From the NCBI GenBank assembly GCA_028716565.1, contig JAQUPL010000001.1:409476-473475 (forward strand): DNA of 64,000 nt, written 5' to 3'. The notes under the pieces were generated by a model. The model saw nothing but the letters and a program-made list of their open reading frames with translations, had not been told where the DNA came from and ran no database searches. Below, in pieces: positions 1 to 64,000 of the stretch. Positions within the stretch are counted from its first letter, which is position 1. Every line of letters begins with the position of its first letter. The position numbers were made by a program, and so were the translations under genes. The DNA is from Candidatus Omnitrophota bacterium. Lineage in GTDB: Bacteria > Omnitrophota > Gorgyraeia > Pluralincolimonadales > Pluralincolimonadaceae.

Positions 1-688
1 CTTCGGCGGCGGCGCTGCGCTCATCTTCTCCGCCGACCAAAACGGCTTTTATCCGGAACGCGTCGATCATCTTATCGCAGACTTGGGCGAATCTTTCGGC
101 CGGCCATAATTTTTCCGGGTTGCTTGTGCCCGGATGGACGGCTGCGAAACCGCCTCCGGTGATGCCGTTCCGCGCTAATATTTCCGCCGCGGCGCGTTCA
201 TCCGTCTCTGCCAAAGGAAAACAGAGTTTTTTGCTTAAGATCACGGCACCTGCGGCCTTCGCAAGGTCGAGGTTATATTCGACCTCGTGTTTCTCGCAAA
301 GGTATTTTTTGTCTTCGATCGAACGCGTAAGCAGGAACCCGAGTTTCCTGTCGTAACCTACCCTTACGGGTATCCCTGCGAGAAAGGCGGCGACATTAAA
401 AAACTTGCTCGGATTGAAGATGACGACCATATCGAACCCCGACACCCTCAGGAAGCGGATAAATCTCAAGCGCTTTGCAAACGAATCGAGATCGGGAACG
501 GGATCGAGCTTGACGATGGAATCGAAGCAGGGATTCCCCTCGACCACAGGCGAAGAAGAAGGTTTTACCAGGAGCGTAATTTTGGCGCCGGGGAAACTCT
601 CTCGTACCGAGCCGAACGCCGGGGTAGTAAGCAACAACTCTCCAATCCTGTCCGTCCTGACGAGAAGTATCCTGCGGGGCTTTAACAA
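1..688 (-). CDS. glycosyltransferase family 9 (ADP-heptose:LPS heptosyltransferase-like), C-terminal part cut by window edge
   Basis: Manual translation of the minus strand from about 688 downward gives LLKPRRILLVRTDRIGELLLTTPAFGSVRESFPGAKITLLVKPSS..., the hallmark N-terminus of GT9 heptosyltransferases. There is no ATG; the probable start is TTG at 688-686, immediately after the upstream stop at 698-696. It is absent from the ORF track because it runs off the window. Confidence 0.6.
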   Translation of the reverse strand, partial: MLKPRRILLVRTDRIGELLLTTPAFGSVRESFPGAKITLLVKPSSSPVVEGNPCFDSIVKLDPVPDLDSFAKRLRFIRFLRVSGFDMVVIFNPSKFFNVAAFLAGIPVRVGYDRKLGFLLTRSIEDKKYLCEKHEVEYNLDLAKAAGAVILSKKLCFPLAETDERAAAEILARNGITGGGFAAVHPGTSNPEKLWPAERFAQVCDKMIDAFRIKAVLVGGEDERSAAAE

Positions 689-695
689 ATTGGAC

Positions 696-2159
696 CTACT
701 CAGGCTGAACCCTTGCGACCGCGAGTCCGCACATCGACCAAAAAAGGACCGCCAGCGGAAGGGAATAGAGGTTGGTATCGACGAAACTATTGACGAGGGT
801 AGCTATTATACATGCGACCGCACCTATTGCGGCAGCTTTCAAGAACTTATCGGAAGTACCCGTAAATTTTGAGATGCCCCGGATAAAAACACTCACGCAG
901 AACCACAAAAAGACCAGAAGGCCTATTATCCCTGTCTCGGCGGCTATCTGGAGGAAACAATTATGGGCATAAACGATCCATTCATAACTAGCGGGTTTAT
1001 ATTTCTCGAATACGCTCATGAATGTATTTAACCCATGGCCGAATAAAGGCCTGTCTAAAAACATCTTCCAGCCTGTCTTCCATATTAAAAATCTGTCCAT
1101 CGAAGAGAGGTCGCTCCCTAATTTAGATAAGGAGCCCAACTGGGCCTTGATATCCGGAGGCGCGATCAACGCAGTTAATGAGACCAGTAAAGCCACTATT
1201 ATGAGCGCGGCAACGAGACGTTTCCAGCCGGTAAAGATAAGAAGAAATAAAAACCCGGCAACGAATCCCAGCCATGCGCCTCTCGCGAAAGTAAGCAGCA
1301 AACAGGCCGCAAGGACCAGGGATATCACTAAAAGCCCGATTTTTTTCTTCCAATTCATCACGCTAAAGGCAATGAGCGCAAGCGGCAAAGGCAACATTGT
1401 CGCTACATAAGTGCCGAAATCATTCGGGGCTTTGAACGCCGCGGTTATTTTCATGTCAGCGAACATGGGGAACTTCCGGAAAAGGTCATAGCCGGCCAAT
1501 CTCTGGTATATGCCGTCTATTCCGGAAAAAAAGGCGGCGATTAAAAAAGAAGAAACAAGATTAAAGACCCTCCTCGGCGTGTTAATTACATCCGCCATTA
1601 TCAGGAATATCAGAAGATATTCCATGGTCTTGAAGAGGAACGCTTCGGCGCTCATCCCAAGCCGCTGGCTTGTGAAGGCAGAGGTTATCAGGCTTACGGC
1701 CATAAAGGATAAGGTTGATGCCTTAAGGCTGAACCCATGATTTGACCTTGCGACCGCCAGGGCTACTATAAAAAAAAGTATGTTCAGGAATATGGCAAAT
1801 AGGGTTATCGGGAGGAAGACCCCGGTCACGAACAGGTCTCCTTCAATATCAAAATGGTGAGAGATGACCGCCAGGGAGATCATGATCGATGAATATACGA
1901 GGAGGACCGCCAGGATACCCACAGGAACGAGGATCTTCAATACATCGTAAGTCGATGCGGGGGGGACAAATGATTTCATCTTCCCTAGCGTCCATTCCCA
2001 TGCTTTGAGGCCGTTTTTATAAAGCCAGATCATTATCGACAATGTGGCAAAGACCTCGACCACGCTCTTGGAGGTGGGAATGAAGAAGACGAGGGTATAA
2101 AGCATATACTCGACGACCTTGTCGCAGGCCGCATAGAGTCTTTGCCTGTCGGCACTCAT
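696..2159 (-). CDS. O-antigen ligase / Wzy_C-family membrane protein (WaaL-type ligase or PglL-type O-oligosaccharyltransferase)
   Basis: 487 aa polytopic membrane protein with the Wzy_C signature YAHNCFLQIAAETGIIGLLVF. Its stop overlaps the downstream start by 4 nt. Confidence 0.7.
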   Translation of the reverse strand: MSADRQRLYAACDKVVEYMLYTLVFFIPTSKSVVEVFATLSIMIWLYKNGLKAWEWTLGKMKSFVPPASTYDVLKILVPVGILAVLLVYSSIMISLAVISHHFDIEGDLFVTGVFLPITLFAIFLNILFFIVALAVARSNHGFSLKASTLSFMAVSLITSAFTSQRLGMSAEAFLFKTMEYLLIFLIMADVINTPRRVFNLVSSFLIAAFFSGIDGIYQRLAGYDLFRKFPMFADMKITAAFKAPNDFGTYVATMLPLPLALIAFSVMNWKKKIGLLVISLVLAACLLLTFARGAWLGFVAGFLFLLIFTGWKRLVAALIIVALLVSLTALIAPPDIKAQLGSLSKLGSDLSSMDRFLIWKTGWKMFLDRPLFGHGLNTFMSVFEKYKPASYEWIVYAHNCFLQIAAETGIIGLLVFLWFCVSVFIRGISKFTGTSDKFLKAAAIGAVACIIATLVNSFVDTNLYSLPLAVLFWSMCGLAVARVQPE

Positions 2160-3946
2160 CTCAGGTATATCCCGCTTACTTGATGGTACTGCGCTCCGCT
2201 CTCCCTGCAGATCGCCTCTATATCCTCTTTTGTCTTGTTATCCGCTGAAGGTATGGCGATGATCACCTCGTCTATCGAGTGTACCTCAACCAACCGCGGG
2301 ATATCGGACCTTACTCCTAATACCGAGACTCCCTGGATCCTCCTGCCCTGCTTCGACGGATCGTCGTCTACAAATCCCACCGGCCAGTAATTAAAGGCCT
2401 TGTTCTTGCGCACCTCGCGAAGGAAGGCATCGCCGGTATCCCCCGCTCCGAAGATCAATATCTTCTTCCCTTTCGCGTCCAGCGAAACGAATATCTGCTC
2501 CTTGAAGAGCCTGAAGGCGACCCTTACCGCGGACATGAGGATCAGCAGGATCATTGCGTCCAGCAGGAATATCATCCTTGAGAAACCCTCGAACCTGAAC
2601 GCTACCACAAGCGCAGTAGCCGAAACCACGGTTCCCAGTATAACGCCTTTGACTATATTCAATATCTCGTTGAGCCCTATATATCTCCAGATATTCCCGT
2701 AAACGCCGGTGATCGAAAAAGCAAGCAGGTTTACCACTATCATTATCGGGAGTGATTTCGCTATCAGTTTAAAATTAAAGGGATCTATTACGCCGTCATA
2801 GCGGATTATATAACTGGAAAAATAAGCGATACAGATCAGACAGAGGTCGCATACTACCTCGAAAATGACCCTCTTATATTTTATCAGGGCGTCGATAAGC
2901 TCGGACTGGTTCTTGTAATATGAAACGCTGCGAGGCAATGTAGCGGCGGTTGCATCCTCTTCCCTGCGGGTCATCTTATTGAGGAACACGCCTAGCGAGA
3001 AGACTACTATGAGGAGCAGCGTCACTACCGTAATGCTTACATATGCCTTCATATACAAAGAAGCGTAGGCCGCAAGCCCGAAGAGGAGCGATATTAAATA
3101 CAGGACCGTGACCGCTTTCCTTTCGTGCCAACCGAGAAAAACCATCCTGTGGGAGGTGTGGTCTTTCCCTCCCTTTGCTACCGACCTCCCGTCTATCGTC
3201 CTGGTCACCGTGACGAAGATCGTATCGAAGATCGGGACCGCGAGCGCCAATACGGGTATAAGCAAGACGAGAAATAGGTGCGAGGCTTCTTTCCATGTCC
3301 CCATGACCGTGATCGAGGCTAGGGTAAAACCCAGGAACATCGCGCCGCAATCTCCCATAAATATCTTAGCCGGATAGAAATTATGCGGCAGGAAGCCAAG
3401 GGCCGCGCCACTCAGTATAAGCGCGAACATGGCCATTTCATGATTATTGAGCGCCAGAGCGCAGGCGAAAACAGTGAGCGAAGCGATCGCGGCAACTCCT
3501 GACGATAAGCCATCCATATTATCGAGCAGGTTAAAGGAATTGGTTATTCCGACGATCCACAGTATAGTCAACGGTATGGCCAACGCCGAAGGTATTATAT
3601 TTATCGAGACCCCCGAAATGACGGTCAGGGAAGCGCAAACTATCTGCCCGACAAGCTTGGACTGAGGGGTCAACCCCTTTAGGTCATCCGCTACTCCGAG
3701 CAAAAATATGGAGGTGCCTCCGATAAGAAGCCCAAACCCTCCCTTTAGGTCCCTGAGATAAACCAGATAGGTTAATATGAACGCGGCATATATCGCCACT
3801 CCGCCCATAATCGGTATGACGTTCTTGTGCCACCTGTCCTCTTTTGGCCTGGCCACAATACCCGCGCGGCCGGCAATCGCTTTTACCAGCGGTGTAAGGA
3901 GGAAACTGATCAAAAATGCCGTCAAAAACAAGTACAAGAATTTCAA
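2156..3946 (-). CDS. polyprenyl-phosphate HexNAc-1-phosphate transferase (WecA/MraY family) fused to a C-terminal 4-TM plus CoA_binding_3-like Rossmann module
   Basis: The N-terminal half carries the conserved NSFNLLDNMDGLSSG and FMGDCGAMFLGF motifs of WecA/WbpL/MraY. The C-terminal roughly 250 aa carry KKILIFGAGDTGDAFLREV...VGFVDDDPSKQGRRIQGVSVLG...VIIAIPSA, which normally forms the N-terminus of WbaP/PglF/CapD proteins. Confidence 0.7.
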   Translation of the reverse strand: MKFLYLFLTAFLISFLLTPLVKAIAGRAGIVARPKEDRWHKNVIPIMGGVAIYAAFILTYLVYLRDLKGGFGLLIGGTSIFLLGVADDLKGLTPQSKLVGQIVCASLTVISGVSINIIPSALAIPLTILWIVGITNSFNLLDNMDGLSSGVAAIASLTVFACALALNNHEMAMFALILSGAALGFLPHNFYPAKIFMGDCGAMFLGFTLASITVMGTWKEASHLFLVLLIPVLALAVPIFDTIFVTVTRTIDGRSVAKGGKDHTSHRMVFLGWHERKAVTVLYLISLLFGLAAYASLYMKAYVSITVVTLLLIVVFSLGVFLNKMTRREEDATAATLPRSVSYYKNQSELIDALIKYKRVIFEVVCDLCLICIAYFSSYIIRYDGVIDPFNFKLIAKSLPIMIVVNLLAFSITGVYGNIWRYIGLNEILNIVKGVILGTVVSATALVVAFRFEGFSRMIFLLDAMILLILMSAVRVAFRLFKEQIFVSLDAKGKKILIFGAGDTGDAFLREVRKNKAFNYWPVGFVDDDPSKQGRRIQGVSVLGVRSDIPRLVEVHSIDEVIIAIPSADNKTKEDIEAICRESGAQYHQVSGIYLR

Positions 3947-3948
3947 GT

Positions 3949-4914
3949 CTAAGCCTTTTCCTTTGTATACATAACAACGTCTTCGATGATAGTCTTTAGA
4001 TCCGCGGTGGGCTTGAACCCTATCAGGTCGCGTATCTTCGTCGTGTCAGGTACCCTCCTCTCCATGTCCTCGAAGCCCTCCTCATAGGCCTTTTCGTAAG
4101 GTATGCGGACTACCTTTGAGCGGCTGCCTGTTATCTCTATGACCTTTTGGGCAAGCCCTTCGATCGTGATCTCTTCCTGGCTCCCGATATTGAAGACCTG
4201 CCCGTAGGCTTTTTGGTTTTCAATGACTTTCGGAAGGGCATTCACAACGTCTTTTACGTGCAGGAAACACCTTGATTGTTTCCCGGAACCGTAAACGGTT
4301 ATATCCCTATTCTCGAGAGCCTGTTTCACGAACCTCGGGACTACCATACCGTATGCCCCCGACTGGCGGGGCCCTACGGTATTAAAAAGCCTGACGATCG
4401 TGGCCGGGACGTTCTTCTCTTTCCAATATACGTAGGCAAGCATCTCGTCCACCGCCTTGGCGGTCGAATAGCTCCATCTCGATTTAAGGGGCGAACCGAG
4501 TATCCTGTCCTGGTCCTCCTTCAGCGGCCCCTGCGTATTCTTACCGTAAATCTCGGACGTGGACGTAATGAGGACCTTTTTATGATAGCGATACGCCATC
4601 TCCAGGACGGTCTCGCTTCCTTTGATATTCGTCGTAAGGGATTCGAGGGGATGATTTACGATAAGCTCGACCCCGACTGCGGCCGCGAGATGGAATATGG
4701 CGTCGCAGCGTTCGGCCAGCTTGTCCACGAGGGATTGATTAAGGATCGTCCCCACAACAAGCTGGAAAGAGGGATTGCTCTCGAGATGTTTCACGTTTTC
4801 TATCTTCCCGGTAGAAAGATCGTCAAGGACGGTCACCTTGTGTCCCTCTCCTACCAGCTTGTCCGACAGATGGGAGCCGATAAAACCGGCCCCTCCCGTG
4901 ATCAGGTAATTCAC
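3949..4914 (-). CDS. NAD-dependent epimerase/dehydratase, UDP-glucuronate decarboxylase (UXS / ArnA C-domain)-like
   Basis: GGAGFIGSH Rossmann motif, ITSTSEIYG, YSTAK (YxxxK), RLFNTVGPRQ and ITVYGSGKQSRCFLHVKDVV match the UXS/ArnA decarboxylase family. GTG start at 4914-4912 is preceded by GGAGA. Confidence 0.6.
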   Translation of the reverse strand: MNYLITGGAGFIGSHLSDKLVGEGHKVTVLDDLSTGKIENVKHLESNPSFQLVVGTILNQSLVDKLAERCDAIFHLAAAVGVELIVNHPLESLTTNIKGSETVLEMAYRYHKKVLITSTSEIYGKNTQGPLKEDQDRILGSPLKSRWSYSTAKAVDEMLAYVYWKEKNVPATIVRLFNTVGPRQSGAYGMVVPRFVKQALENRDITVYGSGKQSRCFLHVKDVVNALPKVIENQKAYGQVFNIGSQEEITIEGLAQKVIEITGSRSKVVRIPYEKAYEEGFEDMERRVPDTTKIRDLIGFKPTADLKTIIEDVVMYTKEKA

Positions 4915-4940
4915 GAATTTATCTCCTTTTGTAAGACTCT

Positions 4941-4969
4941 ATTATAAGTTATCTGATACGATTTTGCAA
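4941..4969 (-). promoter_or_regulatory. sigma70-like promoter (TTGCAA-17 nt-TATAAT) with downstream Shine-Dalgarno GGAGA for the epimerase gene
   Basis: On the minus strand, TTGCAA (plus-strand 4964-4969) is followed by a 17-nt spacer and TATAAT (plus-strand 4941-4946). GGAGA at 4926-4922 lies 7 nt before the GTG start at 4914. This is the only gap over 50 nt in the window. Confidence 0.45.
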
Positions 4970-4975
4970 TATGCC

Positions 4976-6154
4976 TCAATCCCTTTGGCGAAGCGCCTCT
5001 TCGTAAAGGGCTTTCATATCCTTCACAAGGCGCTCTTTGGAATATTTCTGCAGGACTTTCCGGCGGCCGTTCCTGCCGAATTCGTCCCGTTTTTCAGGAT
5101 CCACGGCCAGCTCAAGGAGGCGTTTTGCGAAACCCGCGGCATCTCCCGAAGCGACGAGACAGCCATTTATCCCGTCATCCACTACATCCTTCACGCCGCC
5201 CACATCGGTCGATACGACAGGCCTGCCGGCAGCGAGCGCCTCTATCAAAGCTACGGGAGTGCCTTCATTAAACGATGTCAGGGCGATGATATCCAGGTCC
5301 GCATATACATCGGCCATCTCCTCTTTCCATCCGTGAAAGACGATCTTCTCGCGGATCCCTGACTTCTCCGCATATCCTTCAAGCCCTGCTCTCTCTTCCC
5401 CGTCACCGATCACGATGCACTTTATATCCCGTCCGCCTGCCTTATCAAATAATTTCTTGCAGGCATCCAAAAACATCCTGTGGTTCTTGACCGGAACGAG
5501 CCTTCCGATTATCCCTATCAGGACGCAGTCATTGCCGATACCCAGCTCATTCCTGAGCTTCCCTTCCCTCGACCCGATCGAAGATAACACATCCAACTCC
5601 AGGCCTAAGGGCACTACTTTTACTTTTTCATCGCCGGTTATCTTATATTTTTTAATTATCTCTTTTTTCTGCGTCTCGCTGACTACCACTATATATTTGG
5701 AAAAAAAAGCCAGGGATCTCTCTATGAAAAGAAAGACACCGGCAGAGAAACTATTGAAATAACTCTCAAATATATGCCCGTGGAAAGTGTGTATCCTGAC
5801 CGGGATCCCCGCCAAAATTGCCGCGGCCCTTCCCAATGCACCGGCCTTGGCTGTATGGGTATGCACTATATCCGGCCTCTCCCGCCGCATGATCAAGTAC
5901 ATCTTCCATAGCGCTATGAGATCGTTTACCGGATCGATCCTTCGCCCCAATTCCGGGATGATAAGCGGTTCTACGCCTTTTCCCCTGGCCAAATAGCCCA
6001 TATCCTTTTCATCGATACCGACCCTGCCCGTAACCAGGATAGACCTGTAATATTCGTCATTTAAGGCTTGCGTCAAGAGGATGGTGTGAATGGCCGGGCC
6101 GCCTACATTCAGGCGGGCGATGATCCTGAGGACCTTCAGTTTTTTTGGGGTCAT
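4976..6154 (-). CDS. glycosyltransferase family 4 (GT-B)
   Basis: 392 aa with the EGTPVALIEALAAGRPVVSTDVGG (E-x7-E) GT4 motif. Confidence 0.7.
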   Translation of the reverse strand: MTPKKLKVLRIIARLNVGGPAIHTILLTQALNDEYYRSILVTGRVGIDEKDMGYLARGKGVEPLIIPELGRRIDPVNDLIALWKMYLIMRRERPDIVHTHTAKAGALGRAAAILAGIPVRIHTFHGHIFESYFNSFSAGVFLFIERSLAFFSKYIVVVSETQKKEIIKKYKITGDEKVKVVPLGLELDVLSSIGSREGKLRNELGIGNDCVLIGIIGRLVPVKNHRMFLDACKKLFDKAGGRDIKCIVIGDGEERAGLEGYAEKSGIREKIVFHGWKEEMADVYADLDIIALTSFNEGTPVALIEALAAGRPVVSTDVGGVKDVVDDGINGCLVASGDAAGFAKRLLELAVDPEKRDEFGRNGRRKVLQKYSKERLVKDMKALYEEALRQRD

Positions 6155-6501
6155 TTAAAAATTTTACTTAAAATAAAACTGTTCTTCTTGATCTCCTGCC
6201 AGCCGGTTTCGCAGGAAAATCCGCCCAGGCATAAAATTAAGACTGCGCTTTTTATTATCATATCAAGTAAACTCATTTCCTTGTGAAGCGCTAAATCCAA
6301 AAAAATATTCACCATGACCGCCGTAAATATAAAAATAGACGCCGATCTGACCGCTTTATTGAAAAAGCCTTGTTTGATCCTTGATAACAAGACCGCTGTT
6401 TTGCTGTTTTTTATTAAATCCCCGATGATCGACCGCGATTCACCGTAGAAACCGGACAGCCACGCCGCGACCTTGCTTTCCTCTGTCACTCTTTGGTTCA
6501 T
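6151..6501 (-). CDS. small hypothetical membrane protein
   Basis: 116 aa, two hydrophobic segments, AT-rich. It has 4-nt overlaps with both neighbours, which suggests translational coupling. Confidence 0.35.
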   Translation of the reverse strand: MNQRVTEESKVAAWLSGFYGESRSIIGDLIKNSKTAVLLSRIKQGFFNKAVRSASIFIFTAVMVNIFLDLALHKEMSLLDMIIKSAVLILCLGGFSCETGWQEIKKNSFILSKIFK

Positions 6502-7028
6502 TTATTCCCTTTTTTCTCCGCTAAGTGCGCATTGTCAAAATCTATTATCACGCCCTGGAAATTATAACTATCAGTACTTAATACTACACTATTACCTATT
6601 TTCACGGCGTAATTGTTAAAAAATAAAACCCCTCTCTCTTCCGTGCAATTTACATCAAATAAACACACGACATCCCTGCCGCTCGGGTTCGGGACTAAAA
6701 AATAATCGTTGTTCCTCAGGTTGAACTGGTTTATAGTGATGATCTCCGAAGGTACGTTGCTGATGATCTTCTTTAAGACCCCTATCGTATTGCCTTCGTT
6801 ATCCTTGACTATATCCCCTTCGCGGAAAAAACCCGCTAATTCGGGCATGACACTGGCGCATTTGATCTTTATAGAGATTTTTTTATAATCTTTAACAGCC
6901 CATTTATGCGTCAATGCCTTATTCCCTAAATAAAATACCGGCGTAAGGCCCAGCAAGAACAGGATCACCAGAAAATCAATAAGGTTGATCCTGCCGAATA
7001 TTTTCCCTTTCTCATCGATAAACTTCAT
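6498..7028 (-). CDS. hypothetical protein with N-terminal TM anchor, DUF4330-like
   Basis: N-terminus MKFIDEKGKIFGRINLIDFLVILFLLGL resembles the DUF4330 family from memory. 176 aa. Confidence 0.4.
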   Translation of the reverse strand: MKFIDEKGKIFGRINLIDFLVILFLLGLTPVFYLGNKALTHKWAVKDYKKISIKIKCASVMPELAGFFREGDIVKDNEGNTIGVLKKIISNVPSEIITINQFNLRNNDYFLVPNPSGRDVVCLFDVNCTEERGVLFFNNYAVKIGNSVVLSTDSYNFQGVIIDFDNAHLAEKKGNK

Positions 7029-7056
7029 TTTCCTTCTCCTTTGTTTGGCATCCTGT

Positions 7057-8931
7057 TTAAATATAACCGTTCAACCAATAATAAAAGATGGCCAGATATT
7101 CACGGAATATGCCCTCTATCTGCGCAAAGCTGATCTGCTTCCAACTCCCCCCGGCATAAAAATCATCCGTCCTGTGCTTATAAAATGAATTTTTTTTCAC
7201 CGGGGTATAGGCCACTTCCAGCCCCTTGCCGGTCTTTTTAAATACAAGCGAGACCCGCCGCATATGATACGGGGAGCTTACCACGAGGATCTTGTTCCAT
7301 CCCTTATTTTTCAATATCTCCTCTGAAAATACGACATTTTGATAAGTGCTCATCGCCTTGTCTTCCAGGATGATCGCATCTTCGGGCACTCCCAGTGAAA
7401 CGGCGATGACTTTCATCATGACAGGCTCTTTGAAAATATACATATATCCCGAAGAAAAAATGATATTCTTAGCGAAACCAGCCTTATATAGCTCGACCGC
7501 GTATTCGGTCCTTTCCAGGTAACCTTGGCCTACCTTCCCCGATTCGCCTACGCCCCCGGCAAATACCACAATTGCGTCAGCCTTGCGCGGAACATCGGTT
7601 ATCTTGAGCGGCCCCGCCAAAAACCAGACAAGCGGGGTGTAAAAGATGATGAGGTAAATAAACGCTACGGCTACGGCGAGGCGCGCCAGGCGCTTTTGCG
7701 CCTTCCGGTAAAAGGCGAGCAGGTTCTCTTTCCAGCCGGCCTCGTTCCGGGCCATCTTTTCTTCAACGGCTCCCTCTATAAGCCGGCTCATCTCCTCGAT
7801 CCGGTTCTTCCAGCTGTTCTTTTGGGCATAGGCGACCCGCTTCTCTATCATACTGCTGTCATCTTCGCCCAAGGCCTTATCGATACAGGCGCTGAACTCT
7901 TCCTTATTTTCCGCTATATAAATTATGTTCCCGTATGTTTTTTTCACATGCCTGAGCTCGGGCAGGCCCGTAGAAACGACGCTTTTGCCCAACGCCAGAT
8001 ACTCGTTCAGCTTTGCCGGATAGATGCATTCGGTGAACTCGTTTATGAGATACGGTATGACCGCCACATCAAAATTATTCACGTAATTCGGCAACTCGTC
8101 GTGGGATTTCTGCCCCAGGAAATATATGTTTTTCAGCCGCGCAAGCTCCCCGACGTCCATCTGCAAAGGCCCTACAAACACAAAGGAATATTCAGGGTGC
8201 GACTCGGCCAGGTATTTGATCAACTCCTTGTCCAGCCACTTCCTCACCCCGCCCGAAAAGCCGATCACCGGCCTCCTGATGCCCTTCATGTCTACGGGCA
8301 AATCAGCCGCGCCCGTCTTACCCCTGTCGAATTTATCTATATTTACGGTGAACGGGAATTTATAGACCATTTCGTTAAACTGCGAGCAGTACGAGTAAAG
8401 CTTGTCCGCCGTAACGAATACCAGGTCGCTCATCCCAATGACCTTTTTCTCGTATTGCTCTACTTTTTTCGCCGTAGATGAGACCAGCTTAAGGTTATCA
8501 AGGCAGTAGTATATTAGTAATTTCCTGTCGATCCCGTTGATAAGGTCAAGGGTAAGGGCGGTGGGCAGAAAAACCCAGATTATGGGGTTTGTGAAATTTA
8601 GCGCCTTCATCCATTTTTTCAGGACGGATAAGATCATTATCCTGTTGATCCATCGGGCAGGCCTGAAATACGGGAAAGGCACGACCAGCGGCGAAAGGAT
8701 ATAGAGATTCGCGGATTCCTTTCTCACTCCTTTTACTCCCCTGAACCAGTTCTTGAACCTCTTTTTTATGCGCGAGATGTCCCTCACTCCCGGCATCCGC
8801 ACCCCGGTGTTCTCTATGAAAAACACCTTATTGCCGTTCTTGGCCAAAGTCAGCATTATCTCTTGATGCCCCTGCCAGATGAAATCCCAGTCTATGCTGG
8901 ATATGCAGATAATATTTTCGTTTTTGATCAT
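7057..8931 (-). CDS. GT-B glycosyltransferase fused to C-terminal DUF218 (YdcF/ElyC/SanA-like) domain
   Basis: N-terminal ICISSIDWDFIWQGHQEIM and a GT1/GT4-like core. C-terminal ADAIVVFAGGVGESGKVGQGYLERTEYAVELY...VVSSPYHMRRV matches DUF218. Confidence 0.6.
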   Translation of the reverse strand: MIKNENIICISSIDWDFIWQGHQEIMLTLAKNGNKVFFIENTGVRMPGVRDISRIKKRFKNWFRGVKGVRKESANLYILSPLVVPFPYFRPARWINRIMILSVLKKWMKALNFTNPIIWVFLPTALTLDLINGIDRKLLIYYCLDNLKLVSSTAKKVEQYEKKVIGMSDLVFVTADKLYSYCSQFNEMVYKFPFTVNIDKFDRGKTGAADLPVDMKGIRRPVIGFSGGVRKWLDKELIKYLAESHPEYSFVFVGPLQMDVGELARLKNIYFLGQKSHDELPNYVNNFDVAVIPYLINEFTECIYPAKLNEYLALGKSVVSTGLPELRHVKKTYGNIIYIAENKEEFSACIDKALGEDDSSMIEKRVAYAQKNSWKNRIEEMSRLIEGAVEEKMARNEAGWKENLLAFYRKAQKRLARLAVAVAFIYLIIFYTPLVWFLAGPLKITDVPRKADAIVVFAGGVGESGKVGQGYLERTEYAVELYKAGFAKNIIFSSGYMYIFKEPVMMKVIAVSLGVPEDAIILEDKAMSTYQNVVFSEEILKNKGWNKILVVSSPYHMRRVSLVFKKTGKGLEVAYTPVKKNSFYKHRTDDFYAGGSWKQISFAQIEGIFREYLAIFYYWLNGYI

Positions 8932-9752
8932 TTGCTCTTATGCCCCCAGCAAACCCAACCGGCCGTATCCTTCATTCTCGAAATTTTTGTCCCTGTAAAC
9001 CCGGCTTCCTCCAAAAGGCCCAGTAATTCAGACCTGCCAAACCTATGCTCGATGGGCGCGCCGAATCTATCGTAAAGGTCGCCCCTCAACGAGAATGGCC
9101 CCTTTCCAAAATTAAAAGGGACATTCTCGGCTATCTTTTCCGTTGTTTTAAACATTCCCAATATTTTTGAAGGGACGGTAAAAAATAAATAAATGACCGG
9201 CGAAAGCGCATAACACAATAAATAAAGGACCCTCTTGGGAACCCTTGTCGTGAGCATCCTTAGAAGGTTGATCAATTTGATGGCCATATATTTAAAAAAA
9301 TTCTCGGAATGGTCTTCATAGAGATACAGGAAAATAGGCGCGTCTTTCTTTAAAATCCGCGCGATCTCGGCCAAGCCTTTCTTAGGTTCCGGGGTATGGT
9401 GCAAAACGCCGAATGAATAGGCGAAATCGAATATCCCGCCGTTTAAAGGGATCTCTAAAGCGGAACCCTTGATAATCTCAACATTATTAAGCCCGGCTGT
9501 GATCTTTTTTTCCGTAAATACCCCGTCCGAAATATCCATGCTGACTATCCGGACAGAGGGATTGTCCCTTGCCATGATGAAACTGTCAAAACCGCAGCCT
9601 GAGCCCACATCTATGCCGATCTCCCCCCTTACTATCGGCTCATCTATTACGTCCTGCATCCTGTCAAAATGCCATTTTTCTACCGGCTTTAAGACATTCG
9701 GCCTTGTCCATAGAAACCCGTAAGTCCTCCCCGTTATTCCGGACTTATCCAT
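8928..9752 (-). CDS. class I SAM-dependent methyltransferase
   Basis: IDVGSGCGFDSFIMA motif I and Methyltransf_11-like layout. Confidence 0.7.
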   Translation of the reverse strand: MDKSGITGRTYGFLWTRPNVLKPVEKWHFDRMQDVIDEPIVRGEIGIDVGSGCGFDSFIMARDNPSVRIVSMDISDGVFTEKKITAGLNNVEIIKGSALEIPLNGGIFDFAYSFGVLHHTPEPKKGLAEIARILKKDAPIFLYLYEDHSENFFKYMAIKLINLLRMLTTRVPKRVLYLLCYALSPVIYLFFTVPSKILGMFKTTEKIAENVPFNFGKGPFSLRGDLYDRFGAPIEHRFGRSELLGLLEEAGFTGTKISRMKDTAGWVCWGHKSK

Positions 9753-9754
9753 CT

Positions 9755-11260
9755 TTAGGCGGTAAGGTAGGGTTCCAGTAATTTTGTCACAGGACCCAGA
9801 TCCCTGCTATCATAATACCGGTCAACCATTTCGTTTATATCTTTCTTGTTTACTTTCTCTTCCAGGGCCAGGAAAGAGATATACATTGCCAAACGGTTAA
9901 TAAAAGAAACGTCGTTGTCCCTCCCGTCGATATTTACTTTATAATATTGCACGCCTTCGGGCGGTTTATAAAAATCATCTGTATCGGCTTCTGTGATGAA
10001 CCCGCGCTCCAGGGCCATATTGGTTATTTCTGTCTTTGGAAAATATTTTAAAGAAAACAGGTTAAGGTAGAACGGCTGGGGCAGCTCCAGGATAAGCTTG
10101 ATGCTTTCAAGCGAATCTTCGAATGTTTCGAACGGGTTATCGAAAATGAAGTCGTATTTCACATTTATGCCGTATTCCTTGAATACTTCCGCCTGTTTCA
10201 GGACTTTTTCATTCGGGTAAAACCTTTTGAAGATATCCCTCCTTATCCTCTCGGACCCCGATTGTACTCCGAGCCAGACCCCGTTCAGCATTGCTCCCTT
10301 CAACGCTTTTGCCGTCTCCCTTGAGCATGTCCCGGGATAGAAAAAACAGTAAAAAGGCAGGGCAACCTCTTTCAGATACTTGCCGCAAAATTCCTCCAAC
10401 CATGCCTTGTCCGGGATAAAGACTTCATCCAGGAAATCTATCCTTTCTATTTTCGGGAATCTCGCCTTGATCTCGGACAGTTCCGACAGCACGTGGCTGA
10501 CGCTCCTGTGCCTCGTCTTAGACCAGTCCCGGTGATAGACCTTGTTTGCCATGTATTCATTGGAGCAATATGTGCATTTATAGGGGCAACCCCTGCTGGC
10601 CATGATGCCGTACCGGACATTATTCACAAAAGGCTCTCCCGGGATCAAACTGCCGTCTTCGATGGAATATACGGTCTCATCATTAAAAACCGGTACGGGA
10701 TTGTTGTTTAGGTCCTTAACCAGAGGCCGCACGCCATTTTTTACCGTAGCCCCGGCTTTATTGACCCATAAATTCTGCAAATGGTCGATCGGCCGGCCGT
10801 TGAACAAGCTGTCAACGACCTCGGATATGGTTTCGTCTCCCTCGCCGATACATAACGCATCGCAATATTGTATGGTATGCTCGGGGTTAAGGGATGCCTG
10901 CCAGCCCCCTATTATAATGGTAAAATCGCCGAGGCCGCGGATCTTGCTATATATTTTCTTATAAAGCTCAAAGTTCGATGATACCAGGCTGAATGCTATT
11001 ACATCGGGTTTATAATCTACGACGAAATCCGCAAAGATCTGTAATTCAGTATCTGTCAATTCATTCGGTTCGTGTAAAAACGACTTTTTCAGGTACTCTT
11101 GTCCTCTCTGGTTCCTTATGGGGAATTTCTTGATAAAGACCATCCGGGCATCGTAACCTTTATGGTAGACGATCGAATGCAACAGCCTTATATTCAAGGC
11201 CTCATCGTTAAACAGCGAGGCGAACAGGACGCGGAATTGTTTTTTATCTTTCATATCCAT
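9755..11260 (-). CDS. B12-binding (class B) radical SAM protein
   Basis: N-terminal cobalamin-binding-like Rossmann region followed by RGCPYKCTYCSNEY (CxxxCxxC). Confidence 0.75.
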   Translation of the reverse strand: MDMKDKKQFRVLFASLFNDEALNIRLLHSIVYHKGYDARMVFIKKFPIRNQRGQEYLKKSFLHEPNELTDTELQIFADFVVDYKPDVIAFSLVSSNFELYKKIYSKIRGLGDFTIIIGGWQASLNPEHTIQYCDALCIGEGDETISEVVDSLFNGRPIDHLQNLWVNKAGATVKNGVRPLVKDLNNNPVPVFNDETVYSIEDGSLIPGEPFVNNVRYGIMASRGCPYKCTYCSNEYMANKVYHRDWSKTRHRSVSHVLSELSEIKARFPKIERIDFLDEVFIPDKAWLEEFCGKYLKEVALPFYCFFYPGTCSRETAKALKGAMLNGVWLGVQSGSERIRRDIFKRFYPNEKVLKQAEVFKEYGINVKYDFIFDNPFETFEDSLESIKLILELPQPFYLNLFSLKYFPKTEITNMALERGFITEADTDDFYKPPEGVQYYKVNIDGRDNDVSFINRLAMYISFLALEEKVNKKDINEMVDRYYDSRDLGPVTKLLEPYLTA

Positions 11261-11350
11261 CTTCGACGTATATGTTCCGTTTTATCTACTTTTGTGATAA
11301 AATGTTTCCATTAACAGAATAAATTAACAAGACTTAGACTAGGTATACTG

Positions 11351-12481
11351 ATGAAGATATTATTTATTGCAGAGCCTTTGACCTCACATACCCAAAAGTG
11401 GCTGCGTTTTTTGGGCGAAGCGGGACATCAAATTTATGTGTTATCTTATCATAACAGGTATGCCAATACAATTAAAAATGTCTCTGAAATAGCCCATTTT
11501 GAGCCCGTCAATAAGAACCCTTTCATTTTCTTAAAATACCTCCTCGAACTTAAAAAGATCGCAAAAAGAATAAAGCCGGATGCGCTGACATGCCACTATG
11601 CCCTTGGAACGCCAGGCTTATTAGCGGCGCTCTCCAGTTTCCATCCCCAAATGATAACTATTTTGGGGGGCATAGACATATACGGCCATAGATCTACGAA
11701 TTGGCTAAGATATTTAATACATAATAAACTAATGGCGAAATTTATCTTCAAAACAAGCGATATGATAATCGTCGGCTGTAAAGACCACAAACAACATTTG
11801 CTTGAAAACGGCGTACCCGGCGAAAAAATAGTCGTTATCATGGGCGATATCGGCTTAGGCGTTGACTTAAAGATGTTCAATAACAGGTACGATACCACAC
11901 AGATAAAAAGAGACCTGGATCTAACGGGTAAATTCGTGGTTTTTTGCCCCAGAAGGCTGGTTGCCTATACCAATGTGGAGCTGCTGGTAAAGTCGATCCC
12001 GTTATTAAAGGACAAAATACCCAATATCGTTTTAATGTTGCATACTTATGTCGCAGACGCCAAATATCTGGACTATATCAAAGAGCTTACCCGTAAGACC
12101 GGGATTGAAAACAATGTGGTCTTCACGGAAGAAAGGGCTTATGAAGAAATGCCCCTTCTTTATTGCGCCTCGGATTGTACCGTATCTATCTCCTCTTTCG
12201 ACGGCACGCCCTCAAGCATAGCAGAATCGATGGCCTGCAGAATCCCGGTAATAGCCTATGATATCACTTCTATCCGCGAATGGATAAAAGACGGCCAAAG
12301 CGGGATACTCATCAAAAAACTGGATCCGGAAGAGCTATCTAATGCCATTCTCAAGATCTATTCCGATAAAAAGGAGACGGAAAAAATCATTGAAAATGCG
12401 GCAAACTTTGTAGAGAAAAATCTGGACATGGAAAAATGCAAAAAAACTCTCCTGGATATATACCAAAAGATAAAGGCCTAA
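11351..12481 (+). CDS. glycosyltransferase family 4 (only plus-strand gene in the window)
   Basis: 376 aa, GT-B GT4-like, with a C-terminal E-x7-E-like region. Confidence 0.6.
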   Translation: MKILFIAEPLTSHTQKWLRFLGEAGHQIYVLSYHNRYANTIKNVSEIAHFEPVNKNPFIFLKYLLELKKIAKRIKPDALTCHYALGTPGLLAALSSFHPQMITILGGIDIYGHRSTNWLRYLIHNKLMAKFIFKTSDMIIVGCKDHKQHLLENGVPGEKIVVIMGDIGLGVDLKMFNNRYDTTQIKRDLDLTGKFVVFCPRRLVAYTNVELLVKSIPLLKDKIPNIVLMLHTYVADAKYLDYIKELTRKTGIENNVVFTEERAYEEMPLLYCASDCTVSISSFDGTPSSIAESMACRIPVIAYDITSIREWIKDGQSGILIKKLDPEELSNAILKIYSDKKETEKIIENAANFVEKNLDMEKCKKTLLDIYQKIKA

Positions 12482-13191
12482 TCCTCGGCAACCGGTTTTT
12501 TCATGAAATACATAAATCTCCTAAGCGGAGATTGGATCGCGCCCCTGCTTAGCCTCCATTTCTGAAAGTTTATAGAATCCAAATTTTTGAAAAATTTTTC
12601 ATAGTTACCGGGGATATCTCTTTTAATGCCGCTGACGGCTTTCCAGTCTCCCCCGGATAAGTCTGAAATGCCGGCTATCTGGCCTTTTTTGTTCACGAAA
12701 TAGACGCCGTTATAGACGTCAAAAACGGCCCACGTACCCCTTAAGTTCACGAACGACAAAGGTTTCCTCCCCTCCCCCGTTTCTGAATATACGTCATAAA
12801 AGAAGGAATTGACGTTTGCGTAGTTACAGAGGGTGGTAAAAACGTCCTGGAACTGGTCGTCGACCGCGTATCCCCTTATAATGATATGCCAGACATGATC
12901 GTCTATTATGGGTAATTCCTTCGGATTGTCCTTTAAGTTTGCGCGTGTCCATTCAAATATCTTCATCGCCTTATCTTCGTCGCTTTTGGCGCCCGAGACT
13001 ATCTTCTTCGCCAGGACCCCATAATTATAATGCCTGTCAAAGAAATCCAGTAATTTAAGATATAAAGGCAGCTTGACGGCATGGACTTTATAATTTACTC
13101 CCTGCAGGGTCGTGACCTCCAGGTTAAGGAGGAGCGCCGTTACGGCCAAAGCGGCGATACAGCCCAGCAACCCGTATCTGTATTTTTTCAT
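12478..13191 (-). CDS. hypothetical exported or membrane-anchored protein (last gene of the long minus-strand unit)
   Basis: N-terminal hydrophobic signal/anchor LLGCIAALAVTALLL; no confident family assignment. Confidence 0.45.
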   Translation of the reverse strand: MKKYRYGLLGCIAALAVTALLLNLEVTTLQGVNYKVHAVKLPLYLKLLDFFDRHYNYGVLAKKIVSGAKSDEDKAMKIFEWTRANLKDNPKELPIIDDHVWHIIIRGYAVDDQFQDVFTTLCNYANVNSFFYDVYSETGEGRKPLSFVNLRGTWAVFDVYNGVYFVNKKGQIAGISDLSGGDWKAVSGIKRDIPGNYEKFFKNLDSINFQKWRLSRGAIQSPLRRFMYFMKKPVAED

Positions 13192-15089
13192 ATCGCGGTA
13201 TCCATGAATTTTTTATGCCACAATTCGAGCATCAAGATCGCCCATAACTGGAATGCGTAATCTTTTTTCCCGGAGGTATGGTCTTCGACCATCCTCTTTA
13301 TCGCGCCGGGTTTAAAATACCCCCTTTTAAGAGAGGGCGCGGAAAGCACCGTGTCGCATAAGAAACCCTTGAGTTCCCCCCTGAACCATTGCCCGACCGG
13401 CATTCCGAACCCCATCTTTCTCCTGCGGATATTCTCTTCCGGAAGCAGCCCTTTGACGGCCTTTCGCAGGATGTATTTCTTTGTGCCCCGCCTGATCTTA
13501 AAATCGGAAGGCAGCTTTGCGGCAAACTCGATGAGTTTATGGTCGAGGAACGGAGACCTCGCTTCGAGGGAGTTAGCCATACTGGCTATATCAACCTTGA
13601 CCAGCAGGTCATCGGGCAGGTACGTCGAGGTATCGGCCAAAAGAAGGCGGTCCAGCAGATCCGGTTTGCCGGGGCGATTTAAGTAAGGTTCCAGGATAGC
13701 TAAAGGACCGGATGAACGGGTCTCTTTTAAAAACTCGTCCGAATACAACTCATCCGGGCGGACCTCCCCCAGGATACCGGCCCACCTTAGGTACCTCTCT
13801 CCCGCCGGCAGCCCCGCGCTGCCTAAAAATCTCTTTAACCGCCTGAGCGTATCTTTTTGATTGACAGAATCGGGAAGGATGCCCGCTAACCCGCTTATCA
13901 TGTTTCTTAAGTATATGGGTAATTTTTGCAGGTTTTCCGAGATCAGCATTGCCTGGTATCTCTCGTACCCTCCGAATGCCTCGTCGCCGCCGTCGCCGTT
14001 CAAGGCTACCGTCACGAATCGCCTTGTCTCCCGGCAGACGTAATAAGTAGGTATACAGGAGGAGTCGGCATAAGGTTCCCCGTACCTTTCTACCAACAAA
14101 GGAAGGATCTCAAGCGCGTTCGGTTTCACGATAAACTCGTGATGTTCCGTCGCGAATTTTCCCGCGACCATCCTTGCGTATTTAAGCTCGTTGTAATCGG
14201 ATTCCTCAAAACCTATTGAAAAAGTCTTTACTTTAGCGCCGGATACCTGGCTCATCAGGCCTACTACCGCGCTTGAGTCGATTCCTCCGCTTAAGAAAGC
14301 CCCCAAAGGCACATCGCTGTATAACCTGATTTTTACCGCTTCTTTGAGCAATCTTAAGACTTCCTCCGAGGCTTCTTCTTCCGAAATATTTATTTTGCCG
14401 GAATAATCAACCTGCCAGTACCGTTCCAGGCGGATATTTCCGTCTTTCAATGTCAAGGTATGCGCCGCCGGAAGCTTAAAGACGCCGTTATAGATCGTGA
14501 ACGGGGCCGGCACATAACCGAAATTCATATAATAATCAACCGCCTTGAGATTTATACTTTTATTGATTAAGCCGCTTGCCAAAATTGATGAAAATTCAGA
14601 CGCAAAACAAAAAATATTCCCCGATCGGCAATAGAGAAGCGGCTTTTTCCCTACCCTGTCTCTCCCCAAAAAAAGGTTTTTCTTTTTTTCATCCCATACC
14701 GCAAATGCAAACATGCCGCGGAGATGCCTTACGCACTCCTCTCCGTAAGTTTCGTAAAGATGTACCATGACCTCGGTGTCTGAATCAGACTTGAATATAT
14801 GCCCTCTCATTTTCAGTTCATCTTTTAGATCTTTGTAATTATATATCTCTCCGTTAAAGACCAGCTGGACCGACCCGTCCTCATTGCTCATTGGCTGGTG
14901 GCCTGCCTGGGACAGATCAATGATGCTTAGTCTCCTATGGCCCAGGGCTACGGAAGGAATCCCGTTGTTCAGATAAATACCCCCGTCATCCGGGCCCCTG
15001 TGCCTCAATTCCCTGCACATATCCTTTATCGTCTTTTCTCCCGCAATACCGCTCCCTATATGATCGACGATCCCGCAAACACCGCACAT
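13188..15089 (-). CDS. asparagine synthase (glutamine-hydrolysing) family amidotransferase (WbpS-like)
   Basis: MCGVCGI N-terminal nucleophile Cys and SGGIDSS PP-loop; 633 aa. Confidence 0.8.
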   Translation of the reverse strand: MCGVCGIVDHIGSGIAGEKTIKDMCRELRHRGPDDGGIYLNNGIPSVALGHRRLSIIDLSQAGHQPMSNEDGSVQLVFNGEIYNYKDLKDELKMRGHIFKSDSDTEVMVHLYETYGEECVRHLRGMFAFAVWDEKKKNLFLGRDRVGKKPLLYCRSGNIFCFASEFSSILASGLINKSINLKAVDYYMNFGYVPAPFTIYNGVFKLPAAHTLTLKDGNIRLERYWQVDYSGKINISEEEASEEVLRLLKEAVKIRLYSDVPLGAFLSGGIDSSAVVGLMSQVSGAKVKTFSIGFEESDYNELKYARMVAGKFATEHHEFIVKPNALEILPLLVERYGEPYADSSCIPTYYVCRETRRFVTVALNGDGGDEAFGGYERYQAMLISENLQKLPIYLRNMISGLAGILPDSVNQKDTLRRLKRFLGSAGLPAGERYLRWAGILGEVRPDELYSDEFLKETRSSGPLAILEPYLNRPGKPDLLDRLLLADTSTYLPDDLLVKVDIASMANSLEARSPFLDHKLIEFAAKLPSDFKIRRGTKKYILRKAVKGLLPEENIRRRKMGFGMPVGQWFRGELKGFLCDTVLSAPSLKRGYFKPGAIKRMVEDHTSGKKDYAFQLWAILMLELWHKKFMDTAI

Positions 15090-16180
15090 TATATTTGACC
15101 CTGCCTGTTTTTCTTATAAGCTTCTTTTAAAACAGCTATAAATTTAGGCGCATTTACCTTAACCGAGTATCTTTCTTCCACCGTCTTTTTCGCTTCAATC
15201 CCCATTCTCTTCCTAAGCCCGGAGTCTTCGATCAATAGGGTGAGTTTTTTTAGCCATTGATCTTCGTCAGAAGCCAAGAAACCGTTAACCCCGTCCGCTA
15301 TTATCTCCTTGTTCATGCCCACCGGAGAGCATACAGAAGGTATTGCCATGCTCATGTACAGGATAGCCTTGAACCCGCATTTTCCTCTTGTCCATTCGTT
15401 ATCCGGCATGGGCATTATCCCTATATCAAACGTCCTCAATTGGCCTAATTCTTCTTCAAGCGACCATGGCACGCAGATCACGCCCGGAATTTTACCGTTA
15501 TCGAGATCCCCTCCGACTATCTTAAATTCGATATTGGGAAAGCGCTCCGATAACTTCGCAAATACGCCCGTCATCGGTTTTAAGAAATCCATCGTTGTGA
15601 CGCTGCCTATCCAGCCAACGACCACTTTTTCCCGGATGTCCCCGGCGGCCGGATAATACTTATCCAGATCGACGGGAGTAGGTATCACGGAAACACACCG
15701 GTTATGGCGCAGCGCAAATTCGGCCAGATAGTCGTTTCCTGCTATCACGTAGTCGCTAAGTTCCACTATCTTGGCTATTTTCTGCGGTTTTTTGTATTTT
15801 TCTATAAAATTATTCTGAGGGCTGGTAAAAGGCAGGAATATTGCGTCATCAAAATCGAATATTACCGGTTTTCTGACAAAACTCACAACCGATTCGAAGA
15901 AACAGCTGCCGAGCGGAAAAGCCTCTCTGTGTACAAAAACGACGTCATACCCCGATAACTGAAATATGTCCAGAAAACGCGAGGCGACCCCTAATAAAAA
16001 AAAGAATACCTTTTTAAAATAGTTCCCCTTTTCATATAAAACCTTAAAGGCGGCGCTACTCCAAAAAGGGTGAAGAGCGGCAGATATGCCTTCCTTTTCT
16101 AAATAAGGGAGGTATTGCTCTATCCTATACCTGTTGCTTGCGCCCTCGTGCGGATACGGGACCCAGAATAATACTTTCAT
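15089..16180 (-). CDS. glycosyltransferase family 4-like
   Basis: EWTRGKCGFKAILYMSMAIPSVCSPVGMNKEII region resembles the GT4 donor-binding motif. Confidence 0.6.
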   Translation of the reverse strand: MKVLFWVPYPHEGASNRYRIEQYLPYLEKEGISAALHPFWSSAAFKVLYEKGNYFKKVFFFLLGVASRFLDIFQLSGYDVVFVHREAFPLGSCFFESVVSFVRKPVIFDFDDAIFLPFTSPQNNFIEKYKKPQKIAKIVELSDYVIAGNDYLAEFALRHNRCVSVIPTPVDLDKYYPAAGDIREKVVVGWIGSVTTMDFLKPMTGVFAKLSERFPNIEFKIVGGDLDNGKIPGVICVPWSLEEELGQLRTFDIGIMPMPDNEWTRGKCGFKAILYMSMAIPSVCSPVGMNKEIIADGVNGFLASDEDQWLKKLTLLIEDSGLRKRMGIEAKKTVEERYSVKVNAPKFIAVLKEAYKKNRQGQI

Positions 16181-16181
16181 C

Positions 16182-17378
16182 TCAGGTCAGCCTTCGGTAG
16201 ATCATGCTGTATTTATCGATCCCCTGCTCAAGCGAAAAATATTCTTTCGCGGAGGAGACACACTTCTTCCTGAGGCCTTCACTTACAGGTAATAATCCCG
16301 ATGCCTTCACTGCGGCTTCTTCGATCCCTCCGGGGCCTGAAAGATCGGCGACCACGCCTACGTTTTCCCTGTTTATCACCTCTTCCGTATCGCCGATGCC
16401 GGAATTGATCACTACCGGCAGGCCGCAGGATAAGCTTTCGGCAAATTTTATGGGGGAGCAGCCCGCCGAGGAGAGCCGGCGCTTATAGAACATTATTGAC
16501 AGGGCCGAGGAGGATAAGGCAAGCGGAATATCCTTGCGGGATAGACCGGTTACCGCAAAATCATGCCTGTCTATGCCGTGTCCCAAAATAACGCCCTCGA
16601 CCTCCCCGGCCGCGGAATTCGTGACCAGCCAGAAATAGGCGCCGCGGATCTTTTCCTTTAAGGCCTTAAAAAAAAGCGCCATCCCATCCAGGTCGTAAAA
16701 CGTCCCGGTGCTTCCTAAATATATTAAAACGGGCCTGTTCATTGCGTCACCGGGCAGGATATCCCCCCGCGGTTTCGGACCAAAGAACCCGGTATCAACG
16801 CAGCACGGGATGACCGTGATCGCGGCCCCGGGGAAATCCTTCTTCAGGGACCTCTCCGCCGACCCGGCCAGGACGACTATCTCATCGCTTCCTTTTATAA
16901 GCATCCTCTCTATCTTCTTGAATAACGCATAGACCGGGCTGCCTTTCTCCCAGGCACCTGCGTCGACTTTTTCGTCCGGCCAAAAACCCCTCATGTCAAA
17001 TATTAATCTTTTCCCGGCCACCCGCTTAAGAAAGAGCCCTATCAGCGCAGGGATATATCCCCTTGCGTGCACGGCCCCGACATCGCCCTTTCGTATACTT
17101 GATAACGCCGAACAAGAACCCTTTATAATGTCATAAACAGTGGCCGGGATCGCGGGTGACCTGTGGTATTTTAACGGTCCCCAGGTTATGCCGTTCTTTT
17201 CCAGCTCCGCCTTGACCTCCTCCCGGCCCTTCCCTGCGCCCATTCTTTCCTTCTTCTCGAAACTGATGACGGAGATGCCGAATCCCCTGTTTGACAATCC
17301 CTTGAGATACGGCAAGACCTGAGATTGGGCTACCGGGTCCATCAGGCCGTCATAAGTGATATACAGGATCTTCTTCAT
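16182..17378 (-). CDS. glycosyltransferase family 4
   Basis: 398 aa, GT-B, Glyco_trans_4 N-domain and GT1-type C-domain. Confidence 0.65.
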   Translation of the reverse strand: MKKILYITYDGLMDPVAQSQVLPYLKGLSNRGFGISVISFEKKERMGAGKGREEVKAELEKNGITWGPLKYHRSPAIPATVYDIIKGSCSALSSIRKGDVGAVHARGYIPALIGLFLKRVAGKRLIFDMRGFWPDEKVDAGAWEKGSPVYALFKKIERMLIKGSDEIVVLAGSAERSLKKDFPGAAITVIPCCVDTGFFGPKPRGDILPGDAMNRPVLIYLGSTGTFYDLDGMALFFKALKEKIRGAYFWLVTNSAAGEVEGVILGHGIDRHDFAVTGLSRKDIPLALSSSALSIMFYKRRLSSAGCSPIKFAESLSCGLPVVINSGIGDTEEVINRENVGVVADLSGPGGIEEAAVKASGLLPVSEGLRKKCVSSAKEYFSLEQGIDKYSMIYRRLT

Positions 17379-18802
17379 GAACCCCGGTTATCTGCCCGTT
17401 GTCTTGTAAGGGCGTACGCCGCAAATATAAAAGCGACGGGTATGAACATGTCTTTATGCCGGAAAGCCGTCCCGATATTGCTTTCGAAAAGAGCGGCAGG
17501 CAGGATAAGCACCAAGAGTAAAGCCGTGAGCGTAAGCGAGGTATACTTATCCTTCTTCAGGAAAAGCAACCATCCCGTTACGGTAAACGGGGCCATTAAA
17601 TACCAATAAATGACCTGCGGATAAAAAGGCAGGAAGCTCAGGCTCCAGTTCCCGAACGGGAACGGTGCAAAGAAAAAATACAAGATCGCTTTTAGGATAG
17701 TCGCAAGGTATCCGAAAGAAAAGACATCTCCGGGCGACAGCTTACCCTGCTGGTAGACCAGATCCGAGTATATCCTGTAATTTGTCTGAGAAGGATGGTA
17801 TGCCCCGCCCGAAACTACCTGGGCAAGGTTAATTCGGGCAATGAAATTAGCGGTATTTACGATCTTTGAGGTTATTGTCGTCCTATCCGCAAATACAAAC
17901 GCTAAGATAAAATATACGGCGAAGATCAAAGATACCCTTAGGATAGTGCTTTTCCCTACCTTAAGCGCTTTTAGAAGGGCGAATACAGAAACCACGCCCA
18001 ATCCTGCCAACAATGATATTGATAACTTAGTCCTGAAGAGGTTCGATAGATATATAAAAAGCAGGGCCCAGAATATATATTTAAACTTCTTTTCCGTGAT
18101 CAGCTTGACAAGGAATAATAAATAAGCCAAAAGCAAAAAATTACTGACGCTGTCGCGCAAGCCGGTGACAGACCAGTAGAAAATAGACGGGAAGAACGCA
18201 AAAATTACGGCGGCGATACGCGAGGGCTTCTCCTCTCCAAAGAGCCGGCGGGAGATCAAATACACAAGAATAATGCTTAAGCAGCAAATAAGGCTGTTGG
18301 TCATTTTAGCCGCGACCGGCGCATAACCGAGCCACGCATAAAAAACGCCCAACCCAAAAACATTACTGTCGAATTGGTATCCCCCGAGGTCGGGCAGCCG
18401 GTTGTCATGGAAGTACCGCGTCTTATCAAGCATCCTGTCCAAGAACGGGTCCCTGGCCCTGGCAAGGTTTTCTTCCGCGGGATTATCCTTCAACAAATGA
18501 GAGATATAAAAGGCGTTAACATTGTAGACTGCGGCGTCAGGCTGGGTATCTCCTCCCCAGAAAGGAGGCTCGAGGCCTACATTATAATTGACCAGGCACA
18601 TTGCCGCCCTGAGGATAAAACTTATGATGAAAAGTTTTATCAGGAAACTTGAGGATTCTTTTTTAAAAAATAGTTTTATTGCGAGCAGGGACGCCAAAAA
18701 AAGGGACAGGACGAATAAACCGGCGGTATAGAACGTCAAAATAAAGCCGAGGACGATCCCCAGTAAAATATATGAGAATACCGCTATTTTATTCAAGATC
18801 AT
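17375..18802 (-). CDS. polytopic membrane protein, GT-C (ArnT/PMT, GT39/83)-like or Wzy-like
   Basis: At least 10 TM segments. YLISRRLFGEEKPSRIAAVIFAFFPSIFYWS resembles the ArnT/PMT loop region. Confidence 0.4.
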   Translation of the reverse strand: MILNKIAVFSYILLGIVLGFILTFYTAGLFVLSLFLASLLAIKLFFKKESSSFLIKLFIISFILRAAMCLVNYNVGLEPPFWGGDTQPDAAVYNVNAFYISHLLKDNPAEENLARARDPFLDRMLDKTRYFHDNRLPDLGGYQFDSNVFGLGVFYAWLGYAPVAAKMTNSLICCLSIILVYLISRRLFGEEKPSRIAAVIFAFFPSIFYWSVTGLRDSVSNFLLLAYLLFLVKLITEKKFKYIFWALLFIYLSNLFRTKLSISLLAGLGVVSVFALLKALKVGKSTILRVSLIFAVYFILAFVFADRTTITSKIVNTANFIARINLAQVVSGGAYHPSQTNYRIYSDLVYQQGKLSPGDVFSFGYLATILKAILYFFFAPFPFGNWSLSFLPFYPQVIYWYLMAPFTVTGWLLFLKKDKYTSLTLTALLLVLILPAALFESNIGTAFRHKDMFIPVAFIFAAYALTRQRADNRGS

Positions 18803-19755
18803 TTGCCCTTTGCTTTATAGAGCGAGATTATTTCCGCATCCGTCACGGTTTTATCGCTTTTTCTCCCGAGAAAATAAAACCCTCCCGCCGCGTCGCCGGA
18901 AGATGCCTTTTTTACGAGGTAAAAATCTAAGTATTTGATCCAAAAGAACGCGAAAATAGATAACGTACTTAATATCTTCTTGATGAACGGGGAATCGGTA
19001 AAACTCATGAAAAAATACCTGAGGCTCCACGCCAAGGCGCTGGCAGGCCCGCCGGCTACGCCCCTTTTTATCTCCTCGAAATTCCTGAAAAGCCTCCTGT
19101 GCCCCAAATCAGTGAACCTCGTAAAATCATACCTGCCCATATGGACTTGCTGCATAAAAGGGACTTCGCTATACACAAGCCCTTTCGGTCTCAAGATGCG
19201 GTATATCTCGCTTACGCATCTGTGAGGGTCCGTGACATGTTCGAGCACGGCCTGCGCAATTATCCCGTCAAGGGAAGAATCGGCGAACGGCAGGTTGTGC
19301 GCGTCGCAAATTATTTGCGTCCGCGGGCCGAAAGAAACGTCGCTCTCGATGAGCATTATTTTGTCATTTTTGGCGATCTCCGCCAGGCCCGAGCCCAAAA
19401 CTCCTCCCCCGATGACCAATATCGCGGGCCTCGCCGCGGAATTACATGCCTCCTTGATGAATTTTTTGAAATTCCTTTTGCTGTAAATATTGAGAGTAAG
19501 CTCCGGGGTGACCCTGCTCCATATCTTCCTCAGGAACCCTTTATTAAAGCCGCTTAATTCGATGGTAGTCGAAGATCTGCCCAGAAAATCCTTTATCCTG
19601 AATAAACTTTTGTCCTCATTTATCAGTACCGGGATGCCGTCGACCACCGGGTATTTCCTGTGGCACTTATTACAAGTAAAGTCCCCTTCGCCGAATGACA
19701 GGTCCCCCAAACAGCCCGGGCAAGCCAATTTATCCCTCAACTCTTCATTTAACAT
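18799..19755 (-). CDS. SAM-dependent methyltransferase with N-terminal Trm112-like zinc ribbon
   Basis: CPGC...CNKC zinc ribbon followed by VIGGGVLGSG and a Methyltransf_11-like core. Confidence 0.6.
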   Translation of the reverse strand: MLNEELRDKLACPGCLGDLSFGEGDFTCNKCHRKYPVVDGIPVLINEDKSLFRIKDFLGRSSTTIELSGFNKGFLRKIWSRVTPELTLNIYSKRNFKKFIKEACNSAARPAILVIGGGVLGSGLAEIAKNDKIMLIESDVSFGPRTQIICDAHNLPFADSSLDGIIAQAVLEHVTDPHRCVSEIYRILRPKGLVYSEVPFMQQVHMGRYDFTRFTDLGHRRLFRNFEEIKRGVAGGPASALAWSLRYFFMSFTDSPFIKKILSTLSIFAFFWIKYLDFYLVKKASSGDAAGGFYFLGRKSDKTVTDAEIISLYKAKGK

Positions 19756-21063
19756 CTACCAAAGCCCTATCTTTTGGAATATGGACCTGAAGAACACTTT
19801 TGTTTCATATGAGGCCGCATAAAAACATACGTTCAACATAAAGTAACCGCTTATCAATAGGCCGGGAAAAATCTTATTCCTGGACCTGCGGATAAAATGG
19901 AAAATGCCTGCGGCGCCGATCATGATAATATACGGTTCAATAGGCAGGCGGAACCTCGGCGAACCGTAGAACACCAAAGAAACGCAAAAAGAATAGATAA
20001 TAGGCAGATAGACAGGAGCCAACTCCCAGGACCTTTTGGAATTAACAAATATGCCTAAGATGAAAAACGGCATAATGAACGCATACATGTAATTATACAC
20101 GCCGTTACCCAGGATCTCCCAATCGAAGACGCTCCAGAAATAAACGGTCTTTAATACCTCCAGTTTTAGGACACGCAGCGGGTTGTTTTTTATATATTTT
20201 AGCGCCTCTTTTGCCAGGAAATCGCTTTGCGCAGCCTCGGATCCTAATGACCTGGACTTTTCCACGACTTCATCACTGGCGATAAAGCCGTATAATTTCC
20301 CCTCTCTGGGCACATATGAGCTATAAAGCCCTATTCCCATCGTGGTGGAAATGGGGATAAAACGATGGGTCACTTTCCAGTTCCTGACGGTCCAGGGAGC
20401 TATCGGCAGTATAAAAAAAGTCAGCAGGATGGCCGCACTTATAATATACTTTTTGACGCTGCGGGCATGGGAGAGAAAGATCTTTCCCATCACCAGAAGG
20501 ATAAAAAAGGGAAGCAGGACTATAACAGAGCGCGTGAGCGAAGCTATCCCCAACGCGGCCCCGCAAAAGGCCAAATTCCCATAACCGCCGTTCTGGATAA
20601 ACCTTAAAAGGAAGAATATGATCGAGATAAGCAAAAAGGTATAGAGGAGCTCAGTTATCATAAGCCCGGTGGTCCTGATAAATGCCGGGTAAAAACAACA
20701 GATCAACGCGCCCAAAACGGCTGTTTTGGCGTCGAATAATCGCCTTGCTGTCATAAAAATTATTACGCATGTCAACGCGCCTATGATCGCCTGGATAACT
20801 TTAACGGCCGCGTAGTTATTGCCGAATATATGATATAGCGACGCCAGGAAAAAAGGATAAAACGGCTCTTTGAAAGTAGTAGGCTTCCCGTCCACGCTGA
20901 ATCCCTTGCCCTCGAGGATGTTCCCGGCAAGGCCGTTGTAATAAAGGGAATCCGGCGTAAGGACCTGTCCTTCGGAAAGGGCTGCATAGAGCCGCGGCAG
21001 CAGAGCCACGGCAAAGATCGCCAGGGCGATCAATATTGTTCTTTTCATTTCATGATAACCCAA
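19756..21063 (-). CDS. GT-C family membrane glycosyltransferase (GT39/GT83, ArnT/PMT-like)
   Basis: MTARRLFDAKTAVLGALICCFYPAFI motif, multi-TM. Probable start MKRTIL at about 21048. Confidence 0.6.
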   Translation of the reverse strand: MGYHEMKRTILIALAIFAVALLPRLYAALSEGQVLTPDSLYYNGLAGNILEGKGFSVDGKPTTFKEPFYPFFLASLYHIFGNNYAAVKVIQAIIGALTCVIIFMTARRLFDAKTAVLGALICCFYPAFIRTTGLMITELLYTFLLISIIFFLLRFIQNGGYGNLAFCGAALGIASLTRSVIVLLPFFILLVMGKIFLSHARSVKKYIISAAILLTFFILPIAPWTVRNWKVTHRFIPISTTMGIGLYSSYVPREGKLYGFIASDEVVEKSRSLGSEAAQSDFLAKEALKYIKNNPLRVLKLEVLKTVYFWSVFDWEILGNGVYNYMYAFIMPFFILGIFVNSKRSWELAPVYLPIIYSFCVSLVFYGSPRFRLPIEPYIIMIGAAGIFHFIRRSRNKIFPGLLISGYFMLNVCFYAASYETKVFFRSIFQKIGLW

Positions 21064-22436
21064 TGGAAGAACCTCTTCAGGAGGAACTTGAAATGCCGCG
21101 GAGACTTGATCGCCAATATGTTCTTTATCATTATTCCCGGCCGCATATAAAATCTTAAGAAAGCTTCACGTTGCAAAGATTTGACCTGTTTTTGGTTCAA
21201 GCCGTCTCCCGCGTACGGGGCGCTCATAAAATAAAACCTGTCCCAGTCAACACCGCCCAATTTCCCCTCTGAAGCCAACTCCTTATAACTGGCCGTGCCG
21301 GGAAAAGGCAGGTACGTAAAATAATTCGCCCTGATCAAACCCAGATCAAGCGAAAAACGGATCGTTTTCCTGATGTCCTCTTCTTTCTCGCCCGGGAAGC
21401 CAACGATAAAAAATCCCGCCACATCTATCTTAAACCGGCGGATCATGTCTATCCCCTTCCGTATCTTATCGGTGGTGGTCCCTTTCTTCATTAAGGCAAG
21501 TACCCTGTCTGAGCCTGATTCTATCCCTAATGAAATAAGGTAAAGGCCGCTTTTTTTCATCAGCACAAGCATTTCTTCGTCCAGGCAGTCTATGCGGACC
21601 CCGTTCGGGGTCGCCCAGCTTATACCCAAGTGCAAATCGGCGAGTTTCCGCAGCAATTCCTTTGCGTAGGCCCTGTCAAAAGTAAAGTTATCGTCTATAA
21701 TATGGAACTCACGTATGCCATGCCTATCATACAGATACTTGATCTGCCCTAGGATGAAATCTACGCTGTGCTTCCGTATCTTCTTCCCCCCTATTATGTT
21801 ACCCGCGCAAAACGTGCAGGAGAAAGGGCAACCGCGGGTGACTATTATAGGCGCTATGGGGAACTTCCTGAAAACGGCGCCGTGCTGGCATTCGGGATAT
21901 TCCTCGGGCCGGATAAGGTCCCATGCCGGCATTCCCAAGCTGTCCAGGTCTTCGACGAATATCTGGGGATTTATGCGCACACGGCCGTTCTCCCTCCACC
22001 CTAACCCGGGGATATCCGAAAGGTCCCGGGGTCCTTTTTTCCCAAGCCTGTCGAGCAGAATAGGCAGGCCTTTTTCGGCTTCCCCGACGAAGATGAAGTC
22101 CAAAGGAGCGCCGAAATACTTAATGCTCTCTTCGGGGGCGGCAGAAGGATGCGGCCCGCCCAGGACAGTTATCAAGCCCGGCTCCAGGTTTTTGCATCCT
22201 TCCAGGGCCTCCTTGACGAATTTCAGGTCGAACGTATAGCACTGGAAACCGACGACATCGGGCTTTGCCTCTTTGACCATACGGATCAAGGCATCCGCCT
22301 TCATGCCTTTTTTAATGCAATCAAGTATCGTCACATTATGCCCTGCCTTCCTGCACGACTCGGCCAAATAGCCCAGGCCCAGGGAAGGCTGGATATGATC
22401 GCTGAGGTTATAAGGTTTTACCAGTAAGATGTTCAT
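21045..22436 (-). CDS. B12-binding (class B) radical SAM protein
   Basis: RGCPFSCTFCAGN CxxxCxxC and an N-terminal B12-binding-like domain. Confidence 0.75.
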   Translation of the reverse strand: MNILLVKPYNLSDHIQPSLGLGYLAESCRKAGHNVTILDCIKKGMKADALIRMVKEAKPDVVGFQCYTFDLKFVKEALEGCKNLEPGLITVLGGPHPSAAPEESIKYFGAPLDFIFVGEAEKGLPILLDRLGKKGPRDLSDIPGLGWRENGRVRINPQIFVEDLDSLGMPAWDLIRPEEYPECQHGAVFRKFPIAPIIVTRGCPFSCTFCAGNIIGGKKIRKHSVDFILGQIKYLYDRHGIREFHIIDDNFTFDRAYAKELLRKLADLHLGISWATPNGVRIDCLDEEMLVLMKKSGLYLISLGIESGSDRVLALMKKGTTTDKIRKGIDMIRRFKIDVAGFFIVGFPGEKEEDIRKTIRFSLDLGLIRANYFTYLPFPGTASYKELASEGKLGGVDWDRFYFMSAPYAGDGLNQKQVKSLQREAFLRFYMRPGIMIKNILAIKSPRHFKFLLKRFFHWVIMK

Positions 22437-22440
22437 CTGT

Positions 22441-23913
22441 TTATGTCCACAGGTAATTCCAATGGGATTTCACGAACATGACTAAAGATTCCTTGATGCG
22501 TATATAGGCATTCCTGGGAACGGAAAGGAACGGTATAGAGATGATCCTAGTGAAGCCGTTGATAGGCATCCTCTTGATCACGGGGTGCAAAAACGCCGGC
22601 ATCCTGGTGAGAAAAGGGATCAATACTTGCAACCTCAAGGCCTCTTTCTCGTCTATATCCCTGATAAGCGACCCCTGTTTATACCCTCCCTCGCCGTTAC
22701 AGATCTTTTCGTATTCGCCTTCCTTTATGAACCCGCGTTCAGCGCAGAAATCCGCCAACTCTGTTTTCGGGAACGGATAAAAAATCGACACGATGGTCCC
22801 GTCAGGTTTTATCTTCCTGTTCAACTCGTAAGTCTCCCACATCTGTTCGGTCGTCTCCGTCGGGAAACCCACTATGTTCAATGTGCAGAACTTGATCCCT
22901 GCCTCTTTCAGGACCTTGGCCGTATCAATAATATCGTCGTTGCTCATGTTCCTTTTTAATAATTTATACCTTACGTCCTCGCTCCCCGACTCCAGGCCGA
23001 TATCCACATAGATACACCCCGCCTCCTTCAGGAGCAGCATAATGTCTTTCTTGACATTCTTTGGGTGCACCAGGACCTTAAAAGGCAAGTTTATCTCCTT
23101 CTTATACCTGCCGGCAAAGTCCCTGATCCAAGCGTCGTTTATCGTAAATACATCGTCGTAAAAGAAGACCTCCTTGATGCGGTACCTGGACTTGAAATAT
23201 TTAAGCTCCTCTATCACCCTTCCGACGCTCCTGCGGCGGGTATAGGAATGGCCCGGCTGGTTCAACAGTTTCCTGTAGTAAGAATTAAAACAATACGTGC
23301 ATTGGTACGGGCATCCCCTGCCGGTCATGACATAAAGCCTGTCCGAAAAACATCCGTACCTCCTGAACATATCCTTGTCCGGGAAAGGCAGGGAGTCCAG
23401 GTCCTGCATCAGGGGCCTGGACGGGTTCCGGACGATCTCCCCGTCCTTCTTGAACCAGATGTTCTTTATCGAGTGATCGATCTTCCCATTTTGCATGCTA
23501 TTCGCCAATTCTACCAGGGCCTCTTCGCCTTCGCCGACGCAAATCATGTCTATATCCGGGTTTTTTATGACGAACTCGGGCAGAATGGTGGGATGGAGGC
23601 CTCCCACAATGATAGGCACGGCCATTTCTTTTTTCAGCAGGGAAGCCATTTTGGAGACCCAAGGGTATAAATTGGTCAAACAAGAGAACGCTATGAGGTC
23701 GGGTTTATACGCCTTCGCCTTTTTTATCATTTTACCGGAAACGTCGAAATACCTTTCAATGATATTAAATTTATACTCCACGTCACCCGAACCGGGGTCG
23801 AAGAGCAGCTCGGTGTCGTGCCCCGCCCTCTTCAGGGAGCTAGAAAGATATTCGATCCCCATCCATTCCGCGTTCCTGTGGAAAAATAAGACCTTCATCC
23901 CCTCTTCCTGCAT
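22441..23913 (-). CDS. B12-binding (class B) radical SAM protein
   Basis: RGCPYQCTYCFNSYY. Probable start MKVLFF at 23898, forming an ATGA overlap with the upstream stop. Confidence 0.75.
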   Translation of the reverse strand: MQEEGMKVLFFHRNAEWMGIEYLSSSLKRAGHDTELLFDPGSGDVEYKFNIIERYFDVSGKMIKKAKAYKPDLIAFSCLTNLYPWVSKMASLLKKEMAVPIIVGGLHPTILPEFVIKNPDIDMICVGEGEEALVELANSMQNGKIDHSIKNIWFKKDGEIVRNPSRPLMQDLDSLPFPDKDMFRRYGCFSDRLYVMTGRGCPYQCTYCFNSYYRKLLNQPGHSYTRRRSVGRVIEELKYFKSRYRIKEVFFYDDVFTINDAWIRDFAGRYKKEINLPFKVLVHPKNVKKDIMLLLKEAGCIYVDIGLESGSEDVRYKLLKRNMSNDDIIDTAKVLKEAGIKFCTLNIVGFPTETTEQMWETYELNRKIKPDGTIVSIFYPFPKTELADFCAERGFIKEGEYEKICNGEGGYKQGSLIRDIDEKEALRLQVLIPFLTRMPAFLHPVIKRMPINGFTRIISIPFLSVPRNAYIRIKESLVMFVKSHWNYLWT

Positions 23914-24596
23914 ATCAATATGATAGATAGGCCTATAGGAGGCCCTATCAGGTTCTCGAAAAAATCCAGCAACGGAGTCAAGAAATTAAACATGCTCAAC
24001 AGCCTGGTGGAGATCTTTTCTTTTTTCAAGACCTTCCCGTTGAAAAACCACCCGATCAGTCCGAAAAAATTAAAATACATCTTTTTGTCGATGGTAAAAC
24101 CGCATTTTTCTATCATTTCCGATACCTCTGACAGGCTGTACCTCCTGTAGTGACCTGCCGCCCTGTCAAGGCTGCAGTATAAAGATTGGAAGGCGGGTAC
24201 CAACAAGATAAGGGTGCCCTCTTTGTTTAATATAGAGTTGAAATTATTCAAAACCGCCTCGTCATCCTTTATGTGTTCGAGGGTATTGACGCAAACGACC
24301 GTATCCAGGTTATTTCCCGAAAGCTTTGTTATCGACGGGTCGGTTAAGTCGTATCTTAGGAATTTTACGTTCGGATTATCCGAAAACCTGCTCCTGCATT
24401 CATCCAGCATGTCGGAGTCATTGTCTACTGCCAGCACCAGCTGTTTGCCCGACATGTAAGAAGTCAGGTTCCCGGTCCCGCATCCCGCCTCCAGGATCCT
24501 CTCTCCGAGGTATGGCTCGATCTTTTTGTAAAACCAGGACTTCAAACGCTCGAGCCTTGACATGAAAGTAAGCGTATCAAAAACGACTTTGGGCAT
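23895..24596 (-). CDS. class I SAM-dependent methyltransferase
   Basis: ILEAGCGTGNLTSYM motif I. Confidence 0.7.
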   Translation of the reverse strand: MPKVVFDTLTFMSRLERLKSWFYKKIEPYLGERILEAGCGTGNLTSYMSGKQLVLAVDNDSDMLDECRSRFSDNPNVKFLRYDLTDPSITKLSGNNLDTVVCVNTLEHIKDDEAVLNNFNSILNKEGTLILLVPAFQSLYCSLDRAAGHYRRYSLSEVSEMIEKCGFTIDKKMYFNFFGLIGWFFNGKVLKKEKISTRLLSMFNFLTPLLDFFENLIGPPIGLSIILICRKRG

Positions 24597-25292
24597 TTAT
24601 TTCCCTACCCTGTATTTTACGAGCACGTATAATGCCTTTAAGCCATCCCGCCATGAGATCTTTTTGCCTTCCTGGTAATCTCTCGGAACATAGGAAATAG
24701 GGACCTCGTATATTTTTACCCCTTTTCTCAACAATTTTGCGGTTATTTCAGGCTCTATTTCGAACCCCCTGGCAGATAAGTCTATTCCGTCCAATATCTC
24801 TTTTTTGATGACCTTATAACAAGTCTCCATATCTGTAAGCCTTGCCCCGTAAAGAAGCATCACCATAAAATTAAGAAATTTATTTCCTATAAAATGCGTC
24901 AGATAAAATACCTTTTTGCAATGGAAAAGGTCTTTTCTGTTCAGGAACCTCGAACCATATACAACATCCGCTTTGCCTTCTTTGATGGGTTTCACGAGCT
25001 CCGGATAATCCCCCGGATCATATTCTAAGTCCGCATCCTGGAAGATTATTATGTCGCCGGACGCATTTTTGAGGCCTGTACGGATAGCCGCGCCCTTTCC
25101 GCGGTTTTTATCATGAGAATATACCTTCACCCCTTTAAGGGATAGGCTTTCCAGGATCTTCATGGTATCGTCCTTAGAAAAATCATCGACGATGATTATC
25201 TCGTCGACGACATCGCTATCCGTGACTTTTTTCAAGATCTCTTTTATTGTCCTTGCTTCGTTATAAACAGGGATAATGACGGATACCTTCAT
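24597..25292 (-). CDS. GT2 polyprenyl-phosphate glycosyltransferase (DPM1/ArnC/GtrB-like)
   Basis: VSVIIPVYNEARTI, DDFSKDDT, QDADLEYDP (DxD) and 231 aa, typical of the Dpm1/ArnC family. Confidence 0.75.
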   Translation of the reverse strand: MKVSVIIPVYNEARTIKEILKKVTDSDVVDEIIIVDDFSKDDTMKILESLSLKGVKVYSHDKNRGKGAAIRTGLKNASGDIIIFQDADLEYDPGDYPELVKPIKEGKADVVYGSRFLNRKDLFHCKKVFYLTHFIGNKFLNFMVMLLYGARLTDMETCYKVIKKEILDGIDLSARGFEIEPEITAKLLRKGVKIYEVPISYVPRDYQEGKKISWRDGLKALYVLVKYRVGK

Positions 25293-25293
25293 T

Positions 25294-26472
25294 TCAATCC
25301 ATGCCTCCGCGGTATATCGATTCTATTTCCGGGATAAGTTTCCCGGAGGAATATCTCTCCGTGAACCGGTTGATCGCTGCCTCAGCGAATCTCTTCCTCA
25401 TTTGCGGATCCCCGGCAAGCTTAAGTATGGCATCAGCCAATGCCTCAGGGTCTTTAGGAGCGACCAAAAAACCTGTTTTGCCTTCAACTACCAGTTCACT
25501 TACTCCCCCCACATCGGCGGCTACTACAGGTTTGCCGTAAGCCATACCTTCAAGCAGGACCAATGGCGCGCCCTCTGTCAGGGAAGAAAGCACAAGTATA
25601 TCGATGCGGCACATGATATCGGATATATCCTTAAACGCGCCGGTCAACTCTGTATTTGCGGCCAGGCCGTTTATTTCGATGAGGCTGATTAGCTCGTTTT
25701 TCAGATAGCCCTGGCCCGCGATAATGAATTTGATATTACTGCGTCGTTTATTTATCAACTCCGCGGCCTTTAAAAAAAATACGTGCCCCTTTTCCGGGGT
25801 AAGCCTGCCGACGATGCCTACGCTTACATCCCCCTTCCCCTCAACGGGCACTATTGCATTCTTTCCGGGAGAAGGGAGCATGGTCGGTACGACGTATAGC
25901 TTGTCCGTAACCGCGGCGCCGAGGCCTACCATGTGCCGTTTCATAGATTCCGAGAGGGCTATTATAGCATCACATCGCCTCCAGAAAAACCTCATAACCG
26001 ACAACTGGGAAGGCGAAAGCCAATCCCCGATAAGGGACGTTTCGGTGTAGATTATCCTTTTTACGCCGGCCATCCTGCCGGCAAGGACAGCCATCTTGGT
26101 CTGGTTCTGGTATAGATGGACGACATCCGGCCTTTTTTTCGCAAAGGCGGCAAATAATTTTAAAGCCGCCAGGCATTCGTTAGCCAGCCGCCTTAACCTG
26201 TCGACGGCATCGCCGCTTTTCCTGAAAACGCCGGCCTCTTCCGCGGGCCCGCCGACTTTTTTCCTCGGACCGTCCCCGGTGACGGCCCGGTTATATAGCC
26301 TATGGACCTTTATCCCTTTTCCGGCCAACCTGTCCGCTATCGGGCCGTCGTCGAAGAAACAATAGACTCTTACCGAGTGCCCGTTGCCGGCCAACCCTGA
26401 CGCCAGAAATTCAACCTGCCTCTCCCCGCCGCCGTAATTCAGCGCGGGAGTCACTATAGCTATATCCATCAC
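25294..26472 (-). CDS. glycosyltransferase family 4
   Basis: EGAPLVLLEGMAYGKPVVAADVGG motif. Confidence 0.7.
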   Translation of the reverse strand: MMDIAIVTPALNYGGGERQVEFLASGLAGNGHSVRVYCFFDDGPIADRLAGKGIKVHRLYNRAVTGDGPRKKVGGPAEEAGVFRKSGDAVDRLRRLANECLAALKLFAAFAKKRPDVVHLYQNQTKMAVLAGRMAGVKRIIYTETSLIGDWLSPSQLSVMRFFWRRCDAIIALSESMKRHMVGLGAAVTDKLYVVPTMLPSPGKNAIVPVEGKGDVSVGIVGRLTPEKGHVFFLKAAELINKRRSNIKFIIAGQGYLKNELISLIEINGLAANTELTGAFKDISDIMCRIDILVLSSLTEGAPLVLLEGMAYGKPVVAADVGGVSELVVEGKTGFLVAPKDPEALADAILKLAGDPQMRKRFAEAAINRFTERYSSGKLIPEIESIYRGGMD

Positions 26473-27401
26473 GGCGTATTAAGGTACATATCCATAAGGG
26501 ATGTGCTTATCGGGATCTCCGGTTTCCATCCCGTCAATGCCTTGATCTTGGTAATATCCGCTGTCTGCGCCGGTATGTCTTTCTTCATGACCTTGTCTTT
26601 TCGCTGCTCGACCGAAAATTTCCTCCCGCAAAGGCCGGAAAGTATCTTTACGATCTCCCGCACCGAATGCGGTTTTCCGCTGCCTACGTTAAATATCTCT
26701 CCCGCGACCGGTTTTTTGCATGCCATAAGCATCCAATAAGCCCTGACCGCGTCCCTAACATCTATAAAATCCCTGCTCGTATGAAGGTTTCCTATCAGCA
26801 ACCTGCCTTTCCTGCTCCCCTGCAGACCCATATCCTTGATCTGGTTGATGATCGAACCGCAAACCAGTTGTGATGTCTGGCCCGGCCCTATCAGGTTAAA
26901 AGGCCGCGCGACGACTATGTCCAAGCCGGATCCTTGATGGTATTGCAACGCCAAAAGCGTCTGAGCCGCCTTACTGAGGCCGTAAGCCGTTATAGGCGCC
27001 AAAGGGCCTGTCTCTTTCAATGGTATATTCCGTCTGCTTATCCCATATTCGCCGGAAGTGCCGATAACCAGTATCCGCGGAGATAACCCATTCTCGATCA
27101 CAGCGTCAAAGATGTTCTTCGTCGCAAGTACGTTATATCTCAGCAGGTCTTCATGATCCTTGCTGAAAAGCAATGCCGACAGGTGCAAAATATAATCGGG
27201 GCGGATATCGCCTATGATCTTCGAGATCTTCCCCTTGTCGAGTAGGTCTGACTTTATGAATTTAAAATCCTCCGGACTTCCCGGGAAACACTTTTTATCT
27301 ACCCCGAAGATCCTTACCGTCCCGGGCCTCATCTTGCCGGCGAAATCGACAAAATACCTTCCCGTAAAACCGCTGACTCCCGTGACTAAGATTTTTTTCA
27401 T
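26469..27401 (-). CDS. NAD-dependent epimerase/dehydratase (GDP-4-keto-6-deoxyhexose reductase-like SDR)
   Basis: VTGVSGFTGRY Rossmann motif and YGLSKAAQ (YxxxK). Confidence 0.6.
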   Translation of the reverse strand: MKKILVTGVSGFTGRYFVDFAGKMRPGTVRIFGVDKKCFPGSPEDFKFIKSDLLDKGKISKIIGDIRPDYILHLSALLFSKDHEDLLRYNVLATKNIFDAVIENGLSPRILVIGTSGEYGISRRNIPLKETGPLAPITAYGLSKAAQTLLALQYHQGSGLDIVVARPFNLIGPGQTSQLVCGSIINQIKDMGLQGSRKGRLLIGNLHTSRDFIDVRDAVRAYWMLMACKKPVAGEIFNVGSGKPHSVREIVKILSGLCGRKFSVEQRKDKVMKKDIPAQTADITKIKALTGWKPEIPISTSLMDMYLNTP

Positions 27402-28366
27402 GTATTTACCTTCCTTCGGATGTGCCTGATACGCAGCCGGACCCTTGATGCCAGTTTAATGAATATTCCCCTAAGGTGCGCATAAGCGGGTGACACGAAA
27501 ACATACAAAATGAAGGACGGAAATCCCGACACTTTCAATGCGGACTTGAAATTTTCCCGCGCTTTCCCCGGGTCATTCCTGCGTAAATGCCTTCTTCCTA
27601 AAATAACATGGAACCTCGACAACTCCCCTCTCCCCCTCCTGTCGATGAGGCCGTTGAGATCCGGGTAATCCGCGATAACGCCCTTAAGGGTATTTACGAT
27701 ATTGGTAAAAGTCCTTACGTCGTCCTTTCGGAATGTGGCGGCGTGGTCCCTGTACCTGACTAAAGGCCTGTCGATAAAATCAACCTCGTAAAAAGCCGCG
27801 ATCCTCAGCCATCTGTCGTAGTCCTCTATCGGGACAAGCGCTGAATTGAAGAGGCCGACTTTGCTAAAACACTCTTTTCGCGCCATCACCGAAGATGTTG
27901 GAATGAAATTTTGCGCAAACAGGTATTTGAAGACTTTTCCCCTGTGCGGGGGCCTGAATTGAAAAGTCCTCAAGTTCCCGGGGCCGTAATCGTTAAAAGA
28001 ACCGTCTTTTAACATGTATTCATCGGCATACACAAGGCCCAACGACCCCTTCTTCTCAAAAAGATCGACCTGCATTCCCAGCTTATCGGGCAACCACGCG
28101 TCATCCTGGTCCAAAAATGCCACATACTCCCCCTCCGCGGCTAAAACTCCCGCGTTCCTGGCATTTGCCGGGCCCCCGTTCTTTTGGGATATATAGGTGA
28201 TCCTGGAACGAAATCCGGAAAGGGCATTTTCCGTGGAATCCGTCGAGCCGTCATTCACGACGATCAATTCGTAATCTTTATAAGACTGCCCCAGCACGCT
28301 ATTGACGGCGGCAGCTATGAACCTTTCGCAGTTATATGCGGGTATAACGACGCTTACCTTTGGCAT
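27398..28366 (-). CDS. glycosyltransferase family 2
   Basis: VSVVIPAYNCERFI, VVNDGSTDST and DQDDAW motifs. Confidence 0.7.
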   Translation of the reverse strand: MPKVSVVIPAYNCERFIAAAVNSVLGQSYKDYELIVVNDGSTDSTENALSGFRSRITYISQKNGGPANARNAGVLAAEGEYVAFLDQDDAWLPDKLGMQVDLFEKKGSLGLVYADEYMLKDGSFNDYGPGNLRTFQFRPPHRGKVFKYLFAQNFIPTSSVMARKECFSKVGLFNSALVPIEDYDRWLRIAAFYEVDFIDRPLVRYRDHAATFRKDDVRTFTNIVNTLKGVIADYPDLNGLIDRRGRGELSRFHVILGRRHLRRNDPGKARENFKSALKVSGFPSFILYVFVSPAYAHLRGIFIKLASRVRLRIRHIRRKVNT

Positions 28367-28367
28367 A

Positions 28368-29300
28368 TCATCCTTGGGCTGATTTCTTCATTAATTCCAG
28401 CCCTTCTTTTACGGTCAAAAGCTTTATCTTCAGTTCTCTTTCGATCTTGGCGGTGTTATAGCTCGTGTTGCTCGGACGAGGCGCCAAATCTTTGAATGCG
28501 GCGCTTGAAACGGAGCTGATGAGGGCGCGGTTTAACCCAAAGATATCCGCCACAAGAAGGGCAAACTCATACCGGTTCAAGATATCTTTCCCGGCTATAT
28601 GATAAAGCCCCTCCTTGCCCGATCTTATAAGGGCCCATATTATCTCGGCGCAACTGGTATTTAACAACGGATTTTCAAAGACATCGTTCACCATCTTCAC
28701 CCCTTCGCCGCGGCCAAGCTTCTGGATCAACCAGGTAACGGGATTAGACCGCTCATTTTTGTTATTCCAGCCATACATCAGTATCGGCCTGACGATGAGG
28801 TGCTTCAAGCCGCTCTCCCTGACGATCTTTTCCCCTTCCAGTTTCATCTCGCCGTATTTGTTGATGGGCGAGGGCTTATCGTCCTCCGAATAGGGGGCGG
28901 ACTTGCCGTCAAAAACCGCGTTTGTGGATATGAAGGCCATCTCCGAGCCGTATTCCCTGCATAATTCCGTAATGACCTGCGTGCCGAATACGTTTGAATT
29001 CCGGGCAACATCGTAATTTCGCTCGCAATAATCTACGCTTGCGGCGCCGGCCGTGTGTATGACGACCTGGGGCCTTGCCTTGTCAAAGAGACTGCGCATT
29101 TCGTCCTTTTTGCAGATATCGGCCTTATGGTAGGCGACATTTGCCCCGTCTTGCATGTTATAGGCGCCGATATAGGCGGCACCTATCTTGGCATCCCCGC
29201 CGGTCTCGATAAGCGCTTTTCCCAGCAATCCCGTGCCGCCGGTGATCAATATCCTGTTTTTTCCCATTATCCTTCCCTTAACCCGTACCATGCGTAACAT
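28368..29300 (-). CDS. dTDP-4-dehydrorhamnose reductase (RmlD)-like SDR
   Basis: ILITGGTGLLG, VVIHTAGAASVDYCE, NAVFDG...PYSEDD...NKYGEMK are RmlD-like. Probable true start MGKNRIL at about 29267. Confidence 0.6.
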   Translation of the reverse strand: MLRMVRVKGRIMGKNRILITGGTGLLGKALIETGGDAKIGAAYIGAYNMQDGANVAYHKADICKKDEMRSLFDKARPQVVIHTAGAASVDYCERNYDVARNSNVFGTQVITELCREYGSEMAFISTNAVFDGKSAPYSEDDKPSPINKYGEMKLEGEKIVRESGLKHLIVRPILMYGWNNKNERSNPVTWLIQKLGRGEGVKMVNDVFENPLLNTSCAEIIWALIRSGKEGLYHIAGKDILNRYEFALLVADIFGLNRALISSVSSAAFKDLAPRPSNTSYNTAKIERELKIKLLTVKEGLELMKKSAQG

Positions 29301-31005
29301 GCTTTAAGAAGACTAAATAATCCGGCGGGGAGAAAAATTCCTTAATATTAAATTCGGGGTACTCCTTAGTCCCAAGCGCGGCAACAAGCTTCTCCTTGAA
29401 ATCGTCCGCAAAAGAAACCTCTAAATAGTCCCTTATAAAATACTCGAGCCCCAAAGAAATACCCTCGGGGATGTAATACAGCGTTTTAACGCCCAGTGAG
29501 AGGGCTTCAAACACTACCGTTGACGCGGAGGTGACCAGCAAAAAACAATCCTCCAGCAGTCCACTCATGTCTTTTCCGGTAAATTCGCAATTTTCATATC
29601 CGGAGAACTCTTTGGCAAGTAAGACTGAGCCCCATGAATACGGGTGGGGCTTGATAAGGAACTTATATCCGTTGAATTCACCGCTAGCCAGGCACGCGAG
29701 GACCTGCCTTTGTAAAGATACTGTTACCTCGGGGAAAATAGGAAGGGCAACGACGATATTATTCGTCTTCCTCCCGTTACGGTCCTTGCCGCGAAGAAAG
29801 AGGTGCTGAAGCCGGGTAGCGCCGGCCTCCTCCACCCGGCAGGCCCTATAGCGATCTTTTAAAAAATCGAGCCACTTCTTCCCGGCAGCCAGTATCACCT
29901 CCGGCAGGGGCGCATCCTTCTCGAAAACCGAAACGTGGTAATCCAGCCAATTGACCGGAATCGTCATATGCTGGTAGGCGATCTTCTTTACCTTCTCACC
30001 GAAAGCAAGGTTGAGCATCTTCTCCCACGGCTGGTTCTCGAACGGATATATCATAGAAGTCCCCGGAGCCAGCTTTTTTGCAAGGTTCCTGTAACAGTAA
30101 TAATAGAAAAGGTACGCCTGGAAGCCGTTCGTCTCGTTCTCGTTCTTTTCTTCGTTCTTCAGGAGAAAATCCAGCAATTCCTTGTCTTTGATACCGCTGT
30201 CTTCGGAGGGCCCGCAGTCAATAGACATCCTGGTAAAGAATACGCGCAAAAAGTCTGCCAATCTTAAATATGGCAGGAGAAGCGCGATATCCTTAAAATT
30301 TTTTTTCAATTCAATCGCGTGTTTACGCTCTACAAAAAGCGGCGTTACCCTGAAGACACCACGGCCGTTCTTTCTTAAAAAACTTTCCAACCCCCCGAAG
30401 TATGGGTCATTGTACTCCGGAAGCCGCGAGAAGACCCTGTCGTCGATAAAGCTGTGCAGCAAGGTATCGCCGGCTTTAGGCCCGGCGGAAGTAAAGAACA
30501 ACCTGAAAAATAGCCAATGGAAAAATATGTCAAAGAACGCCCGGGCGCCCTTGATCTTTTTCAGGGCCGTCTTTAGATAGTCCGGAGCCACCGGCCCGCA
30601 GACCTCTGTATTCGGAAGCCGGAGCCGCTTAAGATTCGCCAAAAGCCGGATGTCGTCCGCCAAAAATACATGGCTGCCTTTGGAAGCCGCATAGGATCCT
30701 ATGAGCTTGATATATACATATTGGTGGAACATGGCCATCTGGGAAGTCGACTTAGATGCCACCCTGCTCGAATACCACAGTACCCTGTCCTTTTGGAGCG
30801 TCGAGACCTTTCCTATATAGTCGATGTAATTATCCCTGACCAGAGAGACAATCCGTTCTATCCCCTTGCCCACAAATACCCTTTTCTGCCTGCCGAGGAC
30901 GGCCTCGGCCGGGCAAGATCCTTTATCGACGCCCAGGTAAGACCAGGACAAGCCTTTTAATTTTTCTATATTACGTCTATCTTCCGGAAAGACAATGTAT
31001 ACCAT
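29278..31005 (-). CDS. hypothetical GT-B-like protein with KPHP motif (TagF/Glyphos_transf or KpsC/KpsS Capsule_synth-like)
   Basis: 575 aa. FLIKPHPYSWG followed by LLVTSASTVVFEALSLGVKT, the pattern shared by CDP-glycerol glycerophosphotransferases and capsule beta-Kdo transferases. Confidence 0.35.
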   Translation of the reverse strand: MVYIVFPEDRRNIEKLKGLSWSYLGVDKGSCPAEAVLGRQKRVFVGKGIERIVSLVRDNYIDYIGKVSTLQKDRVLWYSSRVASKSTSQMAMFHQYVYIKLIGSYAASKGSHVFLADDIRLLANLKRLRLPNTEVCGPVAPDYLKTALKKIKGARAFFDIFFHWLFFRLFFTSAGPKAGDTLLHSFIDDRVFSRLPEYNDPYFGGLESFLRKNGRGVFRVTPLFVERKHAIELKKNFKDIALLLPYLRLADFLRVFFTRMSIDCGPSEDSGIKDKELLDFLLKNEEKNENETNGFQAYLFYYYCYRNLAKKLAPGTSMIYPFENQPWEKMLNLAFGEKVKKIAYQHMTIPVNWLDYHVSVFEKDAPLPEVILAAGKKWLDFLKDRYRACRVEEAGATRLQHLFLRGKDRNGRKTNNIVVALPIFPEVTVSLQRQVLACLASGEFNGYKFLIKPHPYSWGSVLLAKEFSGYENCEFTGKDMSGLLEDCFLLVTSASTVVFEALSLGVKTLYYIPEGISLGLEYFIRDYLEVSFADDFKEKLVAALGTKEYPEFNIKEFFSPPDYLVFLKHVTHGTG

Positions 31006-31011
31006 TAAATA

Positions 31012-31653
31012 TTATAAGGATCCCAGGATAGAAGACAATCCGGACAGGTCGTTTATCTTCAGGCAATCTACCGCCGCGAAAATACCGGTATTGCCGTTTA
31101 TCCGCGCGATGAACCTGACGCCGTTATCTTTTGCCGCCGAATAATCGCTCATCGCGTCGCCGACGTACACCGCCTCGCCGGGCGATAACCGGTTTCCGCT
31201 TAAGATATCTTTTACGATGGCCGATTTCGATTTGGGCGCGCCGTAAATACCCGCAAAATACCGGGCCATCTTCCTCTTCTGCGCTATCTCTTCGATCTCC
31301 TCCTGCGGGGTAGCGGACGCGATAAAGCATTTGTATCCGGCGCTGTAAGCTTCAAGGAATTCCCTGCCGCCTTTGACATAAGGGGCGTTTACGACTTCTT
31401 CGAGGACAAGGCCGGAGAAACGCTCGCAGAGTTCCTTGAACCTGCGTTCCGTAAGCTCCTTCTTAAGGAGCGTCTTGTAAAAATATTTTATCTTATCGAA
31501 CCTTGATACGCCGGTATGCCTCACATGATAATCGACGACCTGCTTGACGATCTCAGGGCCTTCATCCTCAAACAGCCTGGCGAACGCGTTTGTCTTTATA
31601 TCGACCGATTCAACGAGGACGCCGTCGAAGTCGAATACTATCGCCTTAATCAC
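31012..31653 (-). CDS. HAD-superfamily hydrolase (subfamily IA phosphatase/phosphomutase-like)
   Basis: IVFDFDGVLVES motif I and VGDAMSDYSAAKDNG motif IV. Confidence 0.7.
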   Translation of the reverse strand: MIKAIVFDFDGVLVESVDIKTNAFARLFEDEGPEIVKQVVDYHVRHTGVSRFDKIKYFYKTLLKKELTERRFKELCERFSGLVLEEVVNAPYVKGGREFLEAYSAGYKCFIASATPQEEIEEIAQKRKMARYFAGIYGAPKSKSAIVKDILSGNRLSPGEAVYVGDAMSDYSAAKDNGVRFIARINGNTGIFAAVDCLKINDLSGLSSILGSL

Positions 31654-32311
31654 TAAAACCTCCTATGATAGTGCATGGCGCGCTGTCTGCTCCCTCAACC
31701 CTAAGCGGCGAGACCGTCGCTTCGGACAGGCCCTTTAGGTCGCACGATAAGTCCATATCTTCTATTATAAGGACGGGGTTGTTCTCGCCCTCCGGGTCCA
31801 GGAATGCCTTGTGGGCCTGCCTGCCGATAGGACGGGCGCAGAACGGGGAAACGGATATCCAGTCGATCCCCACGGCCCTTATGTTAGGCAGCTTCTTCCT
31901 TATATACATCCCCACGTCAGGGTGTATCCCCGGGTTCTCCTTGCAGTACAATTCCTTGTCCCTGTGCCTTGTCCAGCCGGACTTCAAAAGCAGGATGTCC
32001 TTCGACCCGTCTATCTTCTCCAGCCACTTGCCGGCGCTCAAAAGCTCCGAAGGGGCCAGCGTGACGTCAATGGCCTGGGGAGCCCTGAAGACCCAAAATT
32101 CGGGCGGATAATCCGCGGCCTTCTTCCCGGCCTCAAAAAAATGATTGGGCGCATCTACGTGGGTACCCCAATGGCTTCCCATCGAAAACCGGTAGATGTT
32201 AGCCGAGCCGCCCCCTGAGATAGAACCTGTCTTGGCCATATCGAGGGAGTGTCCGCCGCCGTACGCGGGCAATTTATCCGTTAAGAGATGGGATAAAAAC
32301 CTGTATATCAT
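31646..32311 (-). CDS. cyclase-family metal hydrolase (kynurenine formamidase-like, PF04199-type)
   Basis: SHWGTHVDAPNHF (HxGTHxDAPxH) motif. Confidence 0.6.
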   Translation of the reverse strand: MIYRFLSHLLTDKLPAYGGGHSLDMAKTGSISGGGSANIYRFSMGSHWGTHVDAPNHFFEAGKKAADYPPEFWVFRAPQAIDVTLAPSELLSAGKWLEKIDGSKDILLLKSGWTRHRDKELYCKENPGIHPDVGMYIRKKLPNIRAVGIDWISVSPFCARPIGRQAHKAFLDPEGENNPVLIIEDMDLSCDLKGLSEATVSPLRVEGADSAPCTIIGGFSD

Positions 32312-33225
32312 TTTCCGGCTTTCTTTTTAGCTGCTTTTACGGCATGATCCGCGCGCGGGCTGAATTGCTTGTGCATTTCATAAATGCTGTCCAGGATCCC
32401 CTGGCTCAGGTCGAGATAAGTCTTGCTCGCCAGCCTCTTGCCTATCCTGGGCTTAAACGAATAAGGCGTTATCTCGTAGTGGCCGCTCTCCCTCGGGGAC
32501 AGGAATTCGATATCTATCTTGTTATCGAACATCTCGCGTATCATGACGAGGAGGTCTTTTATCCTCATCTGCTGGTTCCCGGTGAGGATCACGTGCTGGT
32601 TGGAGAACTCCTTCGCGAGTATTTCAACACTTCCTTTGGAGGCGTCGAATACGTGTATATATTCCCTTAATTCTTCCCCGTCGCCGTACCGCCTTATCTT
32701 GCCTTCGGTCAGGGCCTCTCTTATTATCCTGTGGATGAAATTGCCTTTATCCGACCGCGGGCCGTAAAGGGACCCGTAACGCAGGATCGTATAGGGAAGG
32801 CCGTACACTTCGTGGTAGTCCTCGATCAAGAACTCGCATGCCTGTTTAGCGCTCCTGTAGAACGAACCGGCCTTGCTGTAGACGTAAAGGGAGCTGGCAA
32901 ATACGAACCTTTTGATGCCGGCTTTCCTTGCGGCTTCCAGCAGCACGGAATTGCCGAGTATATTGGCCTTCACGGTATCGATAGGCCGCTTGCTCGCTTC
33001 CTCTATGTCCGCAATTCCGGCAAAATTATAGACGACCTCGCACCCCTTCATGCTCTTTGACACCAATTCCTCGTCCAGCACGTCGCCTACGATCATCTTT
33101 TGCCCCTTCTTGAGATATTGTGAGCGGACAAGGTCATAAACTATGACATCGTGCCCGGCATCGGTCAGGGCGTCCGCCACATGACTGCCGAGGAATCCCG
33201 AACCGCCAAAGACTATGACTTTCAT
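32308..33225 (-). CDS. NAD-dependent epimerase/dehydratase (SDR)
   Basis: VFGGSGFLGSH Rossmann motif and YRSAK (YxxxK). Confidence 0.65.
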   Translation of the reverse strand: MKVIVFGGSGFLGSHVADALTDAGHDVIVYDLVRSQYLKKGQKMIVGDVLDEELVSKSMKGCEVVYNFAGIADIEEASKRPIDTVKANILGNSVLLEAARKAGIKRFVFASSLYVYSKAGSFYRSAKQACEFLIEDYHEVYGLPYTILRYGSLYGPRSDKGNFIHRIIREALTEGKIRRYGDGEELREYIHVFDASKGSVEILAKEFSNQHVILTGNQQMRIKDLLVMIREMFDNKIDIEFLSPRESGHYEITPYSFKPRIGKRLASKTYLDLSQGILDSIYEMHKQFSPRADHAVKAAKKKAGK

Positions 33226-34145
33226 TTAACGTCCTCCAGTCCTTTTAACAGATTCTTCACCGCTTCCACCTCCATCTGTATCCTTGCCTCCCTGGCATAA
33301 GAACCGATGTGCGGCGTAAGTATGACATTTTCCATCTCTTTTAAAGGCCCCTGGTAGGGCTCCTGCTCAAAGACATCCATTGCCGCCCCTGACAGGCTGC
33401 CGTCTTTCAAGGCGCGGCATAAGGCCGCTTCGTCGACCATTCCTCCGCGCGACACATTGACGACCCACGCAAGTTTCTTCATCTTCTTAAGCTCGTTCTC
33501 CCCCAGCAGGTATCCTTCTTTTGTCTTGGAGACGTGTATCAGAACTATATCGGACGTACTTAATAATTCGTCGAGCCCGGTCTTTTTGGCGCCTGCGGCC
33601 GGCTGCCCGGCGGCATCCTTTATGTCATAATATGACAATTCGCATTTAAACGGGCCCAATAACTCCGCCACTTTCCTTCCTATGCGGCCAAAACCGATTA
33701 TGCCGACCCGTTTCCCGCTCAGGAGGCTTCCCATCCTTTTTTTCCATTTCCCGCCGCGGATCTCCCTGTCCATCTGGGACGTCCTTCTCAACAGGCTTAA
33801 CAATAATCCCACGGTAAGCTCAGCCACGGCGAGCGTCGGGGCGTCGGGCGTATTAAAGACGCGTATGCCTAACTCCGCGGCTGCCTTCAGGTCCACATTA
33901 TCCATCCCGGCTCCGCAGCGTGATATGACTTTAAGGCCGGGAAGGCGGGCCAAGTTATCCCTGTCGAGCGGCTCGGTCCCGGCGACGATGCCTACCGCAC
34001 CCGAAGCGAGCTTGGCTATCTCGTCTTTTGCCAGGCTCCTGCCGTTCGTGTTCAGGCCGGCCTCATAACCTGCCTCTTTGAGCAGGTCAAGCGGCGCGCG
34101 GTCAAATTCCCCAAAACTCGATGTCGAAATAAATATTTTTTTCAT
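33222..34145 (-). CDS. D-isomer-specific 2-hydroxyacid dehydrogenase (phosphoglycerate dehydrogenase-like)
   Basis: VGIIGFGRIGRKVAELL NAD-binding motif and a conserved R/E/H catalytic-region layout. Confidence 0.75.
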   Translation of the reverse strand: MKKIFISTSSFGEFDRAPLDLLKEAGYEAGLNTNGRSLAKDEIAKLASGAVGIVAGTEPLDRDNLARLPGLKVISRCGAGMDNVDLKAAAELGIRVFNTPDAPTLAVAELTVGLLLSLLRRTSQMDREIRGGKWKKRMGSLLSGKRVGIIGFGRIGRKVAELLGPFKCELSYYDIKDAAGQPAAGAKKTGLDELLSTSDIVLIHVSKTKEGYLLGENELKKMKKLAWVVNVSRGGMVDEAALCRALKDGSLSGAAMDVFEQEPYQGPLKEMENVILTPHIGSYAREARIQMEVEAVKNLLKGLEDVK

Positions 34146-34155
34146 GGGCTCCTCG

Positions 34156-35649
34156 TTAGAAATACTTCTTTTGGTATTCTTCGCTCAATTTCTTGAATAT
34201 CGCTTCGCTTCCCGGTTCAAGATTCTCAACTTTTTCGATATCAGGCCACATCGCTTCCGGGAACTTCACATAGAGACAGAATGTCTTGAGGAGCTGGTTG
34301 AGGCGCTCCTTTGTAATATTCTTGTTCTTTATGACACTATTCTGCAGGAGCGAGGCATTCGTGACAGAGCGGTCGATAAGGCCGTCCTTTACGCAAAGGT
34401 CATATAATCTCGTCCCGGTATAGGGATAGAATATGAAAACGCTCACCGTATCCGACCTTACCTTCCTGTTCAATCTTATGGTGTCAAAGATGAGTTCGCG
34501 CGTCTCATAGGGGAACCCTATGATATTGTTGACGCTCAGGGGGACGCCCACTTTATTGATGGTCTCGGTGGCCCTGATAAATTGATCGTTGGTAAAGTTC
34601 TTCCTTATTATCTTTCTCCTGAATTCCTCGTTGCCGTGTTCGAGCCCGACGGTGATACGGTCGCAGCCGCAATCCTTAAGCAGCCGCACCTTATCTTCGC
34701 TTATCGTCTCCACCCGCGACTGGCACCAGAAAGGAAGGCCGACCTCGTCCCTTATCCTCGACATCAACTTCACTAATACATCATCTCGGAGCGTCAGGAA
34801 AGTGTCGCTGTTAAAATAAAGGTACTCGAGACGGTATTTTTCCGCCATCTCTTTCATCTCTTCGATTATCTTCCCGGGGTCCTTCTTCCTGAAATAGCAT
34901 CCGCCGTTCTGCTCCCGGTACCAGTTCCGGTAAGCGGGCGAGGCACAAAAACTGCAGTCATAAGGGCATCCCCTGTCAAAGTCTACAGGCAGCATCCTGT
35001 ACATCTTTCCCTGCATGGGGCTGTGCAGCCTCTTTGGGTCAAAAAGCGAATAGTCGGGGGTAGGCAGCTTGTCCAGGTCGACCAGCGGCCTGACCTTGTT
35101 CTTGACGACCTCGCTGCCGCGCCTAAAGCATAAGTTTTGGACGTCCGAGTGATCCAGGCCGTTTTGCATCCTTTCGCATAATTCCACCAAAGCGCCTTCG
35201 CCTTCGCCGAGGCAGATGGAATCTATCTCCTTATTCTCAAACGCCTTCTCCTTGAGGTAAGAGATATAAATGCCGCCGAAGATGGTCGGCGGCCTGTCCT
35301 TACCCAACGATCCTATCAGCCTTAAAGCTAGCGGCATCGTGTCTTCCACGACCGTAACGCCTATCAGGTCGGGCTTGAATTCAGCGACCTTTTTTTTGAA
35401 ATCTTCGGTAACATCCGTTTTTTTGATGGATATCCCGTAATCCTGGGCGTCATAGCTCCTTACCTGCAGGTACGACTTCCGGATCTCGTCCGGGTTCTCC
35501 ATGTCGGTGCAGTAATATGTGGTATCGAACAACCCGACTTCAAAACCCTTCTGCTTAAGGCAAGCCGTGAGCAGCCCTATGGACGGGGGAAGCAGGTTCT
35601 TCATCATCATGTTCGGATATACCAACAGCGCTTTTATGTTATTCTTCAT
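34156..35649 (-). CDS. B12-binding (class B) radical SAM protein
   Basis: RGCPYDCSFCASPAY and an N-terminal B12-binding-like domain. Confidence 0.75.
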   Translation of the reverse strand: MKNNIKALLVYPNMMMKNLLPPSIGLLTACLKQKGFEVGLFDTTYYCTDMENPDEIRKSYLQVRSYDAQDYGISIKKTDVTEDFKKKVAEFKPDLIGVTVVEDTMPLALRLIGSLGKDRPPTIFGGIYISYLKEKAFENKEIDSICLGEGEGALVELCERMQNGLDHSDVQNLCFRRGSEVVKNKVRPLVDLDKLPTPDYSLFDPKRLHSPMQGKMYRMLPVDFDRGCPYDCSFCASPAYRNWYREQNGGCYFRKKDPGKIIEEMKEMAEKYRLEYLYFNSDTFLTLRDDVLVKLMSRIRDEVGLPFWCQSRVETISEDKVRLLKDCGCDRITVGLEHGNEEFRRKIIRKNFTNDQFIRATETINKVGVPLSVNNIIGFPYETRELIFDTIRLNRKVRSDTVSVFIFYPYTGTRLYDLCVKDGLIDRSVTNASLLQNSVIKNKNITKERLNQLLKTFCLYVKFPEAMWPDIEKVENLEPGSEAIFKKLSEEYQKKYF

Positions 35650-36461
35650 TTTCCAGGCTTCCGATCCGGGGATCCCTTGGCGGTAAACGCTTCTTTAATT
35701 ACCTTGTAAATCTGTCCGTGTCCTAATCCGGTGTAATGGACGCCGTCGTAGGAAAGTTTTTCGGGCCTATAAGCGGCCCCCTCAAAAGGATAGAGATATT
35801 CGATCCTGCCGCTCATCCCGCAGATTCCGGCTAAAAATCTGTTAGAATCTTTCAGTTTTGTAAAAAACTCTTTCGGCCGATTCCTTTTGATCTTTATTCC
35901 CTGGCTTACTTCTAACGTGCCCATGAGTATCGCGTTTCCCGAATGGCGTTCGATGCAATCCGCTATCTCCTTCTTGAACCTCTCCCGGTTAAAATCTATG
36001 GAGTAGAGATCCTTGATTTCGCCGTTCGATAGCAGGTATTTGCTTAATCTTTCAACCCGGAACCGCGCTTTTTTAAAATAGACGGCCTTTTGGTCCAGTA
36101 TATCGTTTATTATTTCAATCTTTTTCGGAGTAAAGTCGACGAGCCCGATCTCGGTGATCAAATGCTTAAAATAGAGTTTGTTCGACTCCAGGAAATTTAC
36201 CAGCGTCAAAAAGACCGTGCATTCCTTGGGACGGACCACAAGCATTACTGACATCTTCTTGTCCTTAAAATAACGGAACATCCTCATGCTCCAGCTGTCA
36301 TTGATAGATTTGATGTTGGAGCTCCTTGAATCGGAAAATATCAATACGTCTATCGCGCCTTTTTTCGGAAGGTTGCAGCATTTGAATACAAAGTCCCTGT
36401 TCGGGTTATCCCTGCCCGGCCCGAATTTCAGTCCTGCCTGTTTTTTCCCGCTTCTCGCCAT
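35646..36461 (-). CDS. SGNH/GDSL-type hydrolase-like protein
   Basis: DVLIFSDSRS near the N-terminus and DGVHYT (DxxH) near the C-terminus fit the SGNH blocks I and V. Confidence 0.4.
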   Translation of the reverse strand: MARSGKKQAGLKFGPGRDNPNRDFVFKCCNLPKKGAIDVLIFSDSRSSNIKSINDSWSMRMFRYFKDKKMSVMLVVRPKECTVFLTLVNFLESNKLYFKHLITEIGLVDFTPKKIEIINDILDQKAVYFKKARFRVERLSKYLLSNGEIKDLYSIDFNRERFKKEIADCIERHSGNAILMGTLEVSQGIKIKRNRPKEFFTKLKDSNRFLAGICGMSGRIEYLYPFEGAAYRPEKLSYDGVHYTGLGHGQIYKVIKEAFTAKGSPDRKPGK

Positions 36462-36471
36462 TTCCGGTATC

Positions 36472-37089
36472 TCAGCCCCTGCAATCCGCCTTTATTACCT
36501 TTGCGGGAACCCCGCAAGCCAGGGCCCCCGGCGGTATATCGCGGTTCACGACTGCGCCGGCGCCTATGACGGCTCCTTTACCTATCGTCACATTGCGCAG
36601 CACGACCGCATTTGCGCCTATCCAGACATCATCCTCCACGACTATCCTGCCTCCGGTATGGCCTTGTTTGTTGATAGGGATATCCTTGCGTCCGTATATG
36701 TGGTTGCTCGCGCGAATGACGACATTCGGCCCGATCGCCACGTTGTCGCCCAGGATTATTTCGCCGTCGTTTGCGGCCCCTATTATCACGTTGCTGTTCA
36801 TGTTGACCCCGTTGCCGATCTTGATGGTCCCGTTATCATTGGCATAAAGGCAGCAGTTGTGCATTATATTCACGCGATCGCCCATAGTGATGCCTTTCGG
36901 GTTCGTGACCCTGCAGCCGTATGAGATAATGAAGGAACGGCACCGGAGGAATTGCGGCGACCAGTATAAGCGCCGCGCCAATATCCCTATCCTTCCCGGA
37001 AGATAAGCGATAAACAACCTCTCGAACCACTCCCTGCACTCGGCGACCACCGTTCCTGCGGCGCGTTTCATGTTTCCTATCAAGCTCAT
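36472..37089 (-). CDS. hexapeptide-repeat (left-handed beta-helix) sugar O/N-acetyltransferase (WcaF/WbbJ-like)
   Basis: Tandem hexapeptide repeats IGNGVNMNSNVIIGAANDGEIILGDNVAIGPNVVI...IGANAVV. Confidence 0.7.
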   Translation of the reverse strand: MSLIGNMKRAAGTVVAECREWFERLFIAYLPGRIGILARRLYWSPQFLRCRSFIISYGCRVTNPKGITMGDRVNIMHNCCLYANDNGTIKIGNGVNMNSNVIIGAANDGEIILGDNVAIGPNVVIRASNHIYGRKDIPINKQGHTGGRIVVEDDVWIGANAVVLRNVTIGKGAVIGAGAVVNRDIPPGALACGVPAKVIKADCRG

Positions 37090-38078
37090 GACAAGGGCCC
37101 TTTCTTCCTGGCTATTATCCGCATATGGGAACTGAGATCGTTACTTGCGATCCAATCCTGCAACCCTTCCTTGCACACGTCAGTGCCGGAACGCGCTACC
37201 ATCTCCCATAGCCTGCCGGCTTTTACGCCTTCATCCTTTATCATCCCTTCGACTATATCCCAGTCAAGCTTGCCCGGCGTCGAGACCTCTTCCGCCTCGA
37301 AACCGATCCTCTCCATCAAATATCTCAATGAATGGGGATTAAAGAAATTAAGGTGGTGGGGCGGCGAAATACTCTTTGACTTTTCCCATAACAGCAGTAT
37401 GTCAAAGCCCATCCCGTTCAAGGTGGTCGCGAACAGCCGTCCGCCCGGCTTCAAGAGCGAGTGGGCCTTCTTGAAAAAGGAAAACGGGTCATGCAGGTGC
37501 TCGGCCAGTTCAAAAATGCTGAGCACATCGAATGAGCCGTCCAGGCCGGTTATATCTTCCATGCATGCGCATTCCACCTCAAGGCCGTTCTTTTTGCAGA
37601 TATCGGCCATTTCCAATGACGGCTCTACCGCAATATACTTGTTCCCGGAGGCAATATCCCTCAATTCTTCAAGGAAGATCCCGAACCCGGCCCCTATGTC
37701 CCCTATGACAAGCTCCCCGCTTTTACCGAGCATCTTGGCCAGATATTCCGCCCTCGGCCTGAATATCTTTTCCCTCCTGGCCGCGGCTACCGGCTTAAAG
37801 AACTCGTTTACCCAATAACTCGTCGAAGGCGAGTTTGAGTAAAATTCCTTCAATTTATTGAACGGCGGCCTCGGATTCACGAACAGGGTTGAACATTTCT
37901 TGCATGACACATACTTAAAACCCGCCTTTTCAAACTCGAAGGTGTGCTCTGCGCCGCCGCAGGACGGGCACCCGGCCGCGGCAAACGAAGCCGGGTCAAA
38001 GAATTCCCGCGCGTCTTTTTCGACCAACTCGAGATACTTATTGAATGTACTGCGTTTTCTTATATCGTTTTCTTTCAT
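37086..38078 (-). CDS. SAM-dependent methyltransferase with N-terminal Cys4 zinc ribbon (sugar C/O-methyltransferase-like)
   Basis: CPSCGG...CKKCS zinc ribbon, then IGDIGAGFGIF motif I. Confidence 0.6.
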   Translation of the reverse strand: MKENDIRKRSTFNKYLELVEKDAREFFDPASFAAAGCPSCGGAEHTFEFEKAGFKYVSCKKCSTLFVNPRPPFNKLKEFYSNSPSTSYWVNEFFKPVAAARREKIFRPRAEYLAKMLGKSGELVIGDIGAGFGIFLEELRDIASGNKYIAVEPSLEMADICKKNGLEVECACMEDITGLDGSFDVLSIFELAEHLHDPFSFFKKAHSLLKPGGRLFATTLNGMGFDILLLWEKSKSISPPHHLNFFNPHSLRYLMERIGFEAEEVSTPGKLDWDIVEGMIKDEGVKAGRLWEMVARSGTDVCKEGLQDWIASNDLSSHMRIIARKKGPLS

Positions 38079-38088
38079 GGTATCCCGC

Positions 38089-38874
38089 CTAACGGTATCC
38101 CTTCATCAAACGGTCCTTAAGCATCAGGTTCTCGACCTTGCGGAGGTCTTCTTCGGTATCCACGCTGTATGTGTCGTATTTCGTCCGGACCATCTTTACC
38201 TTATAGCCGTGCTCCAGGACCCTGAGCATGTCTACGGATTCCACGACCTCAAGCGGCGTCATCTTCAGCTTATTGAACTTGATGAGGAAATCCCTCCTGA
38301 AAGGGATTATGCAGACCTGCTTATACATCGGGACCTCCTTTGCGCCTTTCTTCCAGGACGGGATAGGCTCACGCGAAAAATACAGGGCCGAACCTTCCAG
38401 GTCCGTCACTACTTTTACCGCATTGGGGTCTCCCTGCTCTTCCTGCGATTTCAGGGGCGCCATAAGGTTGACTATCTGGACGTCCTTATCCTTCAACATC
38501 GGCCTTATCGATTCCTGGATCATCTCGGGATAGATCATGGGCTCATCGCCCTGTATCATGACCACTATGTCCAGCCTCTTTCCGGTCTTCTTCTCTATCT
38601 TCAGCATCGCTTCAGCTGCCCTGTCGGATGCGCGCTCGTGCGTATCTTTGGTCATGACCGCATTCATGCCGTTTTTTTCGCAATACTCCTTTATCTCCTC
38701 ATCGCATGTGGCGATATATACGTCCTTAAGGGACTTCGCCAGCTTACTCCTTAGGTATACATGGCCCACCATCGGGATGCCGCAGATCCCGGCCATCGGT
38801 TTCCCCGGAAAGCGCGATGATGCCATGCGGGCCGGGATGATGCCTGCGATATTGATACTATGTTTTTTGTTCAC
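38089..38874 (-). CDS. kdsB: 3-deoxy-manno-octulosonate cytidylyltransferase (KdsB, CMP-Kdo synthetase) family
   Basis: IIPARMASSRFPGKPM, VVMIQGDEPMI, NAVKVVTDLEGSALYFSREPIP and LRVLEHG track KdsB closely. Confidence 0.7.
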   Translation of the reverse strand: MNKKHSINIAGIIPARMASSRFPGKPMAGICGIPMVGHVYLRSKLAKSLKDVYIATCDEEIKEYCEKNGMNAVMTKDTHERASDRAAEAMLKIEKKTGKRLDIVVMIQGDEPMIYPEMIQESIRPMLKDKDVQIVNLMAPLKSQEEQGDPNAVKVVTDLEGSALYFSREPIPSWKKGAKEVPMYKQVCIIPFRRDFLIKFNKLKMTPLEVVESVDMLRVLEHGYKVKMVRTKYDTYSVDTEEDLRKVENLMLKDRLMKGYR

Positions 38875-39626
38875 CTCAGCTCTCCTGTCACTTCAAGGCA
38901 TTTCCTGCCGAGATACAGGGAATCCAGCCCTACCGCCAGGAATTTATAACCTTTTTGCTTCAATTCCTTTGCCCTTTTTATATCCGGCTCTACCACATGG
39001 AATCCCATCGGCTTCTTCATCTTCCTGCAGACATCCTCATAACGCTTGATCGCTTTTTTGACTTCGGGCCTGTCAAATCGACCGGGATACCCAAGCGAAC
39101 CGGATAGGTCATACGGCCCTATTATCGAGCCGTCGATCCCGTCAACGGCAAGGATCTCCTCCAGGTTATCAACGCTTTCTATGTGTTCTACTTGGGCTAT
39201 GATTATGCTTTTCTCTCGCAGCCATTTCTTGTAACGCTCGAACCCAAAACCGTACCCCTGGGCCCTTGCCAGTCCTACGCCCCTTGTCCCTTTCGGCGGA
39301 TAATTCACCGCCTTTACCGCCGCCTCGGCGTCAAACCTCGTATTTACCATCGGGACTACCACGCCGTGGGCGCCCGCGTCCATCACTCTTTTTATAAGGC
39401 ATGGGTCATTTTCCCCTACCCGGACAAGAGGGACGACCCCGGACAACTCAATGGTCCGGATCAATTCCTGCGCCTCAGGCAAAGTCATGGCGGAGTGCTC
39501 CATATCCACAACAAGCCAGTCGAAGCCCGCCCTTGCCATTATCTCGGCGACGGCGGTATCCCCGATAGTAATCCAGGAACCTACGCTGTATTCATTCCTT
39601 CCCAATTTCTTTTTCAGGTCAACCAT
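38871..39626 (-). CDS. HpcH/HpaI-family class II (metal-dependent) pyruvate aldolase
   Basis: 251 aa (beta/alpha)8 protein with the DWLVVDMEHS, AHGVVVPMV and IAQVEHIESVDNLEEI family signatures. Overlaps the kdsB-like start by 4 nt. Confidence 0.7.
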   Translation of the reverse strand: MVDLKKKLGRNEYSVGSWITIGDTAVAEIMARAGFDWLVVDMEHSAMTLPEAQELIRTIELSGVVPLVRVGENDPCLIKRVMDAGAHGVVVPMVNTRFDAEAAVKAVNYPPKGTRGVGLARAQGYGFGFERYKKWLREKSIIIAQVEHIESVDNLEEILAVDGIDGSIIGPYDLSGSLGYPGRFDRPEVKKAIKRYEDVCRKMKKPMGFHVVEPDIKRAKELKQKGYKFLAVGLDSLYLGRKCLEVTGELR

Positions 39627-41445
39627 TATCGCCTCCCTCTGATTTTTGCCTCGCTATCCTTTTGAATGCCTCGGATCCTTTGGAGAGGTCCGAAAAAGTC
39701 CCTTCATCGACGATTTTCCCGCCGTCAATGACATAAATATGGTCGGCGTGCTCAAGCGTATGCAGCCGGTGCGTAACTATGATGACCGTCATCTTCCTTC
39801 CGAGGTTTTTCAGCGCATTATATACCTTCTCCTCGGTATTGCCGTCCAGCGCCGATGTGGCCTCGTCGAGGACCAGTATCTCCGGGTCCCTGTAGAGCGC
39901 CCTCGCGATGCCTATCCGCTGCTTTTGGCCTCCCGATATCCGCACACCTTTTTCGCCGACATGGGTATCGACCCCTGCGGGCAATTCTTTCACAAAATCT
40001 TCGAGCTGGGAGACCCTGATGACCTGCCGCAGCTTCTCAGCATCGACCTTTTCAGCGGGGACCCCGAATGCGATATTGGACGAGATACTCTCATCGGTAA
40101 GGAATATATTCTGGGGGATATACCCTATCGACCGGCGGTATTGCAGCATATTGCCCTTGTCAAGCGCCTGGTCCCGGTAAAAGATTTTGCCCTGGTCCGC
40201 GCCCAACAGGCCTACAATTATATCTACCAGGGTGCTCTTTCCCGCGCCTGTCTCGCCTGCAATAGCTACCGTGCTGCCCAGTGGGATGGAAATATTCAGG
40301 CCTTTAAAGATGGGCTGGGCCGCGGCCTTGTAGCGGAACGTGACATCATCCAGCCGCAAGGTCCTGGCTCCCGGCCCGGCACGCAGGGCCCTGCTACCGG
40401 CAGGCGCTGCCTCCAAATCTTCGATCTCATCCTTGAGTATTTCATGCACTATATTCAAACTGTTGAAACCGTATTGGAGATAGCTGATGCTTGAATATAT
40501 CTTGGTAAATGACGGAAGGAGCCTTAACGCTGCCACCGCGAGGACAACTAACACCGGTATTACCTCTGCGGGCGTCCTATGCATGTACGAACTGGCCAAT
40601 ATCATGGAAAGTATAAAAGCGAACAATATGAGTTCGAATATGTAACGCGGCAACCCCGAAAGGACCGAGAACTTCACGAACCCGTCCGCATATTTCCTGG
40701 TCACGTCATAATATTTTGATATGAAAAACTGCTGGGCGTTATAAAGTTTTATTTCCTTGATCGCGCCTAAAGATTCTAAAGCCACCTTGAACATCTTTCC
40801 GTTGAATAACTCCCGCTGGCTCGCATACCCATTTATGCGCTTTTTGAAAAAAATGTTCACCCATATGGCAACGATACCCACTACGGAAACAAGTATTACC
40901 ATCAACAGCGGATACAGGGCTAATAAGAACAGGGATATGCCTATGATTATTATGCTCTCCGAGACCACCGAGACGACCGGGTTCAGGAAATAATATACGA
41001 CGTTCGAGACCTCGGTGGAGACGTTCTTAAAGAGTGCGGCTGAATTGCTGTCGAGATAAAATGCGTAAGGTTTGGTCAAATATGCCCTTAAGGTCTCACT
41101 GCTAAGGCGGGAATATATGACTCCCATTACCTTCTGCTGATAGTAGAGCATTGCAGCCGAGTAAAGCGACTTAAATAAGAATATCAGGAATGCTGCGGCG
41201 ACCAGGATGGTAAGGAAAGACACTTCGTCCTTCGCGCCTGACATGACATAAAGGTCCGACAGTATCTTTGAAGAGTGTATCTTCTCCGGCGCAAGGAAGA
41301 GCCCCAGCACAGGGATCAGGATCCCTATGCTGAATATCTCCGATACCGATAATACGCACGCGCCGAGAGACAAGCCTAAAAGCTTCAGCTTCTCGCCCTT
41401 GGTCAGCATCCCCCTTATCTTAGTCAACGATCCTGTCTTTGGCAT
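39619..41445 (-). CDS. ABC transporter, fused permease/ATPase (MsbA/PglK-like exporter)
   Basis: N-terminal 6-TM domain, Walker A GETGAGKST, signature LSGGQKQR and Walker B ILVLDEATSALD. Confidence 0.8.
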   Translation of the reverse strand: MPKTGSLTKIRGMLTKGEKLKLLGLSLGACVLSVSEIFSIGILIPVLGLFLAPEKIHSSKILSDLYVMSGAKDEVSFLTILVAAAFLIFLFKSLYSAAMLYYQQKVMGVIYSRLSSETLRAYLTKPYAFYLDSNSAALFKNVSTEVSNVVYYFLNPVVSVVSESIIIIGISLFLLALYPLLMVILVSVVGIVAIWVNIFFKKRINGYASQRELFNGKMFKVALESLGAIKEIKLYNAQQFFISKYYDVTRKYADGFVKFSVLSGLPRYIFELILFAFILSMILASSYMHRTPAEVIPVLVVLAVAALRLLPSFTKIYSSISYLQYGFNSLNIVHEILKDEIEDLEAAPAGSRALRAGPGARTLRLDDVTFRYKAAAQPIFKGLNISIPLGSTVAIAGETGAGKSTLVDIIVGLLGADQGKIFYRDQALDKGNMLQYRRSIGYIPQNIFLTDESISSNIAFGVPAEKVDAEKLRQVIRVSQLEDFVKELPAGVDTHVGEKGVRISGGQKQRIGIARALYRDPEILVLDEATSALDGNTEEKVYNALKNLGRKMTVIIVTHRLHTLEHADHIYVIDGGKIVDEGTFSDLSKGSEAFKRIARQKSEGGDNG

Positions 41446-41464
41446 ATCCCCTCTGCGTTAAATA

Positions 41465-43327
41465 TTAATTGCGTAGGTATTCGATTATCCTGCTGCCGGC
41501 ATTCCCGTCGAGTTTCCCCATGTATTTGGCCGCGTGTTTCCCGAGGAAATCCTCCAGGAACCGGTTAAGATCTTCAGGGTCATCCAGGTTTTTCATTATG
41601 ATATCCATCAGCTCTTTCCCGGTTGACACCCTTAACACCTCTTCTCCGTTGATCCCGTTTAGCGGCGGGAGCAGGGTTTCGGGGTTGAAATAAGGCTCGA
41701 GGAAGACTGTCGGCACGCCCGCCGCCTGCGCTTCATAAAAACAGCTGGTTACGTTGGAGACAACCAGGTCCATGTCGTACACGACCCTGGAGAAAGGCGT
41801 GTCTTCAATATATACGAACTTCGATGTATCCACCTTGAAAAAATCAAAAAGATATTCAAAATACTTTTTTTCATAACCCGGATGGGGCTTGAAATAGACC
41901 TTCACATTACGGGAATTGAGCTCGCCGAATATAGAGAAGATCTCCTCGTAATACTTTTCCTGGTATGCGAACCGGTCCAAGTGGCTGTAAAAACCGTCCT
42001 CAAAGCTCAGGAACATTACGTTCCTGATCGAACTTACGTGCTTGACCTTGTCGGGGGTATAAATATCCAAAGACGGGTTTCCCAGCGCAACGTACCGGCT
42101 CGTGCCCGTGCCCTGCGAACGGTAGTAACCGGTAAAGAATTCTCCGGAACAGATGACCAGGTCGGACCTGCCCCTGTCGCATACTTTTTGGGCGTGGTTG
42201 CTCCCCTGGATACCGTGGTCTACCCATACTGACATGATGCCTGCCGACCTGCATGCGGCAATGACCGCCTGGAATTGTTCGTCGATCTCTTCAAATATTA
42301 TCATCTTCGAGATACCGAACTGCCTTACCGCTTTTCTCACCTTTCCCGCATACTCCATCAAACCGGGTATCACGCTGCGCACCAGGTCCTTGACCGCGGG
42401 GTAATATAAGAAACGGTAGTCTATGCCGTTGAATACAAAAAAGCCGTCGAGATATGCTCCTGCCCCTTCAACCAGGTATTTATTTTCGATCGACTCCAGA
42501 AATCTTCTTTCATCTTTATCAAGATTATATGAAACATCGTCGAACTGGAGAAAACGCGGATTCAGGAAACGGCGCGGGTTTAATACGTTCGAGCCGGACC
42601 CGCTAACTATGAACTTATCCGTCATGTGTTCCAGGATGCTGTTTATATTAAAATAGGAAAAGAAATATATGTTACCGCGTGACCCGGTTAGCGCGCTAAT
42701 GAGCGCGCTAACTTCTATCAACATGCCTTTTACGGCATCCTTTAGGCCGCGTACCAGAGTCTTACGGCTGCCTGCCTGCTTAAAAGATACGCATAGGGAC
42801 GGGATGTGAGTGGCCGGGACGATCGGGACGCATTCGCGTTCCAACTGCCTGCACACCTGCTCGACAAGGCGCACTTTATTAAAGAACCTTCCCTTGTCAT
42901 CGCCGCGAAGATAGAAACTGTTACTTGAAACAGAAAGGTCAAAGTAGACCTTTTGCGCTTCCGGCCAGCGCCTTATCGCTTTCCGGACGGCTTCACCGTA
43001 CTTCAGCAAGACCGTTAACATGTATTTCCGTGAAAATGTGATCCTTGCCATATCCCCGTAAGATATCCCCCCGTAGACGGAATGGTCTGTTCCGTCCCTC
43101 CGATACCAATCAAGCGCGAAATGGTCCGTGGCCGAATGGAGCGACTTATAATCAGCCGGGGTGAACAGGTCTTCGATAAAATAAAAAATATGCTTCCCGC
43201 CTTCTCTCTTCAGGCGCAGGTAGGCCAGGTAGTTGAAGCAGACCGTCACGTCGCTGCCCTCACGATATGCTGCGGACCCTTTGAAGGAATCTAGGGTGCG
43301 GTCATTTTCGACAAGGAACAAGTTCAT
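41465..43327 (-). CDS. hypothetical GT-B-like protein with KPHP motif (TagF or KpsC/KpsS-like), paralogous in layout to 29278..31005
   Basis: 620 aa. VYFKPHPGYEKKY followed by LVVSNVTSCFYEAQAAGVPTVFL. Confidence 0.35.
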   Translation of the reverse strand: MNLFLVENDRTLDSFKGSAAYREGSDVTVCFNYLAYLRLKREGGKHIFYFIEDLFTPADYKSLHSATDHFALDWYRRDGTDHSVYGGISYGDMARITFSRKYMLTVLLKYGEAVRKAIRRWPEAQKVYFDLSVSSNSFYLRGDDKGRFFNKVRLVEQVCRQLERECVPIVPATHIPSLCVSFKQAGSRKTLVRGLKDAVKGMLIEVSALISALTGSRGNIYFFSYFNINSILEHMTDKFIVSGSGSNVLNPRRFLNPRFLQFDDVSYNLDKDERRFLESIENKYLVEGAGAYLDGFFVFNGIDYRFLYYPAVKDLVRSVIPGLMEYAGKVRKAVRQFGISKMIIFEEIDEQFQAVIAACRSAGIMSVWVDHGIQGSNHAQKVCDRGRSDLVICSGEFFTGYYRSQGTGTSRYVALGNPSLDIYTPDKVKHVSSIRNVMFLSFEDGFYSHLDRFAYQEKYYEEIFSIFGELNSRNVKVYFKPHPGYEKKYFEYLFDFFKVDTSKFVYIEDTPFSRVVYDMDLVVSNVTSCFYEAQAAGVPTVFLEPYFNPETLLPPLNGINGEEVLRVSTGKELMDIIMKNLDDPEDLNRFLEDFLGKHAAKYMGKLDGNAGSRIIEYLRN

Positions 43328-44676
43328 CCGGCTGCGCGCCCGTCTTTATTGGCAAGGAAATATTTTGCGATATGGAGCATCTTATAATCATCATATTTTT
43401 TCGCCGCGACCTGCAAGCCGAAAGGCAATCCGTTCGGGCCCGTAAATGCCGGTATGTTCAAGACAGGGTAACCGAGGAATGTCCAGATCAGGCAGGTATC
43501 CGGCTTTTCCCTCTCGTCGATAAGGGGAGGCTCTCCGGAAGTGGACAGTGTCAACACCGCATCGTATCCCGCCAGTTCCTTCCCTATCCTTGCGCCGATC
43601 CGGACTTGCTCTCCTAACGCATCGGCATATTCGGCGCCTGTGATCCGGTTGCCCCGCTCTATTATCTCATACATCAATTCACTGATAAGCGTGTGCTGTT
43701 TAAACTCATCCTTGAAATAATAGGACAGTGTCTTGTCGTAGATCGTCGAGTGGATGTCATGTATCTTATTAAAATCTGCGGAGGGCTTGATCTTGACAAG
43801 CTCGACCTGCCCCTTCCCCTTCAGGCCGCGGATATACGAATCGAACGCATCCATCGCGTATTTTTCGAACTTATTAAAGACATGTATCCCGCCGGAAATG
43901 AAACCGACTTTGATCTTCCTGGAAAGTCTTATTGGGGAATTCCGGTCAAGGGTCGCGTTGACGAAAGGATAATTGCTCCCCCTCACCCTGATGACGTCAA
44001 AAAGCAGCTTGACGTCATCGACGGTCCTGGCCAGCAATCCGACCGTATCCAATGAATCCGTCGTCTTGAGCATGGCCGTCCTCGGGACCGTCCCGAACGT
44101 CGGCTTAAAACCGTATACCCCGCAATAGCTCGCCGGCCTTATTATCGAACCCGCGGTCTGGGTGCCTAAAGCTAACGGCACCATATACGAAGCGACGGCC
44201 GCAGCCGAACCGCTCGATGAAGTGCCGGGGGAATAACGGGGATCGTGCGGGTTAACCGTCTTATTCTTAGGCAGGTAATGGACTGCGAACTCTGCGCTGA
44301 CGGTCTTGCCCAGGACCAGCCCGTCCTGCATCCGGATAGAATGGACTACCCTTGCGTCGTTGCCGGGCGTAAAACCCTTCCATAAGGGGCTCCCCATAGC
44401 GGTAGGCATATCGCTGGTATTGAATATATCCTTCACTCCTACCGGGACCCCGGCCAATGACCCTAATTCCTTCTTCTTGTCAAGGCGCTTCGCATGCCTT
44501 ATTGCCGATTCCGGGTCTATATATTCCCAGGCCTTGACTACAGGGTCTTTTTCCGAGACCGCTTCCAGACAGTCGCGGCAGGCCTCTTCGACGCTTACTT
44601 TTTTACTCTTGATTTTCTTGATCAGCTCTGTCGCAGAAAGAAGGTTTAATTTCATATTTTTACCTTTTCGTATCAC
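43324..44676 (-). CDS. amidase-signature family enzyme
   Basis: GGSSSGSAAAVAS amidase signature. Confidence 0.7.
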   Translation of the reverse strand: MIRKGKNMKLNLLSATELIKKIKSKKVSVEEACRDCLEAVSEKDPVVKAWEYIDPESAIRHAKRLDKKKELGSLAGVPVGVKDIFNTSDMPTAMGSPLWKGFTPGNDARVVHSIRMQDGLVLGKTVSAEFAVHYLPKNKTVNPHDPRYSPGTSSSGSAAAVASYMVPLALGTQTAGSIIRPASYCGVYGFKPTFGTVPRTAMLKTTDSLDTVGLLARTVDDVKLLFDVIRVRGSNYPFVNATLDRNSPIRLSRKIKVGFISGGIHVFNKFEKYAMDAFDSYIRGLKGKGQVELVKIKPSADFNKIHDIHSTIYDKTLSYYFKDEFKQHTLISELMYEIIERGNRITGAEYADALGEQVRIGARIGKELAGYDAVLTLSTSGEPPLIDEREKPDTCLIWTFLGYPVLNIPAFTGPNGLPFGLQVAAKKYDDYKMLHIAKYFLANKDGRAAG

Positions 44677-45824
44677 GGGAGCAGCTTCGCCTTTTTGTCG
44701 CGCTTATCTTTCAGTATCTTCTCAAACTCCTTTTCGCTGTAACCCGTAATTTTAAGGTAGTAATCGAGCGATTTCGAGGGCCTTTGGGCGTCATGTTTCT
44801 TCGCCAGCTCAAAACCTTCCTCCCGCGTCAATAGCCCGGTGCGGACGTCGATCGAGGCGTGGTCGGTGCCCCTGCCGAATCCCCTCTTGATGAATTTGGA
44901 ATAATCGTGCATCCCTGCCATCCTGCATTCGGCGCTTTTGTATCCCTTGTAAGTCCCCTCGATCTTATCTTCGCGCCAGCCGAAATTGTCGCGGACGAAC
45001 TCTGTCTGTCTTTCGTCGTCCCAGAACATGTAGTCCCCAAGGTAGATACCTACGATGCCCGCCTTCTCGACCTCTTCTTTCGAAGGAAGGACATACCCGA
45101 GGACATCGCTTAAGGATATGTTTTTGTCTACCACCTCTTCCGCGTAGTATCTTGCCGATATCTTGGTGAAATAATCGCGGTCATACGGGATGGGATCGAA
45201 ATACGTAGCGCGGCCGTGATTCTCCCCGCCCGGCTCGCCCCATATCAGCAGCTTTATTTTGTATTTCACCGCTATCTGCAAAGGGAACGCCCCCACGCCG
45301 GCATGGCAATGCCAGCACGTGTCCCCTATAAGCTGCAGGGATTTCTTCGCCAGTTTATTGACCGCCGACCTTTTGGGCGTGAACATGATGTGGTCCACAT
45401 CAAATCTCTCTAGCGCGTTCTCGAGGTTATATTTGCCGGTCTCGCTGTACCAGTTATGGTTGAAGGTGACAGCCAAAGGGTTCAATTTGTATACCTGCGT
45501 CACAACATACAGCTGGAAGGTGCTGTCCTTTCCGCCGCTTATAGGGACGATACAGTCGTAATTGCTCCCGTCCTTTGAACGGTATTTCTCAAGGATCTTC
45601 CTCAGCTTCGCCTCCCTCTCCTTCCAGTTTATGTGTATCTTCTGTTCGGAAGAACGGCAGGGCTGGCAGATACCCATTTCGTCGAATGCCAGGCCTTCGG
45701 CCGTCTCCGGCATGCAGCAGCGGACACAGTATCTTATCTTCCCGTGAAAGAGCGGTTTGCCGTATCCGGCCTTTTTGGCCAACCGTTCGTAACGCGTCTG
45801 CTTAACGCGCTTTTTATCGCCCAT
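44673..45824 (-). CDS. N-acetyl sugar amidotransferase (WbpG/PseA/WbuX family PP-loop ATPase)
   Basis: CxxC zinc ribbon at the N-terminus and CIVPISGGKDST PP-loop. Confidence 0.7.
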   Translation of the reverse strand: MGDKKRVKQTRYERLAKKAGYGKPLFHGKIRYCVRCCMPETAEGLAFDEMGICQPCRSSEQKIHINWKEREAKLRKILEKYRSKDGSNYDCIVPISGGKDSTFQLYVVTQVYKLNPLAVTFNHNWYSETGKYNLENALERFDVDHIMFTPKRSAVNKLAKKSLQLIGDTCWHCHAGVGAFPLQIAVKYKIKLLIWGEPGGENHGRATYFDPIPYDRDYFTKISARYYAEEVVDKNISLSDVLGYVLPSKEEVEKAGIVGIYLGDYMFWDDERQTEFVRDNFGWREDKIEGTYKGYKSAECRMAGMHDYSKFIKRGFGRGTDHASIDVRTGLLTREEGFELAKKHDAQRPSKSLDYYLKITGYSEKEFEKILKDKRDKKAKLLP

Positions 45825-45830
45825 TTCCCG

Positions 45831-46388
45831 TCACCTCGCCTTCTTTCTTCTCATATACTCATCGCGCAATATGCCGTATTCTATGATATCCTGGTAGGCG
45901 CCGTCCTTTAAGAACGCCTGGCGCCTGCGGCCTTCCTTTTTCATCCCCATGTGGGCGGCCAGTCCTTGCATCGCGATATTTTTCTCGTTGGTCCCGCAGT
46001 AGACCCTGTGCAAATTAAGCGCCAGGAAAGCGTGCCGCAATAACAGGCCCGACGCTTCCTTGGCTATTCCCCTGCCCCAATACTTCTTCTCCCCGATGAT
46101 TATGGCAAATTCCCCATTTCTCGCTATCCAGTCGATCCCGTGCAATGCAATATTCCCGATATGCCGGTCGTTCTTTTTGGACACTATCGCGAGCACAAGG
46201 TCAGAGCCGCTGTTATTCACCCTGTCTACGTAACTTTCCGCCTTGGCGGCCGAGTTCGGGAAGCGCCCATGGGCGTTGTTGCGGCATACTTCCCGGTCGT
46301 TAAGCCACTGAGGATAATTGCCTTTAACATCACCCTTCTCAATAGCTCTGAGATAGATCTGTTTTCCTTCCAAAAATACGGATCTCAT
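45831..46388 (-). CDS. GNAT-family N-acetyltransferase
   Basis: RGRGIAKEASGLL acetyl-CoA binding motif; 185 aa. Confidence 0.65.
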   Translation of the reverse strand: MRSVFLEGKQIYLRAIEKGDVKGNYPQWLNDREVCRNNAHGRFPNSAAKAESYVDRVNNSGSDLVLAIVSKKNDRHIGNIALHGIDWIARNGEFAIIIGEKKYWGRGIAKEASGLLLRHAFLALNLHRVYCGTNEKNIAMQGLAAHMGMKKEGRRRQAFLKDGAYQDIIEYGILRDEYMRRKKAR

Positions 46389-47749
46389 GCGCTACTCCTT
46401 CTTTTTAGTTCGGAACGGTTCTCCCAGACTTTTTCGAAGGCTCTCACGACATCATCCAGGTCATTCTTCTTCATCCCGGCATGCATCAGGTCGTTTATAA
46501 AAAGTTCCGACCCGTACATCCGCTCTGCGACAGGACAGGACCCTTTCGAATAATCGGCCTTCCCTTTATAGAACTTCCTGCCAAACGGCAGGCCGGACCT
46601 GCCGTAGGCGATCCTCTTTTGGTACATCGGCTGCATATATAAGGGCCTGACGTATCCGCCCCATATGCGGACGCCAAGGTCTTCGGACTTTTCGGTAGGC
46701 GCAAGCTCGGCGCGGACCGCGTCGAGGAACAAGTCCCGCCCTACGCCTGCGGCCTCTTTATCGAATTTGAACGGTTGTATATAATACGCGTGCTCGCAAT
46801 GCGGCCTCTTGGGCGGGACGACTATCGCCGGTACGGCGCCCAGTTTTGATTCCAGGTACCGGCAATTATTCTGCCGGATCCCCAGCAGGCCCTTAAGCTT
46901 TTTCAACTGGCATATGCTTACCGCCGCTTCAAGCTCGGTCATCCTGAAATTGTAGCCTATCATGTTCACGAGGTTTTTTTGTTTTTTGTCTCCTACGACC
47001 GCTTCGGCGTGGTTACGGATAAGCCGCACCCGGTCGGCCAATTCATCGTTGTCCGTGACTACTATACCGCCTTCCCCACACTGGATATGCTTATGACAAT
47101 TCAAGGAGAATACGCCGATATCGGCCAGGGTCCCTGCGTACTTTCTTTTGTATCTTGCTCCGGGTGCCTGGGCGGCATCCTCTATTACTGCCAGCTTATG
47201 GCGCCGGGCTATCGCATTTATCCTGTCCGCGTCATAGGGTTGGCCGAATATATCGACAACTATTATAGCCCTGGTCCTGGACGTTATGCGCTCTTCCACC
47301 GATACCGGGTCGAGGCAAAAGTAATCTTCCTCTATATCGGCAAAGACCGGGACGCCCTGGAAAATAACGGCCGCCGTGGCCGAGGCTGACATGGTATAGG
47401 GTGAAACTATTACCTCGTCCCCAAGGCTTATCCCCGCTGCGCCTGCCGCGCAATAAAGTCCCGACGTACAGGAATTGACCGCAACAGCGTGCTTCACGCC
47501 GAAGTATTTTGCCCATTCACCTTCAAGCCGGCGCACCCCGGGACCGCCGAAAAAATACTTCTCATCCCATGATCCCAGGAATTCCGAAAGTACCCCGGAA
47601 TCTATGACTCCGCAAAGCGCCTTCTTCTCTTCCTTTCCTACTGTCCTATAAAAAGGAAAAAGCCTCTTGCGGACCGGCTTTCCGCCGTAAATCGCCAATC
47701 TGCTCATCTTCGCCCCTTCCTGGTTAATTCCGCCTTCGCGATCCCGCAA
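46385..47749 (-). CDS. DegT/DnrJ/EryC1/StrS-family PLP-dependent sugar aminotransferase
   Basis: DAAQAPGA...GVFSLNCHKHIQCGEGG with the PLP lysine. Probable true start MSRLAIYGG at about 47710. Confidence 0.8.
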   Translation of the reverse strand: MRDREGGINQEGAKMSRLAIYGGKPVRKRLFPFYRTVGKEEKKALCGVIDSGVLSEFLGSWDEKYFFGGPGVRRLEGEWAKYFGVKHAVAVNSCTSGLYCAAGAAGISLGDEVIVSPYTMSASATAAVIFQGVPVFADIEEDYFCLDPVSVEERITSRTRAIIVVDIFGQPYDADRINAIARRHKLAVIEDAAQAPGARYKRKYAGTLADIGVFSLNCHKHIQCGEGGIVVTDNDELADRVRLIRNHAEAVVGDKKQKNLVNMIGYNFRMTELEAAVSICQLKKLKGLLGIRQNNCRYLESKLGAVPAIVVPPKRPHCEHAYYIQPFKFDKEAAGVGRDLFLDAVRAELAPTEKSEDLGVRIWGGYVRPLYMQPMYQKRIAYGRSGLPFGRKFYKGKADYSKGSCPVAERMYGSELFINDLMHAGMKKNDLDDVVRAFEKVWENRSELKRRSSA

Positions 47750-48837
47750 AATGTCTTGAAAAAATTCTCCCGCGGCATCTCATAGCGTTTCTGGGCAAGC
47801 CGGGCCTTCCTGACGAATTTTTCGTCGGTCAACAGGCTGCGAACCAGGCCCGGGAACTGGGAATACGCGTTCGCCGAAGGGCAGTATCCTGCCATCTTCA
47901 AAAAAGGTATGCCCGGGATATCAACGCCCGGCAGGAAAGATGAGACAAGCCTTCCTCTCATCATCGCCTCGAACAGGGGCGTCGTATTCATGCCCCAGAC
48001 ATAGTCTGAGCTTGCTATCAGTTCGCTGGCATTATATTTTTTCTTCACCATCCTGACGTTGATATTCCCGGCCAGCTTCTCTTTGGCTATACGGCCGTAA
48101 CGCCTGTAAATATCCTCTTTCTCGCCGTTAGGGTGGAACTTTACGATCAGGTTCAGGCTCTTGCCGTATCCGGCGGAAACCTTTGACAGCTCGCCCGCTA
48201 CCCGTTCAAAGATCTTAAATTGGTTGTATTCTACCGGCGGTTCGGTCGGCTCGGCAAGATATAATATTGTCTTTGTGCCCGGATCCAGCGACAACTGCCT
48301 TAGCATACGCTTTCTAATATTGCCAAGGCCTCTCAAAGGGGCTGTTGCCGATGAAAAATACGGGTTCCCTGTGCGGACTATCCTTGCCCGATTGCCGAAA
48401 TATTTGCGGCATAAACCTTCCGCTATGCCGTCGACCACGCAGATCCAGTCGGGGACGCAGGTCTCGCCGGTCTTAGAATAAATGAACCTCTTTTCGAAAT
48501 TTGTCCACCAATCTATGAAAGATACGACCGGAACCCCGCAGGCCTTTCCGGCCTTTATATAATCCCTCTCGAGGTCATCGTTTATGCTCGTGCCGGTCAC
48601 GATCAGGTCCGGCCTTTCGGCCCGGACAAAATCACATATGTACGGATAACCGCTCTGCGCCTGCCTGCGCACGTCTGGTCCGGTGCCCGCTTCTACGGCC
48701 AGGGGAAATCCCGGCCCCCGGGCCGCTACGCAGACATTTGCGCCGAGCTTTTTCAACGGCCGGTACAAGAGCAGCACCGCCTGCGATGCGCCGGGGTCGC
48801 GGATAGCCATTATTATCTTTTTCCCATTTAAATCCAT
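47704..48837 (-). CDS. TagF/Glyphos_transf-like GT-B protein (ILYLAEPT and KFHP motifs)
   Basis: TILYLAEPTEPP resembles the TagF ILYAPTWR block; LIVKFHPNGEK and IASSDYVWGMNTT resemble the HP and DYSS blocks. Confidence 0.4.
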   Translation of the reverse strand: MDLNGKKIIMAIRDPGASQAVLLLYRPLKKLGANVCVAARGPGFPLAVEAGTGPDVRRQAQSGYPYICDFVRAERPDLIVTGTSINDDLERDYIKAGKACGVPVVSFIDWWTNFEKRFIYSKTGETCVPDWICVVDGIAEGLCRKYFGNRARIVRTGNPYFSSATAPLRGLGNIRKRMLRQLSLDPGTKTILYLAEPTEPPVEYNQFKIFERVAGELSKVSAGYGKSLNLIVKFHPNGEKEDIYRRYGRIAKEKLAGNINVRMVKKKYNASELIASSDYVWGMNTTPLFEAMMRGRLVSSFLPGVDIPGIPFLKMAGYCPSANAYSQFPGLVRSLLTDEKFVRKARLAQKRYEMPRENFFKTFCGIAKAELTRKGRR

Positions 48838-48844
48838 ATGTTTC

Positions 48845-49807
48845 TTACGGCCTTCTTGCCTTGCGCCAGATCTCCGACGCCAGCCTGATTATTTCCATTT
48901 CATTCTTCAAGGGCCCGTGGTCTATAGACTGCGCGCGGAAGGCCTTCACGATACCGGAGACGGAATTTTTCATTGCCTTCGAGATCGTTGAAGGATAACG
49001 ACGGGCAGGTGCCAACTCCTGAAAATCCGGATACACACATGATCTCCTTACCTTAAAGATATCGACCTCGCCCTGATCGCCTATTCTCACACGCGCCTTT
49101 TTGTAAAACAGGTCCAGCTCAAGATAAGGGTAGTCTTTCCCGTCTACCCAGCTGAAGAATACCGGTTTCCCGTCCTTCGTTTTTAAAAGGATTGAAGCGC
49201 CAAAATCGTCTTTGTAAAGCTTGACTATTGACGCGATCAGCGAAAAATCCGGCTTGTGCCCGAACAATAAAAGTAGGTCGACAAGGTGAACCGCATTTTG
49301 CAGGAAACCGCCGTAATAGACCGCCCGGCCGGCTTGGAAACCTCCGAACTCACCCCCGATTATGCGTCCTTTAACCCTGTTTATCGATTCATCCCAGCGA
49401 CGGAGGTAATTTACGGCGATATAAGCGCCTTTCTTTTTAGCTAAATCGGCGAGTTCCGCGGTCTGGGAGATCTTGTAAGTAAGCGGTTTTTCCGCCAGGA
49501 TATACCTGACCCCCGAATTCTCCAGGATCCATTTTATTATATTATAGTGGGCCGATGTCGTGGCGCAGACGCTGACGACGTCAAGGCGCTCCTTCCTGAA
49601 CATTTCCCTGTAATCCCTGTATGGGATAACCCCCGGATAAACGCGGGCCATTTCACGCGCCCGGTCGAATATGATATCGCTGCAGGAGACCAGCCTCGCA
49701 GACGGCTCATTAAAGTACGATTTGGCGTGCGTATTATAATGCGGCCCTTTTGGGTTGTCCCATTTAAACGCTATATTCCCGCAACCAATTATCCCTGCTC
49801 TGACCAT
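48845..49807 (-). CDS. Gfo/Idh/MocA-family NAD(P)-dependent oxidoreductase (WbpB-like sugar dehydrogenase)
   Basis: AGIIGCGNIAFKW Rossmann motif and the EKP motif ILAEKPLTY. Confidence 0.7.
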   Translation of the reverse strand: MVRAGIIGCGNIAFKWDNPKGPHYNTHAKSYFNEPSARLVSCSDIIFDRAREMARVYPGVIPYRDYREMFRKERLDVVSVCATTSAHYNIIKWILENSGVRYILAEKPLTYKISQTAELADLAKKKGAYIAVNYLRRWDESINRVKGRIIGGEFGGFQAGRAVYYGGFLQNAVHLVDLLLLFGHKPDFSLIASIVKLYKDDFGASILLKTKDGKPVFFSWVDGKDYPYLELDLFYKKARVRIGDQGEVDIFKVRRSCVYPDFQELAPARRYPSTISKAMKNSVSGIVKAFRAQSIDHGPLKNEMEIIRLASEIWRKARRP

Positions 49808-49808
49808 G

Positions 49809-50588
49809 TTATTTTATACCTGTCCTGTTTATGGAACGGCCTTTTAAAGGCTCCAATATCCCGGGCTCATCATCAAGCAACTTGATGATGTCGCCGGTAT
49901 CGAATAATTTGTTCACCGGGTAAAGCCGCCCGTATATCCTCCTCATGACCTCAAGGTCCGCCTCGGTATCGAGGGCAAGATGGATATCCGGCCGGTTAAA
50001 TTTTGCCGGGGCCGGATACCGGTACGACGAAAATAACTCCGGGTGGCTTTTAATGAAATAATTTGTGTGCTCGAAATTATTGCTGTCCGAATTGTAAGGG
50101 GCGCGGCACGCCGTCTCATGCGCCCTGGATAACGCGGAAAATCCGGCCACCTGCATATCTATGCCTACGGGATAAGAGTCCTCCAGGCAATTCGATACCA
50201 GGTCATACGCATTCTTGAAGAAGAAATCGACGCCTTCATCTATTAACGAAGGAGAGATGCATGAGCAATCGCCGGTGACCAAAACAAGCGCCTTCGCGGC
50301 TGCGACCGTCCCCGCTCCCACTACCCTTCCCAGGACATCCGTTTCGCTGCCCCGGTAGCATCCGGCCCCGAACCTTTTCGCGATCGGCAGCAGCCGGTCG
50401 TCGCTGTCTTTTTCGGTCGTCGCTACCACCACCCCTTTGACATTTTTACACGCCGAAAGCCTTTCTATGACCGCCCCCAAAGCGGGAAGCCCCGGGTACA
50501 GGTCAAGCGCCATCTTTCCGGGAAGGCGCGTAGACCCCATCCTGGCCTCTATCACGGCGTATACCTCTTTCGCGGTTTTCATGGTCAA
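49809..50588 (-). CDS. CTP_transf_3 cytidylyltransferase (SpsF/PseF-like CMP-nonulosonate synthetase)
   Basis: AVIEARMGSTRLPGKM nucleotide-binding motif. Confidence 0.65.
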   Translation of the reverse strand: MTMKTAKEVYAVIEARMGSTRLPGKMALDLYPGLPALGAVIERLSACKNVKGVVVATTEKDSDDRLLPIAKRFGAGCYRGSETDVLGRVVGAGTVAAAKALVLVTGDCSCISPSLIDEGVDFFFKNAYDLVSNCLEDSYPVGIDMQVAGFSALSRAHETACRAPYNSDSNNFEHTNYFIKSHPELFSSYRYPAPAKFNRPDIHLALDTEADLEVMRRIYGRLYPVNKLFDTGDIIKLLDDEPGILEPLKGRSINRTGIK

Positions 50589-51502
50589 ATAAACCTGTCG
50601 CCTTTTGCGAAATCACGGGCCGGCCTTCCGCCCTCAGCTGCCACATCGCTTATCCATATAGCCCTATCCCCGGCAGACACCAAAAACGAGCGTTTATTGC
50701 CCTTCTTTCGCACCGACAGTATTTCACCGGCATCTCCGGCCGCCCTCCGGGAGCCGCCGATCTTCGCGCTCCAAACAAAATACTTTACGCCCTTGCTATA
50801 TGTGAACGCGCCGGGATAAGGACGGGTCAGGGCCCGTATCCAGTTGTAAACATCGATAGCCGGGGCGTTCCAGTTGATGCGCCCGTCTTCCGGCCGCCGC
50901 TTCGGCCAAAACTTACGGTTCCCGGAAACATTCTTTATCCTGCGCGCGCGCCCCGCCTCGATCTCAGGCAGGTGCCTGCTGATCAAACGGCACACCGCCG
51001 ACGCGGCCTTGTCGTATACCGTAGCGCAAGTGTCCTTAATACTTATCGGAAAACTCATTTGGGCAATTATATCCCCGGTGTCCGCCTGAGGGTCGCAGTA
51101 GAACATGGTAACACCGGTCTTCTTCTCTCCGTTTATTATCGCCCAGTTCACGGGCGCGCGGCCCCTGTATTTTGGCAGCAATGAAGAATGGAAACCTATC
51201 GCGCCTTTGCCGGGGATCTTCAATATCTCCGCGCAGACCAATCTTTGCCAGCCGCATATCACTATCAATTCCGGTCCCATCTTTTTAATGCGCGAGATAT
51301 TCGCAGGATCGTTGAGGTCCTTTACCCTGTACAGCGGTATGCCGTGTTTCCTGGCGACCGCAGAGAAATCCGAGAACCCCGAGGTCCTGCCGGCATATTT
51401 CCGGGAGAGGGTAAATATGGCCGCAACATCGCCGCCGTCTTTTATCACCTGCCTCAGGCATTTCATTCCAATCTCGACGCAACCTATAAAAACTATCCTC
51501 AT
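50585..51502 (-). CDS. formyltransferase (Fmt/ArnA N-domain family; sugar N-formyltransferase-like)
   Basis: HSSLLPKYRGRAPVNWAI (HxSLLPxxxG) and MFYCDPQADTGDII motifs. Confidence 0.75.
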   Translation of the reverse strand: MRIVFIGCVEIGMKCLRQVIKDGGDVAAIFTLSRKYAGRTSGFSDFSAVARKHGIPLYRVKDLNDPANISRIKKMGPELIVICGWQRLVCAEILKIPGKGAIGFHSSLLPKYRGRAPVNWAIINGEKKTGVTMFYCDPQADTGDIIAQMSFPISIKDTCATVYDKAASAVCRLISRHLPEIEAGRARRIKNVSGNRKFWPKRRPEDGRINWNAPAIDVYNWIRALTRPYPGAFTYSKGVKYFVWSAKIGGSRRAAGDAGEILSVRKKGNKRSFLVSAGDRAIWISDVAAEGGRPARDFAKGDRFI

Positions 51503-51504
51503 CC

Positions 51505-52179
51505 CTATTTTCGCACTTCCCTTATAAGCCTGAACGGCTCGGCATATTTAATGCCCGCCGAGATCCCCCAGTAATTCGCGTAAGCCTTTATGGCTTCGGG
51601 GCTCCTGGGATGCGGGTACGGCCTGGCTTCGCTTTCGTACCGCGACATCGCCGCCGTCTTCACCCCGATCTCGCCGGCGATATCGAGAAATATATTAGGT
51701 ATGAACAGGTCCTCTTTTTCCATGGAGTTCCATTCGGTAGTGGAAGCCACATTATACGTGAAAAGCCTTTTTATCTTCTGCCCGGGGATGGGCCTAGCGG
51801 CGGTTATCGACGCCTCGTATACTATCCGGTGGTCCTTGTTCAGGTCCGCGGCGTGGTGGGTATACAGGCTGTCCGCATCCAGCCGCGATATATATTTTTC
51901 TATGCACCCGATGATATCTGAAAGCGCGATGGTATCGAACTTCTGGTTCGGGAAATCCTCGAAAAAGACTTTCTTGGTTCCGACCTTCTTATTCGCCTCA
52001 AGGGCGTTCTTCCTGAGCGCCGCAGCCTGCCGCGGCGAATACCTGCCCTTTGCGCCGTCCGTCAGGATCACGACGTATGAATCGATGCCGCATTTCTTTT
52101 GCTTGGCGATCAGGCCTCCGCATCCCAATATCTCGTCATCGGGGTGCGCCGCGATTATCAAGTTTTTCATCGGCTCCAC
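51505..52179 (-). CDS. PIG-L/LmbE-family N-deacetylase
   Basis: IIAAHPDDEILGCGG motif. Confidence 0.7.
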   Translation of the reverse strand: MEPMKNLIIAAHPDDEILGCGGLIAKQKKCGIDSYVVILTDGAKGRYSPRQAAALRKNALEANKKVGTKKVFFEDFPNQKFDTIALSDIIGCIEKYISRLDADSLYTHHAADLNKDHRIVYEASITAARPIPGQKIKRLFTYNVASTTEWNSMEKEDLFIPNIFLDIAGEIGVKTAAMSRYESEARPYPHPRSPEAIKAYANYWGISAGIKYAEPFRLIREVRK

Positions 52180-53009
52180 CTGTGTAATATGGTCCTGGTT
52201 TTTTCGATCACGGAAAACCCGTTCCTGATGTAAAAATTCATAGCCGCAATATTCCCGATCTGCGTTTCAGTCACCATTTCAAAACGCCTAAAATGCCTGA
52301 TAACATGCCGTATCAACGCGGTGCCCACGCCTGCGCCCGCGAACTTTGCCGCTACCGCCACATAGGCCAAAAAGACCTTTTTCTTCCGCGCATCCTTATG
52401 GCACAGGATTACTCCCGCAGCTTCACCGCCGATTCGCGCGGCGAAGAGAGACCGCGTTGCGGAAGGTTTGAAATTTTTTAAATAACTGATCCAAAGCAGG
52501 TCTGCTTTTTCTTTCCGTATATGCCGATCGGTATGGAAACGGTCGCATGTGAATACCGAGCCCAGTCTGGAATACGGCAGGCCCTCATTCGTTTCCAGCT
52601 TTTCTATCTTACAACCAAGCGCTCCTCTCTTGGCGTGCGCAGCCATAGACCTCCCGGCGCAGCATTCCCTATCCTGATATTTAAGGGTTACTTCGGTATT
52701 AATGTATTTAAAACCGGCAGAATACAAAAAATCTAATACCTTTATTCCGGTCGCCGTGTCGATCTTGGCGGTAATAAATGTATCCTTAAAGGATCTCCTG
52801 AACTTTTCGTCAAGCTCGGAGGACGGCGTCAATTCCAGCCTGCCGGCATCCAGCAGAAAAGAAGGCCTTCCGAAAAAACCGGTGTCCCACGACAAAAATT
52901 TCAGGCGGATCTTCGCGCCGGCCGCCTTAAGCGTGATGTCTTTCATATATTTCATCCACTGCCTCCCTGATAGAGTCTGTCCTCGGGAAAATGCCCGGGT
53001 CCACGGCAA
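52167..53009 (-). CDS. GNAT-family N-acetyltransferase (PseH/WecD-like position after the PseG-like gene)
   Basis: C-terminal VAVAAKFAGAGVGTALI acetyl-CoA motif. Likely internal start MKYMKDI at about 52955. Confidence 0.5.
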   Translation of the reverse strand: MPWTRAFSRGQTLSGRQWMKYMKDITLKAAGAKIRLKFLSWDTGFFGRPSFLLDAGRLELTPSSELDEKFRRSFKDTFITAKIDTATGIKVLDFLYSAGFKYINTEVTLKYQDRECCAGRSMAAHAKRGALGCKIEKLETNEGLPYSRLGSVFTCDRFHTDRHIRKEKADLLWISYLKNFKPSATRSLFAARIGGEAAGVILCHKDARKKKVFLAYVAVAAKFAGAGVGTALIRHVIRHFRRFEMVTETQIGNIAAMNFYIRNGFSVIEKTRTILHRWSR

Positions 53010-53931
53010 CGCTGCGGCGCAGCGCCTCTTTTACCATTACGGGATCGATCGTCCGGAATCCCATATAACGGGCGTATCTTTTCTTATCAAAATATTCGCA
53101 CCTCGTGACTTGATGTTCATACACCGCCGTCAGTAAAGCCGGCGTACGCGTACAGACCAGTTCATACGCGGTAAGCCCCCCCGCGGAGATAGCAAGGTCG
53201 CAATTCATATATTCCTGGAACATGCTCGCAATATTCTGTTTTAATTCATACTTTAGCGCCAGGTCACCGAGCCTGCGCTTCAGCGTTTCCCTGTATCTAT
53301 AACCCGAGCCCAGGATAATATGCAATTCCAGCGAGGTATCGAGGCCTGCCAGCGCCTCTACCGCCTTTTTTGTGAGGTCAAATTCATCGGCTCCGCCTAG
53401 CGTTATCAATACAGTCCTGACCGTCTCTTTATCCTTCCTTTCGCGTATACGATCGAATTGAAAGTCGGCCGGCAGGATCACATACTGCGGCCCAAGGAGG
53501 AAACGCGCCCTGCCTGCCGCGCGCCCTCTAAAGGTCTCCTCAGCCGATACATCCCAGTTCACGACCAGGTCGAAATCGTCCGGCACGGCGCCGTCAAAGC
53601 ACACACACGCCTTTATCGCTTCAGGCGTTATCCCGCGGTAATCAGCCAGCGGCCTTTCAGTGATCTCAAAGAAGGCCGCGTCGATACCGTTCTTCTTTAT
53701 ATACCTGTTTATGTTGTCCACCTCTTCTTCGATGCCGCTGTCCGGGTCGATCACGCTCAGGTTCTTTAACGCGTGTTTTTCTGCCAGCGCTAGGCCCAGG
53801 TCATACCCCCTGATGATAAAATGCGCTCTCCAGCCCTCCTTCTCAAAATACCTGGACAGGTGTATCAGGGAGACCAGGTCACCCGTGCCGATACAGGTTT
53901 TAGCGTCTGCCCTGAATACTATGTTCTTCAT
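52927..53931 (-). CDS. PseG-like UDP-sugar hydrolase (pseudaminic acid biosynthesis-associated, MurG-like fold)
   Basis: MKNIVFRADAKTCIGTGDLVSLIHL N-terminus and C-terminal LITLGGAD...CDLAISAGGLTAYEL resemble PseG. Confidence 0.5.
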   Translation of the reverse strand: MKNIVFRADAKTCIGTGDLVSLIHLSRYFEKEGWRAHFIIRGYDLGLALAEKHALKNLSVIDPDSGIEEEVDNINRYIKKNGIDAAFFEITERPLADYRGITPEAIKACVCFDGAVPDDFDLVVNWDVSAEETFRGRAAGRARFLLGPQYVILPADFQFDRIRERKDKETVRTVLITLGGADEFDLTKKAVEALAGLDTSLELHIILGSGYRYRETLKRRLGDLALKYELKQNIASMFQEYMNCDLAISAGGLTAYELVCTRTPALLTAVYEHQVTRCEYFDKKRYARYMGFRTIDPVMVKEALRRSVAVDPGIFPRTDSIREAVDEIYERHHA

Positions 53932-55001
53932 CTCAAAATGTCCGCCCAGGTAAGAGGTTCGCCTGACGGAATATCCCTTTTAGCGGTGACCCTGTGATCC
54001 TCGAATAAGCTCATATATTCCGGCGCAAGCCCATGCGCCTTTTTGCCGGGCCTGAGGACGGCGATGTGCGAGGGCTTTATTGCCTTCCCTTTCTTAATGT
54101 CCCTGCGCGCAAAAAGGCTCATGAAGGCAAAATCCCTCAGGTAACGTTCATGGGGAAATGTCACCTTGGCCGTCGTGCCGTACAAAAGTTTATCGATAGT
54201 GAAATTTTTACGCTTATGCGCGGTTTCTGCCGACCTGACATCCTTTACCATCTTTTCAATCTCATCCGGTTCCAACGCAAAGAAATGGTCAGGACCCGCC
54301 ATTTTTCTGTCCAGGGTAATGTGTTTTTCTATGATAGAAGCGCCGAGATAGACCGCCTGTACCGCGGCGTCGGAGACCTCTGCGGTGTGGTCGGAGAATC
54401 CGACCGCGATGCCCGAAAAAGCCAGCTTCAAGGTCTCTATCACCCCAAGGTTGCAGTCCTTGAGCGGCGTCGGATACTTCAACGAGCAATGTAAGAGCGC
54501 TATTTTATCATGATAACGTTTAACGGTAAAAACTGCCTTTTCAACCTCGCCCAGGCTCGCTCCGCCCGTGGAGATGATTACCGGAAGCCCGGTCTGCGCG
54601 CACTGTTGGAGCAACGGCAGGTTTGTAATCGAATACGAAGCGATCTTGATCCGTTTCAGTCCCTTCTCAACCATTGTCCTGAGCCCGCGCGCGTCGAAAA
54701 CAGAGGCGAGGAAATCTATCTTCTTCCCTGCGCAATGGCGCATGAGCCGCGTAATCCACGCTTCGGGCATTTCAAACCGCTTTGCCGCATCGAAGATATC
54801 GTAAGAATATGCCCCTTTGGCGTCTTTCCAGTCCAGTTTGCCCGCCGTCTCCGGATAAAGATATTTCGCTTTGAAATGCTGGAACTTCGCGGCATTACAG
54901 CCCGCGGCTGCGGCGGCGTCGATCATCTCCAGGCAGTTATCGAGAGAGCCGTTATGGTTGATGCCTATTTCCGCTATTACATAGACCGGCCTGTCAGGCA
55001 C
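53928..55001 (-). CDS. NeuB/PseI-family nonulosonic acid synthase with C-terminal SAF domain
   Basis: VIAEIGINHNGSLDNCLEMIDAAAAAGCNAAKFQ TIM-barrel motif and a C-terminal SAF-like region. Confidence 0.8.
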   Translation of the reverse strand: MPDRPVYVIAEIGINHNGSLDNCLEMIDAAAAAGCNAAKFQHFKAKYLYPETAGKLDWKDAKGAYSYDIFDAAKRFEMPEAWITRLMRHCAGKKIDFLASVFDARGLRTMVEKGLKRIKIASYSITNLPLLQQCAQTGLPVIISTGGASLGEVEKAVFTVKRYHDKIALLHCSLKYPTPLKDCNLGVIETLKLAFSGIAVGFSDHTAEVSDAAVQAVYLGASIIEKHITLDRKMAGPDHFFALEPDEIEKMVKDVRSAETAHKRKNFTIDKLLYGTTAKVTFPHERYLRDFAFMSLFARRDIKKGKAIKPSHIAVLRPGKKAHGLAPEYMSLFEDHRVTAKRDIPSGEPLTWADILR

Positions 55002-56019
55002 TCCTTAACCTTCCCACCATATTGATATTCCTTGCCAGGTGGTTCTTGTAGATCAGTTCCGGTGTAAGAAAATCCAGGGCATCGGCATTATCGCCGAAAT
55101 AGGGGTCCTTGTAGCTAAGGTAATTCTTGATCACCCCGATCTCCGTGATTATCGTTTCGTGCTCCAGGACCTCAAACCCCGCTTTTTCAAAAAGCATGGA
55201 AAGGGTCTCCCTGCTAAAGAACTGGATATGAGAATGCCCCGCAAAAACGCCTGCTTTTTCATGCATGATCCGGTTGACAAGCGCATCCATGCAAGGGACT
55301 GAAATAAAAATTATGCCTTTTGGTTTTAATATCTTCTTTACCTCCAGCACTGTCTCTAAGGGCTCCCTCAAGTGCTCAAGGGTGTTCAATAAAAAGATGC
55401 AATCAAACCTACGCTTGATCTCTTGCTTAAGCGGGAAAAAATCGCCTATATAATCTATTTCTTTTTCCGTTAAAAATTTATGGCAGCGCCGGTTAGGTTC
55501 GACGCCAAAAGCGTAGTATCCCCTCTTTTTTGCTTCGCCAAGTAATGTGCCCGGCCCGCAGCCCACATCGCAAATACCTATATCACTTTTTTCCTTACTG
55601 TCGAAATAAAACTCGGCGATATCCAGGCTGTACCTTGCCTCCAGGGCCTGCATCTTTATCTGCTCCGCGCTTTCCAAAACAGCCTCCCAGGAATCCTCGG
55701 CGCTCCAGAGTTTCTTGTATTCATCATTATTCAGGATCCGGTTTACATATACCAACCCGCAGCTCTTGCACTTTACATGAGGGAACCCATACTTTACAAA
55801 AACCGCATCGTGGTCTCCTGACTTGCACAACGGACAGGCTCTCTTCTCGGCGAACTTATCATAAATAAGCCCGGTACCGGGATCGGTCCATTGGTCATCA
55901 TGGGTCTCCCTGTAAGCGAGGTGGTCATCGCGCTTGGTCAACAGGTTGAACTTGCGAGTGCCATAGACTATACTGGCATCAAACTCATTCCTTCTTTTTA
56001 CTCGTTCCTCAAAATTCAT
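54994..56019 (-). CDS. SAM-dependent methyltransferase with N-terminal Cys4 zinc ribbon
   Basis: CPLCKS...CKSCG zinc ribbon and ICDVGCGPGTLL motif I. Same architecture as 37086..38078. Confidence 0.6.
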   Translation of the reverse strand: MNFEERVKRRNEFDASIVYGTRKFNLLTKRDDHLAYRETHDDQWTDPGTGLIYDKFAEKRACPLCKSGDHDAVFVKYGFPHVKCKSCGLVYVNRILNNDEYKKLWSAEDSWEAVLESAEQIKMQALEARYSLDIAEFYFDSKEKSDIGICDVGCGPGTLLGEAKKRGYYAFGVEPNRRCHKFLTEKEIDYIGDFFPLKQEIKRRFDCIFLLNTLEHLREPLETVLEVKKILKPKGIIFISVPCMDALVNRIMHEKAGVFAGHSHIQFFSRETLSMLFEKAGFEVLEHETIITEIGVIKNYLSYKDPYFGDNADALDFLTPELIYKNHLARNINMVGRLRSA

Positions 56020-56041
56020 TTTTCACTCCCGTGTTTGCATG

Positions 56042-57154
56042 TCAGCGTAAGGGGTATCGCAATTGCCACTTCCCGCCCTCTTTCTTCCAGATCTCGGGAT
56101 TCCTGTGCTTATCCACTATCTCATGGAAATCTTTTTCTGTAAGATCCAGGTATTCCAGCATATCCTTGAAATAATACGCCGGGAATTCATCGTCGTATTT
56201 TTTTGCCAATTCCAGGCCCTGCTCCCTGGTGAGCTGCTTATTCTGGATCATCCTGCTGGCATCCCTCACCGCCCTGCCGAAACCGAACTTTATGAACTGC
56301 ATGTAATAGTAAAGGTTGTCGGACTTGTCATCGAGGCTGTCGAAATCGGTGTAGGTCCCTTCCGACCTTCCGGTGGGGCATGTCTTGAAGTCGAATTTTT
56401 CCTTTATGTACAGGAAGTTCTCGTAACTGCTCCATTTGAAGAAATAACCGAAGTAAAGCGCCTTTACTCCCACCTTCCTGACTTCCTCCAGGCCGGGATA
56501 GAGGTAAGGATTGAGGTCCTTCGCCGTGATTTTGTCGTCTACCCAGTTCCTGGGATCGTCGCCTATCTGGTGCTCTATGACCTCGGTAAAGTCCCGCAGT
56601 TTCTTCGACTCCTCTTTCAGGACCTTCCCCCCGTATTCGCTCTCCCCGTGTTCGGCGTAAAAGACCAGCGGCACCTTGTAATTCACCGCGGCCTGGACGG
56701 GTATCGTATTGACGCCGGCGTCCCATGCTACCTTATGGTTGCCGCGTTCTATAAAGAACCTGCGCGACAGCCGACGGTGTATGCGCTGGTTGGGGCGGAA
56801 GAAAAGATGGTCGAAACCAAGTTGGACCATCATCTCGCGGTTGTAGTTTCCCACATCAGTAGGCAGCTGCGGGGAGAATGTCGTCATGAGCGGGTTCATC
56901 CCGAACTCATATTTCAACTTGTATGCCACGGCGCTGCTGTCCTTTCCGCCGCTCCACGGTACGATACAGTCCCATGACCCGTTTTCGGACCGATATTGCC
57001 CCAGGAGGTCGAGGAATTCCTTTTTTCTGGCCTGCCAATCTATGCCTTCCCATTTATTCTCGGCATTCCTGCACGCGTTGCAAATACCTTCCTTGTCAAA
57101 AGATATCCTCGGCCTGGTGGAAGGCATGAGGCACCGTTTACAATAAATGACCAT
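56042..57154 (-). CDS. N-acetyl sugar amidotransferase (WbpG/WbuX family), second copy
   Basis: CKRC...CNAC zinc ribbon and CIVPWSGGKDSS PP-loop. Confidence 0.7.
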   Translation of the reverse strand: MVIYCKRCLMPSTRPRISFDKEGICNACRNAENKWEGIDWQARKKEFLDLLGQYRSENGSWDCIVPWSGGKDSSAVAYKLKYEFGMNPLMTTFSPQLPTDVGNYNREMMVQLGFDHLFFRPNQRIHRRLSRRFFIERGNHKVAWDAGVNTIPVQAAVNYKVPLVFYAEHGESEYGGKVLKEESKKLRDFTEVIEHQIGDDPRNWVDDKITAKDLNPYLYPGLEEVRKVGVKALYFGYFFKWSSYENFLYIKEKFDFKTCPTGRSEGTYTDFDSLDDKSDNLYYYMQFIKFGFGRAVRDASRMIQNKQLTREQGLELAKKYDDEFPAYYFKDMLEYLDLTEKDFHEIVDKHRNPEIWKKEGGKWQLRYPLR

Positions 57155-57171
57155 TTTAAATCCTCTCCCGT

Positions 57172-57945
57172 TTATGTCCTGACATCGATACCCGAGTCCT
57201 TCAGGAAATTTTTCGCGCTCTTTATGCTCGTTTCCGTAAAATGGTATATATTCGTGGTGCAGACAGCCGACGCGTGGCCGTCCTTAAAGCCGTCCACAAA
57301 ATCCTGCCATTTCCCCGCGCCTCCGCATACGAGGACCGGTATCCCTACCTCATCGGCGACCATCCTGTTAAGCCCGTTATCGTATCCTTCCAAAGAACCG
57401 TCCTTATCTATGGAAGATATAAATATCTCTCCCGCGCCGAGGCCTTCGGCCCTTTTTGCCCATTCCGCCGGGTCCAGCCCGGATTTCTTCCTGCCAAAAT
57501 CCGTGAAAACTTCGTATTTACCCCGTTCGTCTTTCTTCGCGTCGATGGAGAGGACGACGCATTGCGAGCCGTACAGCTTTGCAGCCTCGCTGATGAACTC
57601 CGGCCGTTCCACCGCCGCAGTATTGATGACCACTTTATCCGCACCCAAACCAAGCAGCGTCTTAAAGTCCTCAATGCACCTTACCCCGCCTCCGGCCGCA
57701 AGAGGGACAAAGCATTTTTCGGCGAAGCGGCCCACGACATCATAAAAATTCTTCCTCTCTCCGGTGCCTGGACGGGTCACGTCCAGGACGACGATCTCAT
57801 CGACCGACCAGGAATCTACGAAATTCAGGGTATAACGGTAATCCGGGCAGAAATCTTTAGTCCGGAAAAGGACCCCGTTATTGAACGTCAGGACGGTTAT
57901 CAGCCTGTTCTTAAGCATGCCGGGCCCCGGCCAAAAAATTCTCAA
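57172..57945 (-). CDS. HisF-like imidazole glycerol phosphate synthase cyclase-subunit homolog (WbuZ/HisF2-like)
   Basis: (beta/alpha)8 HisF motifs VPLAAGGGVR, GADKVVINTAAV and VLVCGGAG. Probable start MLKNRLI at about 57918. Confidence 0.75.
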   Translation of the reverse strand: MRIFWPGPGMLKNRLITVLTFNNGVLFRTKDFCPDYRYTLNFVDSWSVDEIVVLDVTRPGTGERKNFYDVVGRFAEKCFVPLAAGGGVRCIEDFKTLLGLGADKVVINTAAVERPEFISEAAKLYGSQCVVLSIDAKKDERGKYEVFTDFGRKKSGLDPAEWAKRAEGLGAGEIFISSIDKDGSLEGYDNGLNRMVADEVGIPVLVCGGAGKWQDFVDGFKDGHASAVCTTNIYHFTETSIKSAKNFLKDSGIDVRT

Positions 57946-58528
57946 GCATCTTTAACCCGTGGAGCTGGCTCTTCTCCGGATGGAATTGTGTCGCGTATAT
58001 GTTTCCGCGGTTAAGTACGGCGGCGAACCGGTTTCCATATTCGCATTCTCCGATGACATCATCCGGATTGGCGCACCGGATATGATAACTGTGCACATAA
58101 TAAAAAAGTGCGTCCTGCGGGATCCCGTCGAAAAGCATGTTCGCCTTCCGCTGGATAAGGCCGTTCCACCCGACATGGGGGATCCGGACGCCCGGCGCAT
58201 CTATCTTTACCACCGACGCATCGATCCATCCGAGGCCTTTATGGTGGCCGAATTCAAAACTCTCTTTTGCCATCAGTTGCGACCCCAGGCATATACCAAG
58301 GACGGGTTTATGTTCCCTAAGGACCATCCTGTCAAGCGCATCTGCGAGCCCCAACCGGCGCAGGTTCCCGATGCCGTCCCCGAACGCGCCGACTCCGGGT
58401 ATTATGATCTTTTCGCACTTTTCCAGCCCGGCGGGATCGGCGGTGATAAGAGGCTCATAATTCAGTTTCCTGACCGCGCCTGCGACCGAACGGAGGTTGC
58501 CCAGGCCGTAATCGACGATGGCTATCAT
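57911..58528 (-). CDS. HisH-like class I glutamine amidotransferase (WbuY/HisH2-like)
   Basis: MIAIVDYGLGNLRSV N-terminus and catalytic GICLGSQLM. Start at 58528 forms an ATGA overlap with the upstream stop. Confidence 0.75.
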   Translation of the reverse strand: MIAIVDYGLGNLRSVAGAVRKLNYEPLITADPAGLEKCEKIIIPGVGAFGDGIGNLRRLGLADALDRMVLREHKPVLGICLGSQLMAKESFEFGHHKGLGWIDASVVKIDAPGVRIPHVGWNGLIQRKANMLFDGIPQDALFYYVHSYHIRCANPDDVIGECEYGNRFAAVLNRGNIYATQFHPEKSQLHGLKMLENFLAGARHA

Positions 58529-60213
58529 CGGGGACCTGCCGGAGGCACGGTCTCGACATTGAAGACCTTGACCCATTCGTTGAAGACATGCTTCCTGTAT
58601 TCGCTCCTGTCATACTTGCCGTTCTTTCCCCATCCGAACCAGCGGTTCACCGGCGCGCTGAAACCCCTTTTATCGACACGCGCTGCTATTTCGGCCGGGA
58701 TGAACTTCTTCGCTACCCTCTTCAGTATCCATTTGGTGACACCATCCTTGATCTTATACTTGGACGGCATGCTGAATGCGAACTGGATAAGCCGGTAGTC
58801 CAAAAACGGCGCGCGGTTCTCGACATGAAAAGCCATGTTGATCCTGTCGGCGAACTGCAGGAGCTCTTGCATGCTCGTATAGAAATCCGCGAGCCCCATG
58901 GCGTGGATATGGTCGTTATTTATCCTCCCGAAGAAATCCCCTATCGTCTCCTCAAGGTACTTCACGACTTCCTGGTTATATTTGTTCTCACAGCGGTTCA
59001 CGATCCTGGCGTACCTCTCCACCGTGGAACCGTAATAACGGTCTATGAGGTAAGAATACTGTCTGAGGGCCTCCAGCTGCTTTATGCTCTCATCGTGGTT
59101 CAAAAGGTGGTAGCGGTGATACCCGGAAAATATCTCATCCGCCCCGTCCCCGGAAAGGACGACCTTTATATCCCTGCTGGCGCGCTCAAGGAGCATCCAG
59201 AGGCTGAAGCTGGTCCAGGTGCACGGCGTATCAAGATGGTATACGATCTTTCGGTTCGTTCGGCGGAAATCCTCCTGCGTGGGCCTGACCACCACCAGCC
59301 TCTTCTTGATCTTTTTCGCGACAAGCTGGGCATAATGCAATTCGTCATAGTCCTTGGCTATGGGATAATGGCACGTGTAGATGTAATCCGGCTTGGCAAT
59401 GCAGGCGATCAGCGCGCTGTCCACGCCGCCGCTCACGAATGTCCCGAAACGGTGCACGCAATTCTTCGTCCTCAAAAGTATGGAATCGACAAGAAGGTCT
59501 GTCAACCGCGACTCTATCTTCTTAAGGTCATCCGGCATCTCCGTCAGGTTGTCCCATATCTTCCAATATGAGTGTTTCGTCACGTTAAGCGCCCTGTCGA
59601 TCTTCAGGTAGTCGCCAGGCATCAAGCAGTAGATGTCTTTGAACAGGGTCTTCTCGCCGGTGTTGAACTCGAACGCCTCATACGAAAGGCACTCGCGGTT
59701 GTAGATGGGCTTCACCAGTTTAAGCAGCGCTTTGATCTCGCTCGCAAAAGCGAAAAAATCACCGCTGCGTACATAATACAACGGTTTTTCTCCCGCCCTG
59801 TCCCGGACGATATACATCTCTTTATCCCGGCCGTCATAGATAGCGAACGCATACATACCGTTATAATCACGGAACGAAGAAGTTTTTTGTTTCAGGTAAT
59901 GGCAAAGCACAGTCTCCGCATCCGATTGGGTCTTGAACTCATACTCTCCGCGGTATGAACGCCGTATATCTTCGTGGTTATAGATCTCGCCGTTATATAC
60001 GATGACAGCCGAGCCGTCCGGCGCCTCATAGGGTATATCGTGCCTTTCCTTGTCGATGATGCTCAGCCTCACCATCCCCAGCGCCAGGCCCTTACGGGAA
60101 TAGATCCCGGACTGGTCCGGGCCGCGGTGGCTGATCTCCTTCAGCATATCATGCACGATCTGCCGCGGGTCATGTTCGGGGTTGTTCGATATGTAGCCGG
60201 CTATTCCGCACAT
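58525..60213 (-). CDS. asparagine synthase (glutamine-hydrolysing) family amidotransferase, second copy
   Basis: MCGIAGY nucleophile Cys and SGGVDSA PP-loop. Confidence 0.8.
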   Translation of the reverse strand: MCGIAGYISNNPEHDPRQIVHDMLKEISHRGPDQSGIYSRKGLALGMVRLSIIDKERHDIPYEAPDGSAVIVYNGEIYNHEDIRRSYRGEYEFKTQSDAETVLCHYLKQKTSSFRDYNGMYAFAIYDGRDKEMYIVRDRAGEKPLYYVRSGDFFAFASEIKALLKLVKPIYNRECLSYEAFEFNTGEKTLFKDIYCLMPGDYLKIDRALNVTKHSYWKIWDNLTEMPDDLKKIESRLTDLLVDSILLRTKNCVHRFGTFVSGGVDSALIACIAKPDYIYTCHYPIAKDYDELHYAQLVAKKIKKRLVVVRPTQEDFRRTNRKIVYHLDTPCTWTSFSLWMLLERASRDIKVVLSGDGADEIFSGYHRYHLLNHDESIKQLEALRQYSYLIDRYYGSTVERYARIVNRCENKYNQEVVKYLEETIGDFFGRINNDHIHAMGLADFYTSMQELLQFADRINMAFHVENRAPFLDYRLIQFAFSMPSKYKIKDGVTKWILKRVAKKFIPAEIAARVDKRGFSAPVNRWFGWGKNGKYDRSEYRKHVFNEWVKVFNVETVPPAGPR

Positions 60214-60216
60214 AGT

Positions 60217-61566
60217 CTATTTTGAAAGGTCCAGCGACCCGTCTCCCACCTGGTGGTAACGTATGGGATCCCCAAAACGGAGGTGTTCCCATATCCCGTA
60301 ATTATCGATGATCAGCTTCACTTTCTTTTTGGCATTCCTCACCTTTTGCGGGGCTATGCATTTGTACTGGTTGTGGTCGGAGGCGACCACCACGACATCC
60401 GCGGAGAATACCTTGGACGGGAACGATCTCACCGTGACGCCTTTTATGTACCTGCGTATCTCATCCCCGGTGCAGTACGGGTCGCATATGGAGACCTTCA
60501 ACCCGTTTTTTATGAGATAGTCCGCCAACGTAACCGATGGGGAAAGGGTCAGGTCTTTCTGGTTGCCTTTATAAGTTATGCCCAGTATCTCCACGCTCTT
60601 ATAACCGTGCCGGATGATATAGTCCGCATAACTGAGCACTGACGAAATGCCTATATCCTGGAACTCCTTAAGCAGGGTAAGGTTCCCCGGCTTGTCGCTG
60701 CCTTCTATGAGATAGTCTGTCGAGAACGTCATCTTTTCCCCGCCGGTGCCGATGTTCAATTCGCAATCGGCGAGCGAGATATTGCCGAAAAGGGCTTTCG
60801 ACATCTTCTTCATATTCACGAACGGATACCCCATCGCGAGCTGGCGCAGGAAATCTATGGCCATCGCCTGGATGACGTTCATGGAATTTGCGTAGATCTC
60901 GGCATCTTTTATGCTGTCGAGCATTATTACGGGCAGGCCGAGATGTTCAAGGAGCCTGCGTATCGCCTCCGAACCCTTCGGGCAGCACCCCGCAACGGGC
61001 ATCTTGTCCTTTTTACCGATAAATGCCTCCACGCTCCAGTCTGTCCGGAAAAAGACCCCCACATGATAATCCTTTGATACAGTTATCCTCTCCTTACGGA
61101 GCTTGTCTATGAAGTTCTTCTGGATGTTCCCGGGGATGAAAGCCGATTCGAATATCACCAGGGGGACCGTACCGCTCTTTTTTATATTGCGGGCGAAGAT
61201 CACCGCCATCCTGGACGCAATGGTGTCCTTCCCCGTGTTCTTGCGGCTCTCCGGCATCGCGATGATATGCAGGCGGGAATCTTTGAACATCTCCTCCGCG
61301 CTCTTCGCCACCTGGATGGACGGATAATCCAGTTTCGGCAGGAACCCGTTAAGCGACCAGGTCGCCTTTTGGTTGTTGTCGGGATACCTGCCCCCCGTGA
61401 AGGCCTTAAGCTGCCCGGCATTCAGGTCATAGACCTTGACCTTGAACCCGCTCGTCTGCAGCTTGAATATCGTGGTGTATCCCAGATAGCCAAGGCCCCA
61501 GACGGAAACCGTCTTGTTCTTCATGATATTTTCGAATATCATCTTACCCTCCGCTCTTAAGGACAT
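60217..61566 (-). CDS. UDP-glucose/GDP-mannose dehydrogenase-family homolog, divergent in catalytic region
   Basis: VWGLGYLGYTT NAD motif and C-terminal ILGITYKGNQKDLTLSP UDP-binding motif. The expected GGHCxPxD region reads GTGGEKMTFSTD. Probable start MIFENIM at about 61542. Confidence 0.55.
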   Translation of the reverse strand: MSLRAEGKMIFENIMKNKTVSVWGLGYLGYTTIFKLQTSGFKVKVYDLNAGQLKAFTGGRYPDNNQKATWSLNGFLPKLDYPSIQVAKSAEEMFKDSRLHIIAMPESRKNTGKDTIASRMAVIFARNIKKSGTVPLVIFESAFIPGNIQKNFIDKLRKERITVSKDYHVGVFFRTDWSVEAFIGKKDKMPVAGCCPKGSEAIRRLLEHLGLPVIMLDSIKDAEIYANSMNVIQAMAIDFLRQLAMGYPFVNMKKMSKALFGNISLADCELNIGTGGEKMTFSTDYLIEGSDKPGNLTLLKEFQDIGISSVLSYADYIIRHGYKSVEILGITYKGNQKDLTLSPSVTLADYLIKNGLKVSICDPYCTGDEIRRYIKGVTVRSFPSKVFSADVVVVASDHNQYKCIAPQKVRNAKKKVKLIIDNYGIWEHLRFGDPIRYHQVGDGSLDLSK

Positions 61567-62755
61567 CGTTAATGGTCTCGATCACGTAATCAACGTCCGG
61601 ATCAGACATTCCGGGATACATAGGTATGGATACTATCTCCTCGTAAGCGCGGTCCGCCGCGGGAAAGTCCGAATGGATGAGATCCTTATAGAAAGGATGC
61701 TTATGCAGCGGGATAAAATGCACGCTCGTGCCGATATTGCGCGCCCTGAGCTGCTTAATGAATTCGTCCCTGGGGATGATATCCTTGCCGATGCGCATGG
61801 TAAAGAGGTGGTAAATGTGGTAGTGTTCCGGCTTGTCCTCGGAAAAACGGGCGCGCGGATCAAGGCCGGCCCGGTAGAGCGATGCGATGCGCCTCCGCCT
61901 CTCGTTCATCCGGTCCAGTTTTTTAAACTGCTCAAGGCCTATGGCGGCATGGATGCTGTCCATGTTATATTTATAGCCGATCTCCTCTATCTCGTAGAAC
62001 CAATTGCCTTTTTGGGAATAACGGTTGAAGGCTTCCTTGTTGATGCCAAAATAACTTAATTTCCGCATCTTCTCTATCATTTTCTTGTCCCGGGAAACCG
62101 CCATGCCCCCTTCGCCGCATGCCAGGTTCTTGGTAGCGTAGAAACTGAAGACGGAGACATCCCCGAAGCTGCCGATCTTCCTGCCTTTATATTGCGTGCC
62201 GATGGCGTGCGCGGCATCCTCTATGACCGTCAGGCCATGCTCTTTGGCCGCGGAAAGTATCGCATCCATCTCGCACGGATAGCCCGCAAAATGGACCGGC
62301 ATGATTGCCTTGGTCCGCGGATTGATAAGGGACTTCATCTTTTCGACGTCGATATTAAGGGATGACTCATAGACATCGCATAATACGGGTGTTGCTCCGG
62401 TCCATAAGACCACGTGGCCCGTAGCGGCAAATGTCCATGTCGGGACTATCACCTCATCCCCTTTACCGATACCGCAGGCCAATAAGGCCAGGTAGAGGCC
62501 CGCCGTGCAGGAATTCAGGGCTACGGCATTGGCCTGGCCTCCGAGATATCCCGTCACGGCATTTTCAAATTCCGTCACACGCGGCCCGGTAGTCAAATAC
62601 CCGCTCCGGATGACTTCGGCCACCGCCTCGATCTCTTCGGTCCCCATAAACGGCTTTGCCAGCGGCAAAAATTCATTACGCATTTTGTACGGTCTCCCCT
62701 GTTCCCTGGTTGCCGATCTCCGGATACCAGGAATCGCATCCTTTACACACTTCAT
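61544..62755 (-). CDS. DegT/DnrJ/EryC1/StrS-family PLP-dependent sugar aminotransferase, second copy
   Basis: DAAHAIGT...VFSFYATKNLACGEGG. Probable start MRNEFLPLAKP at about 62683. Confidence 0.8.
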   Translation of the reverse strand: MKCVKDAIPGIRRSATREQGRPYKMRNEFLPLAKPFMGTEEIEAVAEVIRSGYLTTGPRVTEFENAVTGYLGGQANAVALNSCTAGLYLALLACGIGKGDEVIVPTWTFAATGHVVLWTGATPVLCDVYESSLNIDVEKMKSLINPRTKAIMPVHFAGYPCEMDAILSAAKEHGLTVIEDAAHAIGTQYKGRKIGSFGDVSVFSFYATKNLACGEGGMAVSRDKKMIEKMRKLSYFGINKEAFNRYSQKGNWFYEIEEIGYKYNMDSIHAAIGLEQFKKLDRMNERRRRIASLYRAGLDPRARFSEDKPEHYHIYHLFTMRIGKDIIPRDEFIKQLRARNIGTSVHFIPLHKHPFYKDLIHSDFPAADRAYEEIVSIPMYPGMSDPDVDYVIETINDVLKSGG

Positions 62756-63542
62756 CGATCAATTCCATCGTTTCGTGCTGCCTCCGCAGGTCCTTATAAG
62801 ACCGGCAATTCCATATCGCTTTGATGGGCGAGGTATTGGCGTCCCCCAGCGGCGAACTGTTCCAATCGTGGTTGCATCTTCCCACTTTACCGTCAAAAAA
62901 TATAAGCATCTCATAGAACGGCATCACGCACCCCACACGCCCGCTCCTCTTCACGCCAAGGGAGCCGAACGTGCCGTTACGGGAATGTTCCTCATATATA
63001 CGTATGCGGTCTACCTTGCCATTCCATATGTTTTTGAAGATCTCCGCGTTCCGGGGCGGCGTCTCCGGTGTTTTTACCATTGAGACCTGGGTTTTAACGC
63101 GGCCTTTATTCATTTTTAAGAACTGCAGTATTGCGGCCTCGACCTTGTCGTATTTCGCCGGCGCGCGCGTCTTGTTGTATACTTCCGGGATATCGAGGCT
63201 GAATGAGATAAAATTTATCGCCTCGATGACCGCCTTTGACTTCGGCCCGTCTAAGAGCGTCGCGTTGGTCGCCATCTGGACTTCCTTGAATTTACCCTTC
63301 ACATACCCGCATATCTCGATGAAATCCGGGTGCAACAAGCTCTCCCCGCGCCTGTGGAGCACGAGGATCGTATCCGGATACGCTGATATCTCATCGATCA
63401 GCCTTTTAAAGAATGAGAGGTCCATGAAACCGCGGAGGTCGTCCACGTACCTGCGCGGGCAATAGGAGCAGCGCAGGTTGCACGAAGCCGCCAACTCGAT
63501 CTCTATCCTCCGGGGGAAATCCCCCGCATCATATTTCTTCAT
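62676..63542 (-). CDS. radical SAM protein with C-terminal Cys-rich SPASM/twitch-like extension
   Basis: ASCNLRCSYC (CxxxCxxC) and additional Cys clusters CVMPF...RCNHDW and CKGCDSW. Confidence 0.65.
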   Translation of the reverse strand: MKKYDAGDFPRRIEIELAASCNLRCSYCPRRYVDDLRGFMDLSFFKRLIDEISAYPDTILVLHRRGESLLHPDFIEICGYVKGKFKEVQMATNATLLDGPKSKAVIEAINFISFSLDIPEVYNKTRAPAKYDKVEAAILQFLKMNKGRVKTQVSMVKTPETPPRNAEIFKNIWNGKVDRIRIYEEHSRNGTFGSLGVKRSGRVGCVMPFYEMLIFFDGKVGRCNHDWNSSPLGDANTSPIKAIWNCRSYKDLRRQHETMELIDEVCKGCDSWYPEIGNQGTGETVQNA

Positions 63543-64000
63543 GCCATAAGCCCGATCGTTTTGTTCCTTACGGTTTCCAGCACCTCTTTTGAAGTGAAGG
63601 CGAGCGGGTCGACCAATTCGCTCACGATAGCGTTAGCCCTTTTCAGGTCGCCGGGTTGGTCGATAGTCAACCTTATCCCATGCAAAAATTCCGGGTTGAG
63701 CCCGGCGTCGATGAATTTTGCCGAAAATTCCTGCGGATGCGACGTTATGTATTTTGTCACGTGCTCCAGGTCTTCTTTTTCCCTGGTCCTCATCGCCGCC
63801 TTCTCCAGGGCTTCCGCGGTTACCGCCTCCGAATAGAAACCGGACGCGCATGTGCTGCGCTCCAATGAAGCATAATCCAGTTTTTCTGCGATGAGCGCCT
63901 TCAGCAGCGTATTGACTAAAGCGGTATCCACGAAAGGGGTATCCGCGCACACGCGGACGACGTATCCGGCGTTCACCGATCCGGCTGCCCGTATGTACCT
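63539..64000 (-). CDS. CTP_transf_3 cytidylyltransferase-like, C-terminal part only (N-terminus beyond window)
   Basis: RLTIDQPGDLKRANAIV resembles the conserved SpsF/NeuA C-terminal block. The reading frame stays open to the window edge. Confidence 0.4.
   Translation of the reverse strand, partial: RYIRAAGSVNAGYVVRVCADTPFVDTALVNTLLKALIAEKLDYASLERSTCASGFYSEAVTAEALEKAAMRTREKEDLEHVTKYITSHPQEFSAKFIDAGLNPEFLHGIRLTIDQPGDLKRANAIVSELVDPLAFTSKEVLETVRNKTIGLMA

Follow-up and report, generated by a model that had tools for sequence, protein, structure and literature searches.

A twitch-type radical SAM protein paired with a DegT aminotransferase in a conserved nonulosonic-acid gene module may be a BtrN-like alcohol dehydrogenase

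Nonulosonic acids, a group of sialic-acid-like sugars, decorate flagella, S-layers and lipopolysaccharides, and in all of their characterised routes, to our knowledge, the keto-sugar destined for amination is made by NAD-dependent SDR enzymes. The locus described here, at one end of the 64-kb stretch of DNA that we analysed (the window), raises the question of what a radical SAM enzyme does among the genes of such a pathway. The original prediction had described a 288-aa radical SAM ORF with a CNLRCSYC motif and C-terminal cysteines, and this ORF is present exactly as described, with AASCNLRCSYCPRRY containing the CX3CX2C motif C21/C25/C28. We recovered 573 homologs at E ≤ 1e-3, the closest at 93% identity; the best 120 of the 573 share 56–93% identity and are 281–308 aa long. 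Because of these homologs, and because gene calls on four public contigs give the identical 288-aa protein, we take the ORF to be a genuine gene rather than a chance reading frame. Our literature search returned nothing relevant on radical SAM enzymes in nonulosonic acid pathways and nothing on this family.

In Pfam searches the protein exceeded the cutoffs of both Radical_SAM (PF04055, residues 18–148, 40.8 bits against a cutoff of 29.5) and SPASM (PF13186, residues 205–270, 37.3 bits against 21.5), the latter being the domain search by which the original prediction proposed to be judged. An AF2 model (pLDDT 91) predicts a six-stranded barrel, and the radical SAM core begins at residue ~10. 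In an alignment of 59 orthologs, C21, C25 and C28 are invariant in 59/59, and only seven cysteines are invariant overall, these three and four more in the pattern CX12GX4C...CX2C (C205-X12-G218-X4-C223 ... C266-X2-C269); C246 is not conserved. The seven-cysteine SPASM motif reads CX9-15GX4C-gap-CX2CX5CX3C-gap-C, and twitch enzymes keep its first four cysteines (PMC6231123). We did not find the full motif here, only CX12GX4C and CX2C with no cysteine beyond C269, and the AF2 model has the β-hairpin (211–221) followed by a helix (247–258) that define a twitch domain. Since the second half of the motif is missing, we classify the C-terminal domain as twitch, with one predicted auxiliary cluster held by four cysteines, rather than as full SPASM. 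Six arginines (R64, R65, R126, R199, R202 and R222) are also invariant among the orthologs and predict an anionic substrate; H186, N224, H225 and D226 are likewise invariant, while no cysteine besides the seven cluster ligands is conserved among the 59 sequences, so that the family has no Cys hydrogen donor.

The nearest solved relative is BtrN, the 2-deoxy-scyllo-inosamine dehydrogenase of butirosin biosynthesis (PDB 4M7T/4M7S), likewise a small twitch radical SAM enzyme with the same cysteine pattern. The family profile matches BtrN at E = 1.5e-17 (next match, 1e-5), with 29.9 bits from the core and 35.5 bits from the twitch domain; other solved SPASM/twitch enzymes match at 1e-5 or worse and in the core only. 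C205, C223, C266 and C269 align one-to-one with the four C-terminal auxiliary-cluster cysteines of BtrN. The label "SPASM/twitch" given originally is thus upheld for twitch, through the four invariant cysteines and their alignment with auxiliary-cluster ligands, but not for full SPASM. BtrN is also the top Foldseek match of the AF2 model (E = 6e-12, TM-score 0.72 on the target). Identity between the two proteins is only ~18%, and Arg152 of BtrN, which we take to be its putative base, aligns with the variable position 188. The BtrN barrel is abridged, as against six predicted strands here, and its substrate is a cationic aminocyclitol, whereas an anionic one is predicted for our protein. Nor did we find the context of a BtrN ortholog at the locus, which lacks a 2-deoxy-scyllo-inosose synthase and instead places the gene among NeuB, PseG-like, WbuX and cytidylyltransferase neighbours. 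In butirosin biosynthesis, the ketone product of BtrN is aminated by BtrS, a DegT-family aminotransferase. In BtrN, four cysteines ligate the auxiliary cluster, which is proposed to take up electrons as the alcohol undergoes two-electron oxidation (PMC9012708, PMC10337720).

Further matches are weaker. SpeY of spectinomycin biosynthesis (PDB 7WZV), likewise a twitch dehydrogenase of a sugar/cyclitol hydroxyl, matches far less well than BtrN (E = 0.027 with the single sequence and 1.9e-4 with the profile, core domain only) and is also found by fold at a TM-score of ~0.4. Foldseek ranked BlsE (7vob) fifth (E = 7e-11) and DesII (8hzy) eighth (E = 3e-10), and its scores for SuiB, BlsE, SkfB, anSME and DesII lie within two orders of magnitude of that for BtrN; by profile, anSME matched in the core only (E = 1.4e-4), and neither DesII nor BlsE matched at E ≤ 0.01. 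DesII, which the original prediction had offered as a comparator together with AprD4, is a weaker fold match without a sequence match at that threshold and is no closer kin than other radical SAM enzymes. The dehydratase, epimerase or C–C bond-forming roles suggested at the same time fare better in their sugar-pathway setting than in their chemistry, as the characterised enzymes nearest to this protein are two twitch dehydrogenases, BtrN and, at a greater distance, SpeY. Among NCBIfam models, the W cofactor maturase (TIGR04317, 83.7 against a cutoff of 380), spiro-SPASM (TIGR04321, 61.7 against 250) and N-terminal twitch radical SAM (NF033640, 50.5 against 170) families all fell short, and tRNA- or rRNA-modifying enzymes were absent from the best relatives by NCBIfam, Foldseek and profile search. 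Sequence similarity tracks function poorly in the SPASM/twitch group (PMC6231123).

We next considered the neighbouring genes (Table 1). The upstream gene encodes a protein that ends in a KdsB-like cytidylyltransferase domain of ~230 aa, and the stop of this gene overlaps the radical SAM start by 4 nt (ATGA). Directly downstream lies a DegT/DnrJ/EryC1 aminotransferase, as originally predicted, which most likely starts at M25 (62683) and so shares an 8-nt ATGCGTAA overlap with the radical SAM stop; its longest ORF would overlap by 80 nt. From the 4-nt and 8-nt overlaps, the radical SAM gene is predicted to be translationally coupled to both flanking genes. The aminotransferase retains the Schiff-base lysine within "SFYATKNL" and scores 372 bits against the NCBIfam model ArnB and 367 bits against PseC, each below cutoff. 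A UDP-sugar-dehydrogenase homolog had also been predicted, and one does follow next after DegT (Pfam UDPG_MGDP_dh_C, 2e-19; TIGR03026, 105 bits, below the cutoff of 190), but without the catalytic cysteine of that family: its "GTGGEKMTFS" aligns with "GFGGSCFPKD" of 3vtf. The same cysteine is absent from 29/31 cassette orthologs of this UGDH-like protein, in which the NAD motif WGxGYLGY is kept. The NeuB-family protein reaches 292 bits against NeuB_NnaB and 224 bits against PseI, each below cutoff. A motif scan of window ORFs of ≥200 aa found exactly five with CX3CX2C, in agreement with the predicted count of five radical SAM genes, four of them B12-binding class B enzymes. Just past the window end there is one more radical SAM gene, the sixth, which encodes a class B protein of 481 aa.

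Table 1. Features of the radical SAM locus in window coordinates, with the basis of each assignment.
Feature	Position	Strand	Basis
3' end of upstream gene (866 aa in full, remainder beyond window)	63539..64000	-	
Twitch-type radical SAM enzyme, 288 aa	62676..63542	-	ORF with ATG start, Pfam
CX3CX2C codons (C21-N-L-R-C25-S-Y-C28), predicted site for the SAM-cleaving [4Fe-4S] cluster	63459..63482	-	motif scan
Twitch (shortened SPASM) domain, residues 205-270	62733..62930	-	Pfam SPASM, invariant Cys
DegT/PseC/ArnB-like PLP aminotransferase, 379 aa from M25	61544..62683	-	Pfam 4e-126
UDP-sugar 6-dehydrogenase-fold protein without catalytic Cys/Lys/Asp	60217..61542	-	Pfam, TIGR03026
Asparagine-synthase-like glutamine amidotransferase, N-terminal Cys2	58525..60213	-	TIGR01536, 389 bits > cutoff 267
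HisH-like + HisF-like pair (supplying ammonia to form an amidino group)	57172..58528	-	
WbuX-type N-acetyl sugar amidotransferase	56042..57154	-	TIGR03573, 340 bits > cutoff 203
NeuB-family nonulosonic acid synthase	53928..55001	-	Pfam NeuB 4e-74
PseG-like nucleotide-sugar hydrolase	52927..53931	-	TIGR03590, 109 bits, below cutoff 154
GNAT acyltransferase, PIG-L deacetylase, formyltransferase (N-acyl exchange)	50585..53009	-	
Four B12-binding class B radical SAM genes	34156..35649, 22441..23913, 21045..22436, 9755..11260		

The gene partnership is conserved well beyond this genome. Its core is a module in the order cytidylyltransferase, radical SAM, DegT, Cys-less UGDH-like protein and AsnB-like amidotransferase, usually followed by NeuB and the PseG-like gene, with PseG-like next after NeuB in many ortholog loci and the GNAT, PIG-L deacetylase and formyltransferase genes co-conserved in many cassettes. 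DegT adjoins the radical SAM gene in 34/36 ortholog loci, the UGDH-like gene is present in 31/34 and the AsnB-like gene in 32/34, and in 22/34 a standalone cytidylyltransferase domain of 210–240 aa lies directly upstream. Hosts include Omnitrophota, Nitrospirota, Nitrospinota, Desulfobacterota, Campylobacterota, Gammaproteobacteria, Planctomycetota and Cloacimonadota, as well as one archaeal MAG; the module is common to at least eight bacterial phyla and is horizontally shared among anaerobes. Complete genomes that contain the cassette include CAXXXZ010000002.1, CP070807.1 and that of Methanospirillum lacunae (NZ_CP176093.1), and orthologs occur in Sulfurimonas and Desulfobacterales. Because it is conserved across phyla, the sugar-pathway context proposed originally now stands more firmly than the sequence alone could show, and the pathway is a nonulosonic-acid (NeuB) one. 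A second cassette contains radical SAM paralogs at 27–33% identity, and in 7/10 of its loci the gene directly after the radical SAM gene is a class III aminotransferase, non-homologous to DegT; a weaker 34% match at locus L056 adds to this set.

The module resembles the pseudaminic acid pathway in having PseC-like, PseG-like, PseI/NeuB-like, GNAT and cytidylyltransferase proteins, that is, every step but PseB. In the pseudaminic and legionaminic acid pathways, PseB/PseC and LegB/LegC pair an SDR 4,6-dehydratase with a DegT aminotransferase; here, by contrast, the place of PseB/LegB is taken by the radical SAM, Cys-less UGDH-like and AsnB-like proteins. No SDR in the 64-kb window reached the PseB or LegB cutoffs, and among the 19 loci with at least 18.5 kb around the radical SAM gene, 12 have no extended SDR within 10 kb of it. 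An ArnA/UXS-like SDR does lie directly upstream in loci L022 and L026, where an NAD-dependent oxidase may thus sometimes be present, and none of three SDRs scanned from these two loci reaches the PseB or LegB cutoffs. With no SDR at PseB/LegB level in the window or among those scanned from the related loci, the usual NAD-dependent source of a keto-sugar for the aminotransferase is missing.

We propose, at about even confidence, that the radical SAM protein is a BtrN-like radical alcohol dehydrogenase that supplies the DegT aminotransferase with its substrate, in a nonulosonic-acid pathway of anaerobes that has yet to be characterised. We infer its oxidase chemistry, its action ahead of DegT and the nature of its substrate as follows. 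The C21/C25/C28 [4Fe-4S] cluster would reductively cleave SAM, and the resulting 5'-deoxyadenosyl radical would take the carbinol hydrogen of an anionic sugar intermediate at a carbon that bears a hydroxyl; this intermediate would be a nonulosonic acid or an amino sugar linked to a nucleotide. The substrate radical would then hand an electron to the auxiliary [4Fe-4S] cluster, whose ligands would all be cysteines (C205/C223/C266/C269), and so become a ketone or aldehyde, which the translationally coupled aminotransferase would convert to an amine. The module would in this way head NeuB/PseG-like operons producing a CMP-activated, Pse/Leg-like nonulosonic acid. In WbpB/WbpE and KdnB/KdnA, NAD- or metal-dependent oxidation is followed by transamination, of UDP-GlcNAcA or Kdo, respectively. 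Both pairs likewise turn a hydroxyl of a nucleotide sugar or ulosonic acid first into a carbonyl and then into an amine, but their oxidants are GFO/IDH/MocA or Fe-ADH enzymes, where we propose a radical SAM enzyme. If this BtrN-like reading is true, it would give a function to a whole family, several hundred "radical SAM/SPASM" proteins that lack annotation, would carry the dehydrogenase chemistry of radical SAM enzymes over from the aminocyclitols of antibiotics into the primary biosynthesis of cell-surface glycans, and would help to predict which nonulosonic acids are made by Omnitrophota, Nitrospirota, anammox bacteria and methanogens. It does not account for the Cys-less UGDH-like and AsnB-like proteins that always accompany the radical SAM protein.

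Dehydratases and enzymes of other chemistries are likewise found among the twitch enzymes that have auxiliary clusters, and we weighed several alternatives. One is radical dehydratase or deaminase chemistry as in AprD4, DesII or BlsE, in which the enzyme would take the carbinol hydrogen and expel OH or NH3 from the adjacent carbon, leaving a deoxy-keto sugar, with DegT acting before it (as DesI for DesII) or after it (as BlsH for BlsE) and the Cys-less UGDH-like NAD(P)-binding protein serving as reductase partner, as AprD3 does for AprD4. BlsE and DesII are good fold matches (ranks 5 and 8), an NAD-binding partner gene is conserved in 31/34 loci, and pairings of radical SAM enzymes with aminotransferases or reductases are familiar from desosamine, blasticidin S and apramycin biosynthesis. 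DesI/DesII, BlsE/BlsH and AprD4/AprD3 thus offer similar gene pairs in deoxy-amino-sugar formation, but they catalyse elimination, as against the net oxidation that we propose. Gene adjacency itself gives no reaction order, and the same two genes underlie DesI/DesII-type logic, in which amination comes first and radical deamination second. In the search with the family profile, however, BtrN is matched (1.5e-17) while DesII and BlsE are not at E ≤ 0.01, and deoxygenation at C3 of a hexose would remove the hydroxyl needed to close the pyranose ring of a nonulosonic acid, which led us to judge radical C3 deoxygenation unlikely. A Cys4-ligated auxiliary cluster, moreover, best suits net oxidation (PMC9012708), and we regard the dehydratase/deaminase explanation as somewhat unlikely overall. 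Other radical sugar chemistry, namely C–C bond formation, ring rearrangement or decarboxylation of a uronic acid, seems decidedly unlikely: radical SAM reactions are diverse, a UGDH-like gene is nearby, a UXS/ArnA-like SDR occurs in two loci and DegT scores equally well against ArnB (a 4-keto-pentose aminotransferase) and PseC, but the UGDH-like protein lacks the cysteine needed to form a uronic acid, and NCBIfam and profile searches found no specific similarity to a C–C-forming enzyme.

A radical epimerase of sugars like NeoN or HygY would abstract hydrogen at a stereocentre and put a hydrogen atom back from the other side, and so fix the stereochemistry of the nonulosonic acid or of the hexose from which it is made. 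Stereochemistry is the main difference between nonulosonic acid families, twitch-domain radical SAM epimerases are known from aminoglycoside pathways and the peptide epimerase EpeE appears among the fold matches; NeoN and HygY, however, use a cysteine as hydrogen donor, for which the family conserves no candidate besides its seven ligands, and epimerisation leaves the near-obligate pairing with aminotransferases of two unrelated PLP families unexplained. We hold this role to be very doubtful. It is hardly credible that the protein is a peptide or protein maturase, either anSME (AslB) or a RiPP SPASM maturase, even though two homologs carry the JGI name "sulfatase maturation enzyme AslB" and SuiB, SkfB, anSME and ChlB are among the fold matches. 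At only 288 aa, it lacks the RRE domain and second auxiliary cluster (anSME/AslB have ~370 aa and two clusters), its scores against the NCBIfam maturase models are all far short of the cutoffs, the overlapping genes leave no room for a precursor peptide, and no sulfatase is nearby, the family being surrounded by sugar genes in 38 loci. RiPP maturase, anSME and MoaA identities were accordingly ruled out by size, cysteine count and context.

A bolder version of the oxidative proposal, which we consider unlikely, is that the radical SAM enzyme and the Cys-less UGDH-fold protein jointly replace the SDR 4,6-dehydratase (PseB/LegB), giving a radical route to 6-deoxy-4-amino sugars. The radical SAM enzyme would oxidise C4 of a UDP-HexNAc, with the hydrogen lost to 5'-deoxyadenosine, and water would then be eliminated across C5–C6. 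The UGDH-like fold would set C6 of the UDP-hexose beside the nicotinamide, from which an external hydride would be delivered to C6, yielding a 4-keto-6-deoxy sugar for DegT. A methanogen sister pathway would use two such radical SAM enzymes and a class III aminotransferase. If true, anaerobic bacteria and archaea would have a previously unknown way of making Pse/Leg-type sugars.

One homolog (P0121, 577 aa) appeared to be a fusion of the radical SAM protein with DegT, but its contig has fragmented DegT and UGDH-like genes; given the several split genes there, we took it to be a frameshift artefact and left it out of the evidence for a partnership. Genuine fusions of cytidylyltransferase-like domains to distant homologs of the radical SAM protein do occur, as in P0243, at 31% identity to the query.

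The predicted radical SAM (rSAM) gene was found with its described features: the ORF opens with ATG, encodes 288 aa, and carries AASCNLRCSYC near its N-terminus and Cys residues near its C-terminus. Two Pfam domains exceeded their gathering scores, Radical_SAM at residues 18-148 and SPASM at 205-270. The ORF is clearly a real gene, since a database search returned 573 homologs (E ≤ 1e-3), the best 120 of which share 56-93% identity at similar lengths (281-308 aa). Four public contigs carry a call for the identical protein, and one of them (NCBI GCA_028714115.1, contig JAQTMX010000004.1) adds 10 kb past the window end. The rSAM gene overlaps its upstream neighbor by start and stop codon (ATGA), and its own stop overlaps the likeliest start of a DegT aminotransferase (ATGCGTAA), most probably M25 of the longest ORF, as in public gene calls. 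A motif scan of the window yielded exactly five CX3CX2C ORFs of ≥200 aa, the rSAM gene and four B12-binding class B enzymes, bearing out the anticipated count; a further class B gene lies just outside.

Coordinates of features in the window and in loci around rSAM homologs (L numbers)
Feature	Sequence	Position	Strand	Remark
rSAM gene	window	62676-63542	-	BtrN-like
Upstream gene	window	63539-64000	-	866 aa in full
Upstream gene	L001	7404-10004		
UDPG_MGDP_dh homolog	window	60217-61542	-	
B12-binding class B radical SAM	window	9755-11260	-	
B12-binding class B radical SAM	window	21045-22436	-	
B12-binding class B radical SAM	window	22441-23913	-	
B12-binding class B radical SAM	window	34156-35649	-	
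Aldolase and CTP_transf_3	window	38089-39626	-	
WbuX-type amidotransferases	window	44673-45824; 56042-57154	-	
AsnB-like amidotransferases	window	13188-15089; 58525-60213	-	
Amidase	window	43324-44676		
MptE-like (Maf-type) protein	L001	4955-5959		past window end
SDR	L022; L026	8419-9363; 8401-9390		closest to UDP-glucuronate decarboxylase/ArnA oxidase families, below cutoffs; directly upstream of rSAM, in usual cytidylyltransferase place
Second cassette	L051	6811-19685		Methanospirillum lacunae NZ_CP176093.1
Apparent rSAM-DegT fusion P0121	L076	1909-3642		JGI 3300034488, contig Ga0376403_368; likely frameshift artefact, contig's DegT and UGDH-like genes both fragmented

Across 59 aligned orthologs, only seven Cys are invariant (C21/C25/C28 and C205/C223/C266/C269); C246 is not conserved. 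Of the seven-Cys SPASM motif, CX9-15GX4C-gap-CX2CX5CX3C-gap-C (PMC6231123), the C-terminal pattern C-X12-G-X4-C...C-X2-C retains Cys one to four and the conserved Gly but lacks the rest. We therefore assign, from these residues, a twitch domain, a shortened SPASM with one auxiliary cluster (PMC6231123, PMC9012708), and predict cluster binding; of the proposed SPASM/twitch type, the Pfam match and twitch pattern stood, and the full SPASM motif did not. In a confident AlphaFold model (pLDDT 91, pTM 0.90), a beta/alpha core of six strands leads into a beta-hairpin (211-221) and a helix (247-258), the canonical twitch elements. No NCBIfam model matched at cutoff, and the best scores were partial (tungsten-cofactor maturase, 'spiro-SPASM' and N-terminal-twitch families); databases name the family generically or mistakenly, as with 'AslB'.

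Among solved structures, BtrN, the radical SAM sugar-alcohol oxidase of the butirosin pathway, was the best single-sequence match (E 9e-6); SpeY, which its PDB entry calls a 'twitch radical SAM dehydrogenase', came second (E 0.027). A family-profile search strengthened the BtrN match to E 1.5e-17, through both core (29.9 bits) and twitch domain (35.5 bits), while all other SPASM/twitch structures (CteB, EpeE, anSME, SpeY, ChlB) matched at E 1e-5 or worse through the core only. Both alignments place the four invariant C-terminal Cys opposite BtrN's own four C-terminal Cys, the correspondence with auxiliary ligands on which the original prediction depended; the BtrN auxiliary cluster is Cys4-ligated and a proposed electron acceptor (PMC9012708, PMC10337720). 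Foldseek likewise ranked BtrN top (E 6e-12, TM 0.72 normalised on BtrN), ahead of SuiB, BlsE, SkfB, anSME, DesII, ChlB, MoaA, EpeE and SpeY. However, identity to BtrN is low, the position matching its Arg152 is variable among the orthologs, and similarity is an unreliable guide to function in this superfamily (PMC6231123).

The window is a single long minus-strand glycan super-operon, and the part around the rSAM gene is a nonulosonic-acid pathway. In transcription order, it encodes a KdsB-like cytidylyltransferase domain (the C-terminus of an 866-aa protein), the rSAM enzyme, the DegT aminotransferase (best NCBIfam ArnB and PseC, both below cutoff), a UDP-sugar-dehydrogenase-fold (UGDH-like) protein, an AsnB-like amidotransferase, HisH and HisF, a WbuX N-acetyl-sugar amidotransferase, a methyltransferase, NeuB, a PseG-like hydrolase, a GNAT acyltransferase, a PIG-L deacetylase, a formyltransferase and a second cytidylyltransferase. 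Both predicted neighbors follow the rSAM gene. In Kuenenia, the pairing of a deacetylase with a formyltransferase in clusters of this kind has been linked to N-formyl and free-amine nonulosonic acids (bioRxiv 10.64898/2026.04.20.719630). About 630 N-terminal residues of the 866-aa protein have no family match; elsewhere, the cytidylyltransferase domain to which they are fused stands alone as a protein of 210-240 aa.

Scanning a single genome for each species gave 66 loci, 38 of them ortholog loci (49-67% identity). Counting loci with enough flank, DegT adjoins rSAM in 34 of 36, followed by the UGDH-like (31/34) and AsnB-like (32/34) genes; a cytidylyltransferase lies directly upstream in 22/34, and NeuB and a PseG-like gene each occur within 10 kb in 11/16. 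Individual operons match this order in public gene calls. Hosts, mostly anaerobic or microaerophilic lineages, include Omnitrophota, Nitrospirota (including Magnetominusculus), Nitrospinota, Desulfobacterales, Campylobacterota (Sulfurimonas, Helicobacter), Gammaproteobacteria, Scalindua, Cloacimonadota and a Hydrothermarchaeota MAG. At L078 a NusG-like gene directly precedes the module, which suggests an operon head.

The most economical model is a BtrN-like oxidation, in which the rSAM enzyme would abstract H from a carbinol carbon of a candidate UDP-hexosamine or CMP-nonulosonic acid, pass an electron to its auxiliary cluster to form a carbonyl, and leave the coupled DegT to transaminate it. 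Four observations support this: the 59 orthologs conserve no non-ligand Cys that could donate H in an epimerization, DegT retains its catalytic Lys, six invariant Arg suggest an anionic substrate bearing a nucleotide, phosphate or carboxylate, and PseB/LegB, the SDR dehydratases that normally make the keto-sugar, were not detected around rSAM. No SDR in the window, nor any of three scanned from L022 and L026, matched PseB/LegB at cutoffs, and an extended SDR is absent within 10 kb in 12/19 well-flanked loci; against a missing keto-sugar enzyme, however, an ArnA/UXS-like SDR lies directly upstream of rSAM in two loci. DesI/DesII-type or AprD4/AprD3-type logic for the rSAM enzyme and its partner would be a less likely alternative that fits the gene content.

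The UGDH-like protein, correctly noted as a UDP-sugar-dehydrogenase homolog, keeps the NAD-binding WGxGYLGY motif and UDP-binding domain. Lys or Arg replaces the catalytic Cys, and the Lys and Asp of GGxCxxKD are also gone, a state shared by 29/31 cassette orthologs. It cannot carry out the canonical reaction, a four-electron oxidation that yields a uronic acid. Given this loss, we speculate that rSAM and the UGDH-like protein might form a split, radical version of a 4,6-dehydratase. No model proposed accounts for the AsnB-like protein.

Paralogs at 27-33% identity occur in another conserved NeuB cassette, ordered PIG-L, WbqC, carbamoyltransferase, rSAM_A, class III aminotransferase (overlapping start), cytidylyltransferase, rSAM_B, sometimes a B12-rSAM, NeuB and PseG-like, in Methanospirillum lacunae, Omnitrophota, Planctomycetota, Cytophagia and others. 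Here the aminotransferase directly following the twitch enzyme belongs to a PLP family non-homologous to DegT; such a pairing is difficult to account for unless rSAM makes the substrate for amination or, conversely, acts on an aminated product. This second cassette, common to methanogens and several bacterial phyla, was also seen at L046, L047, L049, L050, L052 and L054.

Twitch radical SAM sugar oxidoreductases are a known enzyme type. The literature searched contained no paper linking radical SAM enzymes with the biosynthesis of nonulosonic, pseudaminic or legionaminic acids, and nothing on the spiro-SPASM family. Recruitment of a twitch rSAM to a nonulosonic-acid module conserved across phyla appears undescribed, as does the seeming absence of a canonical dehydratase from its loci.

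Elsewhere in the window, an HpcH/HpaI-type aldolase that immediately precedes a strong CTP_transf_3 cytidylyltransferase may provide a pyruvate-aldolase route to another CMP-activated ulosonic acid, apart from NeuB. At least six SAM methyltransferases and several glycosyltransferases are interspersed among the four class B genes, suggesting a heavily C- and O-methylated glycan. A preprint reports 'extended-backbone' C10 ulosonic acids from Magnetospirillum (bioRxiv 10.64898/2026.04.20.719630). Two WbuX-type and two AsnB-like amidotransferases, HisH/HisF and an amidase make an unusually big amide/amidine-forming set for one locus. Past the window end, the MptE-like protein lies near more DegT, cytidylyltransferase, PIG-L and Epimerase_2 genes; its Maf-type domain, typical of nonulosonic-acid transferases glycosylating flagellins, hints that the pathway product may be attached to protein.
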